Position numbers and translations under genes: made by a program. This document shows positions 1 through 32,000 of a stretch of DNA of 32,000 nt, piece after piece. The notes under the pieces were generated by a model, which worked only from the letters and a program-made list of their open reading frames with translations, was not told where the DNA came from and did not search any database. Origin of the DNA: an archaeon GW2011_AR10 (GTDB taxonomy: Archaea > Iainarchaeota > Iainarchaeia > Iainarchaeales > GW2011-AR10). Location of the stretch: positions 630,001-662,000 of the forward strand of contig CP010424.1 of NCBI GenBank assembly GCA_000830275.1. Direction: 5' to 3'. Numbering within the stretch: the first letter of the stretch is position 1; the number at the start of each line of letters is the position of its first letter.

Positions 1-800
1 GTGAAGCCATTGCTTTCCTGTGGGCGGCAATGCAGACTGACTGCTCCATGCTAGTGTGTGGCAACACTGGCAGCGGGAAAACAAGCACACTGAACGCGCT
101 TTTCTGTTTTGTTCCAAAAGAGGAGAGAATTATTGTAACAGAGGAAACCCCTGAAATAAACCTGCCGCACGAACACATGGTAAAGCTCGTAACTGTTCAA
201 AACATTGGCATTGGCATGAGTGAACTCATCGAGAATACTTTAAGGATGAGGCCTGACAGGGTTGTTGTTGGTGAAATACGGAACAGGGAAGAAGTGAATG
301 CATTCATTGACACTCTCCTTGCAGGGCAGGGAAAGGGCTGCTATGCTACTTTTCACGCCAGATCCGCGAAAGAAGCTGCGCTGAGAATGAAGAAGTTAGG
401 AGTGATGGAAATGGATCTTGGGGCAGTTGACATTATTCTTGTTCAGAAAAGGTGGAATTCTGTCAGAGAAAAAAAGGTTTCAGCCGAAGGCCCATTTTCG
501 CAAACCTTTTCCCAAAAGGTTTCAGCCGAAGTCAGGCGCATCACTGAAATTGTTGAGGTCAGCCATTCAGCTGAAGGGCTTGAGTTGCGCACACTGTTTG
601 AATTTGACCACGAAAAAGGCATGCTTGTCAGAAAGAACAGGAGCTCAAAGGTGATGGAGAAAATGAAAATCACTTTCGGTTTAAATGAAAAGCAGTTGGG
701 GAAGCTGTTGAAGCAAAGGGAGAAAAGGCTTCGCCTGCTGCAGGCAAAAGAGCCATCATTGAAGGAATTCTTCGAGGAAATCAGCAATGAACCAGACTGA
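1..800 (+). CDS. Type II/IV secretion-family ATPase (FlaI/PilB/VirB11-like), C-terminal part; the 5' end lies outside the window
   Basis: The frame of ORF 30..800 stays open back to base 3 (..EAIAFLWAA-MQTD..), so the true start is upstream of the window. Motifs present: Walker A GNTGSGKTS, Asp box RIIVTEETPE, Walker B DRVVVGEIR, His box YATFHA. Confidence 0.9.
   Translation, partial: EAIAFLWAAMQTDCSMLVCGNTGSGKTSTLNALFCFVPKEERIIVTEETPEINLPHEHMVKLVTVQNIGIGMSELIENTLRMRPDRVVVGEIRNREEVNAFIDTLLAGQGKGCYATFHARSAKEAALRMKKLGVMEMDLGAVDIILVQKRWNSVREKKVSAEGPFSQTFSQKVSAEVRRITEIVEVSHSAEGLELRTLFEFDHEKGMLVRKNRSSKVMEKMKITFGLNEKQLGKLLKQREKRLRLLQAKEPSLKEFFEEISNEPD
472..531 (+). repeat. 18-bp perfect direct repeat (aaaaggtttcagccgaag) at 472-489 and 514-531, 42 nt apart, inside the ATPase CDS
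   Basis: Read directly from the sequence. The spacing is in frame (14 codons; protein reads KVSAEGPFSQTFSQKVSAE). The intervening DNA contains a 9-bp hairpin, aaacctttt/ccc/aaaaggttt (502-522). Confidence 0.9.
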
Positions 801-1590
801 ATGGATTGAGAGAAAGTTGTCAAAAGACTTAATGGAAGCCGGAATGAAGGTAAATGAAAAGGAATATCTTTCAAATGCATTCAAGTTTTCTTTGATTGCA
901 GCAATTTTTTTCTGGCTGGCTTGGAATCTTCTGTTCAATGAACTTTTTTTTGGGATTGCTGCAACTGCATTGTTCTTTCTTGCGTCTGTCTTGGTGTGGA
1001 TTTACCTGCCTGAAGCAAAAAAGAGAAAGCGCGCTGCACTGATTGAAAGGGATCTGCCGTTTGCTTTAATGCAGATGAGTGTTGAGCTGAACGTAAATGT
1101 TCCCTTCGAAAAAAGCCTGGAAAGGCTCTCCAAAGGAGGCTATGGCTTGGTTTCAGGGGAGCTGGGAAAAGCAATTGGTGAGGTGAAAGAAAAAGGGGCT
1201 TCGCTCCAGGAGGCGTTTATTCATGCAAGTGAAAGGAACCACTCTCACATGTTCCGAAGGGCACTGGCTCATCTAACGCAGGTGTACGAGCAGGGAAACA
1301 GAATCAAGGGCGAGGGGCTGAGGAGCCTGGCCAGAGAAGAGCTCGCACGGCAGAGGGCTAAAAGCAAGGAATTTTCAGGCAAGTTGGTAACGTATTCCTT
1401 GATGTTTATTGCCTTGTCGGCAATAATTCCTGCCTTGTTTCAGGCATTTATTGTTGTTGGCTCCACTTTCATGGAGCTGACGCTTTCACCGCTACAGGTG
1501 CTGCTCATTCCGGCGCTTGTTTTTCCACTGATTGATTTGGCGGTTTTGCAGCTCATAAGAAGCAAAACTCCAGAGTTCTTGAAAGGATGA
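787..1590 (+). CDS. T2SS-F/FlaJ/TadB-like pilus platform membrane protein (half-size, first of two)
   Basis: The start overlaps the ATPase stop by 14 nt. Hydrophobic helices flank a soluble T2SSF-like segment (DLPFALMQMSVELNVNVPFEKSLERL..GELGKAIGEVKEKGASLQEAF). Hydrophobic C-terminal helices are present. Confidence 0.75.
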   Translation: MNQTEWIERKLSKDLMEAGMKVNEKEYLSNAFKFSLIAAIFFWLAWNLLFNELFFGIAATALFFLASVLVWIYLPEAKKRKRAALIERDLPFALMQMSVELNVNVPFEKSLERLSKGGYGLVSGELGKAIGEVKEKGASLQEAFIHASERNHSHMFRRALAHLTQVYEQGNRIKGEGLRSLAREELARQRAKSKEFSGKLVTYSLMFIALSAIIPALFQAFIVVGSTFMELTLSPLQVLLIPALVFPLIDLAVLQLIRSKTPEFLKG

Positions 1591-1602
1591 GAGTGAAAGG
1601 AA

Positions 1603-2517
1603 ATGCTTGAGTTCTTTGAAGGCAGAGAATGGATGAAAGAATTTGAATCTGTTCTAAGGCAGAACAACTATGAAAAAGGGGTTAAGGGGTTTGTTAGGAG
1701 TGCAACAGTGCAGGGGGCAGTGCTTTTTCTTTTCACATTCAGCGCGCTACTGCTCACAGGACAAAATGAAGTATACATAATTGTTTTTTCTTTTGCAGCT
1801 TTTCTCGCTCCAGGAACTCTGAATTACTTATTCCAGCTCTTTGTTTTCGATTTGAGGAGGAAAAAAATTGAGGAATTGGTTCCTGATTTGCTGCTGCAGG
1901 CATCAATGCTTCCAGCAGGCACATCGCTTGAAAAAGCAATAGAGCGTTTTTCAAAGGCAGACTACGGCGAACTCAGCAGGGAATTCAGGAGAGCGCATGA
2001 AAGCATATTGAGTGGTGCTTCGCCGGAAGAAGCACTGGAAAAAATGAACAATAGCAACAGGTCAAAAACACTGGAGAGAGCAGTAAACCTGATAGTGCAG
2101 GGAATAAATTCAGGGAGCGAGGCAAGCCACGTGTTCAAGGAAACCGCTGAAGACATCCTTGAAACAAACAGCATTCTCCGAGAGCGCTCCTCTTCAATGG
2201 TAGTGGAAAAATACACTCTGCTCCTAGGCGGGGGAATAATTGTGCCGTTAATTCTCGGCCTGCTGGTTGGAATGGTGCATGAATTGAACTTTAATTCGTT
2301 GGCGGAACTAGGAATTGGTCTGCCGACGGAGCAGCGCGAGGCAGTAATGCAGGCAGCACTGCTTGCAAATCAACTTTACTTGGTTGAGTATGCAATTATT
2401 GCGTCGGTTTTTGTGGCTTTCCAGGAATCTGATTCCAAGAAGGCATTGCTGTATGCTGCCGTGCTTCTGCCATTGAGCTTTATCGCTTATCATGCGGGGC
2501 AGATGTTTGGCATTTGA
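1603..2517 (+). CDS. T2SS-F/FlaJ/TadC-like pilus platform membrane protein (half-size, second of two)
   Basis: Begins 12 nt after the previous gene. T2SSF-like segment: LVPDLLLQASMLPAGTSLEKAIERFSKADYGELSREFRRAHESILSGASPEEALEKM. Several TM helices follow. Confidence 0.75.
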   Translation: MLEFFEGREWMKEFESVLRQNNYEKGVKGFVRSATVQGAVLFLFTFSALLLTGQNEVYIIVFSFAAFLAPGTLNYLFQLFVFDLRRKKIEELVPDLLLQASMLPAGTSLEKAIERFSKADYGELSREFRRAHESILSGASPEEALEKMNNSNRSKTLERAVNLIVQGINSGSEASHVFKETAEDILETNSILRERSSSMVVEKYTLLLGGGIIVPLILGLLVGMVHELNFNSLAELGIGLPTEQREAVMQAALLANQLYLVEYAIIASVFVAFQESDSKKALLYAAVLLPLSFIAYHAGQMFGI

Positions 2518-2531
2518 AAGCAGGACAAAAA

Positions 2532-2654
2532 ATGACGTCCTCCCCTGCCTAAAGGCAGAGGGTATCCCAACATTTAATGGACGTCATGAACCCGTCAACG
2601 CAACACTTTGTCAAAAAGAAAACAGGTGTTTTTATTTCACTTGACAAAGTGTTG
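2532..2654. repeat. Two adjacent perfect inverted repeats: ATGACGTCC(2532-2540)/GGACGTCAT(2579-2587), and CAACACTTTGTCAA(2601-2614)/TTGACAAAGTGTTG(2641-2654)
   Basis: Read directly. The first pair is 9 bp with a 38-nt interior that holds a smaller CTGCC/GGCAG hairpin. The second pair is 14 bp with a 26-nt loop. Function is unknown (structured RNA, operator or terminator). Confidence 0.6.
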
Positions 2655-2686
2655 AAAAGATACCGAGACCAATAACCGCGACTTAA

Positions 2687-2974
2687 AAGCCGAGGCGCAC
2701 GCCTAACACTCACACATTATACCTAAAAAAGCCGGAGGAGCTTTCTGAGATATTATCCCCAAAAAGAATAGAACTGCTCAAGTACATAATCAGCAACCGC
2801 AAAAAAAACAGAACAATAAGTGAAATTTCCAAAAAGTTAAATAGAAAGCAGGAAGCAATAAGCAGGGACGCAAATTTATTGGTAAAGCACAATTTAATCA
2901 GGAAGATCCGACAAAAGCAGATGACCTGCTTGAAGGCCATTTACGGTTCCCTGCAAATAAGGTTGACCGCCTAA
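2687..2974 (+). pseudogene. Winged helix-turn-helix regulator ORF with no ATG/GTG/TTG start; possibly a degraded or frameshifted small archaeal regulator
   Basis: The open frame translates to ..THTLYLKKPEELSEILSPKRIELLKYIISNRKKNRTISEISKKLNRKQEAISRDANLLVKHNLIRKIRQKQMTCLKAIYGSLQIRLTA*. This is a typical wHTH layout. The only canonical in-frame starts are late (TTG 2879, ATG 2921). It was not called in the ORF track. The antisense ORF 2710..2940 looks like a shadow of it. Confidence 0.5.
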
Positions 2975-3083
2975 AGTAGTACCCCCAATCAAAATTTTTT
3001 TTAGAACCCGCCATGTTCTACATCTGAAAGCGATATCAAGGCAAGAATTAATAAGCAGTTTGCACTTTTTTTTATTGGATTTT

Positions 3084-3830
3084 ATGCCTGGAGCCATAGC
3101 GGAGTTTGTGGAGTTCAGCCCGAAAAACCTTAAGGGCTACACTATTATTGAGGGCTTTCCAGGTATGGGTTTGGTTGGAACAATTGCAGCCAAGTACATG
3201 GTTGAAAAAGTTAAGTTCAGGCTCTACGGTTACATTGATTCTGACATTTTCATGCCAATAATTAGGGTACACAAAGGCCTTCTAGTAAGGCCTGCAAGAA
3301 TTTATGTTCATGAAGAAAAAAAACTCGTTGTTCTGATTTCAGAGCAGGCAATTCCAAAACTTTACACAAACAGGCTTGCAAAAGAGGTTGTAAAGTGGAT
3401 TCAGAACAAGGGAATAACCGAGCTAATTTCCTTAAGCGGAATCCACGCATATAGTGAGGCGCCTGGCCAGCCAATAATTTATGGAATTGCAGCAAATGAG
3501 GAATCAGTGGACATGCTGAAAAAATTTAACCTTGAACTAATCCAGGATGGCATTACCACTGGAATAACTGCGATGATTTTAATGGAGCTCAAGAGAACAA
3601 ACATTAAAGGAATTTCAATTCTCGGGAATGTGAAGATTGCGGCAGATTACCAGGCCGCTGCAGAAGTGCTTAAAAAACTCAATGAACTGCTTTCACTTAA
3701 GATTGATGTCAAACCGCTGTTGAACGAGGCAAAAGAAGTTGAACGCGAGCTATTAAAGCAGTTGCAGACGACAAAGCAGACCAAGGACTCGGCGGAAAAA
3801 TTCGAGCCTAAGGCGCCGATGTATACTTAA
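3084..3830 (+). CDS. PAC2-family proteasome assembly chaperone-like protein (PbaA/PbaB-like)
   Basis: N-terminal GFPGMGLVGTIAAKYM motif typical of the PAC2 family. The C-terminus ..KAPMYT ends in a hydrophobic-Tyr-X (HbYX-like) tripeptide. ATG 3084 is preferred over TTG 3060 because the extension MHFFLLDF looks spurious. The AT-rich element ATTAATAA at 3047-3054 lies about 30 nt upstream. Confidence 0.75.
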   Translation: MPGAIAEFVEFSPKNLKGYTIIEGFPGMGLVGTIAAKYMVEKVKFRLYGYIDSDIFMPIIRVHKGLLVRPARIYVHEEKKLVVLISEQAIPKLYTNRLAKEVVKWIQNKGITELISLSGIHAYSEAPGQPIIYGIAANEESVDMLKKFNLELIQDGITTGITAMILMELKRTNIKGISILGNVKIAADYQAAAEVLKKLNELLSLKIDVKPLLNEAKEVERELLKQLQTTKQTKDSAEKFEPKAPMYT

Positions 3831-3840
3831 GCGGGAAAGC

Positions 3841-4716
3841 ATGCCTTCAAACGTGAAGATTGGAGTAATCGCAATTGTTGTTGTAATGGCTGCAGTGGTT
3901 GTTCTTCATTACCTTCAGCAGTCACAGGTGCCTGAATACATTGAAACCCCAAGTGGTGATGAGTACCTTCCACAGGATTACGTTGACCCGGCAACCGCCG
4001 GAGGCCCTGAAATTGATTTGAGTGAAGGAAGCGCTCCAAGCAATTGCGCGCAGCTTGAAGGCTTTGAAAAGGAGAGCTGCATTCATGCAAGTGCAGTCAT
4101 TCAAGGAAACCCTGAAACATGCAATTCAATTGAAAGTGTTTACGCAAGGGACAACTGCATTTTGGAAGTTGCTATAACAACTGGAAATGAGGAGGCATGC
4201 CCTCAAATTAGGTTTGGAAAAGAGGACTGCTTTTCGCAGATTGCACTGCAGGAAAACAGGCCTGAACTTTGCGAGAAAACAACAATTGAAAAGGATGTTT
4301 GCAGGAATGCAGTGCAGCAAAATGACATTTCCATATGTGACTCGCTGGGGGAAGGAAAACGACACTGCATGAACGCTTTCATTAAGCAGTGCCCTGATGA
4401 TGCCCCATTGGCGCAGATATGCTATAGGAGCCCTCCCGATATGACGCAGTGCGACAGCATAATTGATTTGCGCGGAAGCTGCTATGCAGACATTGCTCTT
4501 GAAAAAAACAATCCTGCTTTATGCGCTGAAATCGGGGAGTTAAGCAACGTGTGCTATTTCACGATAGCAATTAACACCCTTGATGCAGGCGTTTGCGAGT
4601 TCATGAGCGAAAACAGGGACAACTGCGTTGCAACAATCGCTTTTGAGACAGGAAATCCTTCTCTCTGCGAAAAGGCAGGAACTGAAAGGCAAAATTGTTT
4701 GGCTGACCTATCTTAA
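3841..4716 (+). CDS. N-terminally anchored, Cys-rich tandem-repeat surface protein
   Basis: N-terminal TM helix IGVIAIVVVMAAVVVLHYL. About 9 repeats of roughly 24 aa follow, with the pattern C-x(7-10)-C-x(3)-[IV]A-x(3-5)-[NDG]-x(3)-C, for example CNSIESVYARDNCILEVAITTGNEEAC and CEFMSENRDNCVATIAFETGNPSLC. Confidence 0.75.
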   Translation: MPSNVKIGVIAIVVVMAAVVVLHYLQQSQVPEYIETPSGDEYLPQDYVDPATAGGPEIDLSEGSAPSNCAQLEGFEKESCIHASAVIQGNPETCNSIESVYARDNCILEVAITTGNEEACPQIRFGKEDCFSQIALQENRPELCEKTTIEKDVCRNAVQQNDISICDSLGEGKRHCMNAFIKQCPDDAPLAQICYRSPPDMTQCDSIIDLRGSCYADIALEKNNPALCAEIGELSNVCYFTIAINTLDAGVCEFMSENRDNCVATIAFETGNPSLCEKAGTERQNCLADLS

Positions 4717-4722
4717 AAAACC

Positions 4723-4732
4723 TTTATAAATA
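4723..4732 (+). promoter_or_regulatory. TATA-box-like element TTTATAAATA
   Basis: Its 5' end lies 30 nt upstream of ATG 4753. This fits an archaeal leaderless or short-leader transcript. Confidence 0.4.
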
Positions 4733-4752
4733 ACTTGAATCCTAATTGTAGT

Positions 4753-5571
4753 ATGGCTTTATTCAGGCGAAGAGAAAGGGTTTCCCCCCTTACTGGCTTA
4801 AGGATGCACACCAGAAAAATAAAGCACCCTGGAGTTCAGGAGTATATGAGGCCACGCCGGATGCTGCCACTTTTTGAGCACCCTGACATGGTGGAAGTTA
4901 AAAGGGCCGGGCCGTTCATTTTCAAGAAACCAAAAGACGAGCAGGCAGCAAAAAAGCTGTTGCTTAACCCTGATACAATGATTGTGGGAGTGGACACAAG
5001 GTATGTTATTGACCCCCGGCAACTTGAGCTCGTGAGAAAAGAGTTTCAGAGAAGGCTGAGAATTACTTCTCCAGAAGAGCTGGAACGTTTGCCAAATGTT
5101 AAAATTTCTCCGGAAGAACTGAGCATGATTGAAGAAATGCAGGCAGACATTTTAAAAGTTCGTGGCTACTCTGGGGAAATTGAAAGAATGATGCAGGAAC
5201 TGGTTTCTGGCTTGTACCATTCAGGCCAAGCGCCGGGCTTTAAGTGGGTTAGAATGGGCCCAGTAAGGGAAAGGACTGTAAAAGTGCCGGTTGCCGGAAA
5301 AATTCCTGGCGTAAACTTTTTTGCAACGAAAATTGCAAACTATTTAAGCAGAACCCCTTATCTTGGCTCAAAACATATAATGCGCCCTCTCACTGAAGCA
5401 GAAAAGGAAAAAGTTGGAAGCAGGATTCAAGAGGTTGGAGCAGAGAGAGGGGAACTCATTGCCAAATGGGAGAGGGGAGGCATTGGCACGGATTTAATCA
5501 GAAGATACAGGGAAGAAGAACAGCGTGCAATGGACACGCAAATTGAAAAAAAATTCAAGCTTGTAAAATAA
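4753..5571 (+). CDS. Hypothetical basic soluble protein
   Basis: Long ORF with no TM segment and no motif I recognise. ATG 4753 (MALFRRRERV..) is preferred over TTG 4735 because of the TATA-like box at 4723-4732. Confidence 0.65.
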   Translation: MALFRRRERVSPLTGLRMHTRKIKHPGVQEYMRPRRMLPLFEHPDMVEVKRAGPFIFKKPKDEQAAKKLLLNPDTMIVGVDTRYVIDPRQLELVRKEFQRRLRITSPEELERLPNVKISPEELSMIEEMQADILKVRGYSGEIERMMQELVSGLYHSGQAPGFKWVRMGPVRERTVKVPVAGKIPGVNFFATKIANYLSRTPYLGSKHIMRPLTEAEKEKVGSRIQEVGAERGELIAKWERGGIGTDLIRRYREEEQRAMDTQIEKKFKLVK

Positions 5572-5612
5572 TGAAAACTAAAAGCAGGTTTTTCCTGAAA
5601 AAAACTGGAAAA
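5572..5612. terminator. Convergent intergenic region with oligo-T tracts on both strands
   Basis: T5 on the + strand (5589-5593) follows the stop of 4753..5571. A7 at 5598-5604 is T7 on the - strand, following the stop of the giant gene. Archaeal termination commonly uses oligo-T. Confidence 0.4.
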
Positions 5613-8600
5613 CTAATTTTTTTCTCTTCGAATGTAAACAAAGACCGCAATTAATGAAACAATGAAAAGTGCTAAAACAACAGGGTTTTCTGGAAGCGAT
5701 GGAAGGTTAAGCAGGCTCTTGTCGGTTTCCCCTACCTGCAGGTTAAGCACGTTGCCTGAAGCAGTTGAAGTTACCTCGTTGTTGGGGCCAACTCTTGCAG
5801 AAATGCCTTCGCGGAAAGCCTCAATCAAAGGCAGCAGCTGGGCGTTTTCAGCATACCACAAGCCTTTCTCCGGGTCATAATAGAATGCCCCGTTCCTTCC
5901 CTGCGCTGAAGTAAGAACCTCTGGCTTCTGCCCGTCGAAGGAAACTGTTGGAACACCGTTTTCTGCAGCAAAGTCAAGCGTGTGCTTTTTGCCGTTCTCG
6001 TCAATGAATTCAAGGCCATTTGGAGTGGCTCTTGCAGTTCCAGCAAAGTCTTGAATCTCGCCTGTTTCCTTATCTATTACCCTCAAATGGTCCTTGCATG
6101 CTCCTGTTTCATCTCTTTCCGAGCTCAGCACATACCTTTTGGTCGGGGTTTCAAATACTTGGAAGGGGCCGAATTTTTTTAAGGAAGTATTGAATGCAGC
6201 AACCTTTGCTTGGTTCGCGGGACTATTGGGGTCGCCTTCCACTTGGAAGTCAAGAGCTGGTTCCTCGCACTGGTTTTCAGGGTTAGTGGAGGAAGTCAGG
6301 TCAGTGTCAAGGCCCCTAACATCGTTTTGTTCAAGTATGCCCTGCTCGTGGTGCCTTAACCAAATAAGGTAACAGCCGTCAGGCCTTGCAACAATCATTC
6401 CATTCTTGAACTGGATTGACTTAAGCGAGCCAACTTCCGGAATCCCATCATTAGAGCTTGAGAGCGCAACATCATTGTTTGCAAGTACATTTATTGTTGA
6501 AATGTTTCCTACAGCAATTTTTCTTGGAACTCCTTCAGCGACAATCCTGTCACCTAATGGCCTGATGTTGGGGTGCGTAGTGGTTATAACGGAATTCACC
6601 AACCCAAATGTTGAGGTTAAATTGTTTCCCCCAACCAAAGGCAAACCAGTCTGCTGCATCACTCCATCCTGCAGGCACGCCCGCGCTTCAGGATGTGTTA
6701 TGAATGCCTCGCCCCTTGCATTCACCTGAATTGCAACATCAGCTGTTGGAGGCAAGCAGACAGTTGTCAATGTTCTTGGAACTTTTTTAGCTGGAATGCT
6801 TAGCTCAAGGTCATCTCCGGCCAACCTTGCTGCATCCTCGTTCTCTACAATAGGCTTTCCATCAAAGAGTATCTTGCCGTTCTCGAAATCAAAGTCAAGG
6901 CCTTTCCCTGTTGTTTTGTCTTTCACTGTTTCCTTTCCCTCTGTTTTGTATTCGCCGGAACTCATCTCGCAGCCCGGTCCACACCAGAAATAGAACAGCT
7001 TTCTTCCCTTCAGCTGGCCTGAGCTCTGACCTTGAATGCTCAAGCGTGCCTGAACAATGTTTTTTTCCTCGGAATCATTCACAAACTTTTTGATGTCATT
7101 TCCGATTCCTTCAACCTGCTCTTTGACCAATGAGTCTTCACTGCTGCCGCTGAATGCACCGGTTATCTGCTCGTTGAGGTTGCCAATAAAATTGGAAACT
7201 TTTTCAGTTGAAAGCTCCACGTTTCCTTCATCGTCCCTCTCCTCCATTGGAGGAACAAGGTAATGCACGAAGTAGCCTTCCTCAACATCAACGCAGTCCT
7301 GAAGCTTTGGAGCGTAAAGGGTTTGAATTGCAACAGTGCTGAATGCTCCAGGCCAGAAAAAGGTTGCGTAAGCCAAGGTTTCAATGCCGCCAAGCACTCC
7401 ACCAATGCCGCCTTCTTCAGGCAGGAATGGAGCAATTTTTTTTGCTGTGGCATAACCAGGCAAAGAGAACACTGCCTGCTTGCAGGTTTTTGGTTCCCCT
7501 TCGGGCTGCACGAATTCCTGGCCCCTGTCCCTTGCCTCGAATTCTTCCTGCTCGTTGCTCCAGGCATCATGCAAATCAATTCGTTCCCCTTCAATGTCCC
7601 CAGTGCTTCCCTTCAAGTCCATGTGGTGCGCGAAAGCAATCAGGGTTTGGCCTTTCTGCAAGGCATCCTCCGAGCGCGTGTCCTCAAGAATGTAGGCATC
7701 GAAAGGCCTGCCGACAACAAAGAAGGGGTTAAAGTCCTCCAAGTTGGCTGAATTCAATGTGACAAAACAGTCAACGCATTCATTGGGGCCAGTCAAGTAA
7801 AACGCAAGGCTTTCGGTTTCATTCCTCAGTTCCCTTCCTGAGAGCTTGTTGTAAAAGTCCGCAACAGGATTGAATTTATCGCTTACTTCATCAAGCACAA
7901 GCTTCCATGGAAGCTTGTTTGCAACCTGCACAAACAAATCGCCTTGATCAGAACCCTCATTTGCAAAGAAGTCAATGTATGCTTCAAAGTAAAGCGGCTT
8001 GTCTTGGAGCAGGAAGTCAACCTCGCTCCAAGTGTCTGGCAGCTGGTAAAGTGATAGGTCCTCAAAGCCTGCTCCTTTTTTGCTCCACCAGTAGCCAAAC
8101 GGGTAAACAGTCCACTTTGCACCGCCCTTGAACGAAAAATAGCTCCTTATTATTTCGTCTTCTTCTGCCGCAAGCTTGTCAAGCCAGCTCCAGTAGCGCC
8201 TTGAAACCCAGTTTCGTTCACGGAGAGTATTAAGCATTAAGTCAGTATTCACTTTTGACCTCAAAACGTTTGAACCAACCCTTGCGTTTGTCAATGCAGA
8301 TGAAAGCTCTTCCGGAGTAAGCACTTTAGAAGGCCCCCAGTTTCCTTGAACAATTGTAGGGTTGCCGCCAATCCTGTTCTGAATTAACGGAATGCTTGCA
8401 TCAGTGTAATGGATGTATTCGCCCATGTCGGTTTTTACCCAAGTATTGGCATAGCCTTTGGCCGCCCTTTCAAGGTTGCTGTAACTTAAGGCCCTAAACT
8501 CTGTTGTTGTGGCAGGGTCAAAGCCATAAAGTATGAGGTTTCCAAACTCGTCAGTTTCATAGGCGCTGCGGTACTTGTTTATCTCAGCCGTAAAGTTCCT

Positions 8601-10442
8601 CCAGTTGCCAGAGTCAACGAATTTATCCAGAATTACGCGGAAGTTCCTGTGCTCTGAGAACAAGTCAAGAACATCGCCTGTGTTCACCTGCTTTACTCCC
8701 TTGTCATACAGGCCCATATTGACATGCCTGACAATCCATTCAGGAAGGTCGGCTCCCATTTGGTCATCCGCAGTTGTGAGGAACTTTGCAAAAGAACGGC
8801 CATAATCAACAAGGGCTTTTTTCCCTTCAGGGTGCGTTAATGGGTCAATTCCTTGGTCCCTTAGTTTGTTAAAAATATTTGAGTATACTTTCTCTGACTG
8901 TTCCACTTCGTGGAGGCCGCCCCTCCATATTGTCCTCAGGTCTTTCATGACGCGGACAAACTCTGCTTTCTTTTCAAGAGTGTCAATTGATTCAAGGAAT
9001 CCGCCTTTCGCCTGCTGTTTTCCCCACCAGTCAAAGAACTCCTGGGTTTTAATAATTGGGTAGCCTGTGCCATCAGAGCTGCCGATTGTCATGCTCTGCC
9101 AGAAGTCACGCCAGCCGTACTTGTCAATTTTTGACTGCATCCTTGAAACCTTAAGGTCTCCAAGGAAAGAGCCAGGAGTTTCAAATGTTGCCCTGAACCT
9201 GTCAGCGTAATCTGTGAGTTTTCCTTTCAGGCCAGGCAAGAGGCCTCTTCTCGCATTCCAGCCGAACATTTTTTTTGCTGCATAGCCAAGGCTCGGCCCG
9301 AAATTTGTTACAACCATTTCAGCGCTCAGCCACTGGTTAAAGTATTTGTCAAACATCGAGTAAGTTGTTATAATGCAGTCGTTGCTGATGCAGTTGGTGC
9401 CGAATTCTGCGTCAAACTCCTGTGCAAGAATCGAGTTGGGAAGCAACTCTGTTTCCAGTCGAGTTGCGGTTTTAATGTGGTTGGGAAAAGAACATATGCT
9501 GTTATCCCACACCATTCCAGCTGAAGTGCATGAAGCTTCATCTCTTGGGGTTTCAATGCACTCTCCTGTTACCTTGCTGTAAAAGTTTTTTGCTCCATCA
9601 GTGCACTGCTCCTGGGAAACTTCTTTCCAGAGCTCTTCCTGTCCTTCCTCAGTGAAAACCGCTGCTGCCAGAACTTCCTGCTCTTCTGATGTGAACTCTG
9701 GCTTTTCTGTTGAGTTTTCATCAGTGAACCAGCTCTTTATTTTGTCGTATCCGCTGCCGAAAGCTTCCTTGATTGGTTTAAAATCTGCAGCAATTCCTGA
9801 ACCGGAATTTCTGTAAGTGAGGTTTTTTCCTGTAAGCCAGCAGTTCTGGTCGTAGTCCTTGCATCTCCCTGTACGCAGAGAATCATCAAGCACAAGACCG
9901 AAAGCGAAAGGCCCCTTTATGTGCCTGTTCAAGTAATTGCTTATCTCCCAAGGATTAAATTTTTTGTTTGGCAAGTCGGCTTTTGCCGTGACGTTTTCGT
10001 CCTGCTGCGATTTCAGAATGATGTTGTTTTCTTTCAGCTCATCCCTGTCATCAATCTCGTTTTCTGTTTGCTGTGGAAGAGCATCACCGCTTATCTCTTC
10101 TCCAACAAAGCCGTCTTTCAGGAGGTTTAGTATGTTGTTGCTTTCAGTTGGTGTAAGAGAACGGGACTCGCAGACATAACCCCTGTTTGGGAAAGGCGAA
10201 GGTATCGGCACTATAGGAGAAGTTGCAGGAGGAACTGCAGGTATTATTGGAGGGGGTTGTGGCACAGCATCAGGCGTCGGATCAAGCACTGTTGCATCTG
10301 CACCCTGAAATGCGGCAGAATTTTCGTTTTCAGTTGGATTTAAAGGTTCTGGTGCCTGTTCAGCGTAATAGTCCTGCGCGTTGGCAGGATAAGTGCTAAG
10401 CAGAATTATTGCAATCAAGAAAAGGCTTGGAAGTTTCCTCAC
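5613..10442 (-). CDS. Giant (1609 aa) secreted surface protein with a Pro-rich linker and a C-terminal PEP-CTERM-like sorting signal; candidate S-layer protein or adhesin
   Basis: Uninterrupted 4.8-kb ORF with a GTG start. Signal peptide RKLPSLFLIAIILLSTYPANA/QDYY. Pro-rich stretch PTPDAVPQPPPIIPAVPPATSPIVPIPSPFP. The C-terminus is tripartite: ..LPENP, a hydrophobic helix VVLALFIVSLIAVFVYI, and a basic cluster RREKN. I recognise no domain in the body. Confidence 0.9.
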   Translation of the reverse strand: MRKLPSLFLIAIILLSTYPANAQDYYAEQAPEPLNPTENENSAAFQGADATVLDPTPDAVPQPPPIIPAVPPATSPIVPIPSPFPNRGYVCESRSLTPTESNNILNLLKDGFVGEEISGDALPQQTENEIDDRDELKENNIILKSQQDENVTAKADLPNKKFNPWEISNYLNRHIKGPFAFGLVLDDSLRTGRCKDYDQNCWLTGKNLTYRNSGSGIAADFKPIKEAFGSGYDKIKSWFTDENSTEKPEFTSEEQEVLAAAVFTEEGQEELWKEVSQEQCTDGAKNFYSKVTGECIETPRDEASCTSAGMVWDNSICSFPNHIKTATRLETELLPNSILAQEFDAEFGTNCISNDCIITTYSMFDKYFNQWLSAEMVVTNFGPSLGYAAKKMFGWNARRGLLPGLKGKLTDYADRFRATFETPGSFLGDLKVSRMQSKIDKYGWRDFWQSMTIGSSDGTGYPIIKTQEFFDWWGKQQAKGGFLESIDTLEKKAEFVRVMKDLRTIWRGGLHEVEQSEKVYSNIFNKLRDQGIDPLTHPEGKKALVDYGRSFAKFLTTADDQMGADLPEWIVRHVNMGLYDKGVKQVNTGDVLDLFSEHRNFRVILDKFVDSGNWRNFTAEINKYRSAYETDEFGNLILYGFDPATTTEFRALSYSNLERAAKGYANTWVKTDMGEYIHYTDASIPLIQNRIGGNPTIVQGNWGPSKVLTPEELSSALTNARVGSNVLRSKVNTDLMLNTLRERNWVSRRYWSWLDKLAAEEDEIIRSYFSFKGGAKWTVYPFGYWWSKKGAGFEDLSLYQLPDTWSEVDFLLQDKPLYFEAYIDFFANEGSDQGDLFVQVANKLPWKLVLDEVSDKFNPVADFYNKLSGRELRNETESLAFYLTGPNECVDCFVTLNSANLEDFNPFFVVGRPFDAYILEDTRSEDALQKGQTLIAFAHHMDLKGSTGDIEGERIDLHDAWSNEQEEFEARDRGQEFVQPEGEPKTCKQAVFSLPGYATAKKIAPFLPEEGGIGGVLGGIETLAYATFFWPGAFSTVAIQTLYAPKLQDCVDVEEGYFVHYLVPPMEERDDEGNVELSTEKVSNFIGNLNEQITGAFSGSSEDSLVKEQVEGIGNDIKKFVNDSEEKNIVQARLSIQGQSSGQLKGRKLFYFWCGPGCEMSSGEYKTEGKETVKDKTTGKGLDFDFENGKILFDGKPIVENEDAARLAGDDLELSIPAKKVPRTLTTVCLPPTADVAIQVNARGEAFITHPEARACLQDGVMQQTGLPLVGGNNLTSTFGLVNSVITTTHPNIRPLGDRIVAEGVPRKIAVGNISTINVLANNDVALSSSNDGIPEVGSLKSIQFKNGMIVARPDGCYLIWLRHHEQGILEQNDVRGLDTDLTSSTNPENQCEEPALDFQVEGDPNSPANQAKVAAFNTSLKKFGPFQVFETPTKRYVLSSERDETGACKDHLRVIDKETGEIQDFAGTARATPNGLEFIDENGKKHTLDFAAENGVPTVSFDGQKPEVLTSAQGRNGAFYYDPEKGLWYAENAQLLPLIEAFREGISARVGPNNEVTSTASGNVLNLQVGETDKSLLNLPSLPENPVVLALFIVSLIAVFVYIRREKN

Positions 10443-10484
10443 GCTATCGCCTTAGTTTTTCCTTTAGGATAATGTGTTTTCCAT

Positions 10485-10588
10485 TATAGCAAACAGCTTT
10501 GATTTTTGAACATTTAATTTGCTGTTTGCTAGTTGCAAAACGCAGTTTTTGTTCATATTCAAATACATAAGCATTTTGCTATATATAT
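10485..10588 (-). promoter_or_regulatory. Conserved upstream module, copy A, containing the 11-bp inverted repeat TAGCAAACAGC(10487-10497)/GCTGTTTGCTA(10521-10531)
   Basis: The reverse complement aligns by eye with 29706-29831 at roughly 85% identity over the aligned blocks. The inverted-repeat arms are identical and the loop core ATTTTTGAAC is shared. A TATA-like tract (tatatatatagc) sits at the distal end. Confidence 0.7.
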
Positions 10589-10623
10589 AACTTATTATTA
10601 TTCGAAATTAGGCAAGGCTTTGC

Positions 10624-11166
10624 TTAAATTTCCGGCCAATAGTAAATGAATGCCAGAGTGCCGCTGATTATCCATTGAGCGAAAAAGAGCACGAATATGG
10701 AGGCAAGCAGTGTTACAATGAAAACCGTTAAGTAGAGCTTCAGTGCCCAGTGGAACTTGAACGACTTCTTGATTTTTTCGTGCAAGAACAGGCCTATGAA
10801 CTCAAGCGGCAAAACAATGAAGGAAAGCACTAATGCAACAACAAGCAGCCTTACAAGCTGAATTAGCGCAATTAAGAGCAGCTCCAGAACAGGAGTCTGG
10901 AATTCAACTGGAGTTTCACCAAATGGATCGCTTTGAAGCAAGGGCAAAGCAGGCTGAAGATACAAAACTAATATTAATGAGAATATTAGTAAATATGTGG
11001 TTATGAATCCTGACTTGAACCAACTCCACTTGTACTTTCCGGCAATGGCCCTGCGCACTTTTGAAGCAAAAAAAACGAAAATGAAAACAGGAACGGAGCT
11101 TATGAAGGAGCCTTTCAGCAAATCAATCAGGGAAAAAACGGTAACCGAAACAAGGTCCTGCACCAT
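10624..11166 (-). CDS. Hypothetical polytopic membrane protein (180 aa)
   Basis: ORF with 4-5 hydrophobic helices and no recognisable motif. Confidence 0.65.
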   Translation of the reverse strand: MVQDLVSVTVFSLIDLLKGSFISSVPVFIFVFFASKVRRAIAGKYKWSWFKSGFITTYLLIFSLILVLYLQPALPLLQSDPFGETPVEFQTPVLELLLIALIQLVRLLVVALVLSFIVLPLEFIGLFLHEKIKKSFKFHWALKLYLTVFIVTLLASIFVLFFAQWIISGTLAFIYYWPEI

Positions 11167-11188
11167 GGAAAAAATATCGATAAACTAG

Positions 11189-11196
11189 TATAAAAA
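11189..11196. promoter_or_regulatory. AT-rich TATA-like element (TATAAAAA / TTTTTATA) shared by divergent genes
   Basis: It lies 26 nt upstream of ATG 11215 on the + strand and 30 nt upstream of ATG 11166 on the - strand. Confidence 0.35.
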
Positions 11197-11199
11197 GCT

Positions 11200-12462
11200 A
11201 TGGAAGATGTCTTGATGGGGTTTATTGATTTGCTGCTTGATGGCTTCATTGCATTTTATCTTGTTCTTGGCTCAACTAGCCTTGGCTACATGTTCTTGCG
11301 TTTGGGGTGGCCGAGGATAAGGATTCTTGACAAGCAGTACCGCGCGGGGTGGAGCTTGATTCTTGGAGTGATTTTTACTTCCATTATTGTGGTGAGCTCG
11401 CTTATTTTCAGCATTACTCCTTTCCTTTCATTCAATTTCAAGGAGTTTTTGTTCCTTAACCTGAGCGTTACTTTTTTCATTGCAGTTGTAGTTCTTACAA
11501 TTAAGAGAAAAATCCTTGTGCCGCGAAAGGCAACTGTGACTGTGCCAAGCGAACTGCTTAGAGCAAAAGTTGCGGCTGCAAAGGCAATGACGCATATTGA
11601 GTTAAGCGAAAGCCTTAAGGAAGGCGTAATCAGCGTTAAGCCATTGGAAGAGCAAAAGATTGCCGCGCTGAGAAAAAAACTTGAGGAAGGAAAAGAACTG
11701 GGTGCCATGAAAGCATCTGTTCAGGTTGAGTCAAGGCTTCCTCCGCTTGAAAAAATGTCAGAACAAAAGCATGAACAAAAAGAGGAAAAAATAGAAAGAG
11801 GGGAAGCAACGCACCCACTGGTGGCAAAACTTTTCGGAAAAAAACAGCTGGAAAAAACAGAAGAGAAGCTAATGGCCGAAACTGGAAGGGCAAAGCCTTC
11901 CATTGAAGAGAAAATAGGGCAGGCAAAACAGAGGGAAGGAGAAGCAAAAGAGAAAAGGCTTGCTGAACTCCAAAACCTGCTAGAGCAGCAGAGAGATAAA
12001 GCAAGGGAAGAGGAGGGAAAGCCATCCAAGCCTTCTTGGAGTTTCACCAGCAGACCGAAGCAGGGCGGGTTTGAAGCAAGGAAAACAGAAGCAGGAAAGA
12101 AAGCATTAGGAGAACAGTTGAAAAAAACAGAAGCACTAAAGAAACCCGCAGCACAGAAACCGTTAAAGGAAACAATACAGTTCACTCCCCTGCCTCCAGA
12201 GGAAAGAAAGATAGAGGCTGTGAGAGCTCCTCCAAAACTGCAGCAAGAGCAGGTGCCTTCTGTGCCAAAAACTGCAATACCTGAAAAGCAGGGAAAAAAA
12301 GTTGAAGGGAAGCTGAGAGAACTGGACAAAACCGGGAAAAAACAAATTCAGCAGCGGCCTGAAGACAGCGGAGAAGATGTTCTGGACAGGTTCCTGAGAG
12401 AAAAAGGGGCCCAACTAAGAGTGCTAAAAAAGAAAAAAACAAAAGGCGAAGAAAGTGGGTGA
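11200..12462 (+). CDS. Membrane-anchored K/E-rich low-complexity (coiled-coil-like) protein
   Basis: The N-terminal ~100 aa contain 3 hydrophobic helices. A ~300-aa Lys/Glu-rich region follows. The alternative start ATG 11215 (MGFIDLL..) fits the TATA spacing better. Confidence 0.7.
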   Translation: MEDVLMGFIDLLLDGFIAFYLVLGSTSLGYMFLRLGWPRIRILDKQYRAGWSLILGVIFTSIIVVSSLIFSITPFLSFNFKEFLFLNLSVTFFIAVVVLTIKRKILVPRKATVTVPSELLRAKVAAAKAMTHIELSESLKEGVISVKPLEEQKIAALRKKLEEGKELGAMKASVQVESRLPPLEKMSEQKHEQKEEKIERGEATHPLVAKLFGKKQLEKTEEKLMAETGRAKPSIEEKIGQAKQREGEAKEKRLAELQNLLEQQRDKAREEEGKPSKPSWSFTSRPKQGGFEARKTEAGKKALGEQLKKTEALKKPAAQKPLKETIQFTPLPPEERKIEAVRAPPKLQQEQVPSVPKTAIPEKQGKKVEGKLRELDKTGKKQIQQRPEDSGEDVLDRFLREKGAQLRVLKKKKTKGEESG

Positions 12463-13363
12463 GGGAAACCTGCCGAGAAGGCTTCGGCATAGAAAGCAGG
12501 CAGCTGATGCCAAGGCAGTTGAGAAGAAGTCCAGCGGCTTCTGGGATAATCTTTTTGGGAAAAAAAAAGCAGAAGAAAAAAAAAGCGAAGCAGTAGAACC
12601 AGAGCCTGACAGGCTGAGAAAAAAGCTGAAAGAAGAGAGCGATTACTTGGCTTCAGCAGAGGTCGGCAAATTCAAAGAAAAACATAACAGGATTCCTACA
12701 AGAAAAGAACTGGATGAAATTTCTGAAACAATTTACAGCCAGCTTAAGAAAGAGACAAGAAAAGAAAGGGAACGCGAGGAAAAGCCAAGCAGGAGAAGGG
12801 AAAAGCACGGGAAAGAAAGAACACTGCTGGAGAAACGAAGGGCTGAGAGGAAAAGGCACAGGAGAAGAGAAGAAGTTGGCCGCCGAGAAAAGCTGGAAGA
12901 AGACGAAACAGAAGAAGAAAATGAGGAAGAAGCACTCCAGCTTGGAAGAGCTGAACCAGAAATCGGGAAAGGGGAAGAACCACTTATTTCAGAGGAAGAG
13001 GAAAAAGAAATAAGCGTGAAGGACTTGCTGAAAGAAGAAGCAGGCGGAAAAGAAGAGGAAAGAGAAGAAACTACTGATGAAGATTATGACAAGCTTTCAC
13101 TTGAAGAGCTGACGGAAACGGAAGAGTTTGGCAAAATAGGCAGCGAGCTTGAACGCAGCGGAACTGAATCAATCACAAAAGAGATTGAAACAGAGAAGAA
13201 GTGCCCTCACTGCGGCACAAAATCATCCGATATTGTTTTCTGCTCTGGCTGCGGAGCAGGATTCTGTTCCCACTGCGCGAAAAAGGTTGAAGTGCAGGAA
13301 GAGCACATAAAGTATGTCTGCCCTTCATGCGGCAGCGAGTTCAGGGTAAAAAGGCACAAGTGA
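12455..13363 (+). CDS. K/E/R-rich protein with a C-terminal four-CxxC zinc-ribbon module
   Basis: GTG start overlapping the upstream stop by 8 nt. C-terminus: CPHCGTKSSDIVFCSGCGAGFCSHCAKKVEVQEEHIKYVCPSCGSEF. Confidence 0.7.
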   Translation: MGEGNLPRRLRHRKQAADAKAVEKKSSGFWDNLFGKKKAEEKKSEAVEPEPDRLRKKLKEESDYLASAEVGKFKEKHNRIPTRKELDEISETIYSQLKKETRKEREREEKPSRRREKHGKERTLLEKRRAERKRHRRREEVGRREKLEEDETEEENEEEALQLGRAEPEIGKGEEPLISEEEEKEISVKDLLKEEAGGKEEEREETTDEDYDKLSLEELTETEEFGKIGSELERSGTESITKEIETEKKCPHCGTKSSDIVFCSGCGAGFCSHCAKKVEVQEEHIKYVCPSCGSEFRVKRHK

Positions 13364-13369
13364 AAAATT

Positions 13370-14155
13370 TTACCTGCACGCTGAAGAATCAAAGTGCTCA
13401 ATGCCTGCTTCAATGCAGCACCACTCAGAACTCTTAAAGTAGGGAACAGAACCTACTTCTGTCGCATCCCACAAAACCAAATCTGCCTGCGTTTCAAATG
13501 GCCTGAAAGTTATCTCGTCCTCTGCAACCATTGTTATTTTGGCTGAAGCCTGCGCTGTGTCGCCAACCCGGATAATAAGGTCTTTCAGGCTGTTGTTGAT
13601 TGTGCCAAAGTCAGCATTTTCCCCAATGCTGCACAGCAAATCAGTTCTTGGAGGGTCATCAGCAACAAAGTTTGGAAACCTCCCTGTTCCAATGTTCTCA
13701 AAGTTTGTTTTGTGGAAAAAAATGAAGATGAATTTCTGCCTCACATCCTCTTGGTCTCTTGGAACAGAAAGATAGAAAATGTAATCAAAGTTGTCTCCAA
13801 GAGGAGCCATTATTGAATTGATGTCCTGCGCTAAAATCAGCATTGTTTTCTCTGTGAGGTAGCGCTTGTCGGCATAATCTTCCTTCACATAAGCAAGCAG
13901 CTGGTCAATTTCAACTTCACTACTTAAGCCGTAAATTGAGCTGTCTGGGTTTCTTGGAGTGCTGCTGTAAAGAATTGTTTTAAGGGCATCCGTTGCAAAA
14001 TCAGAATTGTAGTTCTGCACTATCTGCGCTGAAACAGTGTTGCCGTATCCATTGGAGAAAGAGAAAAGGAAAACGCTGATTGAGGTAACTATCAGGAGAA
14101 AGTAAAGAGCATCTGTTACTGCTGCTTGGCCTCTGTTTTCCTTTAAGGCATCCAT
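13370..14155 (-). CDS. Pilin-like protein with an archaeal class III signal peptide (last gene of the pilus operon)
   Basis: N-terminus MDALKENRG/QAAVTDALYFLLIVTSISVFLF, that is [K/R]-G-Q followed by a hydrophobic helix. Overlaps the upstream gene by 13 nt. Confidence 0.75.
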   Translation of the reverse strand: MDALKENRGQAAVTDALYFLLIVTSISVFLFSFSNGYGNTVSAQIVQNYNSDFATDALKTILYSSTPRNPDSSIYGLSSEVEIDQLLAYVKEDYADKRYLTEKTMLILAQDINSIMAPLGDNFDYIFYLSVPRDQEDVRQKFIFIFFHKTNFENIGTGRFPNFVADDPPRTDLLCSIGENADFGTINNSLKDLIIRVGDTAQASAKITMVAEDEITFRPFETQADLVLWDATEVGSVPYFKSSEWCCIEAGIEHFDSSACR

Positions 14156-14682
14156 GTAACCACCACCAAGTGCATTGGCTTAATAACCCTGTTGTCTTCA
14201 ACTGCAATCGGGTAAATCCTTGCAACAATTTCTTTGTCGGCAAAAAAACGGTAAGCAAAGCTAGGGGAAGAAGAAATGTCGCTGTTAATTGCAGGGTCAA
14301 TGTTGTGGCATGAGAACTCGTTGCCTGCTTCATCCAAGAAAAAGCCCACGTTGTATAGCCTTGCATCCTGGGCATTGTATTGCAGGCTGTATTGGTCTGT
14401 GGCAGTATAATAGTTTGTTATTCCCGCGCGGAATTTAAGGTTTGGAATGCTGAGTGTACTGCACAGCGCTTTGAAGTTCTCGTAGCCACTTATATAGCTT
14501 GTGCCTTTAAGGACTTTGGCAATTTTTATCACTTTGATGTCAGAATCGAACTTGGAGTTTTTATTGTCAAAGACACCGAAAGCGAAAGTAAAGGTTGAAA
14601 AAAACATTATCAGCGCGAAGAGCAGTGGAATCAGGGAAGGCAGGTCATCTCCAATCGGCCCCAAAAAACCTTTATTCAGCAA
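14143..14682 (-). CDS. Pilus-operon accessory protein with an N-terminal hydrophobic anchor (weak pilin-like signal)
   Basis: TTG start overlapping the upstream stop (TTGCTGA). N-terminus LNKG/FLGPIGDDLPSLIPLLFALIMFFSTFTFAF. Confidence 0.65.
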   Translation of the reverse strand: MLNKGFLGPIGDDLPSLIPLLFALIMFFSTFTFAFGVFDNKNSKFDSDIKVIKIAKVLKGTSYISGYENFKALCSTLSIPNLKFRAGITNYYTATDQYSLQYNAQDARLYNVGFFLDEAGNEFSCHNIDPAINSDISSSPSFAYRFFADKEIVARIYPIAVEDNRVIKPMHLVVVTWMP

Positions 14683-15344
14683 GTGAAACCAACCCCTGGG
14701 TAAACGCTTTCACCCACGCTTGATTTTATGGCATTGCATGTCGGGCCAACGCTGCATGGAAAAATGTAGAGGGAGCTTTGCCCCCTCTTGATTTCCTTAA
14801 CTAACTGAATTGAATCCATTGGAACTCTGGCCTGAGGGTCAATGTAAACAGATTCCCCTGTGTCAGTGGCCAGTTCGCGGAGTGTTCCAATTCCCCCGTA
14901 CTCGTCACCCAAATAGTCTTGGCTGAAAAGGGTTACTTCTGCTTTTGTTTCAAAGGATTTTGCTGCAATTGCTTTTGGAATGTAGGAAGGGTCATTAATT
15001 GATTTCACGAGGTCGCGCCTCGGGAAAACCGAGAAAATAACTTTCGAGATTGTTTCAGGGCCTGAGGGAAGCTCTTTCTCAAACTGCGTTACACTTATTT
15101 TCATCACATAGTAGAATTCTTGGCCGCTTACATCAAGGGAGCGCGGGAATGTATGTGAATCAGAAAAACAGTAAGCGGGGGAAGAAGCAACACTGCTTGC
15201 TTTGGTGAGAACCCTGTCAAGCAACAGCTGTGCTTCCTTCACCTTGACTATGTCGATTAAGCCGAAAGTGAAGAAGGCAACGATTGCAAAAATTGATACC
15301 ACAAGTATCAAGAGATTCATTTTGCTTAAAATGAAGCCAAGCAT
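14676..15344 (-). CDS. Pilus-operon accessory protein with an N-terminal TM anchor
   Basis: ATG 15344 (MLGFILSKMNLLILVVSIFAIVAFF) is preceded by GAGGG with a 6-nt spacer, and it lies 2 nt after the upstream TGA. The ORF track extends the ORF to TTG 15368. Confidence 0.65.
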   Translation of the reverse strand: MLGFILSKMNLLILVVSIFAIVAFFTFGLIDIVKVKEAQLLLDRVLTKASSVASSPAYCFSDSHTFPRSLDVSGQEFYYVMKISVTQFEKELPSGPETISKVIFSVFPRRDLVKSINDPSYIPKAIAAKSFETKAEVTLFSQDYLGDEYGGIGTLRELATDTGESVYIDPQARVPMDSIQLVKEIKRGQSSLYIFPCSVGPTCNAIKSSVGESVYPGVGFTC

Positions 15345-15346
15345 TG

Positions 15347-15892
15347 TCAAACCCTCTTGTAAACGCAAATCCTTGGCTGCGGGGAGAACAAGTGGAACTG
15401 CTTGATTAAAGTGTACTGGCCGGGCTCAATTGCTTCGTCTTTCTTCCATTCCTTTACTTTAAATTCTGTTGGCTGGTCGTCAAAGTCGTGGCAGACTGTT
15501 GCGGAAGGAAAATCCGTTGCAGAAGAAATGTTAAGACACTTTATTGAACTGAAGTCAGGCGAGGAAAACAAAAGCAGAGTGCATTCATAGCGCAACCCGC
15601 CACAATGAAAAGAGCAAGTGGCCCGGTCATCCCTGCTGACAATCCTCAGCGAGCTATCATTCTGGTTAAAGCAGGACGGCATATCGTATGCAACAGTTTT
15701 TTTGCCTTCGCCTTTTGCAACTGTTTCAAGCGCAGTCTTCAATTCCTCCATGTTCTGGTCAATTTTGCCTTCACACTGCGCTCTCAGCAAAGTGCTCATT
15801 GCATTGAGCCCTACAACTATCACAAAAGTCATTGTTATTACTGCAATCAGCAGCTCGAAAGGGGCTGCTTCCTGGCCTTTCTGGCTGAGCAT
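15347..15892 (-). CDS. Pilin-like protein with an archaeal class III signal peptide
   Basis: From ATG 15892: MLSQKG/QEAAPFELLIAVITMTFVIVVGL. A TATA-like element TTTATATA (complement of 15917-15924) lies about 28 nt upstream. The ORF-track start at 15943 adds a spurious-looking extension. The mature part is Cys-rich. Confidence 0.75.
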   Translation of the reverse strand: MLSQKGQEAAPFELLIAVITMTFVIVVGLNAMSTLLRAQCEGKIDQNMEELKTALETVAKGEGKKTVAYDMPSCFNQNDSSLRIVSRDDRATCSFHCGGLRYECTLLLFSSPDFSSIKCLNISSATDFPSATVCHDFDDQPTEFKVKEWKKDEAIEPGQYTLIKQFHLFSPQPRICVYKRV

Positions 15893-16001
15893 GGTAACAA
15901 GAATACTGTAAAGAGATATATAAAGATTCTCAGAATCAATCAACAGGTATTGAGGGCAAGCATTATGAGCTGTTTGTGTTACTGTAAAAAAACGCAGTGT
16001 T

Positions 16002-16169
16002 TTACTTATTGAAATACTTGGCCTGCTGCCTGCTCCAAACCTTATTCGGAGTTTTTTTCAGCCATTCAGCGTACATGTCGATAAATTCCATGCGCTGCTG
16101 CCTGTTTCTCCTCATTTCCTCTTTAAGCTCTTTCAAATCTTTTTTTGTAAGCTTTAGCCCTTTTCCCAT
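16002..16169 (-). CDS. Small basic protein (55 aa), not in the ORF track
   Basis: Manual translation: MGKGLKLTKKDLKELKEEMRRNRQQRMEFIDMYAEWLKKTPNKVWSRQQAKYFNK*. It fills the gap in the minus-strand operon. The overlapping + strand ORFs 15605..16012 and 15997..16200 have implausible composition. Confidence 0.5.
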   Translation of the reverse strand: MGKGLKLTKKDLKELKEEMRRNRQQRMEFIDMYAEWLKKTPNKVWSRQQAKYFNK

Positions 16170-16328
16170 AAAATTTTCTCCGCCTGCTTTTCAACCCTGA
16201 AATTTTGAAAGCTCTCTTTCAAAAACAATCCTGTTTCCCTTGAATTCCAGTTCCATAAATTAATCTGCCAACAAACTTAATTTAACCATTCTCAAGCAAA
16301 AAAAGTATCCAAGTATTTGAAGTAGTAG

Positions 16329-16487
16329 TCAGTTTATGAGCGGCTGCCTTTTAACTATTTCCTGGCTCTTCTTGAACATTGGCTTAATCAAAGCAATCAG
16401 CAAAAGCGCTGCAATAATAAAAATAATGATTAGGTAAATTGAGCTCCATTCACCCTGCGCCCTTTCACCTAATTCAGGAAATCCCAT
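16329..16487 (-). CDS. Small (52 aa) pilin-like / Flp-like protein, not in the ORF track
   Basis: Manual translation: MGFPELGERA/QGEWSSIYLIIIFIIAALLLIALIKPMFKKSQEIVKRQPLIN*. It has the same [K/R]-[G/A]-Q plus hydrophobic-helix pattern as the neighbouring pilin-like genes. Confidence 0.5.
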   Translation of the reverse strand: MGFPELGERAQGEWSSIYLIIIFIIAALLLIALIKPMFKKSQEIVKRQPLIN

Positions 16488-16533
16488 ATAGAAAAAGAAT
16501 GGAAAAAGAAGTATTTAATGATTGGTGTTAGGT

Positions 16534-17082
16534 TTAACTTGCCGGAATAATGCTTACAAGGCAAATCCTTTCAGTGTTTGAGGGGTCAAATATTGCTGTT
16601 CCACCGCCACAAAAGCTGTTGTAGCCGGAAAACACTGTGTCAAGCCTTGCTTCTAGGACGGTTTCCTCAACCCTGTTCGCGTTATCGCAGAGCACGTATA
16701 GCTTCTGCTGCTGGTCAGAGTTGCCGTTGTAGCGAATCCAAGAGCCTTGAGCAACTTCCTCATAGTTAGGGTTGCTTCCTGAAACAGTGTCAGAAATTAA
16801 AACGCAAAGCTGGTGCTCTCCAAGCGAACCAGTTTTTTCTGCAATTGTCCTTGACCTCAGGCTTGTGCCGTTCTTGAATGTTACTAATCCTGTTCTTTCA
16901 GGCGTGCCCAAATTGTTGATGAGTGTCTTAATTTTTGAGGACGCTTCCTCTGTGGGGTCGCCTTGGCTTGGGGGCGCAATCTGCGTTAAAATCTGCAGCA
17001 GAATTGTGAGAATGAATACTGCAACAATTGCTGCAATCAACAGCTTGAAAACGCTGAAAGCCTGCCCTCTCTCATTCAACAT
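16534..17082 (-). CDS. Pilin-like protein with an archaeal class III signal peptide
   Basis: N-terminus MLNERG/QAFSVFKLLIAAIVAVFILTILLQIL. TATA-like TTTAAATA (complement of 17112-17119) is centred about 33 nt upstream of the ATG. It is a paralog of 17148..17612 (shared ..KGT..A.[KR]TG..Q.CV.I.. block). Confidence 0.8.
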   Translation of the reverse strand: MLNERGQAFSVFKLLIAAIVAVFILTILLQILTQIAPPSQGDPTEEASSKIKTLINNLGTPERTGLVTFKNGTSLRSRTIAEKTGSLGEHQLCVLISDTVSGSNPNYEEVAQGSWIRYNGNSDQQQKLYVLCDNANRVEETVLEARLDTVFSGYNSFCGGGTAIFDPSNTERICLVSIIPAS

Positions 17083-17147
17083 AGCAATCGTAAATAGAAA
17101 CTCTTAACCCATATTTAAAGGTTTTGCTTTAATTCGGCTATAAACAG

Positions 17148-17612
17148 CTAAGGCGTAATTGGTTTAGAGAAAGAGAACTTGCAGCAGATTTCGCAGGTTG
17201 AATCGCAAAAGGAGGCAGGGTCAAGGTTTGTTGTGCACTGCGCGTAAAAGTTTGTTTCAATGCGGTAATTTACCAGTATTCTTTGCGAGTCAACAGTGAA
17301 AGAGGAACTGCTTGGAGCAAGAATTTCAACGCATTGCCCCTCTAATCCTGTTCTTCTTGCAAGAAAATCTTTAGTATAAACTGTGCCTTTGTCGAAGAGG
17401 AGGTTTTCAACAACAAGAATGTCATTGTTTGGCTGCTGCACCGCGTTCTCTAATCCTTCAAGAAAACGCTCTTTGCTCACGTTTATTTTGAACTCCTCAA
17501 AGGAACGGATTGCACCGAGAATTATTAATAAAATCAGCAGCGCAACTATTGCGCCAATCATCATCTTGAACGGCTCAAACTGCCCTTTCTCCATACTAAA
17601 AACATCTCCCAA
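17148..17612 (-). CDS. Pilin-like protein with an archaeal class III signal peptide
   Basis: N-terminus ..MEKG/QFEPFKMMIGAIVALLILLIILGAI. The start is either TTG 17612 or ATG 17594. The C-terminus is Cys-rich. Confidence 0.8.
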   Translation of the reverse strand: MGDVFSMEKGQFEPFKMMIGAIVALLILLIILGAIRSFEEFKINVSKERFLEGLENAVQQPNNDILVVENLLFDKGTVYTKDFLARRTGLEGQCVEILAPSSSSFTVDSQRILVNYRIETNFYAQCTTNLDPASFCDSTCEICCKFSFSKPITP

Positions 17613-17633
17613 TTTTTTTTAGTGTAAAAAACA

Positions 17634-19991
17634 TTAAGCCAAAAATCCGCCGACGAGAATGTTGGAAATAATTATGCTTAAAACGAAAATTATAACTGAA
17701 ATTGGGAAAAAGCGCGCAATGTTTATTCTCACCAGCAAATCGTTGTCCTCCTCTATTTTGGTGGTGAAGTAAGTCATTATGAGGAGAAGCTCCACAACGT
17801 AGATTGCAACGATGATTACGAACTGCGTTGGAGTAGCCATTCCAGCAACTGCTGCCGGGTCAATGAAGCTTCCAACGTTTATGCCAGAAAACGTGTTTGG
17901 AATGCCTGCTCCTCCTGGAACATCAAGGTTGCTCAGATCAAGTTCCGTTGCAATATTGGAAGAAGCGATGGAGGAAAGGGTTATTATTACGATTTTCTGC
18001 AGGCTTGTTGTAATGCCCAAAACCATCGGCGCAATGAATAGGCTCATTGTCTTCATCATTCCTGTTACATCAGAAACCAAAATCTTCAAATTGTTTGCAA
18101 CCTTTTCCGCGTTGTCGAGCTGGATGCTTAACGCAATCATTGTCCTGGCAGCAACGTTCACCCCCAATTGCACTGAATCAACAAGCAGCCTCACTGAACC
18201 GCTAATCAACGAGCTTGGAATGTTTTTCAATGAACCATAGTTTGGGTCAAAGAATGCCTGCTCTAATGGCATTGCAAGCAAGGCAATGTTGTCAAGCGTT
18301 TTCGAGAAAATCCTTTTCGATATTTTGAACTGTGGCAAAAAATCCATTGTGTGCTTTAATGCTTCCTCCACCGGCTTGTTTTCACCCATGCGGGAAGCAA
18401 GAATGTAGATTGAGTCCTTGAACTCTGACTCCATTTCAACAATTTCAAGCTGGGCTTTCCGCTTGTAAATGTTGTTGTAGTAGAGGTAAACAAACACTGA
18501 AAGTGAAACGGTTATGAGCAGGCCGAAAATGAAATTGTAGGGAGTAATATCGTTGGCCGGCTTCGTGAAAAATGCCTGTTCCTCGCTTTTCACGCGTTTC
18601 TCTGCTTCCTCAACAGGAAAACCCTGCGCAATCAGCTCATTGTAAAGCACTCCTGTGGGAATGTCAAAGTATTTCAATTGGTAGCCTGCTTTTGAAAGAA
18701 CTTCAGTCCTTTGCTTGTCTAATGCAAGCAGCTGCGGCGTGCCTTCCTCAAGGCCCAAAGCATCGTAAAGAATTTTTGGCGGAACTCCTTGCTGTGAAAC
18801 AAAAAAGGAAATTGAGCTTCCTGCAATCAACACAACAACAACCACGAAGAAAATGCTCACAAAGCCGTTGCCTAACCTCATTGTGCCCTTCGGCGGCAAA
18901 CCCGGAAAGTTGTCCTTTATTTCAGGCGCAACATACGTTGGTGGGCGCTTGCTTATAACGGAGAAAGCAAACCAAAGCGTAACCAAAGGAATTATTATGT
19001 TGTAAATGGCAAACAAAACAATTGGGTTTGCAAGCGGTGCGCCGCTGAAAGAGCTCCCTACAGGAAGAATGATTATCAGAATCAATGGAAGCAGCACCCC
19101 AACATAGAAGAGAATCATTGTTGGCTGGTTGAGGTCGCGAGCATACTGCTCCATTTTGTTTTTTATTGACTCAAGTATTTCATCCATTGTTTGGTCAAGC
19201 AAAGCAAAACGCTTTGCTTCAGTTGTTTCAATCACTGAAGCGCGGATTCGCATCAACGCTTTCTTGAATTCATCGCTGAATGCACCCCAGCGGTAAGCCA
19301 GTGCATCGCTTGCTTCTGCAACAGACGAGTAAACTCCCAACTGGACATCCCACAAAAGTTTTTTGAAGTCTTCAGCAATTTTGCCCCTGCCGTGCTCTGC
19401 TGCAAACTCAATGCTTTTCTCCAGGTTCGGGCTTAACTTCATTGACATAACCATGTAGCCGAGGATTTCAGGAACATAAGTCAAAGCACGCACCTGCTCT
19501 GCTCTTGCCTCCTCCAAGGGATAGTTTTGAACATAATATGTTGCAAAAACCACCATGCCAAGCAATGGGAGGAGAATGTAGATTGGCGTAAGAAAGGTTG
19601 CCCCGCCAACGAATAGGTTTACAACCACTATTGCAGGGGACAGGAAAATAATTCCTGCAATTACTATTGCAGCAAGAAAGCTCACAATCAGCACGAACTT
19701 GTACGCTGCACCAAGCTCTTCCCCATTTAGCTCCCAACCCAGAAACTCCACTGCCTTCTTGTTCTGCTCTGAAAGCGCTTCACCTTTTCCTAGTGAAGGA
19801 GCCATTGCGTGAATGCGCTTGCAGAACCTAACAAAAGGGTGCTGTTTTCTCCTTACAAGCGTTCTTTCCTCATTCTTGAACTCGTCCTTGACCACGGCTA
19901 TTTCCCTGTAAAGCTCTCCAATAGAGCTTGGCCCATCAAACAGCTTCTCTTCTTCTTCCTGCTCTCTTTCTTCCCTGTCTTTTCTCGCCAT
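17634..19991 (-). CDS. FlaJ/TadC/PilC-like polytopic platform protein (785 aa, two T2SSF-like domains)
   Basis: Many TM helices. Two soluble T2SSF-like segments are present: ..LTYVPEILGYMVMSMKLSPNLEKSIEFAAEHGRGKIAEDFKKLLWDV.. and ..FKDSIYILASRMGENKPVEEALKHTMDFLP... It sits directly downstream of the ATPase. Confidence 0.85.
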   Translation of the reverse strand: MARKDREEREQEEEEKLFDGPSSIGELYREIAVVKDEFKNEERTLVRRKQHPFVRFCKRIHAMAPSLGKGEALSEQNKKAVEFLGWELNGEELGAAYKFVLIVSFLAAIVIAGIIFLSPAIVVVNLFVGGATFLTPIYILLPLLGMVVFATYYVQNYPLEEARAEQVRALTYVPEILGYMVMSMKLSPNLEKSIEFAAEHGRGKIAEDFKKLLWDVQLGVYSSVAEASDALAYRWGAFSDEFKKALMRIRASVIETTEAKRFALLDQTMDEILESIKNKMEQYARDLNQPTMILFYVGVLLPLILIIILPVGSSFSGAPLANPIVLFAIYNIIIPLVTLWFAFSVISKRPPTYVAPEIKDNFPGLPPKGTMRLGNGFVSIFFVVVVVLIAGSSISFFVSQQGVPPKILYDALGLEEGTPQLLALDKQRTEVLSKAGYQLKYFDIPTGVLYNELIAQGFPVEEAEKRVKSEEQAFFTKPANDITPYNFIFGLLITVSLSVFVYLYYNNIYKRKAQLEIVEMESEFKDSIYILASRMGENKPVEEALKHTMDFLPQFKISKRIFSKTLDNIALLAMPLEQAFFDPNYGSLKNIPSSLISGSVRLLVDSVQLGVNVAARTMIALSIQLDNAEKVANNLKILVSDVTGMMKTMSLFIAPMVLGITTSLQKIVIITLSSIASSNIATELDLSNLDVPGGAGIPNTFSGINVGSFIDPAAVAGMATPTQFVIIVAIYVVELLLIMTYFTTKIEEDNDLLVRINIARFFPISVIIFVLSIIISNILVGGFLA

Positions 19992-20005
19992 AAAATGGTT
20001 TCACT

Positions 20006-22285
20006 TCAAGACTTTGTTTTGGCAATTATTCCCTTAATTAAGTGGTTTTTTACCCAGTTCTTCCACTCGCCCAGAACCTCTTCGTAGTCAACGGAACCGT
20101 GTTCTTCAAGCTGGTCCTCCTTCAATAGCATGAGCTTGTTGTTTGCAAGAACCGCGTTTTCTGCTTCAAGCAGAGAAGGAATTGAATTCTTGTTCTTCAT
20201 TTCCACCAAAAACTCTTTTGCCGAGCCATTCATTCTTATGCTCCTCCAGATTTCTTCAAGGTTGAGGCCGCTCATCTTGCTTATCTTTGAGAACATCTCG
20301 CTTTCCTTAAGGTTGTCTTCAAGCAGTTCAAGCTCGTCTTTTTTTGCGTCATAACTCATTAGGTCCAGCAAACCGCCCTCTCTTTCAGGATCCTCAATCC
20401 AGTGCTTTTTCACCTCTGTTATCTGGACAATTCTCCTGTTCCTCTGCAGTGACCCGGAAAACCTTATCGGCCTTGCAACCACGACAACATCAGTTGCCTT
20501 AAACGAAGTGTTTGGAACATCCAAGTCATTCACTACCCTATCCCACACAGAGTAAGCGCTTTCACCGTGGATTGTTCCCATCACAATGTTTCCCGCAGCA
20601 CCAATTCTCATTGCCTCGTACAGAACCCTTGCTTCCTTGCTCCTCACTTCACCTATGATTAGGGCAGAATCTCCCAAACGAAGCGCTGTCCTCAAAGCTT
20701 CCTCTGGCGCAACCTCAGAGGAAGTGCCGCCAGCAGCAATAGGTGAACGCGTTTTAAGCCTCTGGATGTTGAAGCCTATGTTCTTCATGTAAGGAACTGG
20801 AAGTTCCAAGGTGTCTTCCTGCACAATTATTCTCGTGCTCTGGATAATTTCAAGGATTAGTGCCTGCATCAAAGAAGTTTTTCCGCTGCCCCTTGAACCA
20901 GTAACCAGCATTGTTGCCTGTGCGTCAACGAAAAAAGAAAGCAGGCCTGCTGAAAGAGGAGTTAAAAATTTCACGTCAACAAACTGGGGCAGCGTCCAAG
21001 GAGTAACCTTATGCAGCCTGAAAGCAAACGCGATTCCGCTCGGCGCAAGCGGCGGGCCAATGACTGCAACCCTTGTCTCCATGTCAGGCAAATCAAAGTC
21101 CAGGACTGGATGAGCTTCATCAAATGGCCTGCCTGACATTGCACGCATTTTTGATACAAGCGAACTTGCCTCTCCTTCAGTGTAAAGAATGTTGGTTTCG
21201 CACTGGCCAAAGTCAGAGTGAATAACGTAAAGCGGCTTCTGCCCGATGGGAGAATCAATGAAAATGTCTGTGAGGTTCCTGTCAGAGAGCAGCAGTTCAA
21301 GGATTCCGTAGCCGACAGTGTACCTTGCAACAATCTGGCTTAACTCAATTATTTCATCGTTGCCAAGAGAAATATTGTTCTCTTTCGCGATGTCCTTGAT
21401 TGTTGACTGGTAAACGCGCTCAAAGTACTTCCTGCTTTTCGCAAGCTCGCTTAAAGAGGTTTTTCCAGGCCTGTACGATGCAACGATTTCCCTTGTCTTG
21501 CTCAAAATGAAGTACTTGTCCGGGGGCAGGGAATACTCTGGGGGATTGACAATGTAAAGCTTCTGCGGCTTGTTCGGGTGCTTGAATATCTGCACTGTTG
21601 TATCCTTCACTTGGTATTCGTCCAGAAGCTCCAGCTTTTCCTCTTCTTCAAACAGCAGCCTTGAACCGATAAAGGAGGGTTTTACCTGCGCTTCAAAGAA
21701 CGGCTTGTACATTTCTTTTGTGTCAGGAACTGTTTTCAGCTTCAAAAGAATCTGTTTGGCTTTCTGGACAAGCATTGTGCTGTCAAGGTTCTTCTTTATG
21801 TAAAGCAGGGTGCGAAGGTAAACATCAGAGTAATGCTCTTTGTCCTCAGAGCTAAAGCGCTCCCTTTCCTTGCTGATGGCGCGGAGCAGTTCAAGGTAAG
21901 AATAAATCGGGTCAAACAACAGGGTATCGTGAGTGATTTTAACAATAGTGTTGTGCCTTTCACCGAAGTCTTTTTCGCCCTCAATTTTTGCATCCCCTAA
22001 AAACTTGTAGCTCCACACGCTTTCAATCTCTAATTTTTGCGCAACCCTCGAAATTTCCTCCAGAAGCTTTTTCTGCTCCTCGCTGTAAACCCTTTCGTAC
22101 ACTTCAGCCAAAACAATGTCGTCAACTTCCACTTCTTGAAGCAGGCTGAAGACATGGTACCTGCATGCAGGGTCATCAGCGATTGAGGAACTATAAACGC
22201 AGTCGCGACAGTCAAAAATCAGGTGCCTCTTGTTGCCTTCCTCTTTAACCGCCCAAGGGCCTACTTCAAAACCGCCGATTTTCAA
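20006..22285 (-). CDS. Type IV pilus/archaellum-family assembly ATPase (FlaI/PilB-like, 759 aa) with a long N-terminal extension
   Basis: Walker A GSRGSGKTS, Asp box RIIVQEDTLE, Walker B ALIIGEVRSKE, His box GTIHGES. TTG start preceded by AGGTGA with a 6-nt spacer. N-terminal Cys cluster FDCRDCVYSSSIADDPACRYH. Confidence 0.9.
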   Translation of the reverse strand: MKIGGFEVGPWAVKEEGNKRHLIFDCRDCVYSSSIADDPACRYHVFSLLQEVEVDDIVLAEVYERVYSEEQKKLLEEISRVAQKLEIESVWSYKFLGDAKIEGEKDFGERHNTIVKITHDTLLFDPIYSYLELLRAISKERERFSSEDKEHYSDVYLRTLLYIKKNLDSTMLVQKAKQILLKLKTVPDTKEMYKPFFEAQVKPSFIGSRLLFEEEEKLELLDEYQVKDTTVQIFKHPNKPQKLYIVNPPEYSLPPDKYFILSKTREIVASYRPGKTSLSELAKSRKYFERVYQSTIKDIAKENNISLGNDEIIELSQIVARYTVGYGILELLLSDRNLTDIFIDSPIGQKPLYVIHSDFGQCETNILYTEGEASSLVSKMRAMSGRPFDEAHPVLDFDLPDMETRVAVIGPPLAPSGIAFAFRLHKVTPWTLPQFVDVKFLTPLSAGLLSFFVDAQATMLVTGSRGSGKTSLMQALILEIIQSTRIIVQEDTLELPVPYMKNIGFNIQRLKTRSPIAAGGTSSEVAPEEALRTALRLGDSALIIGEVRSKEARVLYEAMRIGAAGNIVMGTIHGESAYSVWDRVVNDLDVPNTSFKATDVVVVARPIRFSGSLQRNRRIVQITEVKKHWIEDPEREGGLLDLMSYDAKKDELELLEDNLKESEMFSKISKMSGLNLEEIWRSIRMNGSAKEFLVEMKNKNSIPSLLEAENAVLANNKLMLLKEDQLEEHGSVDYEEVLGEWKNWVKNHLIKGIIAKTKS

Positions 22286-22325
22286 CGCAATTCACCTTTA
22301 AAATTGCGAATTCCCTTTATTAATA

Positions 22326-22393
22326 GGTGGTTCAGTGGAATTCGCGTAACTCAAAAACCACCCATAATCCACCGACTTAGGCCGGTGGTTTTT
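22326..22393 (+). other. Two hairpins followed by T5 in the divergent intergenic region (candidate small RNA or terminator-like element)
   Basis: GGTGGTT(22326-22332)/AACCACC(22356-22362), then CCACCG(22369-22374)/CGGTGG(22383-22388), followed by TTTTT(22389-22393). Sequence observation only. Confidence 0.25.
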
Positions 22394-22540
22394 GAAAGCT
22401 GCAGCGAATAAAAAAGGCCTAATCTTATTATTATACTTTATCTTCAATGAAAGAAACTAATAATAATAACAAAATACATTGTTTTTCTGCGGAAAGTGAA
22501 GCACTAAGAGCATGGCTGACTTGAAGCAAAAGGTGAACTG

Positions 22541-23776
22541 ATGCGGTTCGGCGAAGTGTTAAAGAATTCATTCACCCTGTGGCTGAAGGACAAAAAGAGC
22601 CTTATATATGTTCTTGCATTAATTGGATTGTTTGCGGTTCTCGCAGCTGGATTGATTGCTTTTCTTGCAATTGGTTCTTTGACTAACTCGATTAGATTTA
22701 TTGAAGGTTCGGACTTAACCCAAGTGGCCCTTTCAGATGACGGAAACATCATCTTCCTGGCAATTGCGGCAATTGTTTTGCTCTGCGCTTTTATAGTGTT
22801 TTTTGTAGGCACATTCTATGTGTCAGCCTTGCTGGAGGTTCGAGCGCTGCAGCTGCTGGGCTTTAACACCGCGCGGTTCGGGCTAATTAAATTCGTCAAG
22901 CTTGTTCTATTCCAGATTTGGGTTTCAATCATGGCCTACACTTCATGGTACAACAAGGTGTTCTTCTACTATCTAATCGGGCTGATTCTCTTCTGGGTTA
23001 CATCAATCGGCGTGTTTTTGCTGATTGAGCGCATCGGAAACATTTTGCTTTTATTGGCAACACTGCTTTCAGCTGTCTACCTTTTACCTGTTATATACAA
23101 CACAATTAGGCTGAGCATTGCTTCCGCCATTTATCTCCATGAGGACTTTGGGATTATGAAGGCAGGAAGGGCCGCATGGGAGCTAGCGCACAAGAAAGTG
23201 CTTGGAATATTCATTGCATTCCTGCTGGTGCAGATTGCAATTCAAATATTACTAATCATACCTTGGTTTGTCTTAATTATTGCGGCAAACGTTGCCCTGC
23301 TTTTGACAGGCATAGAACTCTTAGCAATTGCAATTGCTTTCACAGGAATGGCCTTGATAATTATTTTTGCTATTGTTGTTTCATCTTTTGCAGTGCCAAG
23401 CATTTACTCGGAAGTGAAAAACAGCCCGAGCGAGCAGCCACCTGCCCCAAGTGGTTTGCCGAAAAATACAACTGCCCTTACAACAATGCAAACCAATGAG
23501 CCGATTGAAAGAATGCGCGCATCAATCCAAAGGCAGGAGCCAGTTTACTCTCAGCCACAAAGGCAACAGAGCTATGCAAGGCGCAGCCCTGCAGCTGCTG
23601 GGCTTTCAGCGGTTGAAAAAGCGCATGTGAACAAGCTTGCTGCAGTGCTGAAAGACGTTTCCCACCGCTACAAGGAATCGGAAATAAGGCAAGTAATAAA
23701 GGAAAAGAATTACTCTGACAGAATAGCGGATGAAACAATCAAGCTGCTCCAGAAAGACCTTAAAAACAGCAAATGA
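22541..23776 (+). CDS. Hypothetical polytopic membrane protein with a Q/P-rich cytoplasmic tail
   Basis: 411-aa ORF with about 7-8 hydrophobic helices and a hydrophilic C-terminal ~110 aa. No motif recognised with confidence. Confidence 0.7.
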   Translation: MRFGEVLKNSFTLWLKDKKSLIYVLALIGLFAVLAAGLIAFLAIGSLTNSIRFIEGSDLTQVALSDDGNIIFLAIAAIVLLCAFIVFFVGTFYVSALLEVRALQLLGFNTARFGLIKFVKLVLFQIWVSIMAYTSWYNKVFFYYLIGLILFWVTSIGVFLLIERIGNILLLLATLLSAVYLLPVIYNTIRLSIASAIYLHEDFGIMKAGRAAWELAHKKVLGIFIAFLLVQIAIQILLIIPWFVLIIAANVALLLTGIELLAIAIAFTGMALIIIFAIVVSSFAVPSIYSEVKNSPSEQPPAPSGLPKNTTALTTMQTNEPIERMRASIQRQEPVYSQPQRQQSYARRSPAAAGLSAVEKAHVNKLAAVLKDVSHRYKESEIRQVIKEKNYSDRIADETIKLLQKDLKNSK

Positions 23777-23809
23777 TTTAAAAACAAGGGAACTGCATGA
23801 TTTTAGTTA

Positions 23810-24367
23810 ATGCACAAAAAATTTGAATTTCTGAGTAAAACTTTTTCAGAGAAAGAAATACTTAAAGCAGGAAAGTTTCTTTTGGGCTTAGCTGCATACT
23901 TCATTGCGCTGAGCTTTCTTGTTTCACTGGTGCCGCTGGAATTGGTTGAATTCTTTTTTGCATCAGTTTCACTTTTCTTTCTTGGGTTTTTTGGCTTTTC
24001 GGGAGAACTGGTTTTCACGGAACCAGTTATCATGCAATTGCAGGGCTTGGAGCAAGGAATTGCAATAACCTATCTTTGCACTGGCCTGCTGGAACTGGTG
24101 CTGCTTGTTTCAGCTGTTGCCTCCTCGTTCGGCATTGAATGGAAAAAAAGAATTATTGGAGTTATTGCTGGCGCAATTGCATTGGTTGCGTTCAACGTTT
24201 TCAGGATAGTTTCAAGCATTCTGATTATTCTTTGGTTTGGTTTGGAGGCAGGTGGCTTTTCGCATGACCTGTTGTTCAGGGTTTTTTTGTTTGCAACCGT
24301 TGCCGGCTACTATTTTGTGTGGTTTAACTGGGCCACAAGACTAAAAAAACTGAATTCCACCTTATAG
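23810..24367 (+). CDS. Minimal exosortase/archaeosortase-family protein (185 aa)
   Basis: A multi-TM protein carrying the family's three signature positions in the expected order and spacing: Cys90 in ITYLCTGLLEL (C-[ST]-G), Arg132 in AFNVFRIV (N-x-x-R), and His152 in GGFSHDLLF. Confidence 0.75.
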   Translation: MHKKFEFLSKTFSEKEILKAGKFLLGLAAYFIALSFLVSLVPLELVEFFFASVSLFFLGFFGFSGELVFTEPVIMQLQGLEQGIAITYLCTGLLELVLLVSAVASSFGIEWKKRIIGVIAGAIALVAFNVFRIVSSILIILWFGLEAGGFSHDLLFRVFLFATVAGYYFVWFNWATRLKKLNSTL

Positions 24368-24730
24368 CATTATAGTGTTTTCTCCTTCAAAGTGTTTGTC
24401 CCCAGTAACAATCGGCAGATTGTACTGCTTTGCTGTTGCAAGAATGATTGCATCAATTAAACCAAAATCCTTGAAGTTTTTTCTTTTTTCTATTTTTAAT
24501 ATACCTGATGTTTCCAATTGTTCTTGGTTGACTTCGATAATTGTAGACAGGTTTTTAACAATGTGAAAAATTTTTTGCCGGTTAAGTTTGCTTTTTTCAA
24601 CCCACTCGCTCAGCTCTGCAATAGAAATAGCACTTGTGAAACACTGGTTATTAGCAATAACTTCTTTTACTTTTAGGCCCCTGCTAGTACCATTAAATAA
24701 TTCAATCCAAGCATATGTATCCAAAAGCAC
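24362..24730 (-). CDS. vapC: PIN-domain toxin (VapC-like)
   Basis: GTG start abutting the antitoxin stop. N-terminal LLDTYAWIE (first acidic residue). ..GLIDAIILATAKQYNLPIVTGDKHF.. is typical of a PIN C-terminus. Confidence 0.8.
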   Translation of the reverse strand: MLLDTYAWIELFNGTSRGLKVKEVIANNQCFTSAISIAELSEWVEKSKLNRQKIFHIVKNLSTIIEVNQEQLETSGILKIEKRKNFKDFGLIDAIILATAKQYNLPIVTGDKHFEGENTIML

Positions 24731-24949
24731 TTAAAACACTCTGTCTTTGTGGTCTCGCCTAAAGGGTTTTGCATTTTTTACAGAACCAAATGCTTTTTCA
24801 AGTAAAGAGATGTCTTTTTTAATAACAGCCAACTGTATTTTCTCCCCCTCGCCGATTTTTTCCTGTTTTACTACCTCCTTTGGAATCAGAGCACCCCAAG
24901 AACTCCCAACCTTTCTAAGCTTGGTTTCAAAAACCTGCACAAAAATCAC
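24731..24949 (-). CDS. vapB: AbrB/SpoVT-type antitoxin (VapB-like)
   Basis: ..TKLRKVGSSWGALIPKEVVKQEKIGEGEKIQLAV.. is a swapped-hairpin AbrB-like motif. The gene sits immediately upstream of the PIN gene. Confidence 0.7.
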   Translation of the reverse strand: MIFVQVFETKLRKVGSSWGALIPKEVVKQEKIGEGEKIQLAVIKKDISLLEKAFGSVKNAKPFRRDHKDRVF

Positions 24950-24951
24950 TA

Positions 24952-24967
24952 TTATAATATATTATAA
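24952..24967. promoter_or_regulatory. Perfect 16-bp palindrome TTATAATATATTATAA directly upstream of vapB (candidate operator)
   Basis: Read directly. It lies between a TATA-like TTTAAATA (complement of 24973-24980) and the vapB start. Confidence 0.4.
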
Positions 24968-25131
24968 CAAAATATTTAAACTTATTCTTGGCCGGAACTG
25001 CATTGTTTCTGCCAAAAAAAACATTCATCTGGGCGACAAGAATCTGAAGCCGTTTTGCATAAGAAGCACCTTAAAACCTGAAAGCAGTAAATATATATTG
25101 CTGAAGATAATTAATACAAAGAGAGAAGCAG

Positions 25132-25716
25132 GTGAATTTGTTGGAGAAGCGCTATAGAAACCTCGCCCTGTTAGTGGTTGCAGTAATAGTTTTAGCTTTG
25201 GCTTGGCTTCTTTTTTCCTCTGTTTCCTTTGAGTCAAAGCTCTCGGAAATTGATGCAGTGTGGAAAGAAAACGGCCTTAGCGTGGCTGGTTTTCCTTACC
25301 GAAATTCACAGGAATTTGACGCGCTCAGCCTGCAGGAAATTGAGTCACTGAAGGAAAGGCTTGGCAGGGTTGAGCCGGCAAGAATTGAATCAGTTGAACA
25401 GTTTGTGGCATTAAACAAAAAGCTGTTGGCTCTTGCAACCGCTAGGAAACTTTTGGAGGAAAAAGTTCTTGCAATCGAATCAACAGCAGGCATATGCAGT
25501 GAACTCAGCCTTCTTGATGAACTGCTAGAAGCCCAAAGGGAAGTGAACGAAAAATCAAAATCGTTTGTTGGAAGCTACAATTTGTTCGTTGAGTCTTTTC
25601 CTAGGGAAGCCGAGACAGCATCGCTTCCACAAATTGAGGACAACGGCCTTGAACTGGAGTTCCTGCTCGCGCAACAGGAGGAAAATGCTGCAGCAGTCAG
25701 GGGTGAGTGCGCTTGA
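25132..25716 (+). CDS. N-terminally anchored ~195-aa two-Cys protein (paralog of 29884..30477)
   Basis: TM anchor LALLVVAVIVLALAWLLF. Blocks shared with the paralog: LSLQEIESLKERL vs LSSAELAELKVEL; an internal Cys (GICSEL vs DYCSNI); SFVGSY vs SFVGKY; and a C-terminal G-x-C (GECA* vs GAC*). Confidence 0.75.
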   Translation: MNLLEKRYRNLALLVVAVIVLALAWLLFSSVSFESKLSEIDAVWKENGLSVAGFPYRNSQEFDALSLQEIESLKERLGRVEPARIESVEQFVALNKKLLALATARKLLEEKVLAIESTAGICSELSLLDELLEAQREVNEKSKSFVGSYNLFVESFPREAETASLPQIEDNGLELEFLLAQQEENAAAVRGECA

Positions 25717-28700
25717 AGAAAAAACCTTTATTCTTGCTTTTGCTGCTTGCACTGCTTTTAACTGCCGCTAACGCAGAAGCACAAATTGCTGCCTCTGAGT
25801 GGAATGAAGGCGTTATTGCAACCAGCTTCAGCTGCAGGAAAAGCAACTGCGTTGCATTGCCCTCTCGTTTGGCTTTAGGCAAGAGAGTTGAGGTGTGCTC
25901 TTCCAAAGGATGCGTGACCGCGGTTGTAGCAGATGTTGGGCCTTGGTGCAGGCAGGATGACCCCTACGTGCTTGGCAACAGCAGGCCTTTTGCTGAGCAG
26001 CGTGCAGGAGAAAACCTTGATGATGCATTAAAATTTCCTGAAGCAGGAGAGGACACCTTGGACTGCAGAACTAACCCGAAAGTTGGAGGGCCTATTCCAA
26101 GGAAAAGCAACGGCGCAGGCATTGACTTATCGGTTGATGTTGACAGGGAACTAGGCAACAACGGAAAAGGAATTGTGAGCTGGAGGTTCATTGATGATCC
26201 AACCAATTCGCTGTTGAAATTGATTGACACTGCAAGAAAATCCCAGCAGGAGTCAATTCCAAATATTTTTTCGGCTTCAATTAGTTCAGGCGCTCCGCTT
26301 GACTTCTTCAGGGGCAAAACAGTTCTTATTGATGTAGGGCACGGTGGAAGGGATCCCGGCGCAGTTTTCACCACCAAAAACGGGCAGACAGTGAACGAGA
26401 AGGACATGGCACTCTCGTATTCAAATAAACTCAAAGAAGTGCTTGAATCAAACGGGGCGAGGGTTTTGATGACAAGGGAAACCGATGTTTACCTTTCCTT
26501 GAGCGAAAGGGTTGACATCATTAACAGGGAAAAACCTGATGTTGCAATTTCAATGCACATTAACTCTGCAAGGCTGCCTGTTTTCAGGGGCACACCACTG
26601 GTTTTCGTGGCATGCCTTTTCAGGGAGGAGGGCAAAAACGGCAACGGCTTGGTTGACATAGCAGAATTTGCCTCATTTAACCAGTTGTGCCAGCCTAACC
26701 CTGCTGAAAGCCACCAAGGCAGCGTAATAGTGGCATCGAACGTTACAAACAAGTTAAGCGGGTTTCTTACCGGAATGCGCGTAGCTGATGCAACTGTTCT
26801 GGTTAGGTCAAATTCTCCTGTTGTGTTGTTTGAGGTTGGCTTTGGCTCGAACAAGGATGAACTTGAAAGAATGCTGACTCCATTGCACCAGACAACCATA
26901 ACTCTTGGCTTGGCAGCAGCAATACAGGATTACCTTGGAAAAACGAAAAAGGCAGCAGTAACTGGAACCGAGCTGAAGGAAATTGAGCTGGAGGAAGAAC
27001 TGGATTATGTTGTGCTGAACTTTGGTGACCTAAGCGAACTCGAAAGGAGGGGGGTGCCAAACCCAATCACTTCAATTGCAAGCGGCACAAAATTCTACAA
27101 GAACGGGAACGAAGTGGATGCGTTCGCAACTTCGATTGTTCCTGATTCGGCTGGCAGCGAAAACAAGCTGGCAGTGTACAGGCTGCAACAGTACTCATCA
27201 TACAATTTTGAGGTGAAGCTCACAGGCTACTTTGACAACAAGGTGATTGGCACAGGAAGCTTTGGGCCTATTCCTGGAAAGGCAAAGCCGGAGCTAAACG
27301 CAAATGTAAAGTGGAATTTTGCAGGGGAAGCAGCAGGCAATGTTGCTCCAACCGCTGTTGCAAATGACATAAATGCAGTGAAAGGAAAAGCGGTTTTGCT
27401 TGACGCTTCAAGGTCTTTTGACTCCGATGGAACAATTGAAGGTTACTTGTGGCTTGATTCAAGTCACCCGGATGAAAGCCCTGCAAATGGGAAAAGAGTT
27501 GCAGAGGCAACTGTTTCAGCTGTGTTTAACACTTTGGGAGAGCACCTTGTAATTCTTTACGTAACAGATGACAAGGGGGCAACCGGCTCGGAAACTTTTT
27601 ACGTGAATGTAGCCAAGGAACAAGAAGGCATAGTGGAAGAAGGAGCTCCGAGGATTGAGAGACTTGTGCTGAATTATGAGTATTCTTTACGAATCAGATA
27701 CAACGAGGACGGCACTATCAGGGAAACAGATGTTATTTCCCTGCAGCTCGGAAAAAACCAATTAATCTCTGCCGCGTTTTATTCCCCTGTTGAGTTTTAT
27801 CGCGCGCAACTTGAGCTCTGGGCATTCCAGGAGGGAATTACTCCAAGCGCGGCAAGCATTGAGAGGAGAATGATAATTGCGGCTGATGAACGAGGCACTA
27901 ATGCTCATGAGGCAGGCACTGACATATTGGTGCCAATTGATGAGGGAAAAATTGTCAGCCTAGACGAAATAGATTACGGAAAAATTGGGACAGGGCAGTG
28001 GAACAGTTCAGTGAAAGAGTTCGTGCAAAAATTCAAGGACAACCAGTATTATTTTAGGGTTGAAACAAGGATTGAAAAGGAAAGCAATGGTAAAAAGGTT
28101 GGCTCACAATTCGTGCCGGTAAGCATATCCTTGTTTGAGGAGCTTCCGCGCATTGAGAGCTGCAGTTCCATTAGGGAGTGCCTTGCCCGCGGCAGCCAGA
28201 TTGTTTCCAACAGTCTTTTGAGGGCAGGCGAACAGGCAGAAGATTTTGAGGGCTTGAAGTGCGTGCAATTAGAGGAAGGAAAGCAGCTGGATGTTGTCAG
28301 TGCTCCATGCATTTCAGCTGAAAGGATTGATGAAATCCTTGCAGCAAACGATTCTCCGGCAGCTGGAACAGGAAAGGCATTCTATGATTACGGTTTAAAG
28401 TACGGCATTGACCCAACAGTTGCCTTGGCTTTCTTTAGGGAAGAGTCAACTTTCGGAAAGTTTGGGGCAGCAAACAGGACAAAATCAATCGGCAACATCA
28501 GGTATTACGATACTGCTGACCCAAATGATGCTGCTTACTGCCCAACGCAGAGAAATGACAATGGATTCTGCTCTTATGACAGCTGGGAGCAAGGCATCGA
28601 GCACTTCTACAAGTACATTAATGGCCCGCTTTACGTTGCAGCAGGCAACAATACTCTGGAGGAAATAGTGCCAATTTACATTTCCGCTTCTTCAACTGAA

Positions 28701-28757
28701 ACAAGCAGCATCATCAGCAAAATGAGAAGCTGGTTGGCTGAGTGGAGGGAACAGTAG
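25707..28757 (+). CDS. Secreted multi-domain peptidoglycan hydrolase: DPBB/RlpA-like, N-acetylmuramoyl-L-alanine amidase (Amidase_3), PKD-like, and a C-terminal glucosaminidase/lysozyme-like domain
   Basis: Signal peptide KKKPLFLLLLLALLLTAANAEA. DPBB-like: LPSRLALGKRVEVCSSKGCVTAVVADVGPW..GAGIDLSVDV. Amidase_3 hallmarks: LIDVGHGGRDPGAV, NEKD, PDVAISMHINS, VLFEVGFGSN. PKD-like: LLDASRSFDSDGTIEGYLW..ILYVTDDKGATGSETFYVNV. C-terminus: GIDPTVALAFFREESTFGKFG..IGNIRYY..FCSYDSWEQGIEHFYKYI. The start is GTG 25707 or TTG 25713; the latter has GGGGTGA 6 nt upstream. The start overlaps the upstream gene. Confidence 0.85.
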   Translation: MRLKKKPLFLLLLLALLLTAANAEAQIAASEWNEGVIATSFSCRKSNCVALPSRLALGKRVEVCSSKGCVTAVVADVGPWCRQDDPYVLGNSRPFAEQRAGENLDDALKFPEAGEDTLDCRTNPKVGGPIPRKSNGAGIDLSVDVDRELGNNGKGIVSWRFIDDPTNSLLKLIDTARKSQQESIPNIFSASISSGAPLDFFRGKTVLIDVGHGGRDPGAVFTTKNGQTVNEKDMALSYSNKLKEVLESNGARVLMTRETDVYLSLSERVDIINREKPDVAISMHINSARLPVFRGTPLVFVACLFREEGKNGNGLVDIAEFASFNQLCQPNPAESHQGSVIVASNVTNKLSGFLTGMRVADATVLVRSNSPVVLFEVGFGSNKDELERMLTPLHQTTITLGLAAAIQDYLGKTKKAAVTGTELKEIELEEELDYVVLNFGDLSELERRGVPNPITSIASGTKFYKNGNEVDAFATSIVPDSAGSENKLAVYRLQQYSSYNFEVKLTGYFDNKVIGTGSFGPIPGKAKPELNANVKWNFAGEAAGNVAPTAVANDINAVKGKAVLLDASRSFDSDGTIEGYLWLDSSHPDESPANGKRVAEATVSAVFNTLGEHLVILYVTDDKGATGSETFYVNVAKEQEGIVEEGAPRIERLVLNYEYSLRIRYNEDGTIRETDVISLQLGKNQLISAAFYSPVEFYRAQLELWAFQEGITPSAASIERRMIIAADERGTNAHEAGTDILVPIDEGKIVSLDEIDYGKIGTGQWNSSVKEFVQKFKDNQYYFRVETRIEKESNGKKVGSQFVPVSISLFEELPRIESCSSIRECLARGSQIVSNSLLRAGEQAEDFEGLKCVQLEEGKQLDVVSAPCISAERIDEILAANDSPAAGTGKAFYDYGLKYGIDPTVALAFFREESTFGKFGAANRTKSIGNIRYYDTADPNDAAYCPTQRNDNGFCSYDSWEQGIEHFYKYINGPLYVAAGNNTLEEIVPIYISASSTETSSIISKMRSWLAEWREQ

Positions 28758-28817
28758 GCCAAAAAATTTGGAAAATAGGATATATTTTAGTTAAAGTCGG
28801 AGTATAAGTGTATTGTA

Positions 28818-29699
28818 ATGGCAGCAAAGAGGAAAACAGGGAAAGAGAGCTTAGCCAGAATATTGGTTAAAGGAACTGGGAACAGCATTTGGTTCACAGC
28901 AAAGGCTCCGTTCACGGCAGGCTGGTGGGTTTCAAAGAAAGGCGTAAAGGCAACAGGGTGGCTTGCCAAGAAGGGCACAAAAGCAGGAAGTTGGTTGGGA
29001 AAAAAAGGAGTTAAGGCTAGCGCAGTTGCAGGGGCTTGGGCGGGAAAGAAGACAGCGTCGGCTATGAAGAGGCTCATAAAAAGCCCTTACGTTAGGTCTG
29101 CTGGCGCCGGGGTTATTGTTTACCAGTTTCCCAGCACAACCATTAAGCTGATTTTAACTGGAGTAAAATGGAGCGCAATTGGGGCTTACACTTTTCCAGG
29201 CGTGGTGATTCCAGCTGCCCTCGGTGCCGGAACATACCACTACTTTAAGGACGCCAGGAGAAGAAAGGTTATCTGGCAGTTGGTTTCAGCAGGGAAAGAC
29301 CTTGCATGGGAAAGGATTGGCGGCAAGCTGTTCATTAAGGGTGGTGACGGAAAAAATCGTTTCAGGTGGAGCCCAACGGAACTCATAGTGTTGGCTACTG
29401 AAAGGGCAAGGAAAGGGATAGCAGGGAGAAGAGAGACCAGGGAGGCCAGGCAAAGGCTTTTGAAGGCATTGGATGAACCAAGCATGAAAAAATTTGTTTC
29501 TGGAATCAGAAAGGAAATTGAAGCGATTCATAGTAGGGCTGCAAGGAAGGCAAAAGCAGTTAGTGGCCAATCAATAGTTGATGGCGCGGAAGTGCTCAAT
29601 GAAACCAGAAAAATCAAAGCCATCTTTACTGGAAAGTTCGAAAGGAAAACTGGAATAAAGCTGAGTGAAAGGCAGGTTGATGAAATTTTGAGCGGGTGA
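28818..29699 (+). CDS. Hypothetical protein with N-terminal Trp/Lys 11-aa tandem repeats, a central hydrophobic segment and a basic C-terminal domain
   Basis: Repeats: WVSKKGVKATG / WLAKKGTKAGS / WLGKKGVKASAVAGA / WAGKKTASAMK (nt 28926-29069). Hydrophobic region ..AGAGVIVYQF..GVVIPAALGAGTYHYF. No signal peptide. Confidence 0.7.
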   Translation: MAAKRKTGKESLARILVKGTGNSIWFTAKAPFTAGWWVSKKGVKATGWLAKKGTKAGSWLGKKGVKASAVAGAWAGKKTASAMKRLIKSPYVRSAGAGVIVYQFPSTTIKLILTGVKWSAIGAYTFPGVVIPAALGAGTYHYFKDARRRKVIWQLVSAGKDLAWERIGGKLFIKGGDGKNRFRWSPTELIVLATERARKGIAGRRETREARQRLLKALDEPSMKKFVSGIRKEIEAIHSRAARKAKAVSGQSIVDGAEVLNETRKIKAIFTGKFERKTGIKLSERQVDEILSG

Positions 29700-29705
29700 A
29701 CAATT

Positions 29706-29831
29706 AAATATAGCAAAACGCTTAAGTAATTGAACATTGAAACAAAACGCTTAAGTAATTGAACATTTAAATTGCATTTTGCATCTAGCAAACAGCAATA
29801 AAAAGTTCAAAAATATAAGCTGTTTGCTATA
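29706..29831 (+). promoter_or_regulatory. Conserved upstream module, copy B: a 25-nt tandem direct repeat plus the 11-bp inverted repeat TAGCAAACAGC(29786-29796)/GCTGTTTGCTA(29819-29829)
   Basis: Aligns by eye with the reverse complement of 10485-10588. caaaacgcttaagtaattgaacatt occurs twice (29714-29738 and 29743-29767). Copy A has a single, diverged copy. Confidence 0.7.
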
Positions 29832-29883
29832 CAATAAACTTAGTAATGTTAAGTAATGGAATGCTGTGGGTTAAGGTGGTTGG

Positions 29884-30477
29884 TTGGATAAGAGATGGAA
29901 AAACCTGTTGCTCTTGGGGGTTTTAATTCTGGTTGTTGCAGCTGCGGCATTTATTATTCTTCAGCCAGGACCTGGAAGGGCAAAGACGTTTGGAGAGGGG
30001 TTTGAGGAAATGAAAGCATTTTTTGCAGGAAAAGGAATTGATGCCGGGGCGTTAGACATTGAGGACTTGGCTGCTCTGTCTTCGGCTGAACTTGCAGAGC
30101 TAAAAGTTGAGTTGCAGTCTTTTGCAAGTTCGTTTAATGGGCCTGGCTCTGCAAAAGAGCTTGCGGGAGTTTATGTTTCAGCAATTGATTTGGGGGCCAA
30201 GTCAAAAGCGCAGGGCAAAAAAACCAACCAAATTGATGCCCTCAGCCTGCAGGACTACTGTTCAAACATTGTGCTGTTCAAGGAAAGGGATTCACTGGAG
30301 GAGGAAAAAATTGGTTTGCTGGAGCAATTGAAAACAAATATTAATTCTTTTGTTGGAAAGTACTCAAATGAGGCACAGCAGATAGGGCTTAAACCGCTTG
30401 AAGTGGACATTGAAGCGCTGCGCTCTGCAAATGGTGAGAGAGCAACGGTAACAGCGCAGCTAGAGGGAGCATGCTGA
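29884..30477 (+). CDS. N-terminally anchored ~195-aa two-Cys protein (paralog of 25132..25716)
   Basis: TTG start with AAGGTGG 4 nt upstream. TM anchor LLLLGVLILVVAAAAFIIL. The blocks shared with 25132..25716 are listed under that feature. Confidence 0.75.
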   Translation: MDKRWKNLLLLGVLILVVAAAAFIILQPGPGRAKTFGEGFEEMKAFFAGKGIDAGALDIEDLAALSSAELAELKVELQSFASSFNGPGSAKELAGVYVSAIDLGAKSKAQGKKTNQIDALSLQDYCSNIVLFKERDSLEEEKIGLLEQLKTNINSFVGKYSNEAQQIGLKPLEVDIEALRSANGERATVTAQLEGAC

Positions 30478-30487
30478 GTGATTTGAA

Positions 30488-31933
30488 ATGAACAGAAAAG
30501 TTTTTGCGCTTGCAGCGTTCTTGTTTTTTGCTGTTCTGGTTTTACCAAGTGCATTCGCGCTTCAGAGCTGCGCTTTTGCTTATGACTTGGGCGTTAACGG
30601 GCAGTTTAATCTGCCGAATTACTGCGGAATGAACCTCAATCAGAAAATTGAGTTCAAATACCCTGTTCCGGAAAGGAACTATTCGGTTACTGTCTTCTCG
30701 TTGAGGTTGATTAGATTCAATCAGAATAAGGCAGGAACATATTTACCATTTAACGATGACAGCTGGTCGTTCCTTATTGAAAATGATTTGTTTGGAACAA
30801 GAGGCGAATTTGTTATCAATGAAGACACTACTGATTCCCGAGGAATAGGCAGGGGGATTGGAACAATTTCAATATATGTTGACTCACAGTCAGCTGATTT
30901 TGCTTCACAGATTGAGAGGTTGACCATTAACTTTGACAGCAGGCAAATATACGAGCAGTTGAACAAACGCGTGGCAGAAGGAGAGTCTTCTCTTGGAGAG
31001 TTGGTTGGCTTTGGGGAAAATTTCACCCCTAATTTGCCTGCAACTCAAGGCGGCCAGTGCCAGCCGGCTTACACTGTTCCGAGCAGCGGAAAATTCAGGC
31101 TGCCACAGCCTTGCACAGCGGTTCCCGGCCAGCAAATTTCTTTCATGTTCAGGCAGACAGAGTTAAGTTCTCCTGTTGAATTGTTTGTTTTAAGGTATGA
31201 AAACATAAGGCCAGATTCTTTGGATTATTGGTATGACAATGATTTGCTTGAGTTCTCTGTGATTGACAGGCTCACAGGCCAAAGAAATGTTTTGAACGCG
31301 GAGGAAAATCAGGGTGGCTCTTCTAAAGTGGGAAATTATGCTGGGGTTTTCCTTAATGCAGACACCATTACTGAGGCAGGCTCGATTAAGGTGAAGAACC
31401 TTAACATTGAAATTTACCCACAAGAACTCAGCGGACTGACATCAGAGTTTCCTGGTTTGCTTGAACAGGTTAGCTCCAATAAAGTTGATGAAAAAACCAA
31501 AGCAGCAATTAATGCAAAGTTTGCAAACGATGAGGCAGCAGATGATTCAGAGGGAATTGCCGTTGCCGTGAAGGATTCAACATCAAAAACCTCAGGAGAT
31601 GCCTGGGCTTCATCTCCTCCAAAAAAAGGAACTTATGTTTGGGCTTGGCAGCTTGAAGGCGCGACAATTCAGCAGCTTAATGATAACAAGGAAAAAGTTA
31701 CAATAAAGCAGGAAGTCGGCAGCGAGTTTGTTGAAACCAGTGTTCCAATAAATGTTTCATCCTCGTTCAAAGACACAGAAGGAAACGATGTCGTGGGGGC
31801 ATTTTACCTGGTGGAATTCAGGGACGCGGGAAAATACAGGGTTTTGGTTGAAGGGCAGGTTGTGAAAAACTTGCTGGTGTTCGTGAAAAGCGGCAATACG
31901 GGGTATGAGATAATAAAGCTCACGGGGCAGTGA
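30488..31933 (+). CDS. Secreted protein with an internally duplicated N-terminal domain
   Basis: Signal peptide MNRKVFALAAFLFFAVLVLPSAFA. Two homologous modules begin CAFAYDLGVNGQFNLPNYCGMNLNQKIEFKY and CQPAYTVPSSGKFRLPQPCTAVPGQQISFMF. Starts 10 nt after the paralog gene. Confidence 0.75.
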   Translation: MNRKVFALAAFLFFAVLVLPSAFALQSCAFAYDLGVNGQFNLPNYCGMNLNQKIEFKYPVPERNYSVTVFSLRLIRFNQNKAGTYLPFNDDSWSFLIENDLFGTRGEFVINEDTTDSRGIGRGIGTISIYVDSQSADFASQIERLTINFDSRQIYEQLNKRVAEGESSLGELVGFGENFTPNLPATQGGQCQPAYTVPSSGKFRLPQPCTAVPGQQISFMFRQTELSSPVELFVLRYENIRPDSLDYWYDNDLLEFSVIDRLTGQRNVLNAEENQGGSSKVGNYAGVFLNADTITEAGSIKVKNLNIEIYPQELSGLTSEFPGLLEQVSSNKVDEKTKAAINAKFANDEAADDSEGIAVAVKDSTSKTSGDAWASSPPKKGTYVWAWQLEGATIQQLNDNKEKVTIKQEVGSEFVETSVPINVSSSFKDTEGNDVVGAFYLVEFRDAGKYRVLVEGQVVKNLLVFVKSGNTGYEIIKLTGQ

Positions 31934-31937
31934 AAAA

Positions 31938-32000
31938 ATGAAAAACAAAATCTTTGTTGCAGTTGCAGTTGTTTTGCTTGCAGTACTGGTTTTCGCAGCT
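31938..32000 (+). CDS. Start of another secreted or anchored protein (truncated by the window end)
   Basis: ATG 4 nt after the previous stop. MKNKIFVAVAVVLLAVLVFAA is signal-peptide-like and the frame is open to the window edge. Confidence 0.5.
   Translation, partial: MKNKIFVAVAVVLLAVLVFAA

Follow-up and report, generated by a model that had tools for sequence, protein, structure and literature searches.

The window analysed here, a 32,000-nucleotide stretch from the tiny groundwater archaeon GW2011_AR10 (AR10), contains a gene for a very large type I surface protein (BIG), a gene for a small multi-pass membrane protein (M180), two type IV pilus-like gene sets and a gene for a membrane protein of the exosortase/archaeosortase family (Table 1). 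BIG is specified by an unbroken ORF of 1609 codons with a GTG start. The first-pass annotation of this DNA had reported the ORF without its strand; it is real, and lies on the minus strand, the plus-strand frame being ridden with stop codons. Its product is a 100% match to the hypothetical protein QT03_C0001G0715 of archaeon GW2011_AR10, a member of the Diapherotrites/Iainarchaeia (DPANN). About 60 homologues were found, all within the Iainarchaeia/Diapherotrites lineage; 35 of these are full-length, with 29–51% identity and a mean column identity of 42%. That the long ORF is no true gene, or that its tail arose by chance, is an explanation to which we give practically no credence. It is already refuted by the existence of this set of diverged full-length homologues, and it runs against the conserved gene order around BIG, the confidence with which its domains are modelled by AF2, and the retention of the tail in all 31 homologues with a C-terminus; nothing in its favour was found. 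Judged by these comparisons the ORF is a genuine gene, and its product is best explained as a lineage-specific (Iainarchaeia/Diapherotrites) type I cell-surface protein.

Table 1. Features of the window, with positions counted from its first nucleotide and residues numbered in the respective protein
Feature	Position	Strand	Basis or remark
Second T2SSE/T2SSF set with PAC2-family gene	30..3830	+	T2SSE 9.4e-32; T2SSF 8.3e-10 and 4.4e-15; PAC2 7.3e-44
BIG gene, 1609-aa type I surface protein	5613..10442 (stop codon included)	-	ORF list and translation
BIG basic cluster/cytoplasmic tail RREKN, residues 1605-1609	5616..5630	-	K/R counts in homologues
BIG C-terminal TM helix, residues 1588-1604, VVLALFIVSLIAVFVYI	5631..5681	-	KD19 = 2.52
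BIG signature motif N-L-P-S-L-P-E, residues 1579-1585	5688..5708	-	column counts over 31 homologues
BIG short variable Gly/Asp/Ser-rich linker GETDKSLL, residues 1571-1578	5709..5732	-	precedes signature
BIG beta-rich C-terminal domain, residues ~1164-1540	5823..6953	-	AF2 model mad67ad4f7a0c, pLDDT above 90
BIG variable inter-block linker, residues 961-990	7473..7562	-	conservation 0.22, gaps 57%
BIG N-terminal conserved block, residues 88-960	7563..10181	-	conservation profile
BIG Pro-rich spacer, residues 55-87	10182..10280	-	poorly conserved in family alignment (conservation 0.18-0.23, gaps 27-46%)
BIG Sec-type signal peptide, residues 1-22, MRKLPSLFLIAIILLSTYPANA	10377..10442	-	sequence; KD19 peak 1.60; equivalent N-termini in homologues
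M180, 180-aa multi-pass membrane protein, family unknown	10624..11166	-	upstream of BIG, co-directional, 181-bp gap
Type IV pilus-like operon between archaeosortase and BIG	13370..22285	-	Pfam, N-termini, synteny
Roughly six small ORFs, N-termini class-III (prepilin)-like, such as MLNERGQAFSVFKLLIAAIV	13370-17612	-	sequence
T2SSF-like platform	17634-19991	-	Pfam T2SSF 2.7e-05 at 24.6 bits (cutoff 25.2, narrowly missed)
T2SSE ATPase of pilus-like operon	20006-22285	-	Pfam T2SSE 7.6e-17
185-aa exosortase/archaeosortase-family membrane protein, unnamed Iainarchaeal subfamily	23810..24367	+	TIGR04178
Archaeosortase Cys90	24077-24079	+
Archaeosortase Asn129	24194-24196	+
Archaeosortase Arg132	24203-24205	+
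Archaeosortase His152	24263-24265	+

The signal peptide of BIG is presumably cleaved after ANA and before Q; by hydropathy and inspection of the sequences, hydrophobic N-termini with A-x-A-like ends are present in BIG and in most of its homologues. The N-terminal conserved block has a helix-rich core (residues ~417-747, pLDDT about 90; AF2 model m562d1e6fab9a) and, at residues ~268-320, an AR10-specific insertion that contains Cys. The N-terminal model had no structural neighbour below E = 0.4, and its top matches, SipD (a T3SS tip protein) and flagellin, were set aside as noise (E ≥ 0.4). A helix-rich N-terminal half is, in our view, unusual for S-layer proteins. The beta-rich C-terminal domain gave weak Foldseek matches of the beta-propeller class in PDB and BFVD (E 1.7e-4 to 1e-2, probability ≤ 0.35), the BFVD matches being to Kelch, MORN and tail-fibre entries. 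On matches so weak no fold was assigned to the body, be it propeller, Ig array, beta-helix or one resembling viral fusion proteins. For an internal hydrophobic stretch, residues 1011-1045, a TM hairpin or a fusion loop was weighed; with a KD19 of only 1.13 it was rejected as a TM segment.

No Pfam family matched BIG at E ≤ 0.1, NCBIfam gave nothing meaningful, and a profile of 34 homologues had no match among PDB sequences. The first-pass annotation had described a signal peptide, a Pro-rich spacer and a domain-less body of about 1450 residues containing Trp and Cys, and this description is borne out throughout: BIG has 29 Trp and 20 Cys, and 10 Cys are among the invariant columns of the family alignment. 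Two of its further suggestions fared less well. AlphaFold modelling in segments, proposed there as a search for beta-helix or Ig-like folds, gave confident domains, and neither fold could be assigned from the weak matches. The supposed abundance of N-x-S/T sequons is not real, there being 9 against 11.1 ± 3.0 expected from composition-matched shuffles (P(≥obs) = 0.81), with no enrichment across 34 family members; sequon enrichment is no strict requirement for the archaeal S-layer (glyco)protein class. Neither the sequon count nor the helix-rich N-terminal half lends direct support to the role suggested there for BIG, that of major envelope protein or adhesin.

The C-terminus of BIG reads ..NLPSLPE-NP-VVLALFIVSLIAVFVYI-RREKN, ending at the stop codon, as had been annotated. 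In the 31 homologues with a C-terminus the signature columns are occupied by N (26), L (29), P (29), S (28), L (27), P (31) and E (25), giving a family consensus of N-[LI]-P-S-[LIVM]-P-E in which the second Pro is present in 31/31. These columns are 81–100% conserved, compared with the family mean of 42%, and the linker immediately before them is not conserved, being variable and Gly-rich across the homologues. The motif first proposed, 'LPENP', has to be replaced by this signature: the Pro after E-N occurs in only 14/31 homologues. A spacer of 2-3 residues leads into the helix, which is 17-19 residues long in the family and is the most hydrophobic segment in the whole of BIG. One helical face is conserved (L1590 in 26/31, F1593 in 23/31, L1597 in 23/31 and F1601 in 18/32). 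At least two K/R are found within 10 residues past the helix in 28/31 homologues, and the first post-helix position is Arg in 23/31. Beyond the basic cluster the homologues have 3 to about 20 residues, so measured from the end of the helix to the stop the distance is 5 residues in BIG and roughly 5-24 across the family; some 20 residues after the basic cluster exceeds what is typical of sortase-type signals. Motif, helix and basic cluster together are present in 31/31 homologues, down to 29% overall identity, and on this alignment evidence the tail is under strong purifying selection. The likeness to the tripartite architecture of exosortase/archaeosortase clients, on which the first-pass annotation had built, therefore stands.

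A sortase-family gene had also been placed at 23810, and its product scores 39.7 bits against the TIGR04178 signature model (curated cutoff 23), which is matched by 19/19 members of its subfamily. C90, N129, R132 and H152 are invariant in the 19 homologues; Cys, Arg and His form the proposed catalytic triad of the superfamily (Haft 2023, 10.1101/2023.06.07.544157). By hydropathy calculation only, the protein has about six hydrophobic segments, with C90 inside segment 84-100, R132 right after segment 115-131 and H152 right before segment 154-170. The 46 homologue clusters come only from Diapherotrites or unclassified archaea. When compared with the named subfamilies (ArtA-ArtF, XrtA to XrtY, pacearchaeosortase and heimdallarchaeosortase) the protein remained below every cutoff, its best score being 34.7 of the 170 bits needed for XrtX, with 22.1 of 150 for ArtB and 16.5 of 125 for ArtD; the best subtype E-value among the other 18 members (4.8e-13, XrtX) was likewise judged far from the subtype cutoffs. 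On profile scores and conserved residues, the gene specifies a bona fide exosortase/archaeosortase of an unnamed, lineage-restricted subfamily, with predicted endopeptidase/transpeptidase activity on a C-terminal signal.

The criteria that we applied to signal and enzyme family were taken from Haft 2023 (bioRxiv 10.1101/2023.06.07.544157) and a FEMS review (PMC6098224). Section 5 of the former lists the recognised attributes of tripartite sorting signals. The BIG tail has the position near the C-terminus, the three or more near-invariant signature residues, the strongly hydrophobic helix and the basic cluster, and the carriers have an N-terminal signal peptide; a conserved helix face is expected by the same author where intramembrane enzymes read the signal. 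What the tail does not have, in 1.84 billion proteins and 775 kb of related loci, is occurrence on several proteins per genome, on otherwise unrelated carriers, or on a family some of whose homologues bear another signal or none. An exhaustive HMMER scan with a tail-only profile gave 29 hits in the protein set, all of them BIG family members or their fragments, and only BIG-family ORFs in the related loci. Within these sets the NLPSLPE tail is no many-protein signal, and since it is confined to one protein family the conservation of its motif is inseparable from that of BIG itself. The first-pass annotation had made its reading depend on other carriers of the motif and on the kinship of the sortase-like gene: the searches gave no unrelated carrier, and the gene is no stranger to the family. 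If the system is real, it is therefore of the 'dedicated' kind, one enzyme to one client, and not a one-to-many system in the style of PEP-CTERM or PGF-CTERM.

Nor is the signal already named, as had been suspected of the original motif. The tail in the window matched a single CTERM model, Loki-CTERM, at 15.3 bits (cutoff 19.9); among the 31 tails the best E-value against the sorting-domain models was 0.019, Loki-CTERM being matched by 5/31. None of the cutoffs for PGF-, PEP-, PEF-, PIP-, VPXXXP-, Loki- and Heimdall-CTERM or LPXTG was reached.

The gene order around BIG bears on both its possible partners. M180 lies directly upstream of BIG on the same strand wherever BIG could be mapped in that locus, and a profile made from four positional orthologues found one ORF in each of 23 loci. 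Its hydrophobic segments number four or more. Checked for kinship with known intramembrane protease families, it matched nothing in Pfam or NCBIfam. The archaeosortase is separated from BIG by the whole pilus-like operon, with synteny of the operon region in 44 species genomes and spacings of 13.4, 15.2 and 16.1 kb in three genomes. Most related genomes keep archaeosortase and BIG in synteny, and both families were found only in the Iainarchaeia/Diapherotrites lineage, on common long contigs. Where a genome region covers both positions, archaeosortase and BIG are both present in 13, BIG occurs without the enzyme in two, both are missing in one, and the enzyme never occurs without BIG. The archaeosortase thus accompanies BIG in 13/15 regions, the exceptions (L046 and L048) lacking it at the usual place within the region, and BIG is missing in just one region of the lineage with its expected position covered. 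The earlier proposal that the gene at 23810 anchors BIG is upheld as to family membership and synteny; the two are not adjacent, and the proposed link between them rests on gene neighbourhood at 13-16 kb.

We favour, at a probability of about 0.5, the reading that the BIG tail and the archaeosortase are a dedicated one-enzyme/one-client pair with a new signal. It is supported by the architecture and conservation of the tail, its restriction to one family, the catalytic residues of the enzyme, synteny and phyletic co-distribution. BIG would be exported via Sec through its N-terminal signal peptide, and the ectodomain of ~1550 residues, with its conserved cysteines, would fold extracellularly while the precursor is held in the membrane by the C-terminal helix with the R/K cluster in the cytoplasm. 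The membrane-embedded archaeosortase, with Cys90 as putative nucleophile and with two consecutive helices that bear Arg132 and His152 at their ends, would then read the N-L-P-S-L-P-E signature at the helix's outer end and, along with it, the conserved face of the helix. Cleavage there would be followed, on the model of ArtA and the S-layer glycoprotein of Haloferax, by replacement of the helix with a lipid anchor. Recognition, cleavage and lipid attachment are predictions, and in the same way BIG may be the main (S-layer-like) component of the envelope or may work with the pilus-like machines that flank it.

Against this pair we count the distance between its genes, with a whole operon between them, so that a gene order passed down within a small, syntenic lineage could account for the linkage. 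The constant neighbour of BIG is M180 and not the archaeosortase, and the 2-3-residue spacer that parts the signature from the helix is also counted on this side. The main alternative is a retained stop-transfer anchor: the helix stays on mature BIG, NLPSLPE and the helix face dock a membrane partner, likeliest M180 and possibly a component of the flanking pilus-like machines, and the archaeosortase is a neighbour with other business. We hold this to be possible, at clearly less than even odds. The tighter linkage of M180 to BIG agrees with it, as does the confinement of the tail to one family, which would be expected of a family-specific interaction surface; in some homologues the cytoplasmic tail runs on for as many as about 20 residues past the basic cluster, and the BIG genes of L046 and L048 have no archaeosortase at the usual place, and both points favour a retained anchor and count against the pair. 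On the other hand, processed sorting signals are marked by a Pro-rich acidic signature such as this, which sits exactly at the outer helix boundary behind a flexible linker and has an Arg-led cluster after it (Haft 2023). M180 belongs to no recognisable family and shows no catalytic motif, so that its part is no less putative. Docking and sorting do not exclude each other; M180 might assist sorting as an accessory factor.

A further explanation is that the archaeosortase serves other clients, namely large and variable type I surface proteins which in other genomes are often its immediate neighbours, and reads them through a loose 'Pro-Glu + helix + basic' signal. On this view BIG would be one client among many or no client. 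Proteins with a signal peptide, a C-terminal helix and a K/R tail do adjoin the archaeosortase in four loci (L018, L040, L042 and L026), with tails such as '..AVPETNV-IGAALVGLLALAFVF-GSRQKKR' and '..EAPEIH-LILIILTT..NKK', and further such proteins are nearby in L015 and L020. These share no juxtamembrane signature, and three that are homologous over their C-terminal ~300 residues differ completely at the helix boundary; they consequently fail the attribute of three nearly invariant residues (Haft 2023). With no motif conserved even among homologues, they were rejected as evidence for a loose 'PE' signal. The AR10 archaeosortase has no such protein beside it, and giant proteins directly downstream of the enzyme in two genomes, which had looked like better clients, are N-terminally anchored. 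One of them, of 2745 residues, was excluded as a client on its full sequence, which has no C-terminal helix; the other (2878 residues) was excluded by its N-terminal anchor, its C-terminus lying beyond the locus examined. We consider the many-client explanation improbable.

The experimentally studied model for cleavage and lipid anchoring is ArtA/PGF-CTERM (PMC6098224). As in that Haloferax system, BIG is large, Sec-exported and equipped with a tripartite C-terminal signal, and its proposed enzyme is a polytopic Cys/Arg/His protein of the same superfamily. It differs in its signature (NLPSLPE, not PGF), in having one client family where ArtA/PGF-CTERM has 1 to 52 clients per genome (PMC6098224), in its DPANN rather than euryarchaeal host, and in that processing here is predicted; the 185-residue enzyme is far below every named subtype cutoff, and the ArtA model was unmatched by 19/19 members at E ≤ 0.01. 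The Pro-Glu signature near the helix is reminiscent of PEP-CTERM/exosortase (XrtA and others) and PEF-CTERM/ArtC, whose enzymes belong to the same superfamily, and the subfamily's best subtype similarity is to the short exosortases XrtX (18/19 members, best E = 4.8e-13), XrtG and XrtH. Unlike PEP-CTERM, the conserved residues of BIG extend upstream (N-L-P-S-L), the spacer is interposed, the system is not multi-client, and 0/31 tails reached the cutoff of a PEP-CTERM-type model.

The closest precedent for a one-to-one arrangement is JDVT-CTERM and the myxosortase MrtJ, a dedicated system with adjacent genes (Haft 2023, 10.1101/2023.06.07.544157). There, as here, the signal occurs about once per proteome, conserved residues lie within the helix, and the pairing is drawn from neighbourhood and co-occurrence, not from multiplicity. 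MrtJ, however, is a glutamic-type CAAX-like protease, whereas the enzyme linked to BIG is an exosortase/archaeosortase, 13-16 kb away. NCBIfam models for pacearchaeosortase, heimdallarchaeosortase/Heimdall-CTERM and Loki-CTERM indicate that uncultured archaea, including DPANN (Pacearchaeota), carry their own sortase subfamilies and signals; the literature searched yielded no paper describing them. Loki-CTERM is the best match to the BIG tail, yet sub-threshold, and the similarity of the archaeosortase subfamily to paceosortase and heimosortase is marginal (1/19 members each, E = 1e-3 and 4e-3).

Archaeosortase experiments have been done in Haloferax, archaeosortases have been described in a subset of Euryarchaeota, and the cell surface of DPANN archaea that are uncultured has hardly been characterised (PMC6098224). 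The literature searched gave no description, for any DPANN archaeon, of an archaeosortase system dedicated to a single client. On sequence comparison, BIG and its archaeosortase probably represent a new form of a known system of protein anchoring, with one enzyme and one client; the gain is incremental and not conceptual, since lineage-specific archaeosortase/CTERM pairs are an established pattern. The AR10 locus offers a concrete, testable triple of enzyme, signal and client for the Iainarchaeia, in which a 'hypothetical protein' becomes a candidate for the principal surface component. From the NLPSLPE-helix-R/K profile a new CTERM model could be curated, and the subfamily at 23810 could be given a name. 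Having one client, the system would also lend itself to simple studies of how signals are read by enzymes of the exosortase family.

It is tempting to see in BIG, M180, the archaeosortase and the two pilus-like machines a lineage-defining surface apparatus of the Iainarchaeia, built on the two folds of BIG, for which the searches gave no relatives, and anchored through a new sorting signal, but we put this forward tentatively, as doubtful on balance. Such an apparatus, if real, could be an envelope lattice or a machine for contact or attachment. The second T2SSE/T2SSF set converges on the 3' side of BIG, an arrangement which is repeated in three further loci (L007, L008 and L055).

BIG, a 1609-aa surface protein of the DPANN archaeon GW2011_AR10 (AR10), is encoded by a real open reading frame, as the ORF list and translation both show. 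The frame is intact at the interval originally claimed, but on the minus strand and with a GTG start; translation of the plus strand over the same interval gives no open frame and many stops. Its product matches 'hypothetical protein QT03_C0001G0715' of archaeon GW2011_AR10, on a contig of 1.24 Mb, with 100% identity. Most of what had been observed in its sequence holds, and the case is stronger than first claimed. The N-terminus (MRKLPSLFLIAIILLSTYPANA followed by Q; hydropathy value KD19 = 1.60) is a typical Sec signal, the Pro-rich spacer occupies residues 55-87, and a helix at residues 1588-1604 (KD19 = 2.52) is the only other strongly hydrophobic segment, from which a type I topology follows. 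The body is without a recognisable domain, there being no Pfam family at E≤0.1, no meaningful NCBIfam match, and no match between a 34-sequence family profile and PDB sequences. The "many" N-x-S/T sequons of the first-pass annotation did not hold up: BIG has 9 where 11.1 ± 3.0 would be expected, and the family likewise lacks enrichment.

Features of the window and of two related loci (L056, L059; locus coordinates)
Feature	Position	Strand	Description
Pilus/T2SS-like set	30-3830	+	T2SSE, two T2SSF genes, PAC2-family gene
Cys-rich protein	3841-4716	+	291 aa; N-terminal membrane anchor; ~20 cysteines in a pattern that repeats about every 25 residues
BIG	5613-10442	-	1609 aa
BIG Gly-rich stretch	7338-7442	-	residues ~1011-1045; conserved, mildly hydrophobic; IGGxLAxxESLxYxxFFWxGIFxSxAxQ
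BIG insertion	about 9483-9641	-	residues ~268-320; AR10-specific, extra cysteines
M180	10624-11166	-	180-aa multi-pass membrane protein
Lys/Glu-rich proteins	11200-13363	+	two, low complexity, 420 and 302 aa
AT skew extreme	12001-13000		0.55
Pilus/T2SS-like set	13370-22285	-	unusually large ATPase (759 aa) and platform (785 aa), ~six prepilin-like ORFs
Sortase	23810-24367	+	185 aa
PIN-domain toxin	24362-24730	-	
Secreted protein	25707-28757	+	1016 aa; N-acetylmuramoyl-L-alanine amidase domain (Amidase_3, 8e-34), PKD domain
Giant protein, L056	10755-18992		2745 aa
Giant protein, L059	12483-20534+		2878 aa

Thirty-five BIG homologues (29-51% identity, nearly all 1450-1600 aa) were found, none of them bearing a name, their source being archaeal metagenome bins. 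The family alignment has a mean column identity of 42%, with 10 cysteines among the invariant columns; the AR10 protein has 20 cysteines against 12-19 in its relatives, and its insertion corresponds to 97% gaps over residues 271-300. Two conserved blocks are parted by a poorly conserved linker (residues 961-990). AlphaFold2, run with alignments of 35-36 sequences, confidently models a helix-rich core at residues ~417-747 of the N-terminal block and a beta-rich domain at residues ~1164-1540 (pLDDT above 90). A Foldseek search left the N-terminal model without a structural neighbour (best E = 0.42) and gave the C-terminal model only weak beta-propeller-class matches in PDB and BFVD (E 1.7e-4 to 1e-2, probability ≤0.35) with poor TM-scores. 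Neither part is therefore assigned to a fold class; judged from these segment models the folds are not recognisably Ig-like or beta-helix, the two that had been sought, nor viral-fusion-like. The Gly-rich stretch is predicted, at low confidence, to be a helical hairpin; it was rejected as a transmembrane segment, its hydropathy being too weak (KD19 = 1.13).

The tripartite C-terminal tail has an identical layout in all 31 homologues that include the C-terminus. A variable Gly/Asp/Ser linker leads into the signature N-L-P-S-L-P-E (26, 29, 29, 28, 27, 31 and 25 of 31 per column), followed by 2-3 polar or Pro residues, a helix of 17-19 residues with one conserved face (L1590 26/31, F1593 23/31, L1597 23/31, F1601 18/32), and a K/R run headed by Arg in 23/31, with at least two K/R within the next 10 residues in 28/31. 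The layout proposed earlier therefore stands, and the column counts replace its motif 'LPENP' by NLPSLPE. As had been suspected, the signal is unlike the named ones: no named sorting-signal model recognises the BIG tail (Loki-CTERM comes closest, with 15.3 bits where 19.9 are required), and across the 31 family tails no CTERM model is matched significantly.

A search for further proteins with this ending had been proposed; in the material scanned here none was found. A 35-position tail-only profile searched with HMMER against 1.84 billion representative proteins gave 29 matches at E≤1e-3, which are full-length BIG-family members or C-terminal fragments in which the 'GSFYYDPEKGLWYAENAQLLPL' block found upstream in the family is present; a 111-aa match probably represents a divergent fragment. 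The profile matched BIG-family ORFs alone across 775 kb of related loci, and within the window no ORF except BIG ends in a helix and basic tail. Within the reach of these searches, the tail is confined to the BIG family. Its conservation might also reflect a retained anchor that docks in the membrane to M180 and is never cleaved, the strongest rival explanation, which we regard as possible if on the unlikely side. M180 (~180 aa, multi-pass, without a Pfam or NCBIfam family) occurs as one ORF in each of 23 loci and, wherever BIG is mapped, sits immediately upstream of it on the same strand; it may be a partner of the tail, and a role as an accessory sorting factor is just as possible.

The sortase is, as claimed, a family member, scoring 39.7 bits with TIGR04178, the signature model of exosortases/archaeosortases, whose cutoff is 23. 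The protein falls far under the cutoff of every named subtype, among them XrtX (34.7/170), ArtB (22.1/150) and ArtD (16.5/125), and the pattern of matches is alike in 19/19 subfamily members. Its homologues form 46 clusters (119-214 aa, most 155-214), only from Diapherotrites or unclassified archaea. Cys90 (YLCTGLLE), Asn129 and Arg132 (FNxxRI) and His152 (SHD) are invariant and mark the ends of successive hydrophobic segments; Cys, Arg and His form the catalytic triad proposed for the superfamily (Haft 2023; PMC6098224). In AR10 the PIN-domain toxin gene overlaps the sortase 3' end by 6 nt, and differing toxin-antitoxin pairs (HicAB, ParE, MazE/PIN) are inserted at differing places in this cluster in related genomes (L007, L059).

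The neighbourhoods of distant BIG homologues are strikingly conserved in order. On one side lie the divergent sortase, a large T2SSE ATPase, a large T2SSF-like gene, about six prepilin-like ORFs, 2-3 variable ORFs, M180 and BIG; converging on BIG from the other are 1-2 ORFs, a PAC2-family gene, two T2SSF genes and a second T2SSE gene. This bracketing by two type IV pilus/T2SS-like sets is kept down to 35% BIG identity. In AR10, 13.4 kb separate sortase and BIG; the spacing is 15.2 kb for GCA_974426465.1 and 16.1 kb on a groundwater contig of 527 kb. Among regions covering both positions, 13 have both genes, one has neither, none has the sortase alone, and two have BIG but lack a sortase at its normal position. 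These are L048 and L046; L046 is rearranged, and in its BIG tail the Glu is gone and the basic cluster displaced. The Iainarchaeal sortase/T2SSE/T2SSF cluster is also carried, at 53-68% protein identity, by L035 (JAFCBY010000012.1), a contig labelled 'Candidatus Falkowbacteria bacterium' that is probably mis-binned and archaeal.

In dedicated one-to-one systems, regular consecutive or nearby co-occurrence of the genes stands in for attributes of multiplicity (Haft 2023). Here the two genes are near each other and not consecutive, which leaves them on the borderline of that description. The proposal that BIG is anchored by this sortase is partly supported, by the family enzyme, the conserved tail and the conserved synteny. 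The best explanation, to which we give about an even chance (roughly 0.5), is that they form a dedicated archaeosortase/client pair of the Iainarchaeia in which the enzyme would read a new NLPSLPE-type signal on BIG. That the sortase actually serves other surface proteins we think improbable: type I proteins that end in a helix and K/R tail adjoin it in L018, L040, L042 and L026 (and lie nearby in L015 and L020), but no juxtamembrane signature is common to them, not even to those with homologous C-terminal modules. The giant proteins of L056 and L059, directly 3' of the sortase and not present in AR10, have an N-terminal membrane anchor and CarboxypepD_reg/SdrD_B-like repeats; no C-terminal helix was found in the 2745-aa protein, read to its stop, and the L059 sequence ends before the C-terminus of the other. 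The dedicated pair would be a variant within known exosortase/archaeosortase sorting systems. No description of it was found in the literature searched; since NCBIfam already holds models of analogous lineage-specific archaeal sortases, the advance is incremental. That BIG is the major envelope protein is plausible, because it is single-copy, is present in all but one of the related regions covering its expected position, and has a precedent in the Haloferax S-layer glycoprotein; the absent sequon enrichment and helix-rich half do not particularly favour such a role.

The 291-aa Cys-rich protein has no Pfam match; L007 has an ORF beside BIG that agrees with it in position and in its length of 291 aa. 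The two Lys/Glu-rich genes, which produce the AT skew extreme, break the otherwise minus-strand string from pilus genes to BIG, and the 302-aa product ends in a double zinc ribbon. The 1016-aa protein also matches a glucosaminidase model, less strongly (6.2e-05; 24.1 bits, under the 30.2 cutoff). Amidase and glucosaminidase domains are those of peptidoglycan hydrolases and murein is absent from archaea, which suggests that bacterial cell walls are its target or that the gene was acquired from bacteria.

Follow-up and report, generated by a model that had tools for sequence, protein, structure and literature searches.

A dispersed, probably mobile, palindromic repeat with promoter-like content upstream of two secreted-protein genes in an Iainarchaeota genome

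Two intergenic modules found in inverted orientation in the window (the whole stretch of 32,000 nucleotides analysed here) are read as copies of a dispersed, probably mobile, palindromic promoter-like cassette, which likely gives the promoters of two genes for secreted proteins; we put the probability of this reading at about 50%. According to the mechanism proposed, the repeat would spread in a copy-and-paste manner similar to that of MITEs and Correia elements and would land beside gene starts. Each module in the window would then act as an outward-firing promoter for a secreted protein, of 1609 aa in one case and of 197 aa in the other, producing a leadered mRNA with a Shine-Dalgarno sequence, and the second unit of the module would fire antisense into the upstream gene.

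The two modules are located in intergenic regions of 181 nt and 184 nt. Module A (10485..10583, minus strand), defined by alignment and by a covariance model, lies between the stop codon of a 180-aa gene (10624) and the GTG start codon of the 1609-aa gene (10442), and consists of a unit 2 followed by a unit 1 directed towards this giant gene. Module B (29709..29831, plus strand) lies between the stop codon of a 293-aa gene (29699) and the TTG start codon of the 197-aa gene (29884), and is formed by a unit 2 with a 29-nt tandem duplication followed by a unit 1. A preliminary description of this DNA had noted that the reverse complement of 10485-10588 matches 29706-29831, and a formal local alignment bore this out: the reverse complement of 10485-10583 aligned to 29709-29831 with a score of 54, compared to 13.0 +/- 2.2 (maximum 22) in 1000 dinucleotide-preserving shuffles and to a maximum of 18 for the remaining window segments aligned as a control. 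The similarity is far above chance.

The details of the match given in that description were also reproduced. The 30-nt opening blocks of both modules agreed at 26 of the 30 positions, and the arms TAGCAAACAGC/GCTGTTTGCTA were exact in both copies, at 10487-97/10521-31 in module A and at 29786-96/29819-29 in module B. The 11-mer TAGCAAACAGC occurred exactly four times in the window, always as an arm of one of these two arm pairs. The loops between the arms measured 23 nt in A and 22 nt in B and had ATTTTTGAAC in common. The half-site TAGCAAAM was present three times in each module; as its count in the whole window (7 seen, 5.1 expected) was not above chance, what matters is its clustering. The proteins encoded downstream of the two modules, when compared directly, were unrelated, and the copies face outward, bracketing the region from 10.6 to 29.7 kb. 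Together, these data support that modules A and B represent one shared element of 5'-intergenic DNA, real and non-random, whose content is promoter-like.

Each module is made of two related units of ~45-47 bp placed back to back in opposite orientation, so that the whole module is an imperfect palindrome of ~100 bp. Within a unit, an 11-bp arm is followed by 7-9 variable A/T-rich nucleotides and GTTCAA; a further 8 nt separate GTTCAA from the complementary arm, and a TA closes the unit. The A/T-rich loop that includes GTTCAA is 21-23 nt overall. Unit 1 faces the gene and carries the arms TAGCAAACAGC/GCTGTTTGCTA plus the invariant and constantly spaced block GTTCAAAAA-N3-AAG-CTGTTTGCTATA, and unit 2 faces away from the gene and carries arms of the TGCAAAAYGC type. 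Among the 14 distinct units collected, three classes of arms were recognised (AGCAAACAGC, TGCAAAAYGC and TGTGAAATGC). The modules end in TATAGCAAAAYGC and GCTGTTTGCTATA and contain no ORF, so both the size and the inverted ends are those of a MITE. The pattern TA/TAGC...GCTA/TA, or a one-base variant of it, was found in 5/5 two-unit modules.

In module A, unit 1 (10485..10531, minus strand) matched the covariance model with 71.3 bits and has its GTTCAA at 10506-10511, where it reads TTGAAC on the plus strand. Unit 2 of this module (10532..10587, plus strand; 56 bits) is an inverted paralogue of unit 1; its arms, TTGCAAAACGC at 10533-43 and GCATTTTGCTA at 10571-81, contain one C.A mismatch, and its distal edge merges into a TATATATA tract (10580-89). 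In module B, unit 1 (29786..29831, plus strand; 67.8 bits) has its GTTCAA at 29805-10 and closes with the TA of 29830-31. Unit 2 (29711..29785, minus strand) has the arms TAGCAAAACGC (29711-21) and GCATTTTGCA (29774-83), and holds the tandem 29-mers (29714-42 and 29743-71), a duplication that is absent in the strain contig L020. Direct repeats flanking module A (10405-28 and 10597-620, 71% identical) were discarded as probably due to chance, one of the copies being coding.

The host of the window is an archaeon of the Iainarchaeota/Diapherotrites from Rifle groundwater. The window encodes a PAC2 proteasome-assembly chaperone, a PIN toxin, an Amidase_3-PKD-glucosaminidase protein, two sets of FlaI/PilB-type ATPase plus platform, and an exosortase/archaeosortase-family protein. 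Its exact proteins were present in Rifle groundwater assemblies and also in the NCBI MAGs GCA_018304495.1 and GCA_013332025.1, and loci related to it are labelled Diapherotrites or Ca. Iainarchaeum. With an archaeal host, the promoter logic to apply is that of BRE/TATA and not that of -35/-10, so the earlier bacterial reasoning does not hold, nor does the label "sortase", as the gene belongs to the exosortase/archaeosortase family. A bacterial promoter with a -10 TATAAT overlapping the 3' arm was therefore dropped on the basis of PAC2, the archaeosortase, aCPSF1 and the taxon labels.

The preliminary description had proposed a search for further copies and for the genes that they precede, and this search was productive. 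The covariance model R1, built from the aligned units, detected four units in the window, at least four more in a second contig of the same organism (L040) and units in three other loci (L003, L006 and L008). In the Ca. Iainarchaeum MAG JAPLVT01, one module lies between the genes for the proteasome beta subunit and aCPSF1 (L008) and another between those for a 595-aa surface protein and an rpiA-like product (L006). In the MAG CAZSDT01 (L003), a single unit 1 occupies the divergent region before a RecJ-like gene, whose product is 81% identical to a protein labelled Ca. Iainarchaeum. The L040 copies, at 20843-21125, lie in the divergent region between the Taw1 and PRC genes, together with two hairpins with other arms. 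These L040 units are arranged as (-,-/+,+), and the promoter segment was seemingly duplicated in inverted orientation; an interpretation of the L040 intergenic region as one large inverted-duplication palindrome was set aside because the alignment of its halves was unconvincing. About 1.5 kb to the left of the window there is also a half-unit that shares 20 identical nt with the left half of copy A's unit 1.

The window organism thus has three sites and a half-unit in about 85 kb, and the known family amounts to ~6 sites in 3 genomes, all of them Iainarchaeota (DPANN). R1 gave no further matches beyond the two window modules over 10 kb on either side of the window, and eight other Iainarchaeota, each examined over ~20 kb, yielded no units. 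A scan for the arm pair with one genome per species returned 11 loci, 3 archaeal and 8 bacterial, the latter being rejected as unrelated hairpins, in which the arms continue as tight stems of G+C. A scan of metagenomes with the pattern TTCAAAAN{4,5}GCTGTTTGCTATA, which spans gaps of 4-5 nt, gave only five chance matches (L012-L016). Since the true gap in the modules is 6 (pattern GTTCAAAAANNNAAGCTGTTTGCTA), the small census of copies is partly due to the gaps covered. Viral contigs scanned with three patterns yielded either nothing or chance coding matches that lacked a second arm, with no true copy among them. In the 50 loci examined, the arm was found solely within units.

Conservation differed between the two kinds of unit. 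Unit 1 of copy B and that of L006 were identical at 43/44 positions, and their hosts have aCPSF1 proteins that are 69% identical and genomes of different G+C content. Across genomes of 30-50% GC, unit 1 was almost invariant and the flanks were unalignable; between genomes, it was conserved far better than unit 2, which fits selection on function as well as mobility. The genes preceded by the units, which include those for aCPSF1, the rpiA-like product, the RecJ-like protein and Taw1/PRC, do not agree with the earlier proposal that the element co-regulates surface genes.

The distribution of the units in related genomes points to their insertion as blocks. The Taw1/PRC spacer measures 433 nt in L040, where it contains the units, and 122, 110 and 162 nt in three relatives without them (L043, L039 and L046), in which the ancestral promoters are recognisable. 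Likewise, the spacer between the proteasome and aCPSF1 genes is ~325 nt with the module (L008) and 75-105 nt without it in six other genomes, one of which encodes an aCPSF1 that is 86% identical. The CAZSDT01 locus carries an 89-nt block formed by a hairpin and unit 1 (2070-2158), and the corresponding site in L048 is empty (GGTAAATTACTTACC/TTAAATTTAAAAC); the adjacent RecJ-like proteins are 89% identical, the insertion point is immediately 5' of the TATA box of the gene, and the junction is made of A/T-rich repeats that leave its boundaries ambiguous. Dispersed copies at non-orthologous places, with filled and empty sites at the aCPSF1, Taw1/PRC and RecJ-like loci, are what a MITE is expected to show. 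Because the sites are non-orthologous and the blocks are present or absent in sister genomes, the element behaves as a dispersed repeat and not as an inherited operator. Sites were not conserved upstream of orthologous or linked genes, as they would be in a regulon, and the orthologous sites of eight relatives lacked the unit. Of the shared promoter/operator put forward in the preliminary description, the promoter-like 5' element is supported and the co-regulation of surface genes is not.

In the strain contigs analysed (~20), the modules were nearly fixed, with two SNPs and one 29-nt duplication polymorphism and no presence/absence polymorphism of the modules. No close sister species of the window organism appeared among the aCPSF1 matches listed, the nearest being 77% identical. 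A TA was found on both sides of 5/5 modules, and as these flanks are indistinguishable from the own ends of the element, they do not define a clean target-site duplication. No transposase Pfam was detected in the window or adjoining any copy, and no parent IS was found. From the sequence comparisons, the family is thus considered dispersed and probably mobile, MITE/Correia-like in its behaviour, without the standing of a proven MITE. Long-loop perfect inverted repeats of at least 11 bp, with unrelated sequences, were also in excess, with four in the window and three in L040 compared to none in ~150 kb from the loci of seven relatives, a contrast that points to some agent or process, specific to the lineage, by which palindromes are made or spread. 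Origin repeats of the ORB type, attC/integron sites, dif sites and C/D-box sRNAs were considered and rejected, as neither matching features nor context were found.

The promoter likeness of the units was assessed with a profile of the lineage obtained from 110 upstream regions of nine Iainarchaeota loci, of which 46 leaderless promoters were used to build it. All-A/T octamers peaked 21-26 nt before the start codon (mode 23; range 19-26 in the model), a peak sharp enough to indicate that most genes in the lineage are leaderless. The resulting profile consists of a weak A-rich BRE, TTTWAAWA and a modal spacing of 23 nt. The units contain these features of an archaeal core promoter in the order expected: a BRE-like run of bases, rich in A, at the arm's inner end, an A/T box of 8 nt and, with the spacing of 23 nt proper of the lineage, a TA. 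They scored 4.1-7.1, at about the 99.5-99.9th percentile of the window, in at least one orientation and mostly in both. Unit 1 of copy B (in both orientations), of L006 and of L008 scored 6.0 in the direction of the gene, the 99.9th percentile of the window being 6.06, and unit 1 of copy A gave the hit AATTAAAT with a score of 4.1 and a predicted start at TATAA, with the terminal TA at 10485-86. The predicted start, ...GTTTGC/TATA, coincides exactly with the conserved TA that follows the arm. True promoters in the vicinity scored 7-10.6, above the units; the L003 unit has a poor left A/T box, and in copy A the box of the reverse orientation is absent.

The genes next to the units fall into two groups. 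The Taw1 and PRC genes of L040, the rpiA-like gene of L006 and the RecJ-like gene of L003 retain a canonical TATA of their own, located between unit and ATG at the leaderless distance, so the unit is not required as their promoter. In the giant gene, the 197-aa gene and the aCPSF1 gene of L008, no canonical TATA was found at leaderless distance, and the first two had no alternative promoter within 180 nt; for these two genes, the module would therefore probably supply the promoter. The giant gene (5613..10442, minus strand), downstream of module A, encodes a secreted protein with a signal-peptide-like N-terminus and no Pfam or NCBIfam match. Its putative 5' leader (10443..10484, minus strand; ~44 nt) has the Shine-Dalgarno-like AAGGCGAT at 10446-53. 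The 197-aa gene (29884..30477, plus strand) is the first in a run of same-strand genes and encodes a membrane-anchored ORFan, for which orthologues were sought for footprinting and none were found, the protein being confined to one species. Its putative 5' leader (29832..29883, plus strand) has the Shine-Dalgarno AAGGTGG at 29873-79, and at 29849-61 the loop motif of unit 2 recurs in a third, partial copy. The Shine-Dalgarno-like motifs of the giant, 197-aa and L008 aCPSF1 genes (AAGGCGAT, AAGGTGG and GGTGA, respectively) are found 44-56 nt past the end of the unit, and this combination has the look predicted for a unit-driven, leadered mRNA.

The complementarity of the arms bears on two other explanations. 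Among the 14 distinct units, 89.5% of the arm cells were paired and 5 of the 11 pairs had changed on both sides, a result reached in 0/500 shuffles; dyad symmetry is thus maintained, as would suit a DNA palindrome no less than an RNA. If transcription started at the distal TATA-like tract, the stem-loop of unit 1 would lie in a 5' leader and could control the stability, processing or translation of the mRNA. In agreement with this, distal TATA-like boxes scoring 6.4-6.9 exist in the gene direction in both A and B, a hairpin tolerates a variable loop length more easily than a protein site, and the leader of A folds better than its shuffles (z = -3.3); the leader of B, however, does not do so significantly (z = -1.8), and when the full leader is folded, it is the outermost arms that pair and not the local hairpins. 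Searches of Rfam 15 gave no gathering-score match for the element in the window, L003, L006, L008 or L040, and the sole sub-threshold match was snoR20 (21.9 bits, E = 0.84; the gathering score is 43). The only gathering-score match in the loci searched was a tRNA in another part of L006. Unit 2 shows no strand-consistent wobble, as its mismatch, read on one strand for both copies, is C.A in copy A and U.G in copy B, and since the unit-2 arms of L040 are perfect, those of the window look like decay. Moreover, L008 has lost the distal TATA, L003 has no unit 2, the hairpin would lie outside the mRNA of the L040, L006 and L003 genes that have their own promoters downstream of the unit, and in a DNA palindrome, template-switch correction predicts covariation equally well. 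The structured 5' leader proposed in the preliminary description received no specific support, the best promoter geometry starting after the hairpin, and the fold and covariation analysis it called for gave compensatory arm changes but not a strand-specific RNA signal; we consider an RNA role for the hairpin quite unlikely. The same arms could instead be bound by a dimeric transcription factor that flanks a TATA-like spacer and co-regulates the downstream genes. The invariance in unit 1 of the arms, GTTCAAAAA and AAG across three genomes in which loops and flanks differ exceeds the weak constraints of BRE and start site in ordinary promoters, the arms straddle promoter-like sequence, and the unit-2 arms of JAPLVT01 have changed on both sides to GTGAAATGC/GCATTTCAC, as an altered protein specificity would need. 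Nevertheless, the targets have no common theme, as they comprise surface proteins, aCPSF1, and rpiA-like, RecJ-like and Taw1 genes; the sites arrive as inserted blocks unconserved in sister genomes; no candidate regulator recurs beside the modules; and the half-site centres are ~33 bp apart. The arm-to-arm distance, which varies between 21 and 23 nt because of a left loop of 7-9 nt, is awkward for a rigid dimer and argues against one that spans both arms. On balance, an operator of this kind appears rather improbable.

Two further readings deal with the repeat as a DNA object. It could be selfish or neutral palindromic debris, whose promoter likeness would be a by-product of A/T loops and of a preference for insertion at TATA boxes. 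The position of units right beside existing canonical TATA boxes in L003, L040 and L006, the existence of decayed and half units, and the restriction of common long-loop perfect inverted repeats to the window organism are in line with such an origin. Against it, unit 1 is kept near-invariant across hosts of diverse GC content, and the giant and 197-aa genes would be left without a promoter in the adjacent 180 nt, so we regard it as unlikely. Alternatively, the inverted copies 19 kb apart could act as recombination sites that invert the pilus/archaeosortase/hydrolase segment and produce phase variation; they have identical 44-nt cores, they bracket genes for surface structures, and Correia elements have been reported to invert (PMC10969869). 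In ~20 contigs from more than 10 samples, however, gene order was the same across both modules and no inverted junction was seen, the window contains no recombinase gene, and the copies elsewhere are single or in another context, all of which makes this reading very improbable.

The mobile promoter-like cassette accommodates the maintained complementarity of the arms, which would be kept by an end-recognising protein, such as a transposase or DNA-binding factor, or by hairpin-templated correction, and probably not as an RNA structure. A bolder version, which we offer as speculative and doubtful, is that the unit is a self-contained, fully palindromic portable promoter that is mobile inside and across Iainarchaeota genomes, inserts next to TATA boxes and alters gene expression by producing leadered, Shine-Dalgarno-dependent mRNAs and antisense transcripts. 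On either strand, the BRE would come from the inner part of one arm and the start from the opposite arm, at its outer end with the flanking TA, with the arms kept complementary by hairpin-templated correction. If this were true, Archaea would gain their first described mobile promoter element, and in hosts with minimal regulatory repertoires. The DPANN have very small genomes with few regulators, and how they switch genes is almost unstudied; a movable two-way promoter would provide a simple change of expression by dropping a ready-made promoter beside a gene. It would also offer a compact 45-bp sequence open to a direct test by archaeal in vitro transcription. In addition, motifs shared upstream of genes in metagenome bins should be checked for dispersed repeats before being called regulons.

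When compared with known systems, the units resemble REP/REPIN and BIME sequences in being short dispersed extragenic palindromes that form inverted doublets and are present or absent between relatives. However, REPs are G+C-rich tight hairpins mobilised by RAYT and usually located 3' of genes, whereas the units are A/T-rich, have loops of 21-23 nt and are found on the 5' side of genes; genes of the RAYT or IS200 type were not seen. In Pyrococcus, BRE-TATA-BRE promoters produce divergent starts ~49-50 bp apart, and an antisense second start in head-to-tail pairs (PMC6640164). These bidirectional promoters of Thermococcales share with the units a symmetric promoter sequence, and the outer TA-TA distance of the unit is ~45-47 bp. 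Nonetheless, they have one central TATA between two inverted BREs in a gene-specific, non-repeated sequence, an organisation that the units lack, as these have a GTTCAA centre, two A/T boxes and 11-bp complementary arms, and are copied between loci and genomes. By analogy, both geometries may be called comparable, not identical. MITEs are dense in some DPANN genomes (PMC11602168; PMC10969869), and our literature search returned no report of them for Iainarchaeota. The SM elements of Sulfolobus, the PATEs of Haloquadratum and the cMITEs of DPANN are, like the repeat described here, short non-coding dispersed intergenic repeats with inverted ends, but the module or unit, of 45-100 bp, is at or below the usual range of MITEs, and no parent IS with matching ends was found.

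The closest analogue of the module is the Correia element. The ends of Correia elements read TA/TAG..., and these elements are not known to have a cognate transposase. The module shares with them the TA/TAG ends, the nature of a palindromic intergenic repeat of ~100-150 bp and the position immediately upstream of genes. Correia elements are MITEs of Neisseria, intergenic palindromes just upstream of genes that carry outward promoters and can form hairpins cleaved by RNase III when transcribed (PMC10969869). They differ from the module in that their promoters are of the sigma-70 type, whereas here the host is archaeal and the mimic is that of BRE/TATA; in addition, the module consists of two 47-bp units, each palindromic in itself and with a long A/T loop, is apparently of low copy number, and has promoter activity and mobility that are predicted from its sequence. 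If the prediction is true, the idea of a promoter-carrying MITE would extend from bacteria, as in Correia, to the archaeal TBP/TFB system.

Promoter regions were surveyed in nine Iainarchaeota loci (L017, L027, L037, L039, L040 and L042-L045), where 110 upstream regions were collected and reduced to 106 by excluding the four module-linked genes, each remaining spacer being at least 45 nt long. The distance from the end of an A/T octamer (TTTWAAWA) to the ATG was 23 nt (range 19-26) in 46 of the 106 regions, and the surveyed genomes are predominantly leaderless. A minority of genes, the proteasome beta subunit and aCPSF1 being examples, carried leaders of ~25-60 nt with GGTG/GGGG Shine-Dalgarno motifs.

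In unit 2 of module B, a 29-nt tandem duplication (window 29714-29771) was polymorphic within the population, being absent from the strain contig L020, and its TTAAGTAATTGAA motif recurred as a third, partial copy at 29849-29861, within the putative leader. About 1.5 kb to the left of the window start, a solo half-unit, CATAGCAAACAGCAAATTAAAAATTC, was detected in the adjoining locus (L045 7684-7712); the 215-aa gene downstream of it carries a canonical TATA of its own. This element and unit 1 of module A (left half) share 20 identical nt, and it appears to be a copy that has decayed or been truncated. In the cluster on another contig of the same organism (L040), two additional hairpins with long loops lie among the units, at 20909-20958 and 21048-21092, with arms GCAAAAGACATTA (loop of 15 nt) and ATAGCGAATGACTT (loop of 17 nt); they resembled each other and had TAGC...GCTA ends in common with the units. 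Part of the ancestral Taw1 promoter, consisting of the TATA and TTATGTAG, seems to have been duplicated and inverted, so that it flanks this cluster on both sides.

Two perfect long-loop inverted repeats other than the modules were found in the window. The shorter of them, of 12 bp (TCAAAAACCACC/GGTGGTTTTTGA, 22351-22395, loop of 21 nt), lies in the divergent promoter region that separates the pilus ATPase operon (start at 22285, minus strand) from a 411-aa gene (22541, plus strand); in sequence it bears no relation to the modules, and no long-loop perfect inverted repeat of this kind was found in ~150 kb from seven related Iainarchaeota loci. The other, of 14 bp (CAACACTTTGTCAA/TTGACAAAGTGTTG, 2601-2654, loop of 26 nt), is located inside the 542-nt gap from a T2SSF gene to the PAC2 gene and overlaps the start of a frame that in MAG JAGVWF01 (L034) is a 117-aa HVO_A0114-family gene. 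As the frame in the window contains stops and lacks a usable start, this counterpart may be a pseudogene.

Among the relatives, the 834-aa polyprenyl synthetase of MAG CAZSDT01 (L003 3707-6211) carried a large intein-like insert, whereas its orthologue in the sister genome (L048 11539-12624) has 361 aa. Intein-type Pfam domains were also present in an aCPSF1 homologue of 1101 aa (P0064).

Regarding the neighbouring genes in the window, a PIN-domain toxin gene (minus strand) and the 72-aa gene just upstream of it (24362-24949) likely form a VapBC-type pair, with the archaeosortase-like gene on one side and the hydrolase operon on the other. The 1016-aa protein encoded at 25707-28757 contains Amidase_3 (N-acetylmuramoyl-L-alanine amidase), PKD and glucosaminidase domains; these are domains of bacterial peptidoglycan hydrolases, and their presence in a DPANN archaeon suggests an interaction with a bacterial cell wall.

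Follow-up and report, generated by a model that had tools for sequence, protein, structure and literature searches.

The window analyzed here is a 32-kb stretch of DNA from a MAG of Candidatus Iainarchaeota (Diapherotrites, DPANN). On its minus strand, an assembly ATPase gene and a platform gene are accompanied by eight small ORFs, with short gaps or overlaps between them. As first called, the small ORFs occupied 17148-17612, 16534-17082, 16329-16487, 16002-16169, 15347-15943, 14676-15368, 14143-14682 and 13370-14155 (minus strand); comparison with homologues placed the true starts of P1, P4 and P5 at internal ATGs at 17594 (MEKGQ), 15892 (MLSQKGQ) and 15344 (MLGF), respectively. The features of the locus are as follows:

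20006..22285, minus strand: assembly ATPase, 759 aa, TTG start
17634..19991, minus strand: platform protein, 785 aa, divergent T2SSF, polytopic, TadC/FlaJ/PilC-like, single gene
17148..17594, minus strand: P1, prepilin-like, 148 aa from ATG 17594; leader MEKG, then QFEPFKMMIGAIVALLILLIIL
17112..17119, minus strand: TATA-like box TTTAAATA, 37 nt upstream of the P2 start codon
16534..17082, minus strand: P2, prepilin-like, 182 aa; leader MLNERG, then QAFSVFKLLIAAIVAVFIL
16511..16518, minus strand: TATA-like box TTAAATAC, 31 nt upstream of the P3 start codon
16329..16487, minus strand: P3, 52 aa; leader MGFPELGERA, QGEWSS, 20-aa hydrophobic stretch, basic tail KPMFKKSQEIVKRQ
16002..16169, minus strand: 55-aa basic ORF lacking a hydrophobic segment, outside the conserved core
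15917..15924, minus strand: TATA-like box TTTATATA, 32 nt upstream of the P4 ATG at 15892
15347..15892, minus strand: P4, prepilin-like, 181 aa from ATG 15892; leader MLSQKG, then QEAAPFELLIAVITMTFVIVVG
14676..15344, minus strand: P5, 222 aa from ATG 15344; N-terminal membrane anchor MLGFILSKMNLLILVV
14143..14682, minus strand: P6, 179 aa; starts MLNKG, then FLGPIGDDLPSLIPLLFALIMFF
13370..14155, minus strand: P7, prepilin-like, 261 aa; leader MDALKENRG, then QAAVTDALYFLLIVTSISVFLF

Gene order is shared with 14 other species-level genomes (ATPase-platform-P1-P2-P3-P4-P5-P6-P7), while several further genomes have rearranged or partial versions and two Micrarchaeota-like loci have a reduced gene set. 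Micrarchaeota homologues of the ATPase (50-53% identity) come with part of the same pilin set, and more distant ATPase homologues (L027, L045, L052 and L072) are solitary, lacking platform and pilin genes. The original prediction of a ten-gene operon was correct in that the ATPase, the platform and eight small ORFs are all present, but as judged by sequence comparison the conserved core is nine genes, because the 55-aa ORF is not conserved in relatives. A search of 82 loci for counterparts returned a single marginal match (L033, E=8e-4), the gap between P3 and P4 is <100 nt in most relatives, and no gene is called at the corresponding place in L001 and L003. This ORF is either a lineage-specific insert or spurious.

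The ATPase carries an N-terminal extension of ~290 aa before a FlaI/TadA-like core and matches PF00437 (T2SSE) with 61.4 bits (cut-off 24.9; E=7.6e-17). Its translation displays Walker A (GSRGSGKTS), Asp box (IIVQEDTLE), Walker B (ALIIGEVR) and His box (GTIHGES) motifs, and its nearest solved structures are the A. fulgidus GspE-like protein 2OAP (107.7 bits), CpaF (99) and FlaI (81.6). Homologues number >1000, the best 120 of which are 64-78% identical (one 100%) and are named Diapherotrites, Micrarchaeota or archaeon. The platform gene adjoins the ATPase in every colinear locus, and its product has ~8-9 hydrophobic segments, counted by eye from overlapping hydropathy windows. Its match to PF00482 (T2SSF; residues 179-310) reaches 24.6 bits, slightly below the cut-off of 25.2, and T2SSF is matched in 19 of 26 platform homologues. 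The T2SSE/T2SSF searches proposed with the original prediction are thus positive for the ATPase and, through its homologues, for the platform protein. The top NCBIfam model for the ATPase is FlaI, and some of its homologues bear the JGI annotation 'archaeal flagellar protein FlaI', as might be expected of a locus for an archaellum, the rotary swimming organelle. We consider this reading extremely improbable. The FlaI score is 138.6 bits, far below the cut-off of 550; the A. fulgidus GspE-like and CpaF structures score above FlaI; the 290-aa N-terminal extension is absent from minimal archaellum ATPases (10.64898/2026.04.22.720090); and FlaH/ArlH, ArlF/G, ArlCDE/X and archaellin domains are absent from the locus genes and their homologues.

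All five [K/R]-[G/A]-Q N-termini quoted in the original prediction are present verbatim and are the sole five such sites in six frames of the window, under a scan that requires [KR][GA]Q to lie <=30 codons from a start codon and the sequence behind it to have a mean Kyte-Doolittle hydropathy >=2.0 over 17 aa. The mean expected by chance is 0.005 (200 shuffles). Gln+1 is invariant in P1, P2, P3, P4 and P7 across related genomes, and together with the helix that follows it forms the most conserved part of each family. Glu+5 is absent from these proteins; at +6/+7, P1 and P2 have K/R, P4 has E and P7 has D. P1, P2 and P4 are related as paralogues, a pattern that major and minor pilins would be expected to show: hhalign gives 99.3% for P1 versus P2 over 125 residues, and 96% for P4 versus P1 and P2 across the N-terminal 63-77 residues.

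P1 lies directly behind the platform gene without a promoter of its own, and has the family consensus n..GQaf..frlLIGAI (36 sequences). In P2, residues G6, Q7, F9, F12, K13, L14, L15, I16, A17 and A18 are invariant; the AlphaFold2 model (pLDDT 84.8) comprises a helix at residues 5-34 (30 residues) and then an alpha/beta head, and the family has 625 cluster representatives at E<=1e-3. P4 has a Cys-rich head and the consensus kGQEsAPFELLiavivM.FVi (23 sequences). P7, the largest subunit of the set, is a candidate minor or tip pilin; Q10, A11 and D15 are invariant among 84 sequences, and its 99 homologues are all named 'hypothetical'. Its model (pLDDT 90.4, pTM 0.83) shows a 57-residue N-terminal helix (6-62) followed by a sheet-containing alpha/beta domain. 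The structure predictions suggested originally thus gave a long N-terminal helix plus head for P2 and P7, but the heads match no solved structure, pilin or otherwise: Foldseek searches with the two models had best E values of 0.095 and 0.046, respectively.

The remaining small proteins are less regular. P3 is nearly all helix, with the consensus eerAQsEWss.Ylliv..IAAlllIa.iKPMF (26 sequences) and a T-run behind its gene at 16297-16304. It could be a pilin the size of Flp or EpdE, or else a small membrane protein acting in assembly; by the positive-inside rule, its basic C-terminal tail would favor a membrane orientation opposite to that of a pilin. P5 has no canonical class III motif, no match in Pfam or the PDB, and no counterpart in either Micrarchaeota-like locus; M1, S7, K8, N10, L11, L12 and I13 are invariant and residue 3 is variable (G/A/D/S). 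It is probably an accessory protein. P6, whose gene overlaps that of P5 by 7 nt, has two Asp ahead of its hydrophobic stretch and also lacks the canonical motif, although its KG-F junction is possibly a sixth cleavage motif. Residues F6, G8, G11, D12, D13 and P15 are invariant in 20 P6 sequences, including the Micrarchaeota-like L057 and L059, and the protein may be either atypical pilin-like or a bitopic accessory component.

Judged by sequence, the seven small pilin-like proteins lie outside every described family. A DUF361-type relationship, raised with the original prediction, was not borne out, as the small proteins and 136 homologues gave no match to Pfam/NCBIfam pilin, archaellin or DUF361 models. 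No Peptidase_A24 match was found among window ORFs >=150 aa, and the predicted absence of a prepilin peptidase from the window extends to 10 kb on each flank (52 kb in total) and to 82 related loci. Together with the poor fit of P5 and P6 to the motif, these results could be taken to mean that the small ORFs encode ordinary signal-anchored membrane or secreted proteins, whose G/A-Q is a Sec-type or other conserved feature. Such an explanation is very unlikely. The motif lies 4-10 residues from the start with the hydrophobic helix directly after it, which is the class III arrangement, whereas Sec signals are cut behind the hydrophobic core. Five such proteins fall in one operon with T2SSE and T2SSF genes, far above the chance expectation, the gene order is strictly kept across the phylum, and the predicted N-terminal helix of P7 extends over 57 residues. 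A peptidase encoded away from the pilus locus is ordinary for archaea (PMC4858521; PMC5498576), and the invariant Gln+1 is shared with proven EppA substrates, of which it is the hallmark, as the original prediction held (PMC3875500). Since Glu+5 is absent, these proteins need not depend on EppA. The original identification as an archaeal type IV pilus-like locus with several Gln+1 prepilin-like proteins, which proves to be conserved in the phylum, is supported by the ATPase and platform domain matches, the kept gene order, the invariant G/A-Q motifs in ~20 related genomes and the helix-plus-head AlphaFold2 models.

Internal TATA-like boxes had been predicted at about 17115 and 15920; both were found, with a third before P3. 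An octamer of the P2 kind is found between -46 and -25 in 21/30 related loci (background 1.9%), and GGTGAT immediately precedes the P2 ATG in many loci. Before P3, a box is present at -41 to -29 in 17/22 loci, consistent with a leaderless or near-leaderless transcript. The P4 box, probably the promoter of a P4-P5-P6-P7 unit, occurs at -41 to -29 in 12/22 loci, and P4 abuts P3 in the loci without it. TATA-like boxes before P1, P5, P6 and P7 were found in 0-1 loci each (P1 1/32, P6 0/18). The restriction of conserved boxes to P2, P3 and P4 strengthens the idea of sub-operonic pilin transcription. Given its own TATA box and Shine-Dalgarno sequence and its frequent duplication (5 loci), P2 is the likeliest candidate for the major subunit.

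By gene features rather than phylogeny, the locus resembles euryarchaeal 'clade 2'/'System 2' pili (e.g. the Haloferax volcanii PilB/PilC loci). Unlike in clade 2, P1-P7 match no PilA/Pilin_N-type family in Pfam, and we know of no description of Gln+1 in clade 2 pilins. System 2 loci are described as having long N-terminal ATPases, one platform gene, several pilins (some without the class III motif) and large adhesins nearby (10.64898/2026.04.22.720090). The present locus likewise combines one large platform gene with an ATPase that is long at its N-terminus; several pilin-like genes, of which some lack the motif, lie downstream, large adhesin-like proteins are nearby and the peptidase would be encoded elsewhere (PMC4858521; PMC5498576; 10.64898/2026.04.22.720090). 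A Micrarchaeota genome is reported to encode two pilus systems, one a nine-gene 'euryarchaeal-group' locus, with its only FlaK-like peptidase at another site (PMC5498576); as described, the nine genes MIA14_0252-0260 of Micrarchaeota archaeon Mia14 form a similar locus. Epd pili of Methanococcus maripaludis ('clade 1'/'System 1') also have class III leaders ending in Gly and a conserved Gln+1. Their leaders are 5-13 residues long, and their pilins, many of them minor, range from very small (major MMP1685, 74 aa) to larger (PMC3875500), a mix of sizes that our locus shares, probably together with the abundance of minor pilins. In contrast, Epd has two platform genes and the 9-TM peptidase EppA within the locus, where ours has one platform gene and no peptidase, and Epd pilins have DUF361 and Glu+5, where ours have no DUF361 match and an acidic or basic residue at +6/+7. 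A separate clade-1-like module (ATPase and two T2SSF genes) lies in the same genome, at window positions 30-2517.

Three neighboring genes are also conserved in related loci:

23810..24367, plus strand: exosortase/archaeosortase-family protein, 185 aa, divergent from the ATPase
12455..13363, plus strand: K/E-rich protein with a C-terminal double zinc ribbon, 302 aa, convergent on P7
5613..10442, minus strand: giant secreted protein, 1609 aa; C-terminus LNLPSLP, TM helix, basic tail

The archaeosortase-like protein matches NCBIfam TIGR04178 (39.7 bits; cut-off 23) and Pfam PF09721 (22.5 bits), and in 31 related loci a homologue is the neighbor of the ATPase gene, often with 34-113 nt between the two, suggesting a link to the pilus. 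The K/E-rich protein has Zn-ribbon Pfam matches and homologues in 16 related loci. The giant protein has no Pfam domains; its homologues in L018, L035, L049 and L081 have the (F/L)NLPSLP C-terminal motif in common, which no other ORF carries. Of the genomic linkage originally noted to a murein hydrolase and a giant protein, the latter recurs in 10 related loci but the hydrolase, a peptidoglycan amidase/glucosaminidase 3.4 kb from the locus, in just 2.

These neighbors bear on whether the machine instead builds a pseudopilus, a short piston- or periscope-like fiber as in bacterial type II secretion or Gram-positive competence (ComG), serving either to secrete enzymes or large surface proteins or to import host DNA or other host macromolecules. 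The layouts gspE-F-G-H-I-J-K-L-M and comGA-GG resemble the present locus, which is a likeness and not a test. Bacterial Tad/Flp and type II secretion/ComG systems have the same ATPase-platform-pilins order, several minor pilin-like proteins and bitopic accessory proteins, as here with two bitopic proteins; CpaF (Tad) ranks high among the solved structures related to the ATPase, and P3 is like a Flp pilin in size and layout (~41 mature residues, helix, short tail). Seven distinct conserved small proteins exceed the needs of a simple adhesion pilus, and a secreted giant protein carrying a sorting signal, an archaeosortase-like gene and the nearby hydrolase would suit such a function, as would the reliance of DPANN archaea on hosts for building blocks (PMC5498576). 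However, the resemblance is one of organization, without detectable homology: a secretin, the Flp motif and detectable TadE/F, Gsp or ComG homology, including to Gsp or Com minor pilins, are all absent. No ComEC/ComEA-like or Ced-like DNA channel was found among the scanned window genes and the flank genes with Pfam matches, the hydrolase is rarely linked, and archaea lack an outer membrane that would have to be traversed. The strong promoters dedicated to P2 and P3 are what one would expect for subunits that a filament needs in large numbers. A pseudopilus is therefore an unlikely reading, albeit the most credible of the alternatives.

We favor, with a probability of about 0.75, the reading that the locus equips a tiny DPANN archaeon with machinery for assembling a type IV filament (pilus), most probably for attachment. 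[quoted passage not shown] The hexameric ATPase would dock onto the polytopic platform protein and, using ATP, lift processed subunits from the membrane so that their helices stack as a helical filament. We infer this cleavage and polymerization, as well as a layout of one major and several minor subunits: P2 would be the likeliest bulk subunit. P3, which has a promoter to itself, would be either another filament subunit, of Flp size, or a factor for assembly at the membrane; P1, P4 and P7 would act as priming or tip pilins in low copy number, and P5 and P6 as accessory parts anchored in the membrane. The filament would most probably attach to a surface or host cell, an adhesion or contact role that fits the lack of archaellum genes in view and the neighboring giant surface protein. 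The type of system is already known in outline, and comparable DPANN pilus loci with unrecognizable pilins have been described (PMC6393860). The freshest lead is the archaeosortase-like gene together with the giant protein and its NLPSLP C-terminal signal, the latter being a candidate for both the substrate of the archaeosortase-like protein and an adhesin.

The minus-strand genes make up a true type IV filament locus of the Iainarchaeota (Archaea). The original prediction of a type IV pilus-like operon is borne out by the ATPase, the platform and the class III-like N-termini of small proteins encoded downstream, although the conserved unit comprises nine genes rather than ten. The ORF list places the ATPase and platform ahead of eight small ORFs, which are separated by short gaps or overlaps and extend downstream to 13370. 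True starts of P1 (ATG 17594), P4 (ATG 15892) and P5 (ATG 15344) were set by homologues.

Genes of the pilus locus, in order of transcription
20006-22285, minus strand, ATPase, 759 aa
17634-19991, minus strand, platform, 785 aa
17148-17594, minus strand, small protein P1
16534-17082, minus strand, small protein P2
16329-16487, minus strand, small protein P3
16002-16169, minus strand, 55-aa ORF
15347-15892, minus strand, small protein P4
14676-15344, minus strand, small protein P5
14143-14682, minus strand, small protein P6
13370-14155, minus strand, small protein P7

The ATPase matches Pfam T2SSE (PF00437) at 61.4 bits against a cut-off of 24.9, and Walker A, Asp box, Walker B and His box motifs are all visible in its translation, as expected of a T2SSE/VirB11-family secretion ATPase of the type IV filament superfamily. 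Its nearest solved relatives in a PDB search are the GspE-like protein of Archaeoglobus fulgidus (2OAP, 107.7 bits), CpaF (99 bits) and FlaI (81.6 bits). The conserved core begins near residue 290, leaving a long N-terminal extension. Within this extension, residues 25-44 (window 22180-22270) hold a Cys cluster, FDCRDCVYSSSIADDPACRYH, which is kept in distant homologues such as that of related locus L045, and partly in L027, and may bind a metal. About one tenth of the closest ATPase homologues (P0017, P0025, P0084, P0087 and others) contain intein and LAGLIDADG domains (PF14890, PF14528) and reach ~1270 aa; the copy in the window has no intein. The platform scores 24.6 bits against T2SSF, marginally below the cut-off of 25.2, and 19 of 26 platform homologues match this model (best E 7e-6), consistent with a polytopic T2SSF platform. 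Its hydrophobic segments number about eight to nine. The duplication expected of T2SSF was not detected when the N-terminal half was compared with the C-terminal half using hhalign, and a search of PDB sequences with the platform profile returned nothing. Archaella are recognized by a FlaI/ArlI equivalog ATPase, ArlH, ArlF/G, ArlCDE or ArlX, and archaellins. FlaI and TadA are the top NCBIfam models for the ATPase, but the FlaI match reaches 138.6 bits against a cut-off of 550 and no gene of the locus encodes an archaellum accessory or archaellin domain; an archaellum was thus rejected.

The five [KR][GA]Q N-termini quoted in the original prediction occur verbatim in the window. They are the only such sites in six frames of the 32 kb when [KR][GA]Q is followed by a strongly hydrophobic 17-residue stretch near a start codon; five were observed against a mean of 0.005 in 200 shuffles. 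The five proteins fit the class III-type motif (short charged leader, G or A at -1, ~20 hydrophobic residues), with leaders of 4-10 residues in the class III arrangement and an invariant or almost invariant Gln at +1, the first residue after the predicted cut. This motif is kept in 20-36 homologues of each, and alignments identify the N-terminus as the best-conserved portion of every small family. P5 begins directly with MLGFILSK.NLLILV, and because its residue 3 is variable it has no canonical class III motif. P6 has an invariant KGF.GPIGDDLPSLIPL, which could be cleaved between G and F, but two Asp stand ahead of the hydrophobic stretch.

N-terminal consensus of the five Gln+1 proteins
P1: n..GQaf..frlLIGAI
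P2: mn.kGQafsvFkLLIAAvvA
P3: eerAQsEWss, then 20 hydrophobic residues, then KPMF
P4: kGQEsAPFELLiavivM
P7: kGQAa.TDalyFLlIv

Profile-profile comparison identified P1 and P2 as paralogues (99.3%) and linked P4 to both across the N-terminal 63-77 residues (96%); no mutual relationship was found among P3, P5, P6 and P7. Position +7 past the predicted cut is K/R in P1 and P2 and E in P4, while P7 has Asp at +6; being complementary, these charged residues could form pairs within the core of a filament. No pilin or archaellin model of Pfam or NCBIfam was matched by any of the small proteins or by 136 homologues. The P2 family has 625 representatives at E<=1e-3 in a library at 50% identity; all relatives that the P2 profile listed there were close and full-length, and P2 was linked to no named pilin family.

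Pilins share a general lollipop layout, in which a globular head packs against the C-terminal half of an extended N-terminal helix. AlphaFold2 models P7 (84 sequences; pLDDT 90.4, pTM 0.83) as a 57-residue N-terminal helix (6-62) followed by an alpha/beta domain with a sheet, and P2 (18 sequences; pLDDT 84.8) as a helix (5-34) followed by a mixed head. The modeled shapes are compatible with pilins. The structural check proposed originally thus gave secondary structure that fits a helix-plus-head layout, but Foldseek against the PDB found no significant match, to a pilin or otherwise, for either model. Profiles of P2, P7, P5 and P6 retrieved nothing from PDB sequences.

The Gln at +1 had been read as typical of EppA-dependent pilins. 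In Methanococcus maripaludis, EppA substrates indeed have Gln+1 and short leaders ending in Gly, together with DUF361 and Glu+5, in a system with two platform genes (PMC3875500; PMC4858521). Gln+1 is thus common to the Epd/System 1 pili (PMC3875500) and our locus, whereas Glu+5 and DUF361 are absent here: DUF361 (PF04021) gave no match at E<=1 among the window proteins, nor at E<=0.01 among 136 homologues. Of the HMM searches proposed originally, those for T2SSE and, marginally, T2SSF were positive and that for DUF361 was not. Epd/System 1 further has two platform genes and a 9-TM EppA at or near the locus, in contrast to the single 785-aa platform and lack of a peptidase here. A second filament module lies at 30-2517 (plus strand) of the window (8677-11731 in L083) and consists of an ATPase truncated at the window edge (445 aa) and two separate T2SSF genes, one of them at 787-1590. 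This module is clade 1/System 1-like. Its ATPase is 25% identical to that of the pilus locus, and no pilin genes were found downstream of it. Upstream of the module in L083 is a 639-aa surface protein that starts with ...KKG followed by IILAMVAVIV and ends in a TM anchor.

The pilus locus instead fits the published description of euryarchaeal clade 2/System 2 (PMC4858521; 10.64898/2026.04.22.720090), likened by organization only: a long N-terminal region of the ATPase, a single platform, mixed pilins and a large surface protein nearby. Markers of that system are an ATPase branching in clade 2, the minor pilin arCOG02911 and a PilA-family major pilin; no Pfam Pilin_N-type match was found among the 136 homologues of our small proteins. 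The organization also agrees with that of the nine-gene 'euryarchaeal-group' locus of Micrarchaeota archaeon Mia14, compared by description only (PMC5498576). Such loci are already known in outline, and DPANN pilus loci have been noted to encode signal-peptide proteins that do not detectably resemble any known pilin (Makarova et al. 2019, PMC6393860).

The window was mapped to contig DUFG01000011.1 of assembly GCA_013332025.1. More than 1000 ATPase homologues were found. The best 120 share 64-78% identity (one is identical), and the named ones among them belong to Candidatus Diapherotrites, Micrarchaeota or 'archaeon'. A scan for the ATPase in a single genome of each GTDB species yielded 78 loci, the majority from Candidatus Iainarchaeum (56-76% identity, Ca. 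Iainarchaeum andersonii included), followed by Micrarchaeota (~50-53%) and Woesearchaeota (37-39%). Iainarchaeota-type ATPases also occur on contigs in MAGs labeled Chloroflexota, Thaumarchaeota or Spirochaetia (L012, L015, L050, L069, L079); these labels probably reflect binning errors in public assemblies. ORFs of 82 fetched loci were sorted into families by iterated profile searches. The series platform-P1-P2-P3-P4-P5-P6-P7 is complete and colinear in 14 species-level loci, and in several more this order is rearranged or cut by contig ends. Two Micrarchaeota-like loci carry a reduced set (platform, two copies of P2, P3, P4, P6 and P7). Distant ATPase homologues in Woesearchaeota and some Micrarchaeota are stand-alone genes, and no further pilin sets were found beside them. 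The 55-aa ORF was rejected as a tenth component: it has a single marginal match among the 82 loci and the P3-P4 gap is <100 nt in most relatives, so the conserved unit is of nine genes. This ORF is basic, has GGAG upstream and sits in the P3-P4 spacer, and a faintly similar ORF precedes P3 in L033 (17647-17826); it may be noise or a small gene, regulatory or mobile, of sporadic occurrence.

Two internal TATA-like boxes had been proposed and were found at 17112-17119 and 15917-15924, with a third at 16511-16518 upstream of P3. TATA-like octamers were counted 29-46 nt upstream of start codons (a few nearer, to -25), where the background is 1.9% per search interval. They precede P2 in 21/30 loci, P3 in 17/22 and P4 in 12/22; the corresponding counts are 1/32 for P1, 0/19 for P5, 0/18 for P6 and 1/20 for P7. 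GGTGAT stands ahead of the P2 ATG in many loci, and T-runs lie downstream of P3 and of the 55-aa ORF. The likely transcription units are [ATPase-platform-P1], [P2], [P3] and [P4-P5-P6-P7], and the dedicated promoters of P2 and P3 suggest that these two are the abundant products. No earlier description of the promoter architecture of this pilus locus was found in the literature.

As originally noted, no prepilin peptidase gene is present in the window, where no ORF matches Peptidase_A24. The annotation of the 10 kb to each side shows none, and a crude scan of the window and 82 related loci for polytopic ORFs with G.[GAH]D[VIALFMT][KRL] found no A24-like peptidase. This absence is normal, since archaeal prepilin peptidases are usually unlinked to pilus loci (PMC4858521) and the single FlaK-like gene of Mia14 is likewise distant from its two pilus loci (PMC5498576).

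An archaeosortase-like gene at 23810-24367 (plus strand) scores 39.7 bits with the NCBIfam exosortase/archaeosortase model TIGR04178 (cut-off 23). In 31 related loci it is the neighbor of the pilus ATPase, and the distance is often no more than ~100 nt. The exosortase/archaeosortase family acts on C-terminal signals. For this reason, and because a matching signal is found on the giant protein (1609 aa, 5613-10442, minus strand), the archaeosortase-like protein was set aside as a substitute for the missing prepilin peptidase. The giant protein has homologues in 10 related loci. It shares with them a C-terminus in which (F/L)NLPSLP is followed by a TM helix and a basic tail; the motif occurs in no other ORF. 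A polytopic signature protein and a substrate with C-terminal motif, TM helix and basic tail are the pattern of a dedicated sortase-substrate pair. No known CTERM model matched this C-terminus and no earlier description of an archaeosortase/NLPSLP pair was found in the literature; the pair may be new. Linkage of the locus to a murein hydrolase and to the giant protein had also been proposed. It stands for the latter, but only 2 related loci have a hydrolase homologue nearby, and the hydrolase was rejected as a conserved partner. This secreted 1016-aa protein has Amidase_3 (N-acetylmuramoyl-L-alanine amidase, 117.6 bits), PKD and weak glucosaminidase domains and would attack bacterial peptidoglycan. 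A probable toxin-antitoxin pair, annotated with Pfam from the identical contig L086, occupies the space that separates the hydrolase operon from the archaeosortase-like gene.

Other neighbors of the pilus locus
within 10624-13363, 420-aa protein (TM helices at the N-terminus, long tail rich in K/E), homologues in 9 loci
within 10624-13363, 180-aa protein, homologues in 14 loci
12455-13363, K/E-rich protein with a C-terminal double zinc ribbon, homologues in 16 loci
24362-24730, minus strand, PIN-domain (VapC-like) gene
~24731-24950, minus strand, small upstream partner of the PIN-domain gene
25707-28757, plus strand, 1016-aa secreted hydrolase

A more far-reaching reading, which we consider rather unlikely, is that of a DPANN-specific filament subtype (Iainarchaeota; reduced in Micrarchaeota) with seven dedicated families of unseen head folds. 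It would be coupled in function to a new archaeosortase system by which a giant 'NLPSLP-CTERM' adhesin is anchored, the two forming a host-contact organelle of ultrasmall archaea. Under such a scheme, the Gln+1 pilins might be cut by a peptidase that is EppA-like or unrecognized, and P3, of Flp size, might be the real filament subunit. For a type IV filament locus of the kind already outlined, ATPase and platform homology, together with the conservation of class III-like N-termini, suggests that subunits would be inserted into the membrane, cleaved by an unlinked peptidase and polymerized on the platform in an ATP-driven manner, with P2 or P3 as candidate major subunit and adhesion as a putative function.

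The conserved internal promoters make the abundant subunits a testable prediction, and the archaeosortase-like gene with its apparent single substrate is a separate lead on the anchoring of giant surface proteins. The seven small families are missing from Pfam and NCBIfam, and naming and modeling them would clear a recurrent block of 'hypothetical proteins' in DPANN annotations. To our knowledge, every DPANN archaeon cultivated to date lives attached to host cells, by a mechanism that is poorly understood. The locus is conserved across Iainarchaeota and no pilus study of this lineage was found in the literature; its nine genes are therefore a defined set of targets when enrichment cultures are studied by metatranscriptomics, metaproteomics or cryo-tomography.

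What the first reader, a model, noticed from the sequence alone, without database searches (positions are those of the whole stretch)
23810..24367. Minimal (185 aa) exosortase/archaeosortase-family protein, candidate partner for the giant protein's C-terminal signal
Seen: a small multi-TM protein with Cys90 (YLCTG), Asn129-x-x-Arg132 (FNVFRI) and His152 (FSHD) in the order characteristic of the exosortase/archaeosortase catalytic core.

Established knowledge: the family uses a Cys/Arg/His arrangement for transpeptidase-like C-terminal processing.

Inference: it is much shorter than ArtA or EpsH-type enzymes, so it may represent a stripped-down variant. Its only visible candidate substrate in the window is the 1609-aa protein about 13 kb away.
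Basis: partly seen in the sequence, partly recalled or inferred. Interest (0 to 1): 0.6.

Follow-up and report, generated by a model that had tools for sequence, protein, structure and literature searches.

The report
Short archaeosortase beside a pilus locus
This is a genuine, already-annotated short archaeosortase from a DPANN archaeon (Iainarchaeota); it probably trims and anchors one conserved giant surface protein, and it sits at the edge of a conserved type IV pilus gene island.

Summary
The 185-aa ORF at 23810-24367(+) is real. It passes the curated exosortase/archaeosortase signature model (TIGR04178, 39.7 bits against a cutoff of 23). Cys90, Asn129, Arg132 and His152 are invariant in 24 relatives. 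The identical protein is already annotated as "exosortase/archaeosortase family protein" in archaeon GW2011_AR10. Its size is not unusual, because many named subfamilies are 150-200 aa. It fits none of them, so it is an uncurated clade that in the genome scan was found only in Iainarchaeota.

The proposed partner is supported but not proven. All 31 full-length orthologs of the 1609-aa protein end in NLPSLPE, a TM helix and a basic tail. The motif is in the 98th percentile of conservation within the protein and touches the helix without a spacer. Among 1.84 billion representative proteins this tail occurs only in this one family. That suggests a dedicated one-to-one system.

The two genes lie 8-17 kb apart in five genomes. 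In four of them they flank the same type IV pilus cluster. The archaeosortase stays linked to that cluster in 31 of 37 loci, even after rearrangements.

Verdict: a new variant of a known kind, of moderate interest.

The parts
23810..24367 (+). Archaeosortase-family gene (185 aa) belonging to an uncurated clade that the genome scan found only in Iainarchaeota
   Evidence: ORF. TIGR04178 scores 39.7 bits against a cutoff of 23. All 24 clade members pass TIGR04178 and none reaches a subfamily cutoff. The identical protein P0001 is named 'exosortase/archaeosortase family protein'.
24065..24331 (+). Conserved catalytic core (aa 86-174) containing Cys90 (24077-24079), Asn129 (24194-24196), Arg132 (24203-24205) and His152 (24263-24265)
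   Evidence: Extent of the TIGR04178 match. The residues are invariant in alignment A1. Codons verified.
23777..23784 (+). TTTAAAAA, a possible archaeal TATA-like box 26-33 nt upstream of the ATG; this is an inference by eye only
   Evidence: Sequence read directly. No tool for archaeal promoters was available.
5613..10442 (-). 1609-aa secreted giant protein, the candidate dedicated substrate: Sec-type signal peptide, large ectodomain, C-terminal tripartite tail
   Evidence: ORF. 36 homolog clusters. Signal peptide and single C-terminal TM. No Pfam, NCBIfam or PDB match.
5688..5708 (-). NLPSLPE signature motif (aa 1579-1585), the candidate cleavage/recognition motif
   Evidence: Present in 31 of 31 full-length orthologs. 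Information content is 3.78 bits per column, the 98.3 percentile of all 7-mers in the protein. It abuts the TM helix in the AF2 model. Coordinates verified.
5616..5684 (-). TM helix (PVVLALFIVSLIAVFVYI, 5631-5684) followed by the basic tail RREKN (5616-5630)
20006..22285 (-). FlaI/TadA-like type IV filament ATPase, usually divergent from and close to the archaeosortase in other genomes
   Evidence: PF00437 T2SSE. FlaI/TadA-like NCBIfam hits. Found near the archaeosortase in 23 loci.
17634..19991 (-). Type IV filament platform protein (T2SSF-like, 785 aa)
   Evidence: PF00482 at 24.6 bits, marginal. Linked to the archaeosortase in 25 loci.
16534..17612 (-). Two type IV pilin genes (182 aa and 154 aa) with class III signal peptides
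   Evidence: N-termini of the KGQAFSVFKLLIAAIVA type. In L029 and L031-L037 the pilin gene lies 94-330 bp from the archaeosortase.
13370..15943 (-). Four overlapping pilin-like genes (198, 230, 179 and 261 aa). The 179-aa one (14143-14682) has an invariant N-terminal (K/R)GFxGPIGDDLPSLIP + TM.
10624..11166 (-). 180-aa polytopic membrane protein next to the giant gene. A gene of similar size and position (177-187 aa) recurs in L040, L042, L043 and L044; their homology to the window's copy was not tested.
   Evidence: Its only tblastn homolog among the first 39 loci is in L034. No family match.
22541..23776 (+). 411-aa polytopic membrane protein 33 bp upstream on the same strand. It is a variable neighbour, with homologs in the same position in 6 other loci.
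   Evidence: No Pfam or NCBIfam family.

Best explanation
The ORF encodes a functional archaeosortase. This is a polytopic membrane cysteine endopeptidase, possibly a transpeptidase, of the exosortase/archaeosortase family. It belongs to a short-form clade that the genome scan found only in Iainarchaeota (formerly Diapherotrites, DPANN) and that has no curated subfamily model.

Cys90, Arg132 and His152 lie near the same-side ends of three consecutive helices. I infer that this is the outer face of the membrane.

Its most likely job is dedicated, one-to-one processing of the conserved ~1500-1600-aa secreted protein encoded 13.4 kb away. After Sec export that protein is held in the membrane by its C-terminal helix. 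The enzyme recognises the NLPSLPE motif at the outer end of that helix and removes the helix and the basic tail. By analogy with ArtA, the new C-terminus is then joined to a membrane lipid.

In four of the five genomes where both genes can be placed on one contig, they sit at opposite ends of a conserved type IV pilus-like gene island. The system is therefore probably part of a coordinated cell-surface module.

Shown: family membership, residue invariance, conservation and exclusivity of the tail, and synteny. Inferred: cleavage, lipid attachment, active-site side, and the enzyme-substrate pairing.
For: Family membership:
- TIGR04178 scores above its cutoff for the window protein and for all 24 clade members.
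- C90, N129, R132 and H152 are invariant.
- The Cys-to-Arg spacing of 42 residues compares with 41 in ArtA (C173 to R214, numbering from PMC9263693).
- The family triad is described as Cys/Arg/His (Haft preprint).
- The AF2 model is confident and helical.

Active-site side:
- Segments 42-87 and 142-153 contain no Lys or Arg.
- The N-terminus, the KKR loop at 112-114 and the C-terminus are basic.
- Homologs carry basic N- and C-terminal extensions.

Substrate:
- It is the only tripartite C-terminus in the window.
- The tail is kept in 31 of 31 full-length orthologs down to 29% identity.
- The motif is in the 98.3 percentile of conservation, between a more variable linker and a TM helix conserved mainly in composition.
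- The motif abuts the helix after a ~45-residue disordered linker, as described for exosortase/archaeosortase signals.
- An exhaustive profile search of 1.84 billion proteins finds the tail only at the extreme C-terminus of this one family.

Linkage:
- Both genes share a contig in five genomes, 8.0-17.0 kb apart (window; with 14).
- The giant gene lies at one end of the same pilus cluster in the window, L040, L042, L043 and L044.
- The archaeosortase is linked to that cluster in 31 of 37 loci.
Against: - The two genes are never adjacent; they are 8-17 kb apart.
- A tail restricted to one protein family could be conserved for reasons unrelated to a sortase, such as oligomerisation or contact with the pilus machinery.
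- A genome-wide phyletic co-occurrence test could not be run, and only 32 kb of the 1.24-Mb genome was visible, so other substrates cannot be excluded.
- The tail matches no curated sorting-signal model.
- In 12 loci the gene immediately downstream of the archaeosortase is a different ~2750-aa protein without a canonical signal. The archaeosortase's closest persistent neighbours are pilin genes.
- Alignment of C90/R132/H152 to ArtA's mutated residues was not shown residue by residue. ArtA's third critical residue is Arg253, not His.
- No exosortase structure exists for comparison.
Confidence: 0.55

Rival explanations
1. It is a genuine archaeosortase, but its real substrates are other proteins encoded elsewhere in the genome, carrying a signal not visible in this window. 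The 1609-aa protein simply stays anchored by its TM helix, and its NLPSLPE motif serves another purpose.
For: - Only 32 kb of a 1.24-Mb genome could be inspected.
- Several loci have other large proteins with a C-terminal TM + basic tail but different juxtamembrane sequences next to the archaeosortase: L012 (1680 aa downstream), L018 (1357 aa), L034 (1123 aa), L033 (528 aa), and L039 (a 205-aa secreted protein whose stop overlaps the archaeosortase start).
- The enzyme and the giant gene are 8-17 kb apart, not adjacent.
- Some family members, such as XrtG, which 23 of 24 clade members resemble weakly, have no known C-terminal signal. This last point is from my own recollection of the family descriptions.
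Against: - Those alternative tails share no motif with one another and score at noise level against the tail profile.
- None of them is conserved across loci, whereas the NLPSLPE tail is invariant across the whole clade's range and is as conserved as the best parts of the protein.
- Both genes stay on the same contig in all five cases that can be assessed.
Confidence: 0.27
2. The enzyme works within the type IV pilus-like system itself. It would process or anchor pilus-associated proteins, namely the pilin-like 179-aa protein and/or the ~2750-aa protein, possibly through a shared [LI]PS[LF]xP-plus-helix module, and would not act as a classical C-terminal sorting enzyme.
For: - Linkage to pilus genes survives rearrangement. 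There are four different gene orders, and a pilin gene lies 94-330 bp away in the most divergent loci.
- A ~2750-aa protein is the immediate same-strand downstream gene in 12 loci.
- The [LI]PS[LFI]x?P motif abutting a hydrophobic helix occurs in 23 ORFs that all belong to three unrelated families of this island. Control motifs give 0-4 hits.
- The motif is invariant in 13 of 13 orthologs of the 179-aa protein.
Against: - In the two N-terminal cases the motif follows a (K/R)G. It therefore looks like part of a class III (prepilin) signal, which is cleaved at the cytoplasmic face, whereas the archaeosortase active site is inferred to be on the outer face.
- The pilins have no C-terminal TM helix.
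- The motif pattern was defined post hoc.
- The ~2750-aa gene is absent from the window.
- Conserved synteny in small DPANN genomes may reflect co-regulation of surface genes without a shared mechanism.
Confidence: 0.1
3. It is not a functional enzyme: either a chance motif arrangement in a generic membrane protein, or a degenerate pseudo-enzyme.
For: - Pfam PF09721 scores just below its gathering threshold for this copy (22.5 against 25.7 bits).
- There is no experimental data for any member of the clade.
Against: - The signature HMM gives E = 4.5e-10 and scores above its cutoff in 24 of 24 members.
- Cys, Arg and His are strictly invariant across 41-66% identity.
- The ORF is intact and is conserved in 39 species-representative genomes.
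- Precomputed Pfam hits to PF09721 exist for the identical protein.
Confidence: 0.03

Closest known systems
[quoted passage not shown]
   Same: - Same enzyme superfamily (TIGR04178).
- Conserved Cys and Arg at the same spacing: 42 residues here, 41 in ArtA.
- The candidate substrate is a large Sec-exported surface protein with a motif + TM + basic C-terminus, and the motif abuts the helix.
- The expected outcome is removal of the helix and lipid anchoring.
   Different: - ArtA is much longer and has its own subfamily model, which this protein does not match.
- The motif is NLPSLPE, not PGF.
- ArtA serves from one to 52 substrates per genome (nine in Haloferax volcanii), whereas this tail occurs in a single protein family.
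- The host is a DPANN archaeon, not a euryarchaeote.
- The linkage to a type IV pilus locus was not found described for ArtA in the papers consulted.
- PssA/PssD-type lipid partners were not seen in the window.
Short-form exosortases and archaeosortases (ArtB, ArtD, XrtH, XrtG, XrtX/XrtY, XrtF, pacearchaeosortase, heimdallarchaeosortase)
   Same: - Same size class: the models are 150-199 positions long.
- Collinear, near full-length alignment, for example XrtX positions 41-164 of 168, XrtH 31-155 of 158 and ArtB 9-150 of 156.
   Different: - Scores are 12-35 bits against subfamily cutoffs of 80-170 bits, so it is a member of none of them.
- Their cognate signals (VPXXXP, PIP, IPTL and others, from my own recollection) differ from NLPSLPE.
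- The tail scores below cutoff for the Loki-CTERM, Heimdall-CTERM, PIP-CTERM and PEP-CTERM models.
Dedicated one-to-one sorting systems as defined by Haft (for example JDVT-CTERM with its myxosortase MrtJ)
   Same: One target protein per genome, with enzyme and target encoded near each other, instead of many unrelated proteins sharing the signal (criteria quoted).
   Different: - Those examples use an unrelated protease family (CPBP/Rce1-like) and are bacterial.
- There the genes are typically consecutive. Here they are 8-17 kb apart and, in four of the five genomes, on opposite flanks of a pilus cluster.
Gram-positive sortase-assembled pili (conceptual comparison only)
   Same: A sorting transpeptidase is genetically coupled to a surface filament locus.
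   Different: - The enzyme fold is unrelated.
- The filament type is unrelated: covalent LPXTG pilin polymers there, a type IV (class III signal peptide) system here.
- Nothing here shows that the archaeosortase acts on pilins.

Membership tests
Exosortase/archaeosortase superfamily (NCBIfam TIGR04178; Pfam PF09721) | Match to the curated signature HMM above its trusted cutoff | tested here: met
   TIGR04178 scores 39.7 bits against a cutoff of 23, E = 4.5e-10, over aa 86-174. 24 of 24 clade members match.
Exosortase/archaeosortase superfamily (NCBIfam TIGR04178; Pfam PF09721) | Pfam Exosortase_EpsH gathering threshold | tested here: inconclusive
   22.5 bits against a gathering score of 25.7 for this copy. 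However, precomputed PF09721 hits are on record for the identical protein and for 13 relatives.
Exosortase/archaeosortase superfamily (NCBIfam TIGR04178; Pfam PF09721) | Nearly invariant Cys, Arg and His, in that order, on successive transmembrane helices | tested here: met
   C90, R132 and H152 (plus N129) are invariant in alignment A1. They lie at the start of helix 88-104, in the distal third of helix 111-143 and at the start of helix 145-184. The triad is as stated. A residue-by-residue alignment to ArtA could not be made.
Exosortase/archaeosortase superfamily (NCBIfam TIGR04178; Pfam PF09721) | Polytopic integral membrane protein with the active site at the extracytoplasmic face | tested here: inconclusive
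   The polytopic helical fold is shown. The outer-face location is inferred from charge distribution only.
Exosortase/archaeosortase superfamily (NCBIfam TIGR04178; Pfam PF09721) | Co-occurrence with proteins that carry a cognate tripartite C-terminal signal | tested here: inconclusive
   Both genes share a contig in the five genomes where both could be placed. The tail is conserved and family-exclusive. A genome-wide phyletic profile could not be run.
Exosortase/archaeosortase superfamily (NCBIfam TIGR04178; Pfam PF09721) | Endopeptidase or transpeptidase activity on the signal | not testable with these tools
   Needs biochemistry or genetics.
Named subfamilies (XrtX, XrtH, XrtG, XrtY, ArtB, XrtF, ArtD, heimdallarchaeosortase, pacearchaeosortase, XrtM) | Score at or above the subfamily model's curated cutoff | tested here: not met
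   The window protein's best subfamily scores are 11.7-34.7 bits against cutoffs of 80-170 bits. Across the clade, no subfamily match (including single-member hits to ArtF, XrtA and XrtP) has an E-value better than 4.8e-13, consistent with scores far below those cutoffs.
Curated C-terminal sorting signals (PGF-CTERM, PEP-CTERM, PIP-CTERM, Loki-CTERM, Heimdall-CTERM, LPXTG and others), tested on the 1609-aa protein's tail | Match to a curated signal model above its cutoff | tested here: not met
   The window tail scores 13.6 bits on Loki-CTERM against a cutoff of 19.9. Of 28 tails, 4 hit Loki-CTERM (best E = 0.016) and at most 2 hit any other model, all at weak E-values (0.013 or worse).
Generic tripartite sorting signal (Haft criteria), tested on the 1609-aa protein's tail | [quoted passage not shown] | tested here: met
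   All 42 profile hits lie at the extreme C-terminus.
Generic tripartite sorting signal (Haft criteria), tested on the 1609-aa protein's tail | The signal is shared by otherwise unrelated proteins in one genome (one-to-many) | tested here: not met
   Every hit is a member or a fragment of one protein family. Only the 'dedicated system' variant of the criteria can therefore apply.

The most novel reading that the evidence does not exclude
The archaeosortase is an integral part of a type IV pilus-like surface organelle module in Iainarchaeota. It would recognise an [LI]PS[LF]xP-plus-helix module shared by three unrelated island-encoded proteins: the 1609-aa giant protein, a 179-aa pilin-like protein and a ~2750-aa protein. 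Sortase-type processing would then be mechanistically coupled to type IV filament assembly, a combination I did not find described for any archaeon or bacterium in the papers searched.
Probability: 0.1. Interest if true: 0.75.

Novelty: new variant of a known kind. Interest (0 to 1): 0.42.

Why it matters
Archaeosortase biology rests almost entirely on one enzyme, ArtA, in haloarchaea. Reviews describe archaeosortases as a feature of a subset of Euryarchaeota.

This work defines a clade, found here only in Iainarchaeota (DPANN), with a candidate new cognate signal, NLPSLPE-CTERM. The signal occurs on a single, unusually well conserved ~1500-aa surface protein of unknown fold. The clade is also linked to a type IV pilus island.

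DPANN archaea are thought to depend on surface contact with other cells, so the way their largest surface proteins are anchored is directly relevant to that lifestyle.

In practice, the result provides the material for two new curated models, one for an enzyme subfamily and one for a sorting signal. It also provides a clean one-enzyme, one-substrate pair, which would be simpler to reconstitute than ArtA with its many substrates. The gene itself is already annotated and its chemistry is expected, so the advance is incremental unless the pilus coupling proves to be mechanistic.

Tried and rejected
1. A tail-profile search of the 5.8-billion-protein word-indexed database returned only one fragment (P0083), and even known orthologs failed the E-value bar. 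It was uninformative. The exhaustive representative search replaced it.
2. A tblastn of the archaeosortase against plasmids, meant to recover annotated relatives for a catalytic-residue alignment, found no match.
3. The PDB sequence search with the archaeosortase profile and the Foldseek search with the AF2 model found no relative. The best Foldseek E-value was 0.93 with TM-score 0.32. No solved fold is available for comparison.
4. A PDB sequence search with the giant protein and a Foldseek search with its C-terminal model gave only generic beta-propeller noise, with TM-scores of 0.12 or less.
5. The primary papers Haft 2012 and Abdul Halim 2018 are not held. I relied on secondary statements.
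6. I considered the ~2750-aa downstream protein as an HVO_0405-style substrate with an internal signal. I rejected this because its internal hydrophobic patch has no Pro motif and no basic cluster.
7. I considered the L039 205-aa protein that overlaps the archaeosortase as a second carrier of the same tail. It scores only 5.3 bits (E = 2.1) against the tail profile.
8. I considered the pilins as classical substrates. I rejected this because they have no C-terminal TM helix.
9. tRNA and Rfam scans of the window found nothing.
10. Model coordinates are not exposed, so Cys-Arg-His distances could not be measured.
11. The P0066/P0011 look-ups returned different short contigs, so no distance could be derived for that genome.
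Full report
**Observation**

The window contains an ATG-to-stop ORF at exactly 23810-24367 on the plus strand, encoding 185 aa. Translating the individual codons confirms four residues:
- Cys90 in YLCTG
- Asn129 and Arg132 in FNVFRI
- His152 in FSHD

Hydropathy shows five hydrophobic segments. An AlphaFold2 model built from 24 homologs is confident (mean pLDDT 89.1, pTM 0.79). It shows helices 14-39, 43-60, 88-104, 111-143 and 145-184, with a small beta hairpin at 65-86.

**Family membership**

The curated NCBIfam signature model for the exosortase/archaeosortase family (TIGR04178) matches residues 86-174. The score is 39.7 bits against a trusted cutoff of 23, with E = 4.5e-10. Pfam PF09721 falls just short for this copy, at 22.5 against 25.7 bits. 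However, precomputed PF09721 hits are on record for the identical protein.

That identical sequence is already in public databases as [quoted passage not shown]. The neighbouring giant protein is named as coming from archaeon GW2011_AR10, on a contig of 1,241,428 bp.

There are 46 clusters of relatives, 119-214 aa long. In an alignment of 24 of them (41-66% identity), C90, N129, R132 and H152 are invariant. They are the only invariant Cys, Arg and His. All 24 pass TIGR04178.

The literature describes the family's presumed triad as Cys/Arg/His. In ArtA, Cys173, Arg214 and Arg253 are essential. The Cys-to-Arg spacing is 41 residues in ArtA and 42 here. I could not produce a residue-by-residue alignment to ArtA, because the primary papers and a solved structure were unavailable.

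**The protein is not a new "minimal" form**

The curated models for ArtD, XrtM, ArtB, XrtH, pacearchaeosortase, XrtX/XrtY, XrtF, XrtG and heimdallarchaeosortase are 150-199 positions long. The protein aligns almost end to end with several of them.

What is distinctive is that it reaches none of their cutoffs. The best subfamily scores are 12-35 bits against cutoffs of 80-170 bits. A scan of one genome per species found 39 loci, all from Iainarchaeota/Diapherotrites assemblies or unclassified archaeal MAGs, including Ca. Iainarchaeum andersonii. It is therefore an uncurated clade that this scan found in no other phylum. No paper in the searchable library connects archaeosortases with this phylum.

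**The candidate substrate**

A scan of all ORFs in the window shows that the 1609-aa protein (5613-10442, minus strand) is the only genuine ORF with a motif + TM + basic C-terminus. It has three parts:
- a Sec-type signal peptide (MRKLPSLFLIAIILLSTYPANA|Q)
- a large ectodomain with no Pfam, NCBIfam or PDB match
- a single C-terminal TM helix

It has 36 homolog clusters at 29-50% identity. All 31 full-length ones end in [FL][LF]N[LI]P[SG][LIMV]P[E/T/K/Q/D], then about 20 hydrophobic residues, then a Lys/Arg-rich tail.

The NLPSLPE heptad carries 3.78 bits per column, which is the 98.3 percentile of all 7-mers in the protein. It sits between a more variable linker (2.75 bits) and a TM helix conserved mainly in composition (2.24 bits).

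In an AF2 model of the last 560 residues, a confident beta-rich domain is followed by a ~45-residue disordered linker. The motif lies directly against the TM helix. This is the arrangement described for exosortase and archaeosortase signals, in contrast to LPXTG signals. The tail matches no curated sorting-signal model; only scattered sub-threshold hits appear.

**One-to-many or dedicated?**

An exhaustive profile search with the tail alone against 1.84 billion representative proteins gave 42 hits, every one at the extreme C-terminus. All the shorter hits are C-terminal fragments of the same family.

Locally, in about 640 kb of Iainarchaeota DNA, only the seven orthologs of the giant protein score. 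Nothing else reaches E < 0.5. The tail is therefore exclusive to one protein family. By Haft's criteria it can qualify only as a dedicated, one-to-one system, for which the expected evidence is co-occurrence and nearby genes.

**Genomic linkage**

The archaeosortase and the giant gene lie on the same contig in five genomes:

| Genome or contig | Distance |
|---|---|
| Window (AR10) | 13.4 kb |
| GCA_974426465.1 | 15.2 kb |
| ERZ909605 contig | 16.1 kb |
| SBBR01000005.1 | 17.0 kb |
| L039 | 8.0 kb |

In four of these five genomes they are the two flanks of one conserved island; L039 has no recognisable pilus genes between them. In the window, L040, L042, L043 and L044 (giant orthologs down to 29-35% identity) the gene order running toward the giant gene is:
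1. FlaI/TadA-like ATPase
2. T2SSF-like platform protein
3. two class III pilins
4. a ~55-aa single-TM ORF
5. four pilin-like genes
6. two opposite-strand genes
7. a ~180-aa membrane protein
8. the giant protein

L043 and L044 are cut short at the ATPase end, so they show only part of this order. The ATPase and platform assignments rest.

The archaeosortase lies beyond the ATPase. Of 37 loci with enough flank, 31 show pilus genes within 10 kb of the archaeosortase. Four of the six exceptions simply lack upstream sequence.

The linkage survives rearrangement. Four arrangements are seen:
- divergent from the ATPase (the majority)
- co-directional at the end of the pilus operon (L029, L031)
- upstream of the pilin gene (L032, L034)
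- paired with a pilin gene alone (L011, L033, L035-L037)

The pilins themselves have class III signal peptides and no C-terminal TM helix, so they are not classical substrates.

**Topology (inference)**

Segments 42-87 and 142-153 contain no Lys or Arg. The N-terminus, the KKR at 112-114 and the C-terminus are basic. Homologs carry long basic N- or C-terminal extensions.

This places C90 (start of helix 3), R132 (distal third of helix 4) and H152 (start of helix 5) together on the outer face. That is where the giant protein's motif must sit, given its Sec signal peptide and its basic C-terminal tail.

**Complications**

First, in 12 loci the gene immediately downstream of the archaeosortase, on the same strand, is a different ~2700-2950-aa protein. 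It has no C-terminal TM helix. Its internal hydrophobic patch is not a tripartite signal, and it has no homolog in the window. Its conserved N-terminus, (K/R)GIP(S/A)(F/L)PF followed by a helix, looks like a long-leader class III signal.

Second, the 179-aa pilin-like ORF (14143-14682) has an invariant N-terminal (K/R)GFxGPIGDD(L/I)PSLIP followed by a helix in 13 of 13 orthologs.

A regular expression for [LI]PS[LFI]x?P abutting a hydrophobic helix hits 23 ORFs. All of them belong to just these three unrelated island families, while permuted controls give 0-4 hits. The pattern was chosen post hoc. In the two N-terminal cases the motif should face the cytoplasm. I therefore record this as unexplained and not as evidence, but it keeps a more integrated sortase-pilus mechanism alive at low probability.

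**Verdict**

- The family assignment is correct, but it is already in the public annotation.
- The "stripped-down" idea is not supported.
- The partner hypothesis is plausible and now has specific support: a conserved, family-exclusive tripartite tail, and co-location on opposite flanks of a conserved pilus island. It remains unproven without a genome-wide phyletic test or an experiment.

I rate it as a new variant of a known kind: an uncurated archaeosortase subfamily with a candidate new dedicated signal in DPANN archaea. Interest is moderate.

Noticed in passing
L014 10662-19196; L025, L026, L030, L031, L033, L035-L038, L041 (10755-18992); L039 11456-20305: A homologous ~2700-2950-aa protein is the immediate same-strand downstream neighbour of the archaeosortase in 12 loci. 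It has a conserved ~45-aa N-terminal leader ending in (K/R)GIP(S/A)(F/L)PF followed by a TM helix, which resembles a long-leader class III signal. It has faint CarboxypepD_reg, SdrD_B and Big_1 hits and no C-terminal TM helix. It is absent from the window.
   Followed up: partly
window 14143-14682 (-), 5688-5708 (-); loci as above: An [LI]PS[LF]xP motif directly abutting a hydrophobic helix occurs in three unrelated families of this island: C-terminal in the giant protein, N-terminal in the 179-aa pilin-like protein and N-terminal in the ~2750-aa protein. It occurs nowhere else in about 270,000 residues of ORFs. Control motifs give 0-4 hits. The pattern was defined post hoc.
   Followed up: partly
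window 14143-14682 (-): The 179-aa pilin-like protein has a strictly invariant N-terminus, (K/R)GF(I/L/V)GPIGDD(L/I)PSLIP followed by a TM helix, in 13 of 13 orthologs. This is much more conserved than an ordinary class III signal peptide, and no curated family matches it.
   Followed up: partly
window about 16329-16487 (-): A small ~52-aa single-TM ORF (MGFPELGERAQGEWSSIYLIIIFIIAALLLIALIKPMFKKSQEIVKRQPLIN) lies between the pilin genes. It recurs as a 54-56-aa gene in the same position in L040, L042 and L044, and similar sequences occur in several other loci.
   Followed up: partly
window 25707-28757 (+): A 1016-aa secreted protein combines N-acetylmuramoyl-L-alanine amidase (Amidase_3, 117.6 bits), a PKD domain and a weak glucosaminidase match below its cutoff (24.1 against 30.2 bits). 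This looks like a bacterial peptidoglycan hydrolase in a DPANN archaeon, which hints at attack on, or scavenging from, bacterial cell walls.
   Followed up: no
window 24362-24949 (-): A PIN-domain toxin and a MazE/AbrB-like antitoxin pair lie immediately downstream of the archaeosortase on the opposite strand. The pair overlaps the archaeosortase stop codon region by 6 nt. It occupies the position where many other genomes have the ~2750-aa gene.
   Followed up: no
window 30-2517 (+) and 3060-3830 (+): A second type IV filament set (a T2SSE ATPase fragment and two T2SSF proteins) and a PAC2-family gene lie on the far side of the giant gene. The same arrangement recurs in L040, L042 and L043.
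   Followed up: partly
window 25132-25716 (+) and 29884-30477 (+): Two apparently paralogous ~195-aa proteins each have an N-terminal TM helix and end in ...GECA or ...EGAC. Each precedes a large secreted protein (1016 aa and 481 aa). Both hit the same ORF in L027.
   Followed up: no
window 5613-10442 (-), roughly aa 1000-1040; P0051 aa 884-902; P0081 aa 929-947: The giant protein has a conserved internal hydrophobic stretch (...TFFWPG(A/V)FS(T/S)VAIQ...APxLQDCVD). It passes a TM threshold in some orthologs but not in the window's copy. It could be a buried core segment or a membrane-interacting loop.
   Followed up: partly
L039 9280-9897 and 9878-10534: In the most divergent locus the archaeosortase start overlaps the stop of a 205-aa secreted protein that has its own C-terminal TM + basic tail (KNPSILPILLIATLIVAILFRRELKNEKQKD). 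It is not significantly similar to the NLPSLPE tail profile.
   Followed up: yes
L041 7267-8838; window 22541-23776 (+): The space between the pilus ATPase and the archaeosortase holds variable polytopic membrane proteins. Two different families recur immediately upstream, in 7 and 5 loci; the second includes the DUF7544-annotated gene of L041. L041 also has a PrsW-protease-domain protein there.
   Followed up: partly

Follow-up and report, generated by a model that had tools for sequence, protein, structure and literature searches.

A predicted secreted multi-domain murein hydrolase encoded in the genome of the DPANN archaeon GW2011_AR10

Results

The stretch of DNA analyzed in this work (the window) comprises 32,000 nucleotides of contig CP010424.1 of archaeon GW2011_AR10, and the hydrolase gene, orf25132, and the TATA-like element described below lie on its plus strand. 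At positions 25707..28757 it carries an intact gene (QT03_C0001G0734, AJF60229.1) for a predicted secreted multi-domain murein hydrolase of 1016 amino acids. Gene callers chose the alternative TTG start at position 25713, which is preceded by GGGGTGA and gives a protein of 1014 amino acids (P0001). Near-identical copies in the databases carry the automatic annotation N-acetylmuramoyl-L-alanine amidase, and the full-length homologues that were found all belong to a single species-level cluster. The open reading frame list places orf25132 (25132..25716) immediately before the hydrolase gene; it encodes an acidic protein of 194 amino acids, similar to AJF60228.1, which has one transmembrane segment at its N-terminus (residues 7-25) and gave no match in a Pfam search. 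Since the stop codon of orf25132 overlaps the start of the 1016-amino-acid reading frame, the two genes are probably co-transcribed, and they are conserved together in the same assemblies. A motif scan detected a TATA-like element, TAAATATATATT (25088..25099), approximately 33 to 44 nt upstream of the orf25132 start, which is a candidate promoter for this two-gene unit.

The archaeal origin that the initial annotation had proposed from the neighboring genes was borne out. Ten proteins of the window are identical to products of the locus tags QT03_C0001G0715-0737 of archaeon GW2011_AR10 (Diapherotrites/Iainarchaeota), the nearby pilus ATPase shows 60-76% identity over its full length to those of dozens of Candidatus Iainarchaeum/Diapherotrites genomes, and the nearby pilus genes display Iainarchaeota synteny. 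The neighbors include FlaI/FlaJ-type pilus genes, PAC2, and pilins with class III signals. The hydrolase gene sits within an archaeal contig of 1,241,428 bp and is also present on contigs of 248-250 kb; its GC content of 0.46 is unremarkable with respect to the 0.42-0.47 in the rest of the window. A VapBC-like toxin-antitoxin pair is located directly upstream, and a search for phage genes among the genes of the window found none. The gene had also been described as part of a cassette next to the pili, which found no support here, as the pilus operon is 3.4 kb away with five genes of mixed orientation in between; the hydrolase gene and orf25132 appear to be a separate two-gene unit, apart from that operon.

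As first described, the exact reading frame encodes a single secreted protein with four recognizable parts and one N-terminal export signal. Residues 1-25 (25707..25781) read as a Sec-type signal peptide, MRLKKKPLFLLLLLALLLTAANAEA/Q, with predicted cleavage after ANAEA, and constitute the sole hydrophobic 19-mer of this acidic protein, which contains 14 cysteines. There is no further membrane segment, so the protein would be released after export via Sec. A PKD/Ig-like module, correctly recognized in the initial annotation, occupies residues 545-635 (27339..27611; PKD_4 E = 4e-8, K319L-like PKD E = 1.6e-7), with scores for PF18911 and PF22352 of 33.6 and 31.7 bits, above the cutoff of 27, and it also matches collagenase PKD domains. 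On either side of this module are residues 413-543 (26943..27335), for which the family search returned no match except the protein itself, and residues 638-851 (27618..28259), which have no family match and an AF2 pLDDT below 50. In total, approximately one third of the protein was without any domain assignment after family searches, and none of the wall-binding domains LysM, SPOR, SH3, PG_binding, and CW_binding was matched in the Pfam search.

The Amidase_3 domain (residues 206-407, 26322..26927) matches PF01520 with E = 8e-34 and 117.6 bits against a cutoff of 27, covering profile positions 1-173 out of 174, and is thus as complete as it had initially appeared. Its four motif residues, H212 (GHGG), E231 (NEKD), H284 (SMH), and E376 (LFEVG), align with those of the solved amidases 3ne8, 1jwq, 7rag, and 4rn7; in this family, H212, E231, and H284 correspond to the Zn ligands and E376 to the catalytic glutamate. 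These four residues are invariant in all members of the cluster, and every catalytic position is kept in all full-length copies from several assemblies. Compared with CwlV, the domain has approximately 30 additional residues, placed where AmiB carries its regulatory helix. As this is where cell-division amidases have their autoinhibitory helix, the insert suggests that the amidase may need an activator.

Residues 852-1016 (28260..28757) form a GH73-type N-acetylglucosaminidase-like domain, as judged from homologues, fold, and a conserved glutamate, and a glucosaminidase had indeed been proposed at this end of the protein. The PF01832 profile remains below its cutoff of 30.2 (24.1 bits with the whole protein, 27.9 bits with the domain alone) and is covered only at positions 2-81 out of 123, but a PF01832 match is precomputed in 13 of 14 homologues (34-49% identity, E down to 5.5e-35). 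The AF2 model of the domain has a pLDDT of 84-97, and GH73 enzymes occupy all of ranks 1-16 among its PDB fold matches (LytB at 7e-5, AtlE, Ecd09610, Acp, Atl, Auto, and SagB). The putative catalytic glutamate is E913 in the motif ALAFFREES; it is invariant in 15 sequences, and within FFREES it aligns with the glutamate of "ALES" in LytB and of "LLET" in Atl. One strain variant, P0260, carries an E913Q substitution at this putative GH73 catalytic acid. We conclude that the C-terminal domain represents a divergent GH73 subfamily, whose nearest relative is a protein with a pilin signal encoded in the pilus operon of a Woesearchaeota-like archaeon. An SLT_4 match to the 1016-amino-acid protein was marginal (E = 0.1, 12.6 bits against a cutoff of 27).

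The N-terminal module (residues 26-165, 25782..26201) was assigned as an RlpA/expansin-like double-psi beta-barrel (DPBB) from its AF2 model, Foldseek, and its relatives. No Pfam family, PF03330 (DPBB_1) included, matched the region in a search to E<=10, and the profile of the DPBB family found nothing among PDB sequences. The AF2 model has a pLDDT of 74 and contains a low-confidence insert of approximately 25 residues. Foldseek against the PDB returned the DPBBs of bacterial expansin D1 domains (2bh0, 3d30, and 4jcw) together with designed and other DPBBs, at E = 4e-4 and a TM of ~0.4, and against BFVD it returned phage "rare lipoprotein A-like" proteins, 3D-domain proteins, and a "lytic transglycosylase." The family counts 1285 representatives; five out of 45 members reach DPBB_1, with a best E of 2.3e-6. 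Residues D76 (DVGPW), D84, and D140 (NGAGIDL) vary little or not at all among family members, in motifs resembling DrGP...iDLS. These fold matches, and the DPBB_1 hits of the relatives, suggest that the initial call of a DPBB fold was right, and we regard the module as a separate sequence family outside Pfam coverage. It may, like RlpA, act as a lytic transglycosylase, or it may bind glycan without catalysis in the manner of expansin D1, expansins being non-hydrolytic binders. Elsewhere the module is fused to Amidase_3 (four proteins), M23, NlpC/P60, and GH3, and it also exists as a stand-alone phage protein of 116 amino acids, encoded between the terminase and portal genes.

Discussion

Murein, the wall polymer of bacteria, is not built by archaea, and GW2011_AR10 is a tiny groundwater archaeon, presumably without a bacterial-type cell wall. 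Judging from its sequence, the protein described here is probably an extracellular multi-catalytic murein hydrolase of this DPANN archaeon which acts on bacterial walls. Action on another organism's wall, as had been suggested earlier, is a reasonable reading given a predicted secreted protein that combines two murein-cleaving families with intact catalytic residues. In the order of events that we infer, the Zn-dependent Amidase_3 would cut the MurNAc-L-Ala bond and strip off the stem peptides, and the GH73-type domain would cleave the GlcNAc-beta-1,4-MurNAc bonds of the glycan. The RlpA-like DPBB would act on the peptide-free glycan made by the amidase, either by cleaving it, as RlpA does, or by retaining the enzyme on it in the manner of an expansin, while the PKD module and segments 413-543 and 638-851 would be spacers or extra binding parts that replace the absent canonical wall-binding domains. 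The outcome would be a local breach of the wall or full solubilization of the murein, and the purpose could be the killing or opening of bacterial cells or the harvest of amino sugars and peptides. The lifestyle behind it may be predatory, episymbiotic, or scavenging. The DPBB of RlpA is catalytic and requires as its substrate the denuded glycan that the amidase produces (PMC6895207), which counts in favor of a hydrolase, as does the demonstration that archaeal peptidoglycan hydrolases kill bacteria (PMC12352652); Iainarchaeota are reported to be possibly free-living (PMC10936187), which counts against it. Also counted on the latter side were the sub-cutoff GH73 match, the DPBB TM of ~0.4 and its lack of a direct sequence match, the non-hydrolytic nature of the expansins, the E913Q variant, the amidase insert, the missing wall-binding domain, and the third of the protein that has no assignment.

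The initial annotation had counted up to three cleavage specificities in the polypeptide; two of these are predicted from families whose catalytic residues are intact, and the third is in doubt, as the DPBB is possibly a non-catalytic binder. An enzyme of only one or two activities is a real possibility, although not the reading we would favor; bond cutting would then be left to the amidase, with or without GH73, and the DPBB (and possibly, in some strains, the GH73-like domain as well) would stand in for LysM, SPOR, or SH3-type binders, binding glycan or targeting the enzyme without catalysis. Expansin D1 domains as best PDB fold matches of the DPBB would fit such a module, whereas the viral fold matches are RlpA-like proteins, 3D-domain proteins, and a "lytic transglycosylase," and relatives match the Pfam DPBB_1 family, named "lytic transglycolase." In other proteins the module is found C-terminal to catalytic domains, the usual position of a wall binder, but an enzymatic role explains the stand-alone phage homologue of 116 amino acids more easily than a binding role does. 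The lack of any other recognizable wall-binding domain and the naturally occurring E913Q substitution in the GH73 domain argue for fewer activities; the (near) invariance of D76, D84, and D140 argues for a catalytic DPBB.

Archaeal walls lack the MurNAc-L-Ala bond, the specific target of an Amidase_3 whose active site is complete, and it is highly unlikely that the enzyme acts on something other than murein, be it chitin-like polymers, the envelope or N-glycans of the archaeon itself, or the pseudomurein of a host methanogen. Such substrates are suggested by the Pfam name of GH73, which refers to endo-beta-N-acetylglucosaminidase activity on glycoproteins, by the known hosts of DPANN, which are archaea (PMC8204110), and by the PKD and expansin-like modules of polysaccharide-degrading enzymes; however, the DPBB partner modules M23, NlpC/P60, and Amidase_3 are all murein hydrolases, and the strong structural matches of the C-terminal domain are all bacterial autolysins or endolysins. 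It is scarcely credible that the gene is a functionless relic of horizontal transfer, belongs to a prophage, or encodes a phage endolysin on DNA that was misassembled or came from a contaminant, as the endolysin-typical modules Amidase_3 and GH73 (PHROGs endolysin matches), the adjacent VapBC-like pair, and the confinement of full-length homologues to one species-level cluster are set against a gene with an intact reading frame and unremarkable GC in a 1.24-Mb archaeal contig and again in contigs of 248-250 kb, a window without phage genes, a Sec signal which would be superfluous for an archaeal-virus endolysin, catalytic residues kept in all full-length copies, and nearest relatives of two modules in other DPANN archaea.

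A MurNAc-L-Ala amidase and a GH73 glucosaminidase in one polypeptide, as in the predicted murein hydrolase of GW2011_AR10, are likewise found in the bifunctional Staphylococcus autolysins Atl/AtlE and in multi-domain phage endolysins, and the structures that match the C-terminal domain best are those of Atl, AtlE, LytB, and SagB. Atl relies on Amidase_2 and on repeats that bind the wall, and its processing yields two enzymes; the archaeal protein differs in having Amidase_3, an extra DPBB, and no known binding repeats. In bacterial cell separation RlpA acts after AmiA/B/C, which is the same pairing of an RlpA-like DPBB with Amidase_3, here fused in one protein. Unlike RlpA, the 1016-amino-acid protein has no SPOR domain, and its DPBB, which no Pfam family or PDB sequence matched directly, falls into a sequence family of its own and is only putatively catalytic; moreover it would target foreign walls, whereas RlpA serves the division of its own producer.

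The attack of, or feeding on, bacteria by DPANN archaea is an already published idea (Strock 2025; Castelle 2021; Vigneron 2022). The initial annotation's description of the protein as unusual therefore applies to its architecture, a previously undescribed combination of domains without a canonical wall-binding domain, and not to extracellular murein-degrading enzymes as such, which have been published for DPANN and other archaea (PMC12352652, PMC8204110, PMC9723730, PMC10936187). The modular archaeal peptidoglycan hydrolases of Strock et al. (2025; PMC12352652), such as Woldo and Danwoldo of Halogranum salarium, likewise combine a signal peptide with bacterial-type murein-cleaving domains, including PF01832 and Amidase_3 in some DPANN; their distribution is patchy, and action against bacteria was proposed for the set and shown for two proteins. 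Membership in that set required a catalytic domain together with a Pfam wall-binding domain, one of each, so the present protein, lacking the latter, would escape retrieval; it differs further in having two or three catalytic-type modules and a Sec rather than a Tat signal, and no Iainarchaeota are found among the listed entries of that hit table. Woesearchaeota and Pacearchaeota encode giant extracellular proteins with SLT/GH23 murein-like lytic transglycosylase domains (Castelle 2015/2021, PMC8204110; Vigneron 2022, PMC9723730), which are also large, secreted, of DPANN origin, and predicted to bind or degrade bacterial murein, and have been interpreted as hinting at interactions with bacteria. 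Compared to these (fam00969), the protein of GW2011_AR10 has Amidase_3, GH73, and DPBB modules and only a marginal SLT_4 match, and belongs to the phylum Iainarchaeota.

Other DPANN archaea carry these modules in rearranged combinations. It is conceivable, although on balance unlikely, that several DPANN phyla (Iainarchaeota, Micrarchaeota, and Woesearchaeota-like archaea) shuffle a shared pool of murein-degrading modules, including the Pfam-uncovered DPBB and the divergent GH73, and that at least one lineage, in which a GH73 domain bears a pilin-type signal and takes the place of a pilin within a type IV pilus operon, performs contact-dependent, pilus-associated breaching of bacterial walls. 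AR10-type Iainarchaeota, for which a possibly free-living state is usually assumed, would then prey on bacteria or live on them as episymbionts. All three modules recur in other "[archaeon]" MAG proteins and in OIO26686.1 (P0121) of Candidatus Micrarchaeota archaeon CG1_02_55_22, where Amidase_3 is accompanied by GH73-like and DPBB-like modules of 38% and 34% identity, respectively. This partial record differs from the protein of GW2011_AR10 in its domain order and in the lack of a PKD module, and with the addition of Peptidase_M23 and NlpC/P60 it carries five wall-degrading modules.

Reading Frame, Host Genome, and Gene Context

The protein encoded at 25707..28757 (+) has a signal for export, the active sites of two murein-hydrolase families in intact form, and a DPBB module of the RlpA/expansin type, and it is encoded by an archaeal host. 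The ORF listing recovered the reading frame exactly as it had been drawn in the initial annotation, with 1016 aa and a GTG start; public gene callers start at a TTG two codons downstream, which is preceded by GGGGTGA, and thereby arrive at 1014 aa (P0001, the database copy). One hydrophobic 19-mer (residues 3-21) is located inside MRLKKKPLFLLLLLALLLTAANAEA↓Q and is followed by no further membrane segment. The protein contains 14 Cys, and its net charge is -31. These features, with the signal peptide read by eye from the sequence, would fit an exported and released protein. The upstream gene orf25132 encodes an acidic protein of 194 aa with one N-terminal TM segment. Because it ends at 25716, overlapping the start of the hydrolase gene, and because it alone has a TATA-like element (TAAATATATATT, 33-44 nt upstream of its start), we infer that the two probably form a two-gene unit. 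Directly downstream of the hydrolase, 28818-29699 (+) encodes an extremely basic 293-aa protein (net charge +41) in which no Cys, hydrophobic segment, or family match was found; the gene has a separate TATA-like element at -38. Further on, at 29884-31933 (+), a 197-aa N-terminally anchored protein precedes a 481-aa protein with a signal peptide, a layout which mirrors that of orf25132 and the hydrolase; no similarity was detectable between the two small TM proteins, orf25132 and orf29884, and paralogy was thus not seen.

Ten proteins of the window are exact matches to entries QT03_C0001G0715-0737 of archaeon GW2011_AR10, on a contig of 1,241,428 bp, and the hydrolase itself is AJF60229.1 (QT03_C0001G0734), recorded as "hypothetical protein". 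We take AR10 to be the Diapherotrites genome, a closed one, that Castelle et al. 2015 described from the Rifle aquifer; presumably both the prefix ANAN16 of the ENA record and the sample, SAMN03203005, are consistent with this site. The FlaI-like ATPase at 20006..22285 (-) has 60-76% full-length identity to dozens of Candidatus Iainarchaeum/Diapherotrites genomes, dropping to ~50% in Micrarchaeota and ~38% in Woesearchaeota, and the order ATPase, platform, pilin, and sortase is kept in the Candidatus Iainarchaeum/Diapherotrites loci. The neighbors include two FlaI/FlaJ-type systems, a PAC2/TIGR00161 protein, and an exosortase/archaeosortase-family protein, and class III signals with a (K/R)G↓Q site are present on six proteins of the window. 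Neither a tRNA nor any Rfam family was found in the window, which consequently has no RNA marker for taxonomy. The archaeal host proposed initially is thus borne out by the exact AR10 matches, the Iainarchaeota-type pilus ATPase, and the archaeal neighbor genes. That the gene is a prophage endolysin was judged unlikely, as the window is without phage genes; in GC content the gene and its surroundings do not stand out. A bacterial contig, which had been named as a finding that would overturn the initial reading, was checked for and is rejected on the exact AR10 matches and the 60-76% identity of the ATPase. Five contigs labeled Chloroflexota, Spirochaetia, or Thaumarchaeota (L009, L012, L047, L066, and L076) carry an Iainarchaeota-type pilus ATPase with 68-72% identity to that of the window, and probably represent binning contamination in these MAGs.

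Elsewhere in the window, the stretches 30-2517 (+) and 3060-3830 (+) encode another FlaI-type ATPase, truncated at the edge of the window, then two separate half-size FlaJ/UpsF-like membrane proteins, and after these the PAC2 proteasome-assembly-chaperone-family protein; the pilus operon at 13370-22285 is a different system. At 5613-10442 (-) a secreted, very acidic protein of 1609 aa with 20 Cys has no Pfam match. It begins with a signal peptide, is anchored by a TM segment at the C-terminus (…LPSLPENPVVLALFIVSLIAVFVYIRREKN), and may represent an adhesin or an S-layer protein; the small exosortase/archaeosortase-family protein nearby, at 23810-24367 (+), possibly has it as a substrate. The region 11200-13363 (+) encodes two Lys/Glu-rich low-complexity proteins, the second with a terminal double zinc ribbon, and has a strong AT skew of 0.32-0.35, unlike the remaining window.

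Modules of the Probable Hydrolase

The Amidase_3 domain is confirmed: PF01520 matches residues 206-407 over the full profile, with E = 8e-34 and a score of 117.6 bits where the cutoff is 27. The motifs GHGG, NEKD, SMH, and LFEVG, on which the initial annotation had based this domain, align onto those of the solved amidases Bartonella AmiB (3ne8), CwlV (1jwq), CwlD (7rag), and 4rn7, and by this alignment the zinc-ligand and catalytic-Glu motifs hold H212, E231, H284, and E376. Between H284 and E376 the protein has ~30 residues more than CwlV, at the site of the AmiB regulatory region, where the insert of AmiB is ~13 residues longer still. The PKD module was likewise found, with PKD_4 and K319L-like PKD both above cutoff at residues 545-635. 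Residues 413-543 and 638-851, about a third of the protein, were not assigned to any Pfam or PHROGs family, and residues 638-851 have a pLDDT below 50 in the second AF2 model. These models were made per domain, a single whole-protein alignment having been rejected since amidase homologues were misaligned in it (12% identity).

The C-terminal domain, initially called glucosaminidase/lysozyme-like, remains below the Pfam cutoff for PF01832 (24.1 bits for the whole protein and 27.9 bits for the domain alone, against 30.2), and the call is upheld by its homologues, their conserved core, the AF2 model, and the fold matches. With residues 811-1016 as query, 14 homologues were retrieved (34-49% identity, the lowest E being 5.5e-35), all but one of which carry PF01832, and their alignment has the invariant core ALAFFxxES...GNI...Y..W..G. 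The model of residues ~852-1016 has a pLDDT of 84-97, and the 16 structures that match its fold best in the PDB are GH73 enzymes without exception (LytB, AtlE, Ecd09610, Acp, Atl, Auto, and SagB). In profile-to-PDB alignments the invariant E913 sits on the Glu of "ALES" in LytB and of "LLET" in Atl, residues which we take to be the GH73 general acids. The domain has been filed as a divergent GH73-type glucosaminidase. Residues ~925-1005 (window ~28479-28721; GNIR...Y..W..G...YAP...ND..YI) also match the N-terminus of the 1295-aa phage protein "Gp29" (PDB 9vvp, E = 9e-4), which suggests that a C-terminal sub-module of the domain is also present in large phage structural proteins.

The N-terminal domain had no Pfam match even at E ≤ 10 and no PHROGs match, and a profile of 45 sequences of its family matched nothing among PDB sequences. 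Six small unannotated proteins have VALPSR...DVGPW...NGAGIDL in common with it. Its AF2 model (pLDDT 74, pTM 0.66) matches in the PDB the D1 domain of bacterial expansins (2bh0, E = 3.8e-4; 3d30, 4jcw, 9ms4/5), designed DPBBs, and other DPBB-fold domains, and in the viral library phage "rare lipoprotein A-like" proteins, 3D-domain proteins, and one "lytic transglycosylase"; TM-scores are only ~0.4, lowered in part by an insert that is disordered and by a trailing helix. Pfam DPBB_1 is reached by five of the 45 family members (best E = 2.3e-6), so that together with the fold matches the initial DPBB/RlpA-like call is correct at the level of fold and superfamily. The exhaustive profile search returned 1,285 cluster representatives at E ≤ 1e-3, with 471 of them at E ≤ 1e-10; as judged from these searches, the module belongs to a sequence family which Pfam does not effectively cover.

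Large members of this family are fused to Amidase_3 (P0093, P0121, P0156, and P0167), Peptidase_M23 (P0121 and P0128), NlpC/P60 (P0121), GH3 (P0156), or RHS repeats (P0086). The partial 935-aa P0121 (OIO26686.1, Candidatus Micrarchaeota archaeon CG1_02_55_22) has five wall-degrading modules, i.e., Peptidase_M23, GH73-like, NlpC/P60, Amidase_3, and DPBB-like; because its GH73-like region is 38% identical to that of the AR10 protein, it contains all three catalytic-type modules of the latter plus two more. P0156 (MCR4335220.1, "N-acetylmuramoyl-L-alanine amidase [archaeon]") joins GH3, Amidase_3, and DPBB-like modules. A stand-alone member of 116 aa, P0033, has its gene flanked by those for the large terminase and the portal on phage contigs (L080:4841-5191, also L081 and L082), and was seen on at least 24 contigs. 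The family is consistently associated with murein hydrolases, and the stand-alone phage form favors a catalytic role of the DPBB, short of proof.

Distribution and Strain Variation

No full-length relatives were found beyond a species-level cluster of 12 sequences, either in the word-indexed protein database or in the GTDB species genomes. The ten members compared stem from several assemblies, with contigs of 248-250 kb among them, and have at least 98.5% identity to the protein, and D76, D84, D140, H212, E231, H284, E376, and E913 are kept in all full-length copies. The strain variant P0260, a 783-aa fragment, carries E912N/E913Q at the putative GH73 catalytic Glu (window 28443-28448, codons 912-913), with 8 of its 12 substitutions within the GH73-like domain, a variant which weakens the view that GH73 catalysis is needed in every case. 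A tblastn search against 78 loci of Iainarchaeota and other DPANN found nothing, the 3-kb flanks of these loci stopping short of the syntenic position. The closest DPBB relatives are from MAGs labeled "archaeon", among them P0063 (MEK6957696.1; 47% identity), and the GH73-like module is nearest to P0035/P0199 (43-44%), of which the cluster member P0199 was used for gene context; the amidase is only ~30-33% identical to any bacterial sequence found.

Possible Association With Pili

The initial annotation had placed the hydrolase in a cassette next to pili. In this genome the pilus operon is 3.4 kb away, and since five genes of mixed orientation lie between (orf22541, the sortase-like gene, a 72-aa ORF, a PIN gene, and orf25132), such a cassette is not shown. 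The PIN-domain gene at 24362-24730 (-) and the 72-aa ORF before it, ~24731-24949 (-), resemble a toxin-antitoxin pair of the VapBC type. This pair lies directly upstream of the unit of orf25132 and the hydrolase and is transcribed divergently from it.

The best support for a pilus link comes from a different genome. On a Woesearchaeota-like contig of 38.9 kb and 30% GC, P0199 (L083:8001-8645) is a 214-aa protein with a GH73-like domain 43% identical to that of the hydrolase, encoded immediately after a pilus ATPase (3759-5939) and a platform-like gene (5941-8001). This T2SSE ATPase has 38% identity to that of the window and 50-54% to loci labeled Woesearchaeota or "archaeon", and the platform-like protein 29-33% to its counterpart in the window. 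The N-terminus of P0199, MKGQFNSLIFILLGLVLLLGML, has a class III pilin-type signal (MKGQFNSLIFILLG...) of the same kind as the window pilins. By its predicted signal and gene order, a member of the GH73 subfamily resembles a pilin in another DPANN lineage and takes the place of the pilin gene in a type IV pilus operon, and P0199 may represent a murein hydrolase associated with pili. Further members of the subfamily have membrane anchors and apparently bacterial contexts, e.g., L084, where the neighbors include thiolase, methylmalonyl-CoA mutase, and ClpB genes.

Proposed Action and Comparison With Known Systems

The protein would be released and would attack bacterial murein, its amidase domain stripping stem peptides, its GH73 domain cutting the glycan, and its DPBB cleaving or gripping the denuded strand. 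This last step is borrowed from the RlpA/amidase pairing in bacterial cell separation, where the catalytic DPBB of RlpA needs denuded glycan made by amidases (PMC6895207). The purpose could be killing, the opening of a host cell, or scavenging of necromass; archaeal peptidoglycan hydrolases can kill bacteria (PMC12352652), and predation or scavenging has been proposed for DPANN archaea (PMC9723730, PMC11537232). Few DPANN archaea have known hosts and lifestyles, and it is common to regard Iainarchaeota especially as free-living. With its active sites for two murein bonds intact, a secreted enzyme of this kind offers a clonable handle on a possible interaction between archaeon and bacterium, and the DPBB family (~1,300 cluster representatives, in phages and DPANN multi-hydrolases) and the GH73 protein with a pilin signal are leads both for new lytic enzymes and to how ultra-small archaea get at bacterial cell contents.

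Murein hydrolases of DPANN and other archaea are known in kind: modular peptidoglycan hydrolases occur in ~5% of archaeal genomes, with DPANN Nanoarchaeota prominent (PMC12352652), giant SLT-domain proteins are known from Woese- and Pacearchaeota (PMC8204110, PMC9723730), and copies of the present protein are already auto-annotated as amidase. In the literature searched, the original AR10 paper aside, neither the architecture DPBB, Amidase_3, PKD, and GH73 without a canonical wall-binding domain nor its presence in Iainarchaeota was found described; the same literature held no description of module shuffling across DPANN phyla, the DPBB family outside Pfam, or the GH73 protein with a pilin signal. 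The AR10 protein differs from those of the Strock screen of archaeal modular hydrolases (PMC12352652) in having no canonical wall-binding domain and is for this reason invisible to it. As published surveys demanded such a domain, proteins of this type were missed, and the frequency of murein hydrolases in archaea has therefore probably been underestimated.

What the first reader, a model, noticed from the sequence alone, without database searches (positions are those of the whole stretch)
25132..31933. Two paralogous cassettes: a small anchored two-Cys protein coupled to a large secreted protein
Seen: ORFs 25132..25716 (194 aa) and 29884..30477 (197 aa) are clear paralogs. Both have an N-terminal TM anchor. 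They share LS(L/S)xE(I/L)xxLKxxL, an internal Cys, SFVG(S/K)Y, and a Cys at or next to the C-terminus (GECA* vs GAC*).

Each is followed within 10 nt, or with overlap, by a large signal-peptide protein. The first partner is the murein hydrolase. The second is a 481-aa duplicated-domain protein. A third signal-peptide gene starts at 31938.

Inference: this is a modular 'adaptor plus exported cargo' arrangement. The adaptor could be an anchoring partner, an immunity or inhibitor protein, or a chaperone for secreted effectors. I do not recognise the adaptor family.
Basis: partly seen in the sequence, partly recalled or inferred. Interest (0 to 1): 0.65.

Follow-up and report, generated by a model that had tools for sequence, protein, structure and literature searches.

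The report
Membrane-anchored partner genes for archaeal secreted proteins
Two small genes in this archaeal window belong to an undescribed family of membrane-anchored, disulfide-stapled helical proteins, each encoded immediately upstream of a large secreted surface protein (here a bacterial-cell-wall hydrolase), probably to dock that protein at the cell surface.

Summary
The two ORFs are not "clear paralogs" pairwise (BLASTP E=0.86; phmmer 11 bits). They are distant members of one real family.

A full HMMER scan with their joint profile found 198 clusters at E<=1e-3, almost all 186-215 aa and matched end to end. An HMM built without A and B scores them 127 and 185 bits; shuffles reach at most 8.

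The family has:
- an N-terminal signal-anchor (a lipobox in a few members);
- an acidic helical ectodomain (AF2 pLDDT 95, no PDB or BFVD fold match);
- two invariant Cys, 71 residues apart, the second at the C-terminus.

No Pfam, NCBIfam, PHROG, PADLOC or PDB match was found. Named members are "hypothetical protein" from Iainarchaeota/Diapherotrites (DPANN) MAGs.

In 22 of 22 assessable loci the next gene on the same strand is a large protein with an N-terminal signal sequence, usually with a 4-nt start/stop overlap. One member is fused to a 1753-aa protein.

The 13 complete cargos lack a C-terminal anchor and have an even Cys count. They are diverse: amidase/glucosaminidase, LamG, TSP3, and mostly unknown.

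Best reading (about 45%): a cognate membrane tether for anchorless exported proteins. Main rival: a Lif-like dedicated chaperone. Function is untested.

The parts
25141..25716 (+). Adaptor A. The maximal ORF starts at GTG 25132; the likely start is TTG 25141, giving 191 aa. It has an N-terminal signal-anchor, a helical ectodomain, the invariant internal Cys (AGICSEL) and the penultimate-residue Cys (GECA*).
   Evidence: ORF; start context. Scores 127 bits against the family HMM built without it. Invariant Cys. AF2 helical model at pLDDT 62 with a 2-sequence MSA.
25713..28757 (+). Cargo 1: exported murein hydrolase, 1014 aa from TTG 25713. Signal peptide, Amidase_3 (about nt 26322-26927), PKD (about 27339-27611), C-terminal glucosaminidase-like domain (about 28374-28637). 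14 Cys, no C-terminal anchor.
   Evidence: Its start overlaps A's stop (TTGA).
28161..28250 (+). C-x5-C 'CLA' module inside the hydrolase (ESCSSIRECLARGSQIV...). It is C-terminal in other cassette proteins; here the glucosaminidase-like domain follows it.
   Evidence: The domain after it is homologous to a separate 293-aa protein in L073 (E 3e-18).
28818..29699 (+). 293-aa basic, Cys-free protein with hydrophobic segments, upstream of adaptor B. Conserved in the same position in the syntenic locus L072.
   Evidence: 27% identity, E 5e-11, to the L072 236-aa protein that precedes adaptor P0005. No Pfam or NCBIfam hit.
29714..29771 (.). Two tandem copies of a 29-nt direct repeat in the intergenic region upstream of adaptor B. 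Possible regulatory site; function unknown.
29884..30477 (+). Adaptor B, 197 aa, TTG start. MDKRWKNL, then a TM (aa 3-25), then a helical bundle. Cys126 and C-terminal Cys197.
   Evidence: Scores 185 bits against the family HMM built without it. AF2 with the 140-sequence MSA gives pLDDT 95.1, pTM 0.81. No fold match.
30488..31933 (+). Cargo 2: 481-aa signal-peptide protein with an internal domain duplication (Cys28/46 and Cys191/209). No Pfam domain, no C-terminal anchor.
   Evidence: Its ortholog in L072 (626 aa, E 7e-54) also follows the adaptor ortholog.
31938..32000 (+). Start of the third gene of cassette 2 (501 aa in L001). Signal peptide; the C-terminus carries the C-x5-C 'CLA' module (GECSTIRQCLAITDKKFVERLG).
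   Evidence: Homolog in L072 (245 aa) in the same position.

Best explanation
A and B are two anciently diverged members of an uncharacterised, DPANN-archaeal (Iainarchaeota/Diapherotrites) protein family.

Shown:
- Each member is about 200 aa.
- It is held in the membrane by an N-terminal signal-anchor, or by a lipobox in some members.
- Its sequence features point to N-in/C-out: positive-inside charge bias, an acidic ectodomain and two invariant Cys.
- That ectodomain is a helical bundle; the two invariant Cys lie 71 residues apart.
- Its gene is translationally coupled to the next gene, which encodes a large, Cys-paired, signal-sequence-bearing protein without a membrane anchor of its own.

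Inferred:
- The two Cys form an intramolecular disulfide that staples the C-terminus onto the start of the long helix.
- The adaptor is made in 1:1 stoichiometry with its cognate cargo and binds it non-covalently just outside the membrane.
- It thereby retains the cargo on the archaeal surface, as a two-component surface display.

In this window one adaptor would display a multi-domain bacterial-murein hydrolase and the other a duplicated-domain protein of unknown activity. That fits a small symbiotic or predatory archaeon arming its surface against bacterial neighbours.
For: Family is real:
- 198 clusters at E<=1e-3 and 81 at E<=1e-10, mostly full-length matches.
- A scores 127 bits and B 185 bits against an HMM built without them; shuffled and reversed controls reach at most 8 bits.

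Extracytoplasmic anchored domain:
- A single hydrophobic segment of about 20 aa.
- N-flank K+R 2.1 versus D+E 0.6; ectodomain 17% D/E.
- Lipobox variants P0062, P0071, P0123 and P0125.

Disulfide:
- Cys invariant in 144/144 and 142/144 members, and most members have exactly two Cys.
- Spacing is 71 aa in 95 of 135 members.
- Mean-field DCA couples 133-194 (rank 2), 126-197 (rank 4) and 132-193 (rank 14).

Fold: AF2 pLDDT 95.1.

Linkage:
- 22 of 22 loci have a downstream large signal-sequence ORF, mostly with an ATGA-type overlap.
- L072 keeps the adaptor, cargo and third gene as orthologs at 28-38% identity.
- The fusion protein P0133 was seen in two independent assemblies.

Cargo needs an anchor: all 13 complete cargos have a signal peptide, no C-terminal TM and an even mature Cys count. 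So none has a spare Cys for a covalent link. Another surface protein in the window (5613-10442) carries its own C-terminal TM.
Against: - No binding, localisation or structural-complex evidence exists. A complex prediction could not be run.
- The linker between the TM and the bundle is only about 10 aa. The domain therefore sits at the membrane face, which suits a Sec-proximal chaperone as well as a tether.
- Cargos share no detectable common domain or motif next to the signal peptide. What the conserved adaptor core recognises is unknown.
- A PG hydrolase could equally act as a freely released enzyme.
Confidence: 0.45

Rival explanations
1. Dedicated extracytoplasmic chaperone or holdase. This would be Lif/LipH-like or CpaB-like. 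The anchored helical domain transiently binds its cognate protein as it leaves the Sec pore, helps it fold or form disulfides, then releases it.
For: - It has the same gene logic as Lif-lipase and CpaB-CpaA: an N-terminal TM, a helical extracytoplasmic domain, and a position in an operon with one client (PMC13381987, PMC7046727, PMC4713064).
- The short 10-aa linker keeps the domain at the membrane face.
- Cargos are large and Cys-rich.
- The fusion P0133 could be an intramolecular chaperone.
Against: - No similarity to Lif (PF03280) or any chaperone family.
- Clients are extremely diverse, beta-rich, adhesin-like proteins (PKD, LamG, TSP3, fn3-like). Such proteins do not normally need private foldases.
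- None of the cargos has another way to stay on the cell.
Confidence: 0.25
2. Inhibitor, immunity or latency factor. The adaptor keeps a potentially harmful exported enzyme inactive until contact or release.
For: - PG-lytic domains recur in these cassettes: the window hydrolase, L004 SLT and the L073 glucosaminidase-like protein.
- Tight translational coupling is typical of toxin-immunity pairs.
Against: - Archaea lack murein, so no self-protection is needed (established knowledge).
- Most cargos have no hydrolase domain.
- A's nearest relatives P0008 and P0029 precede non-hydrolase cargos.
- No PADLOC hit.
Confidence: 0.07
3. Phage-type lysis accessory. The anchored two-Cys helical protein next to an endolysin-like gene would be an i-spanin (Rz-like) or a holin.
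For: - There is a superficial likeness to lambda Rz: an N-terminal TM, a helical periplasmic part, one internal Cys and one penultimate Cys (own knowledge).
- The hydrolase hits endolysin PHROGs.
Against: - No PHROG spanin or holin hit for A or B.
- hhalign of the family against lambda Rz gives probability 0.4% (the Rz sequence was recalled from memory).
- No BFVD fold match.
- No family member in viral contigs.
- No o-spanin partner.
- Cargos are mostly non-lytic.
- The neighbourhood is cellular: pilus genes here, and ribosomal proteins, FtsZ and SecDF in the related loci.
Confidence: 0.02
4. The resemblance between A and B is only compositional: two unrelated TM-plus-helical proteins with no real family.
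For: BLASTP gives E=0.86. The reversed-sequence control scores about the same as the real alignment.
Against: - Profile search and leave-out HMM scores.
- Invariant Cys pair with fixed spacing.
- High-confidence common fold.
- Conserved synteny.
Confidence: 0.01

Closest known systems
Lipase-specific foldase Lif/LipH (Pfam Lipase_chap) and Acinetobacter T2SS chaperones LipB/CpaB
   Same: A type II membrane protein (N-terminal TM) with an all-helical extracytoplasmic domain. It is encoded next to, and dedicated to, one exported client (PMC13381987, PMC7046727, PMC4713064).
   Different: - No sequence or fold similarity.
- About 200 aa, against about 340 aa for Lif.
- Carries an invariant Cys pair.
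- The gene lies upstream of the client rather than downstream.
- Clients are highly diverse rather than a single enzyme class.
- Found in archaea, which have no outer membrane or T2SS export step.
Sulfolobales two-component S-layer SlaA/SlaB
   Same: A small membrane-anchored helical subunit tethers a large, anchorless, Sec-exported surface protein that is encoded in the same operon (PMC6911244, PMC10903991).
   Different: - SlaB is anchored by a C-terminal TM and has a long coiled-coil stalk plus beta domains.
- Here the anchor is N-terminal, the linker is about 10 aa and the domain is a compact bundle.
- There are many paralogous pairs per lineage with unrelated cargos, not one lattice-forming pair.
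Phage i-spanin Rz
   Same: An N-terminal TM, a helical extracytoplasmic part, one internal and one near-C-terminal Cys, and a position next to a murein hydrolase gene (for A only).
   Different: - No homology.
- Not viral.
- No o-spanin partner.
- Most family members accompany non-lytic proteins.
DPANN-encoded murein hydrolases or lytic transglycosylases (the cargo, not the adaptor)
   Same: The hydrolase cargo is of the kind already reported in DPANN and other archaeal genomes, where it is proposed to target bacteria (PMC10936187, PMC12352652).
   Different: Searches of those two papers for operon, upstream, neighbour and related terms found no mention of a coupled small membrane protein.

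Membership tests
New two-Cys anchored adaptor family (unnamed; representatives P0004-P0151) | Full-length match to the family profile, about 190-215 aa | tested here: met
   A scores 127 bits and B 185 bits against an HMM of 142 members built without them; controls reach at most 8 bits.
New two-Cys anchored adaptor family (unnamed; representatives P0004-P0151) | Single N-terminal membrane anchor with a positive-inside N-flank | tested here: met
   A: uncharged stretch of 23 aa from residue 9. B: 19 aa from residue 8. Both have 3 K/R before it.
New two-Cys anchored adaptor family (unnamed; representatives P0004-P0151) | Two invariant Cys about 71 residues apart, the second within 0-6 aa of the C-terminus | tested here: met
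   A: spacing 72, Cys penultimate. B: spacing 71, Cys last.
New two-Cys anchored adaptor family (unnamed; representatives P0004-P0151) | Immediately followed on the same strand by a large signal-sequence protein | tested here: met
   A: 4-nt overlap with the 1014-aa hydrolase. B: 10-nt gap to the 481-aa protein. Family-wide this holds in 22 of 22 loci.
Lipase-specific foldase (Lif, PF03280) | Match to the Lipase_chap profile or the Lif fold | tested here: not met
   No Pfam hit for A, B or any of the 140 members. No PDB sequence or fold hit.
Lipase-specific foldase (Lif, PF03280) | The client is a family I.1/I.2 lipase | tested here: not met
   The cargos are an amidase/glucosaminidase, a LamG protein, a TSP3 protein and proteins of unknown type.
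i-spanin (Rz-like) | Homology to spanin families; location in a phage lysis cassette with an o-spanin lipoprotein | tested here: not met
   No PHROG hit. hhalign probability 0.4%. No BFVD match. No members on viral contigs. No embedded or adjacent small lipoprotein ORF is listed among the ORFs of the region.
SlaB-type S-layer anchor | C-terminal TM anchor, N-terminal Sec signal, long trimeric coiled-coil stalk | tested here: not met
   The anchor is N-terminal and no hydrophobic segment lies beyond aa 70. The model is a compact bundle with a 10-aa linker. Oligomeric state was not testable.
Exosortase/archaeosortase substrate | C-terminal sorting signal (motif + TM + basic tail) on the adaptor or cargo | tested here: not met
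   No C-terminal TM in the adaptors or in the 13 complete cargos. This holds although an archaeosortase-like gene lies at 23810-24367.
arCOG / InterPro unintegrated families | Prior cluster assignment of these proteins | not testable with these tools
   Only Pfam, NCBIfam, PHROGs, PADLOC and PDB were available. Where sources name members at all, they call them 'hypothetical' or 'uncharacterized' protein.

The most novel reading that the evidence does not exclude
The adaptor is the membrane receptor of a previously unrecognised archaeal surface-display system specific to Iainarchaeota/DPANN.

In this reading, each adaptor paralog captures a cognate set of Sec-exported proteins. Capture would run partly through the recurrent C-terminal C-x5-C 'CLA' module (C-[ST]-[ST]-[IV]-x-[EQ]-C-L-A-x-I-D-K-K-F-V).

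That module occurs in one protein of most cassettes, including this window's hydrolase and the 501-aa protein. The cell would use the system to arm its surface with murein hydrolases and adhesins for attacking bacterial hosts.
Probability: 0.15. Interest if true: 0.8.

Novelty: new variant of a known kind. Interest (0 to 1): 0.62.

Why it matters
DPANN archaea are thought to live attached to other cells, yet how they equip their surface is largely unknown.

This family appears in at least 198 sequence clusters and has a confidently predicted fold with no PDB or BFVD match. It is invariably wired to large exported proteins, including bacterial-type murein hydrolases. It therefore marks a set of candidate interaction or attack proteins.

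It also suggests a simple, testable two-gene mechanism for holding them on the cell. The adaptor HMM could serve as a genomic flag for surface effectors in Iainarchaeota genomes, where most such proteins carry no annotation.

Tried and rejected
- **Pairwise tests of A vs B.** BLASTP, Smith-Waterman with shuffles and a reversed-sequence control, and phmmer were not significant on their own.
- **Word-index homolog searches.**
  - With A and with B: only near-identical proteins came back.
  - With the 140-sequence profile: only three hits, because candidate selection was swamped.
- **The search for related loci.** I replaced it with a degenerate DNA pattern for MDKRWRN, which also returned about 54 chance bacterial matches; these were filtered out with the HMM.
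- **Curated libraries and structure searches.** All negative:
  - Pfam, NCBIfam, PHROGs and PADLOC;
  - PDB sequence search;
  - Foldseek against PDB and BFVD.
- **Spanin idea.** Rejected.
- **Virus association.** No members were found in IMG/VR with these probes.
- **Does fusion protein P0133 also contain the 293-aa basic protein?** Not supported.
- **Link to the archaeosortase-like gene or the pilus locus.** Rejected, because other loci have unrelated neighbours and the cargos lack C-terminal sorting signals.
- **Covalent adaptor-cargo disulfide.** Disfavoured, because all 13 complete cargos have an even Cys count.
- **Are A-like adaptors specific to hydrolases?** No. A's nearest relatives precede a TSP3 protein and an unknown protein.

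Full report
**Setting**

The window is archaeal.
- It carries a FlaI/T2SSE-type ATPase (20006-22285, minus strand) and a T2SSF-like membrane protein (17634-19991).
- A row of small proteins has class-III-like N-termini (13370-17612).
- There is an archaeosortase-like gene (23810-24367; TIGR04178 4.5e-10) and a VapBC pair (24362-24949).
- A 99%-identical 67.4-kb metagenome contig (L001) extends the window downstream.

**Checking the observation**

Both small ORFs exist.

Start codons:
- B most probably starts at TTG 29884, 4 nt after AAGGTGG.
- A most probably starts at TTG 25141, 5 nt after AGGTGA. That gives MEKRYRNL, against MDKRWKNL in B.

Coupling to the next gene:
- A's stop overlaps the TTG start of the next gene (TTGA, 25713-25716).
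- B's stop lies 10 nt before the ATG of the next gene.

The partners:
- The first carries Amidase_3 (8e-34), PKD and a sub-threshold glucosaminidase domain. It also hits endolysin PHROGs.
- The second (481 aa) has a real internal duplication, z=10.6.
- The gene starting at 31938 is a 501-aa signal-peptide protein.

**Are A and B homologous?**

Pairwise comparison does not prove it.
- BLASTP gives E=0.86.
- With the TM removed, Smith-Waterman is only z about 3.9, and the reversed sequence scores nearly as well.
- phmmer gives 11 bits.

Word-index database searches returned only near-identical copies.

The decisive step was a full HMMER scan of 1.84 billion cluster representatives with the A+B profile.
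- It found 198 proteins at E<=1e-3 and 81 at E<=1e-10.
- Almost all are 186-215 aa and matched end to end.

An HMM built from 142 of these, without A and B, scores B at 185 bits and A at 127 bits. One hundred shuffled and two reversed controls reach at most 8 bits.

A and B are among the most distant pairs in the family. Each has much closer relatives in other organisms: A with P0008 at 52 bits, B with P0005 at 125 bits. They are therefore ancient paralogs, not a recent tandem duplication.

**Family anatomy**

Sequence features:
- One N-terminal hydrophobic segment of about 20 aa.
- A K/R-rich N-flank (2.1 K+R against 0.6 D+E) and an acidic remainder (17% D/E), which indicates N-in/C-out.
- A subfamily, including A and B, starts with M-[DE]-K-R-[WY]-[RK]-N (41 of 144 members).
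- At least four members replace the TM with a lipobox such as VLSGC or FFSGC. What is conserved is therefore an extracytoplasmic, membrane-tethered domain.

The two cysteines:
- They are invariant, 144/144 and 142/144.
- Most members have exactly two Cys, and the second lies 0-6 residues from the C-terminus.
- Their spacing is 71 residues in 95 of 135 members.

Structure:
- With the 140-sequence alignment, AlphaFold2 gives pLDDT 95.1 and pTM 0.81 for B.
- The model has a TM helix (3-25), a 10-residue linker and a helical bundle: H36-48, 59-63, 67-83, 88-118, 126-159, 161-166 and 176-196.
- A's shallow-MSA model shows the same helix order.
- A mean-field DCA on the alignment couples 133-194 (rank 2), 126-197 (rank 4) and 132-193 (rank 14).
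- That places the C-terminus on the start of helix 126-159, consistent with an intramolecular disulfide. This is inference: the alignment is small and no model coordinates were available.

The literal SFVG(S/K)Y match is 5 residues out of register. The family motif F..xYPxEA aligns A's LFVESFPREA with B's SFVGKYSNEA.

**Is it known?**

- No Pfam hit is shared by any two of the 140 members.
- No significant NCBIfam, PHROG or PADLOC hit.
- No PDB sequence hit.
- The best Foldseek hit has E=0.67 in PDB, with TM at most 0.35, and E=0.92 in BFVD.
- Where sources name members at all, they call them hypothetical or uncharacterized protein, from 'Candidatus Diapherotrites archaeon', 'Candidatus Iainarchaeum sp.' or 'archaeon'.
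- A pattern scan of GTDB species genomes found members only in archaeal MAGs, two of them labelled Ca. Iainarchaeum.
- The bacterial pattern matches in that scan were chance hits.
- Neighbouring genes in the related loci are archaeal housekeeping genes: S3Ae, S15, FtsZ, CarS, FEN1 and SecDF.
- No member was found on IMG/VR contigs with the probes used.

**Conserved linkage**

I could assess 22 adaptor genes:
- the two in the window;
- two tandem ones in L002/L003;
- one each in L004, L009, L010, L012, L019, L021, L024, L045, L054, L069, L070, L072, L075, L076, L078, L079, L080 and L081.

In all 22 the next same-strand ORF is large. It is at least 380 aa wherever the contig allows, and reaches 1265 aa.

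It begins with a signal-peptide-like hydrophobic N-terminus. In L078 the N-terminus looks more like a pilin or TM type.

In 19 of the 22 the start lies within -25 to +10 nt, typically with an ATGA overlap.

L045, L019 and L069 carry orthologous cargos (70-74% identity), so about 20 of the 22 are independent.

Further support:
- L002 repeats the window's pattern of two tandem cassettes.
- L072 is syntenic to window cassette 2 gene by gene:
  - a basic protein, like the window's 293-aa protein (E 5e-11);
  - the adaptor, 38% identical to B;
  - the cargo, like the 481-aa protein (E 7e-54);
  - the third protein, like the 501-aa protein.
- P0133 is an adaptor domain fused to a 1753-aa protein, seen in two independent assemblies.

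**The cargos**

They are diverse and mostly unannotated. The recognisable domains are Amidase_3/PKD/glucosaminidase (window), Laminin_G_3 (L002), thrombospondin-3 repeats (L081) and weak fn3 (L072); the rest have no Pfam hit. All-against-all BLAST of the 16 cargo and cassette proteins then in hand found no domain shared across them.

All 13 complete cargos have a signal peptide, no C-terminal TM, and an even number of Cys in the mature part.
- They therefore have no anchor of their own.
- They also have no spare Cys for a covalent link to the adaptor.

PG-lytic domains recur within cassettes: the window hydrolase, an SLT protein in L004, and a glucosaminidase-like protein after the P0133 fusion.

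**Mechanism**

Shown:
- an anchored helical domain whose sequence features place it outside the membrane;
- two invariant Cys at a fixed spacing;
- obligate translational coupling to an anchorless exported protein;
- co-inheritance of adaptor and cargo.

Inferred: the adaptor binds its cognate cargo non-covalently at the outer membrane face.

My preferred reading, at about 45%, is a tether. This is two-component surface display, functionally like SlaB/SlaA (PMC6911244, PMC10903991). I prefer it because anchoring is the one need common to such different cargos, and because of the fusion protein.

The main rival, at about 25%, is a dedicated membrane-bound chaperone like Lif/LipH or CpaB (PMC13381987, PMC4713064). 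The short linker fits it equally well.

Less likely:
- An inhibitor or immunity role. Archaea have no murein, and most cargos are not hydrolases.
- A spanin or holin role, which is effectively excluded.

**Comparison with the literature**

Murein hydrolases and lytic transglycosylases in DPANN and other archaea have been reported and proposed to target bacteria (PMC10936187, PMC12352652). Term searches of those two papers (operon, upstream, neighbour and similar) found no mention of a coupled small membrane protein.

**Verdict**

The family is uncharacterised and its predicted fold has no known match. The logic, an anchored partner gene plus an exported client, is a new variant of a known kind. 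Function remains untested.

Noticed in passing
window 28161-28250; gene starting at window 31938 (L001 12055-13560, aa 482-501); L003 5374-6681; L004 4230-5279; L072 8736-9473; L076 10628-12352; L078 9455-10462: A module of about 30 aa recurs in one protein of most adaptor cassettes. It reads C-[STDNL]-[ST]-[IV]-x-[EQG]-C-[LK]-A-x-[IMT]-[DG]-[KRW]-[KL]-[FLI]-[VLQ], that is, a C-x5-C loop plus a short helix. It usually lies 20-48 aa from the C-terminus. In the window hydrolase it is internal, just before the glucosaminidase-like domain. That suggests the hydrolase arose by fusion of a module-terminated protein with a separate lysozyme-like protein. It could be a docking signal.
   Followed up: partly
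window 29714-29771: Two tandem copies of a 29-nt direct repeat (CAAAACGCTTAAGTAATTGAACATTGAAA, 97% identical) lie in the intergenic region upstream of adaptor B. One arm also pairs imperfectly with 29802-29831. This may be a regulator binding site.
   Followed up: no
window 28818-29699: A 293-aa, Cys-free, very basic protein with W/K/G-rich repeats (GWLAKKGTKAGSWLGKKGVKA) and hydrophobic segments. It is conserved directly upstream of the adaptor in the syntenic locus L072 (E 5e-11), so it may be a fourth component of cassette 2. No library hit.
   Followed up: partly
window 23810-24367 and 5613-10442 (minus strand): A short (185 aa) exosortase/archaeosortase-family protein (TIGR04178 4.5e-10) sits about 800 nt upstream of adaptor A. 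The 1609-aa surface protein on the minus strand ends with ...PENPVVLALFIVSLIAVFVYIRREKN. That tail (motif, TM, basic tail) looks like a candidate sorting signal for it. A similar small exosortase-like gene lies near the adaptor fusion in L073.
   Followed up: no
window 13370-22285 (minus strand): An archaeal type IV pilus-like locus. It holds a 759-aa FlaI/T2SSE ATPase with a long N-terminal extension, a 785-aa T2SSF-like protein, and five small proteins with class-III-signal-like N-termini and several Cys each.
   Followed up: no
P0002 (JGI metagenome protein, 169 aa): A near-identical variant of adaptor A carries a clean 23-aa deletion (AGFPYRNSQEFDALSLQEIESL). The deletion removes the conserved LSxxELxxLK helix. 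It could be a natural deletion allele or an assembly artefact.
   Followed up: no
L069 7069-7830, L070 7080-7847, L071 368-1132 (all minus strand): In one sub-lineage the adaptor is always preceded by a divergently transcribed protein of about 254 aa, conserved across the three loci (M.KV.GK.I.L..EE...GEG.E.E.IPN.KG.F...DK). It is absent from the window.
   Followed up: no
L001 13642-14102 and 14682-20594: Just beyond the window's end lie a RelE/ParE-like toxin-antitoxin pair and a surface protein of more than 2834 aa (Big_1, CarboxypepD_reg, SdrD_B hits). The related Iainarchaeum locus L076 also has giant proteins of that type on both sides of its adaptor cassette.
   Followed up: no
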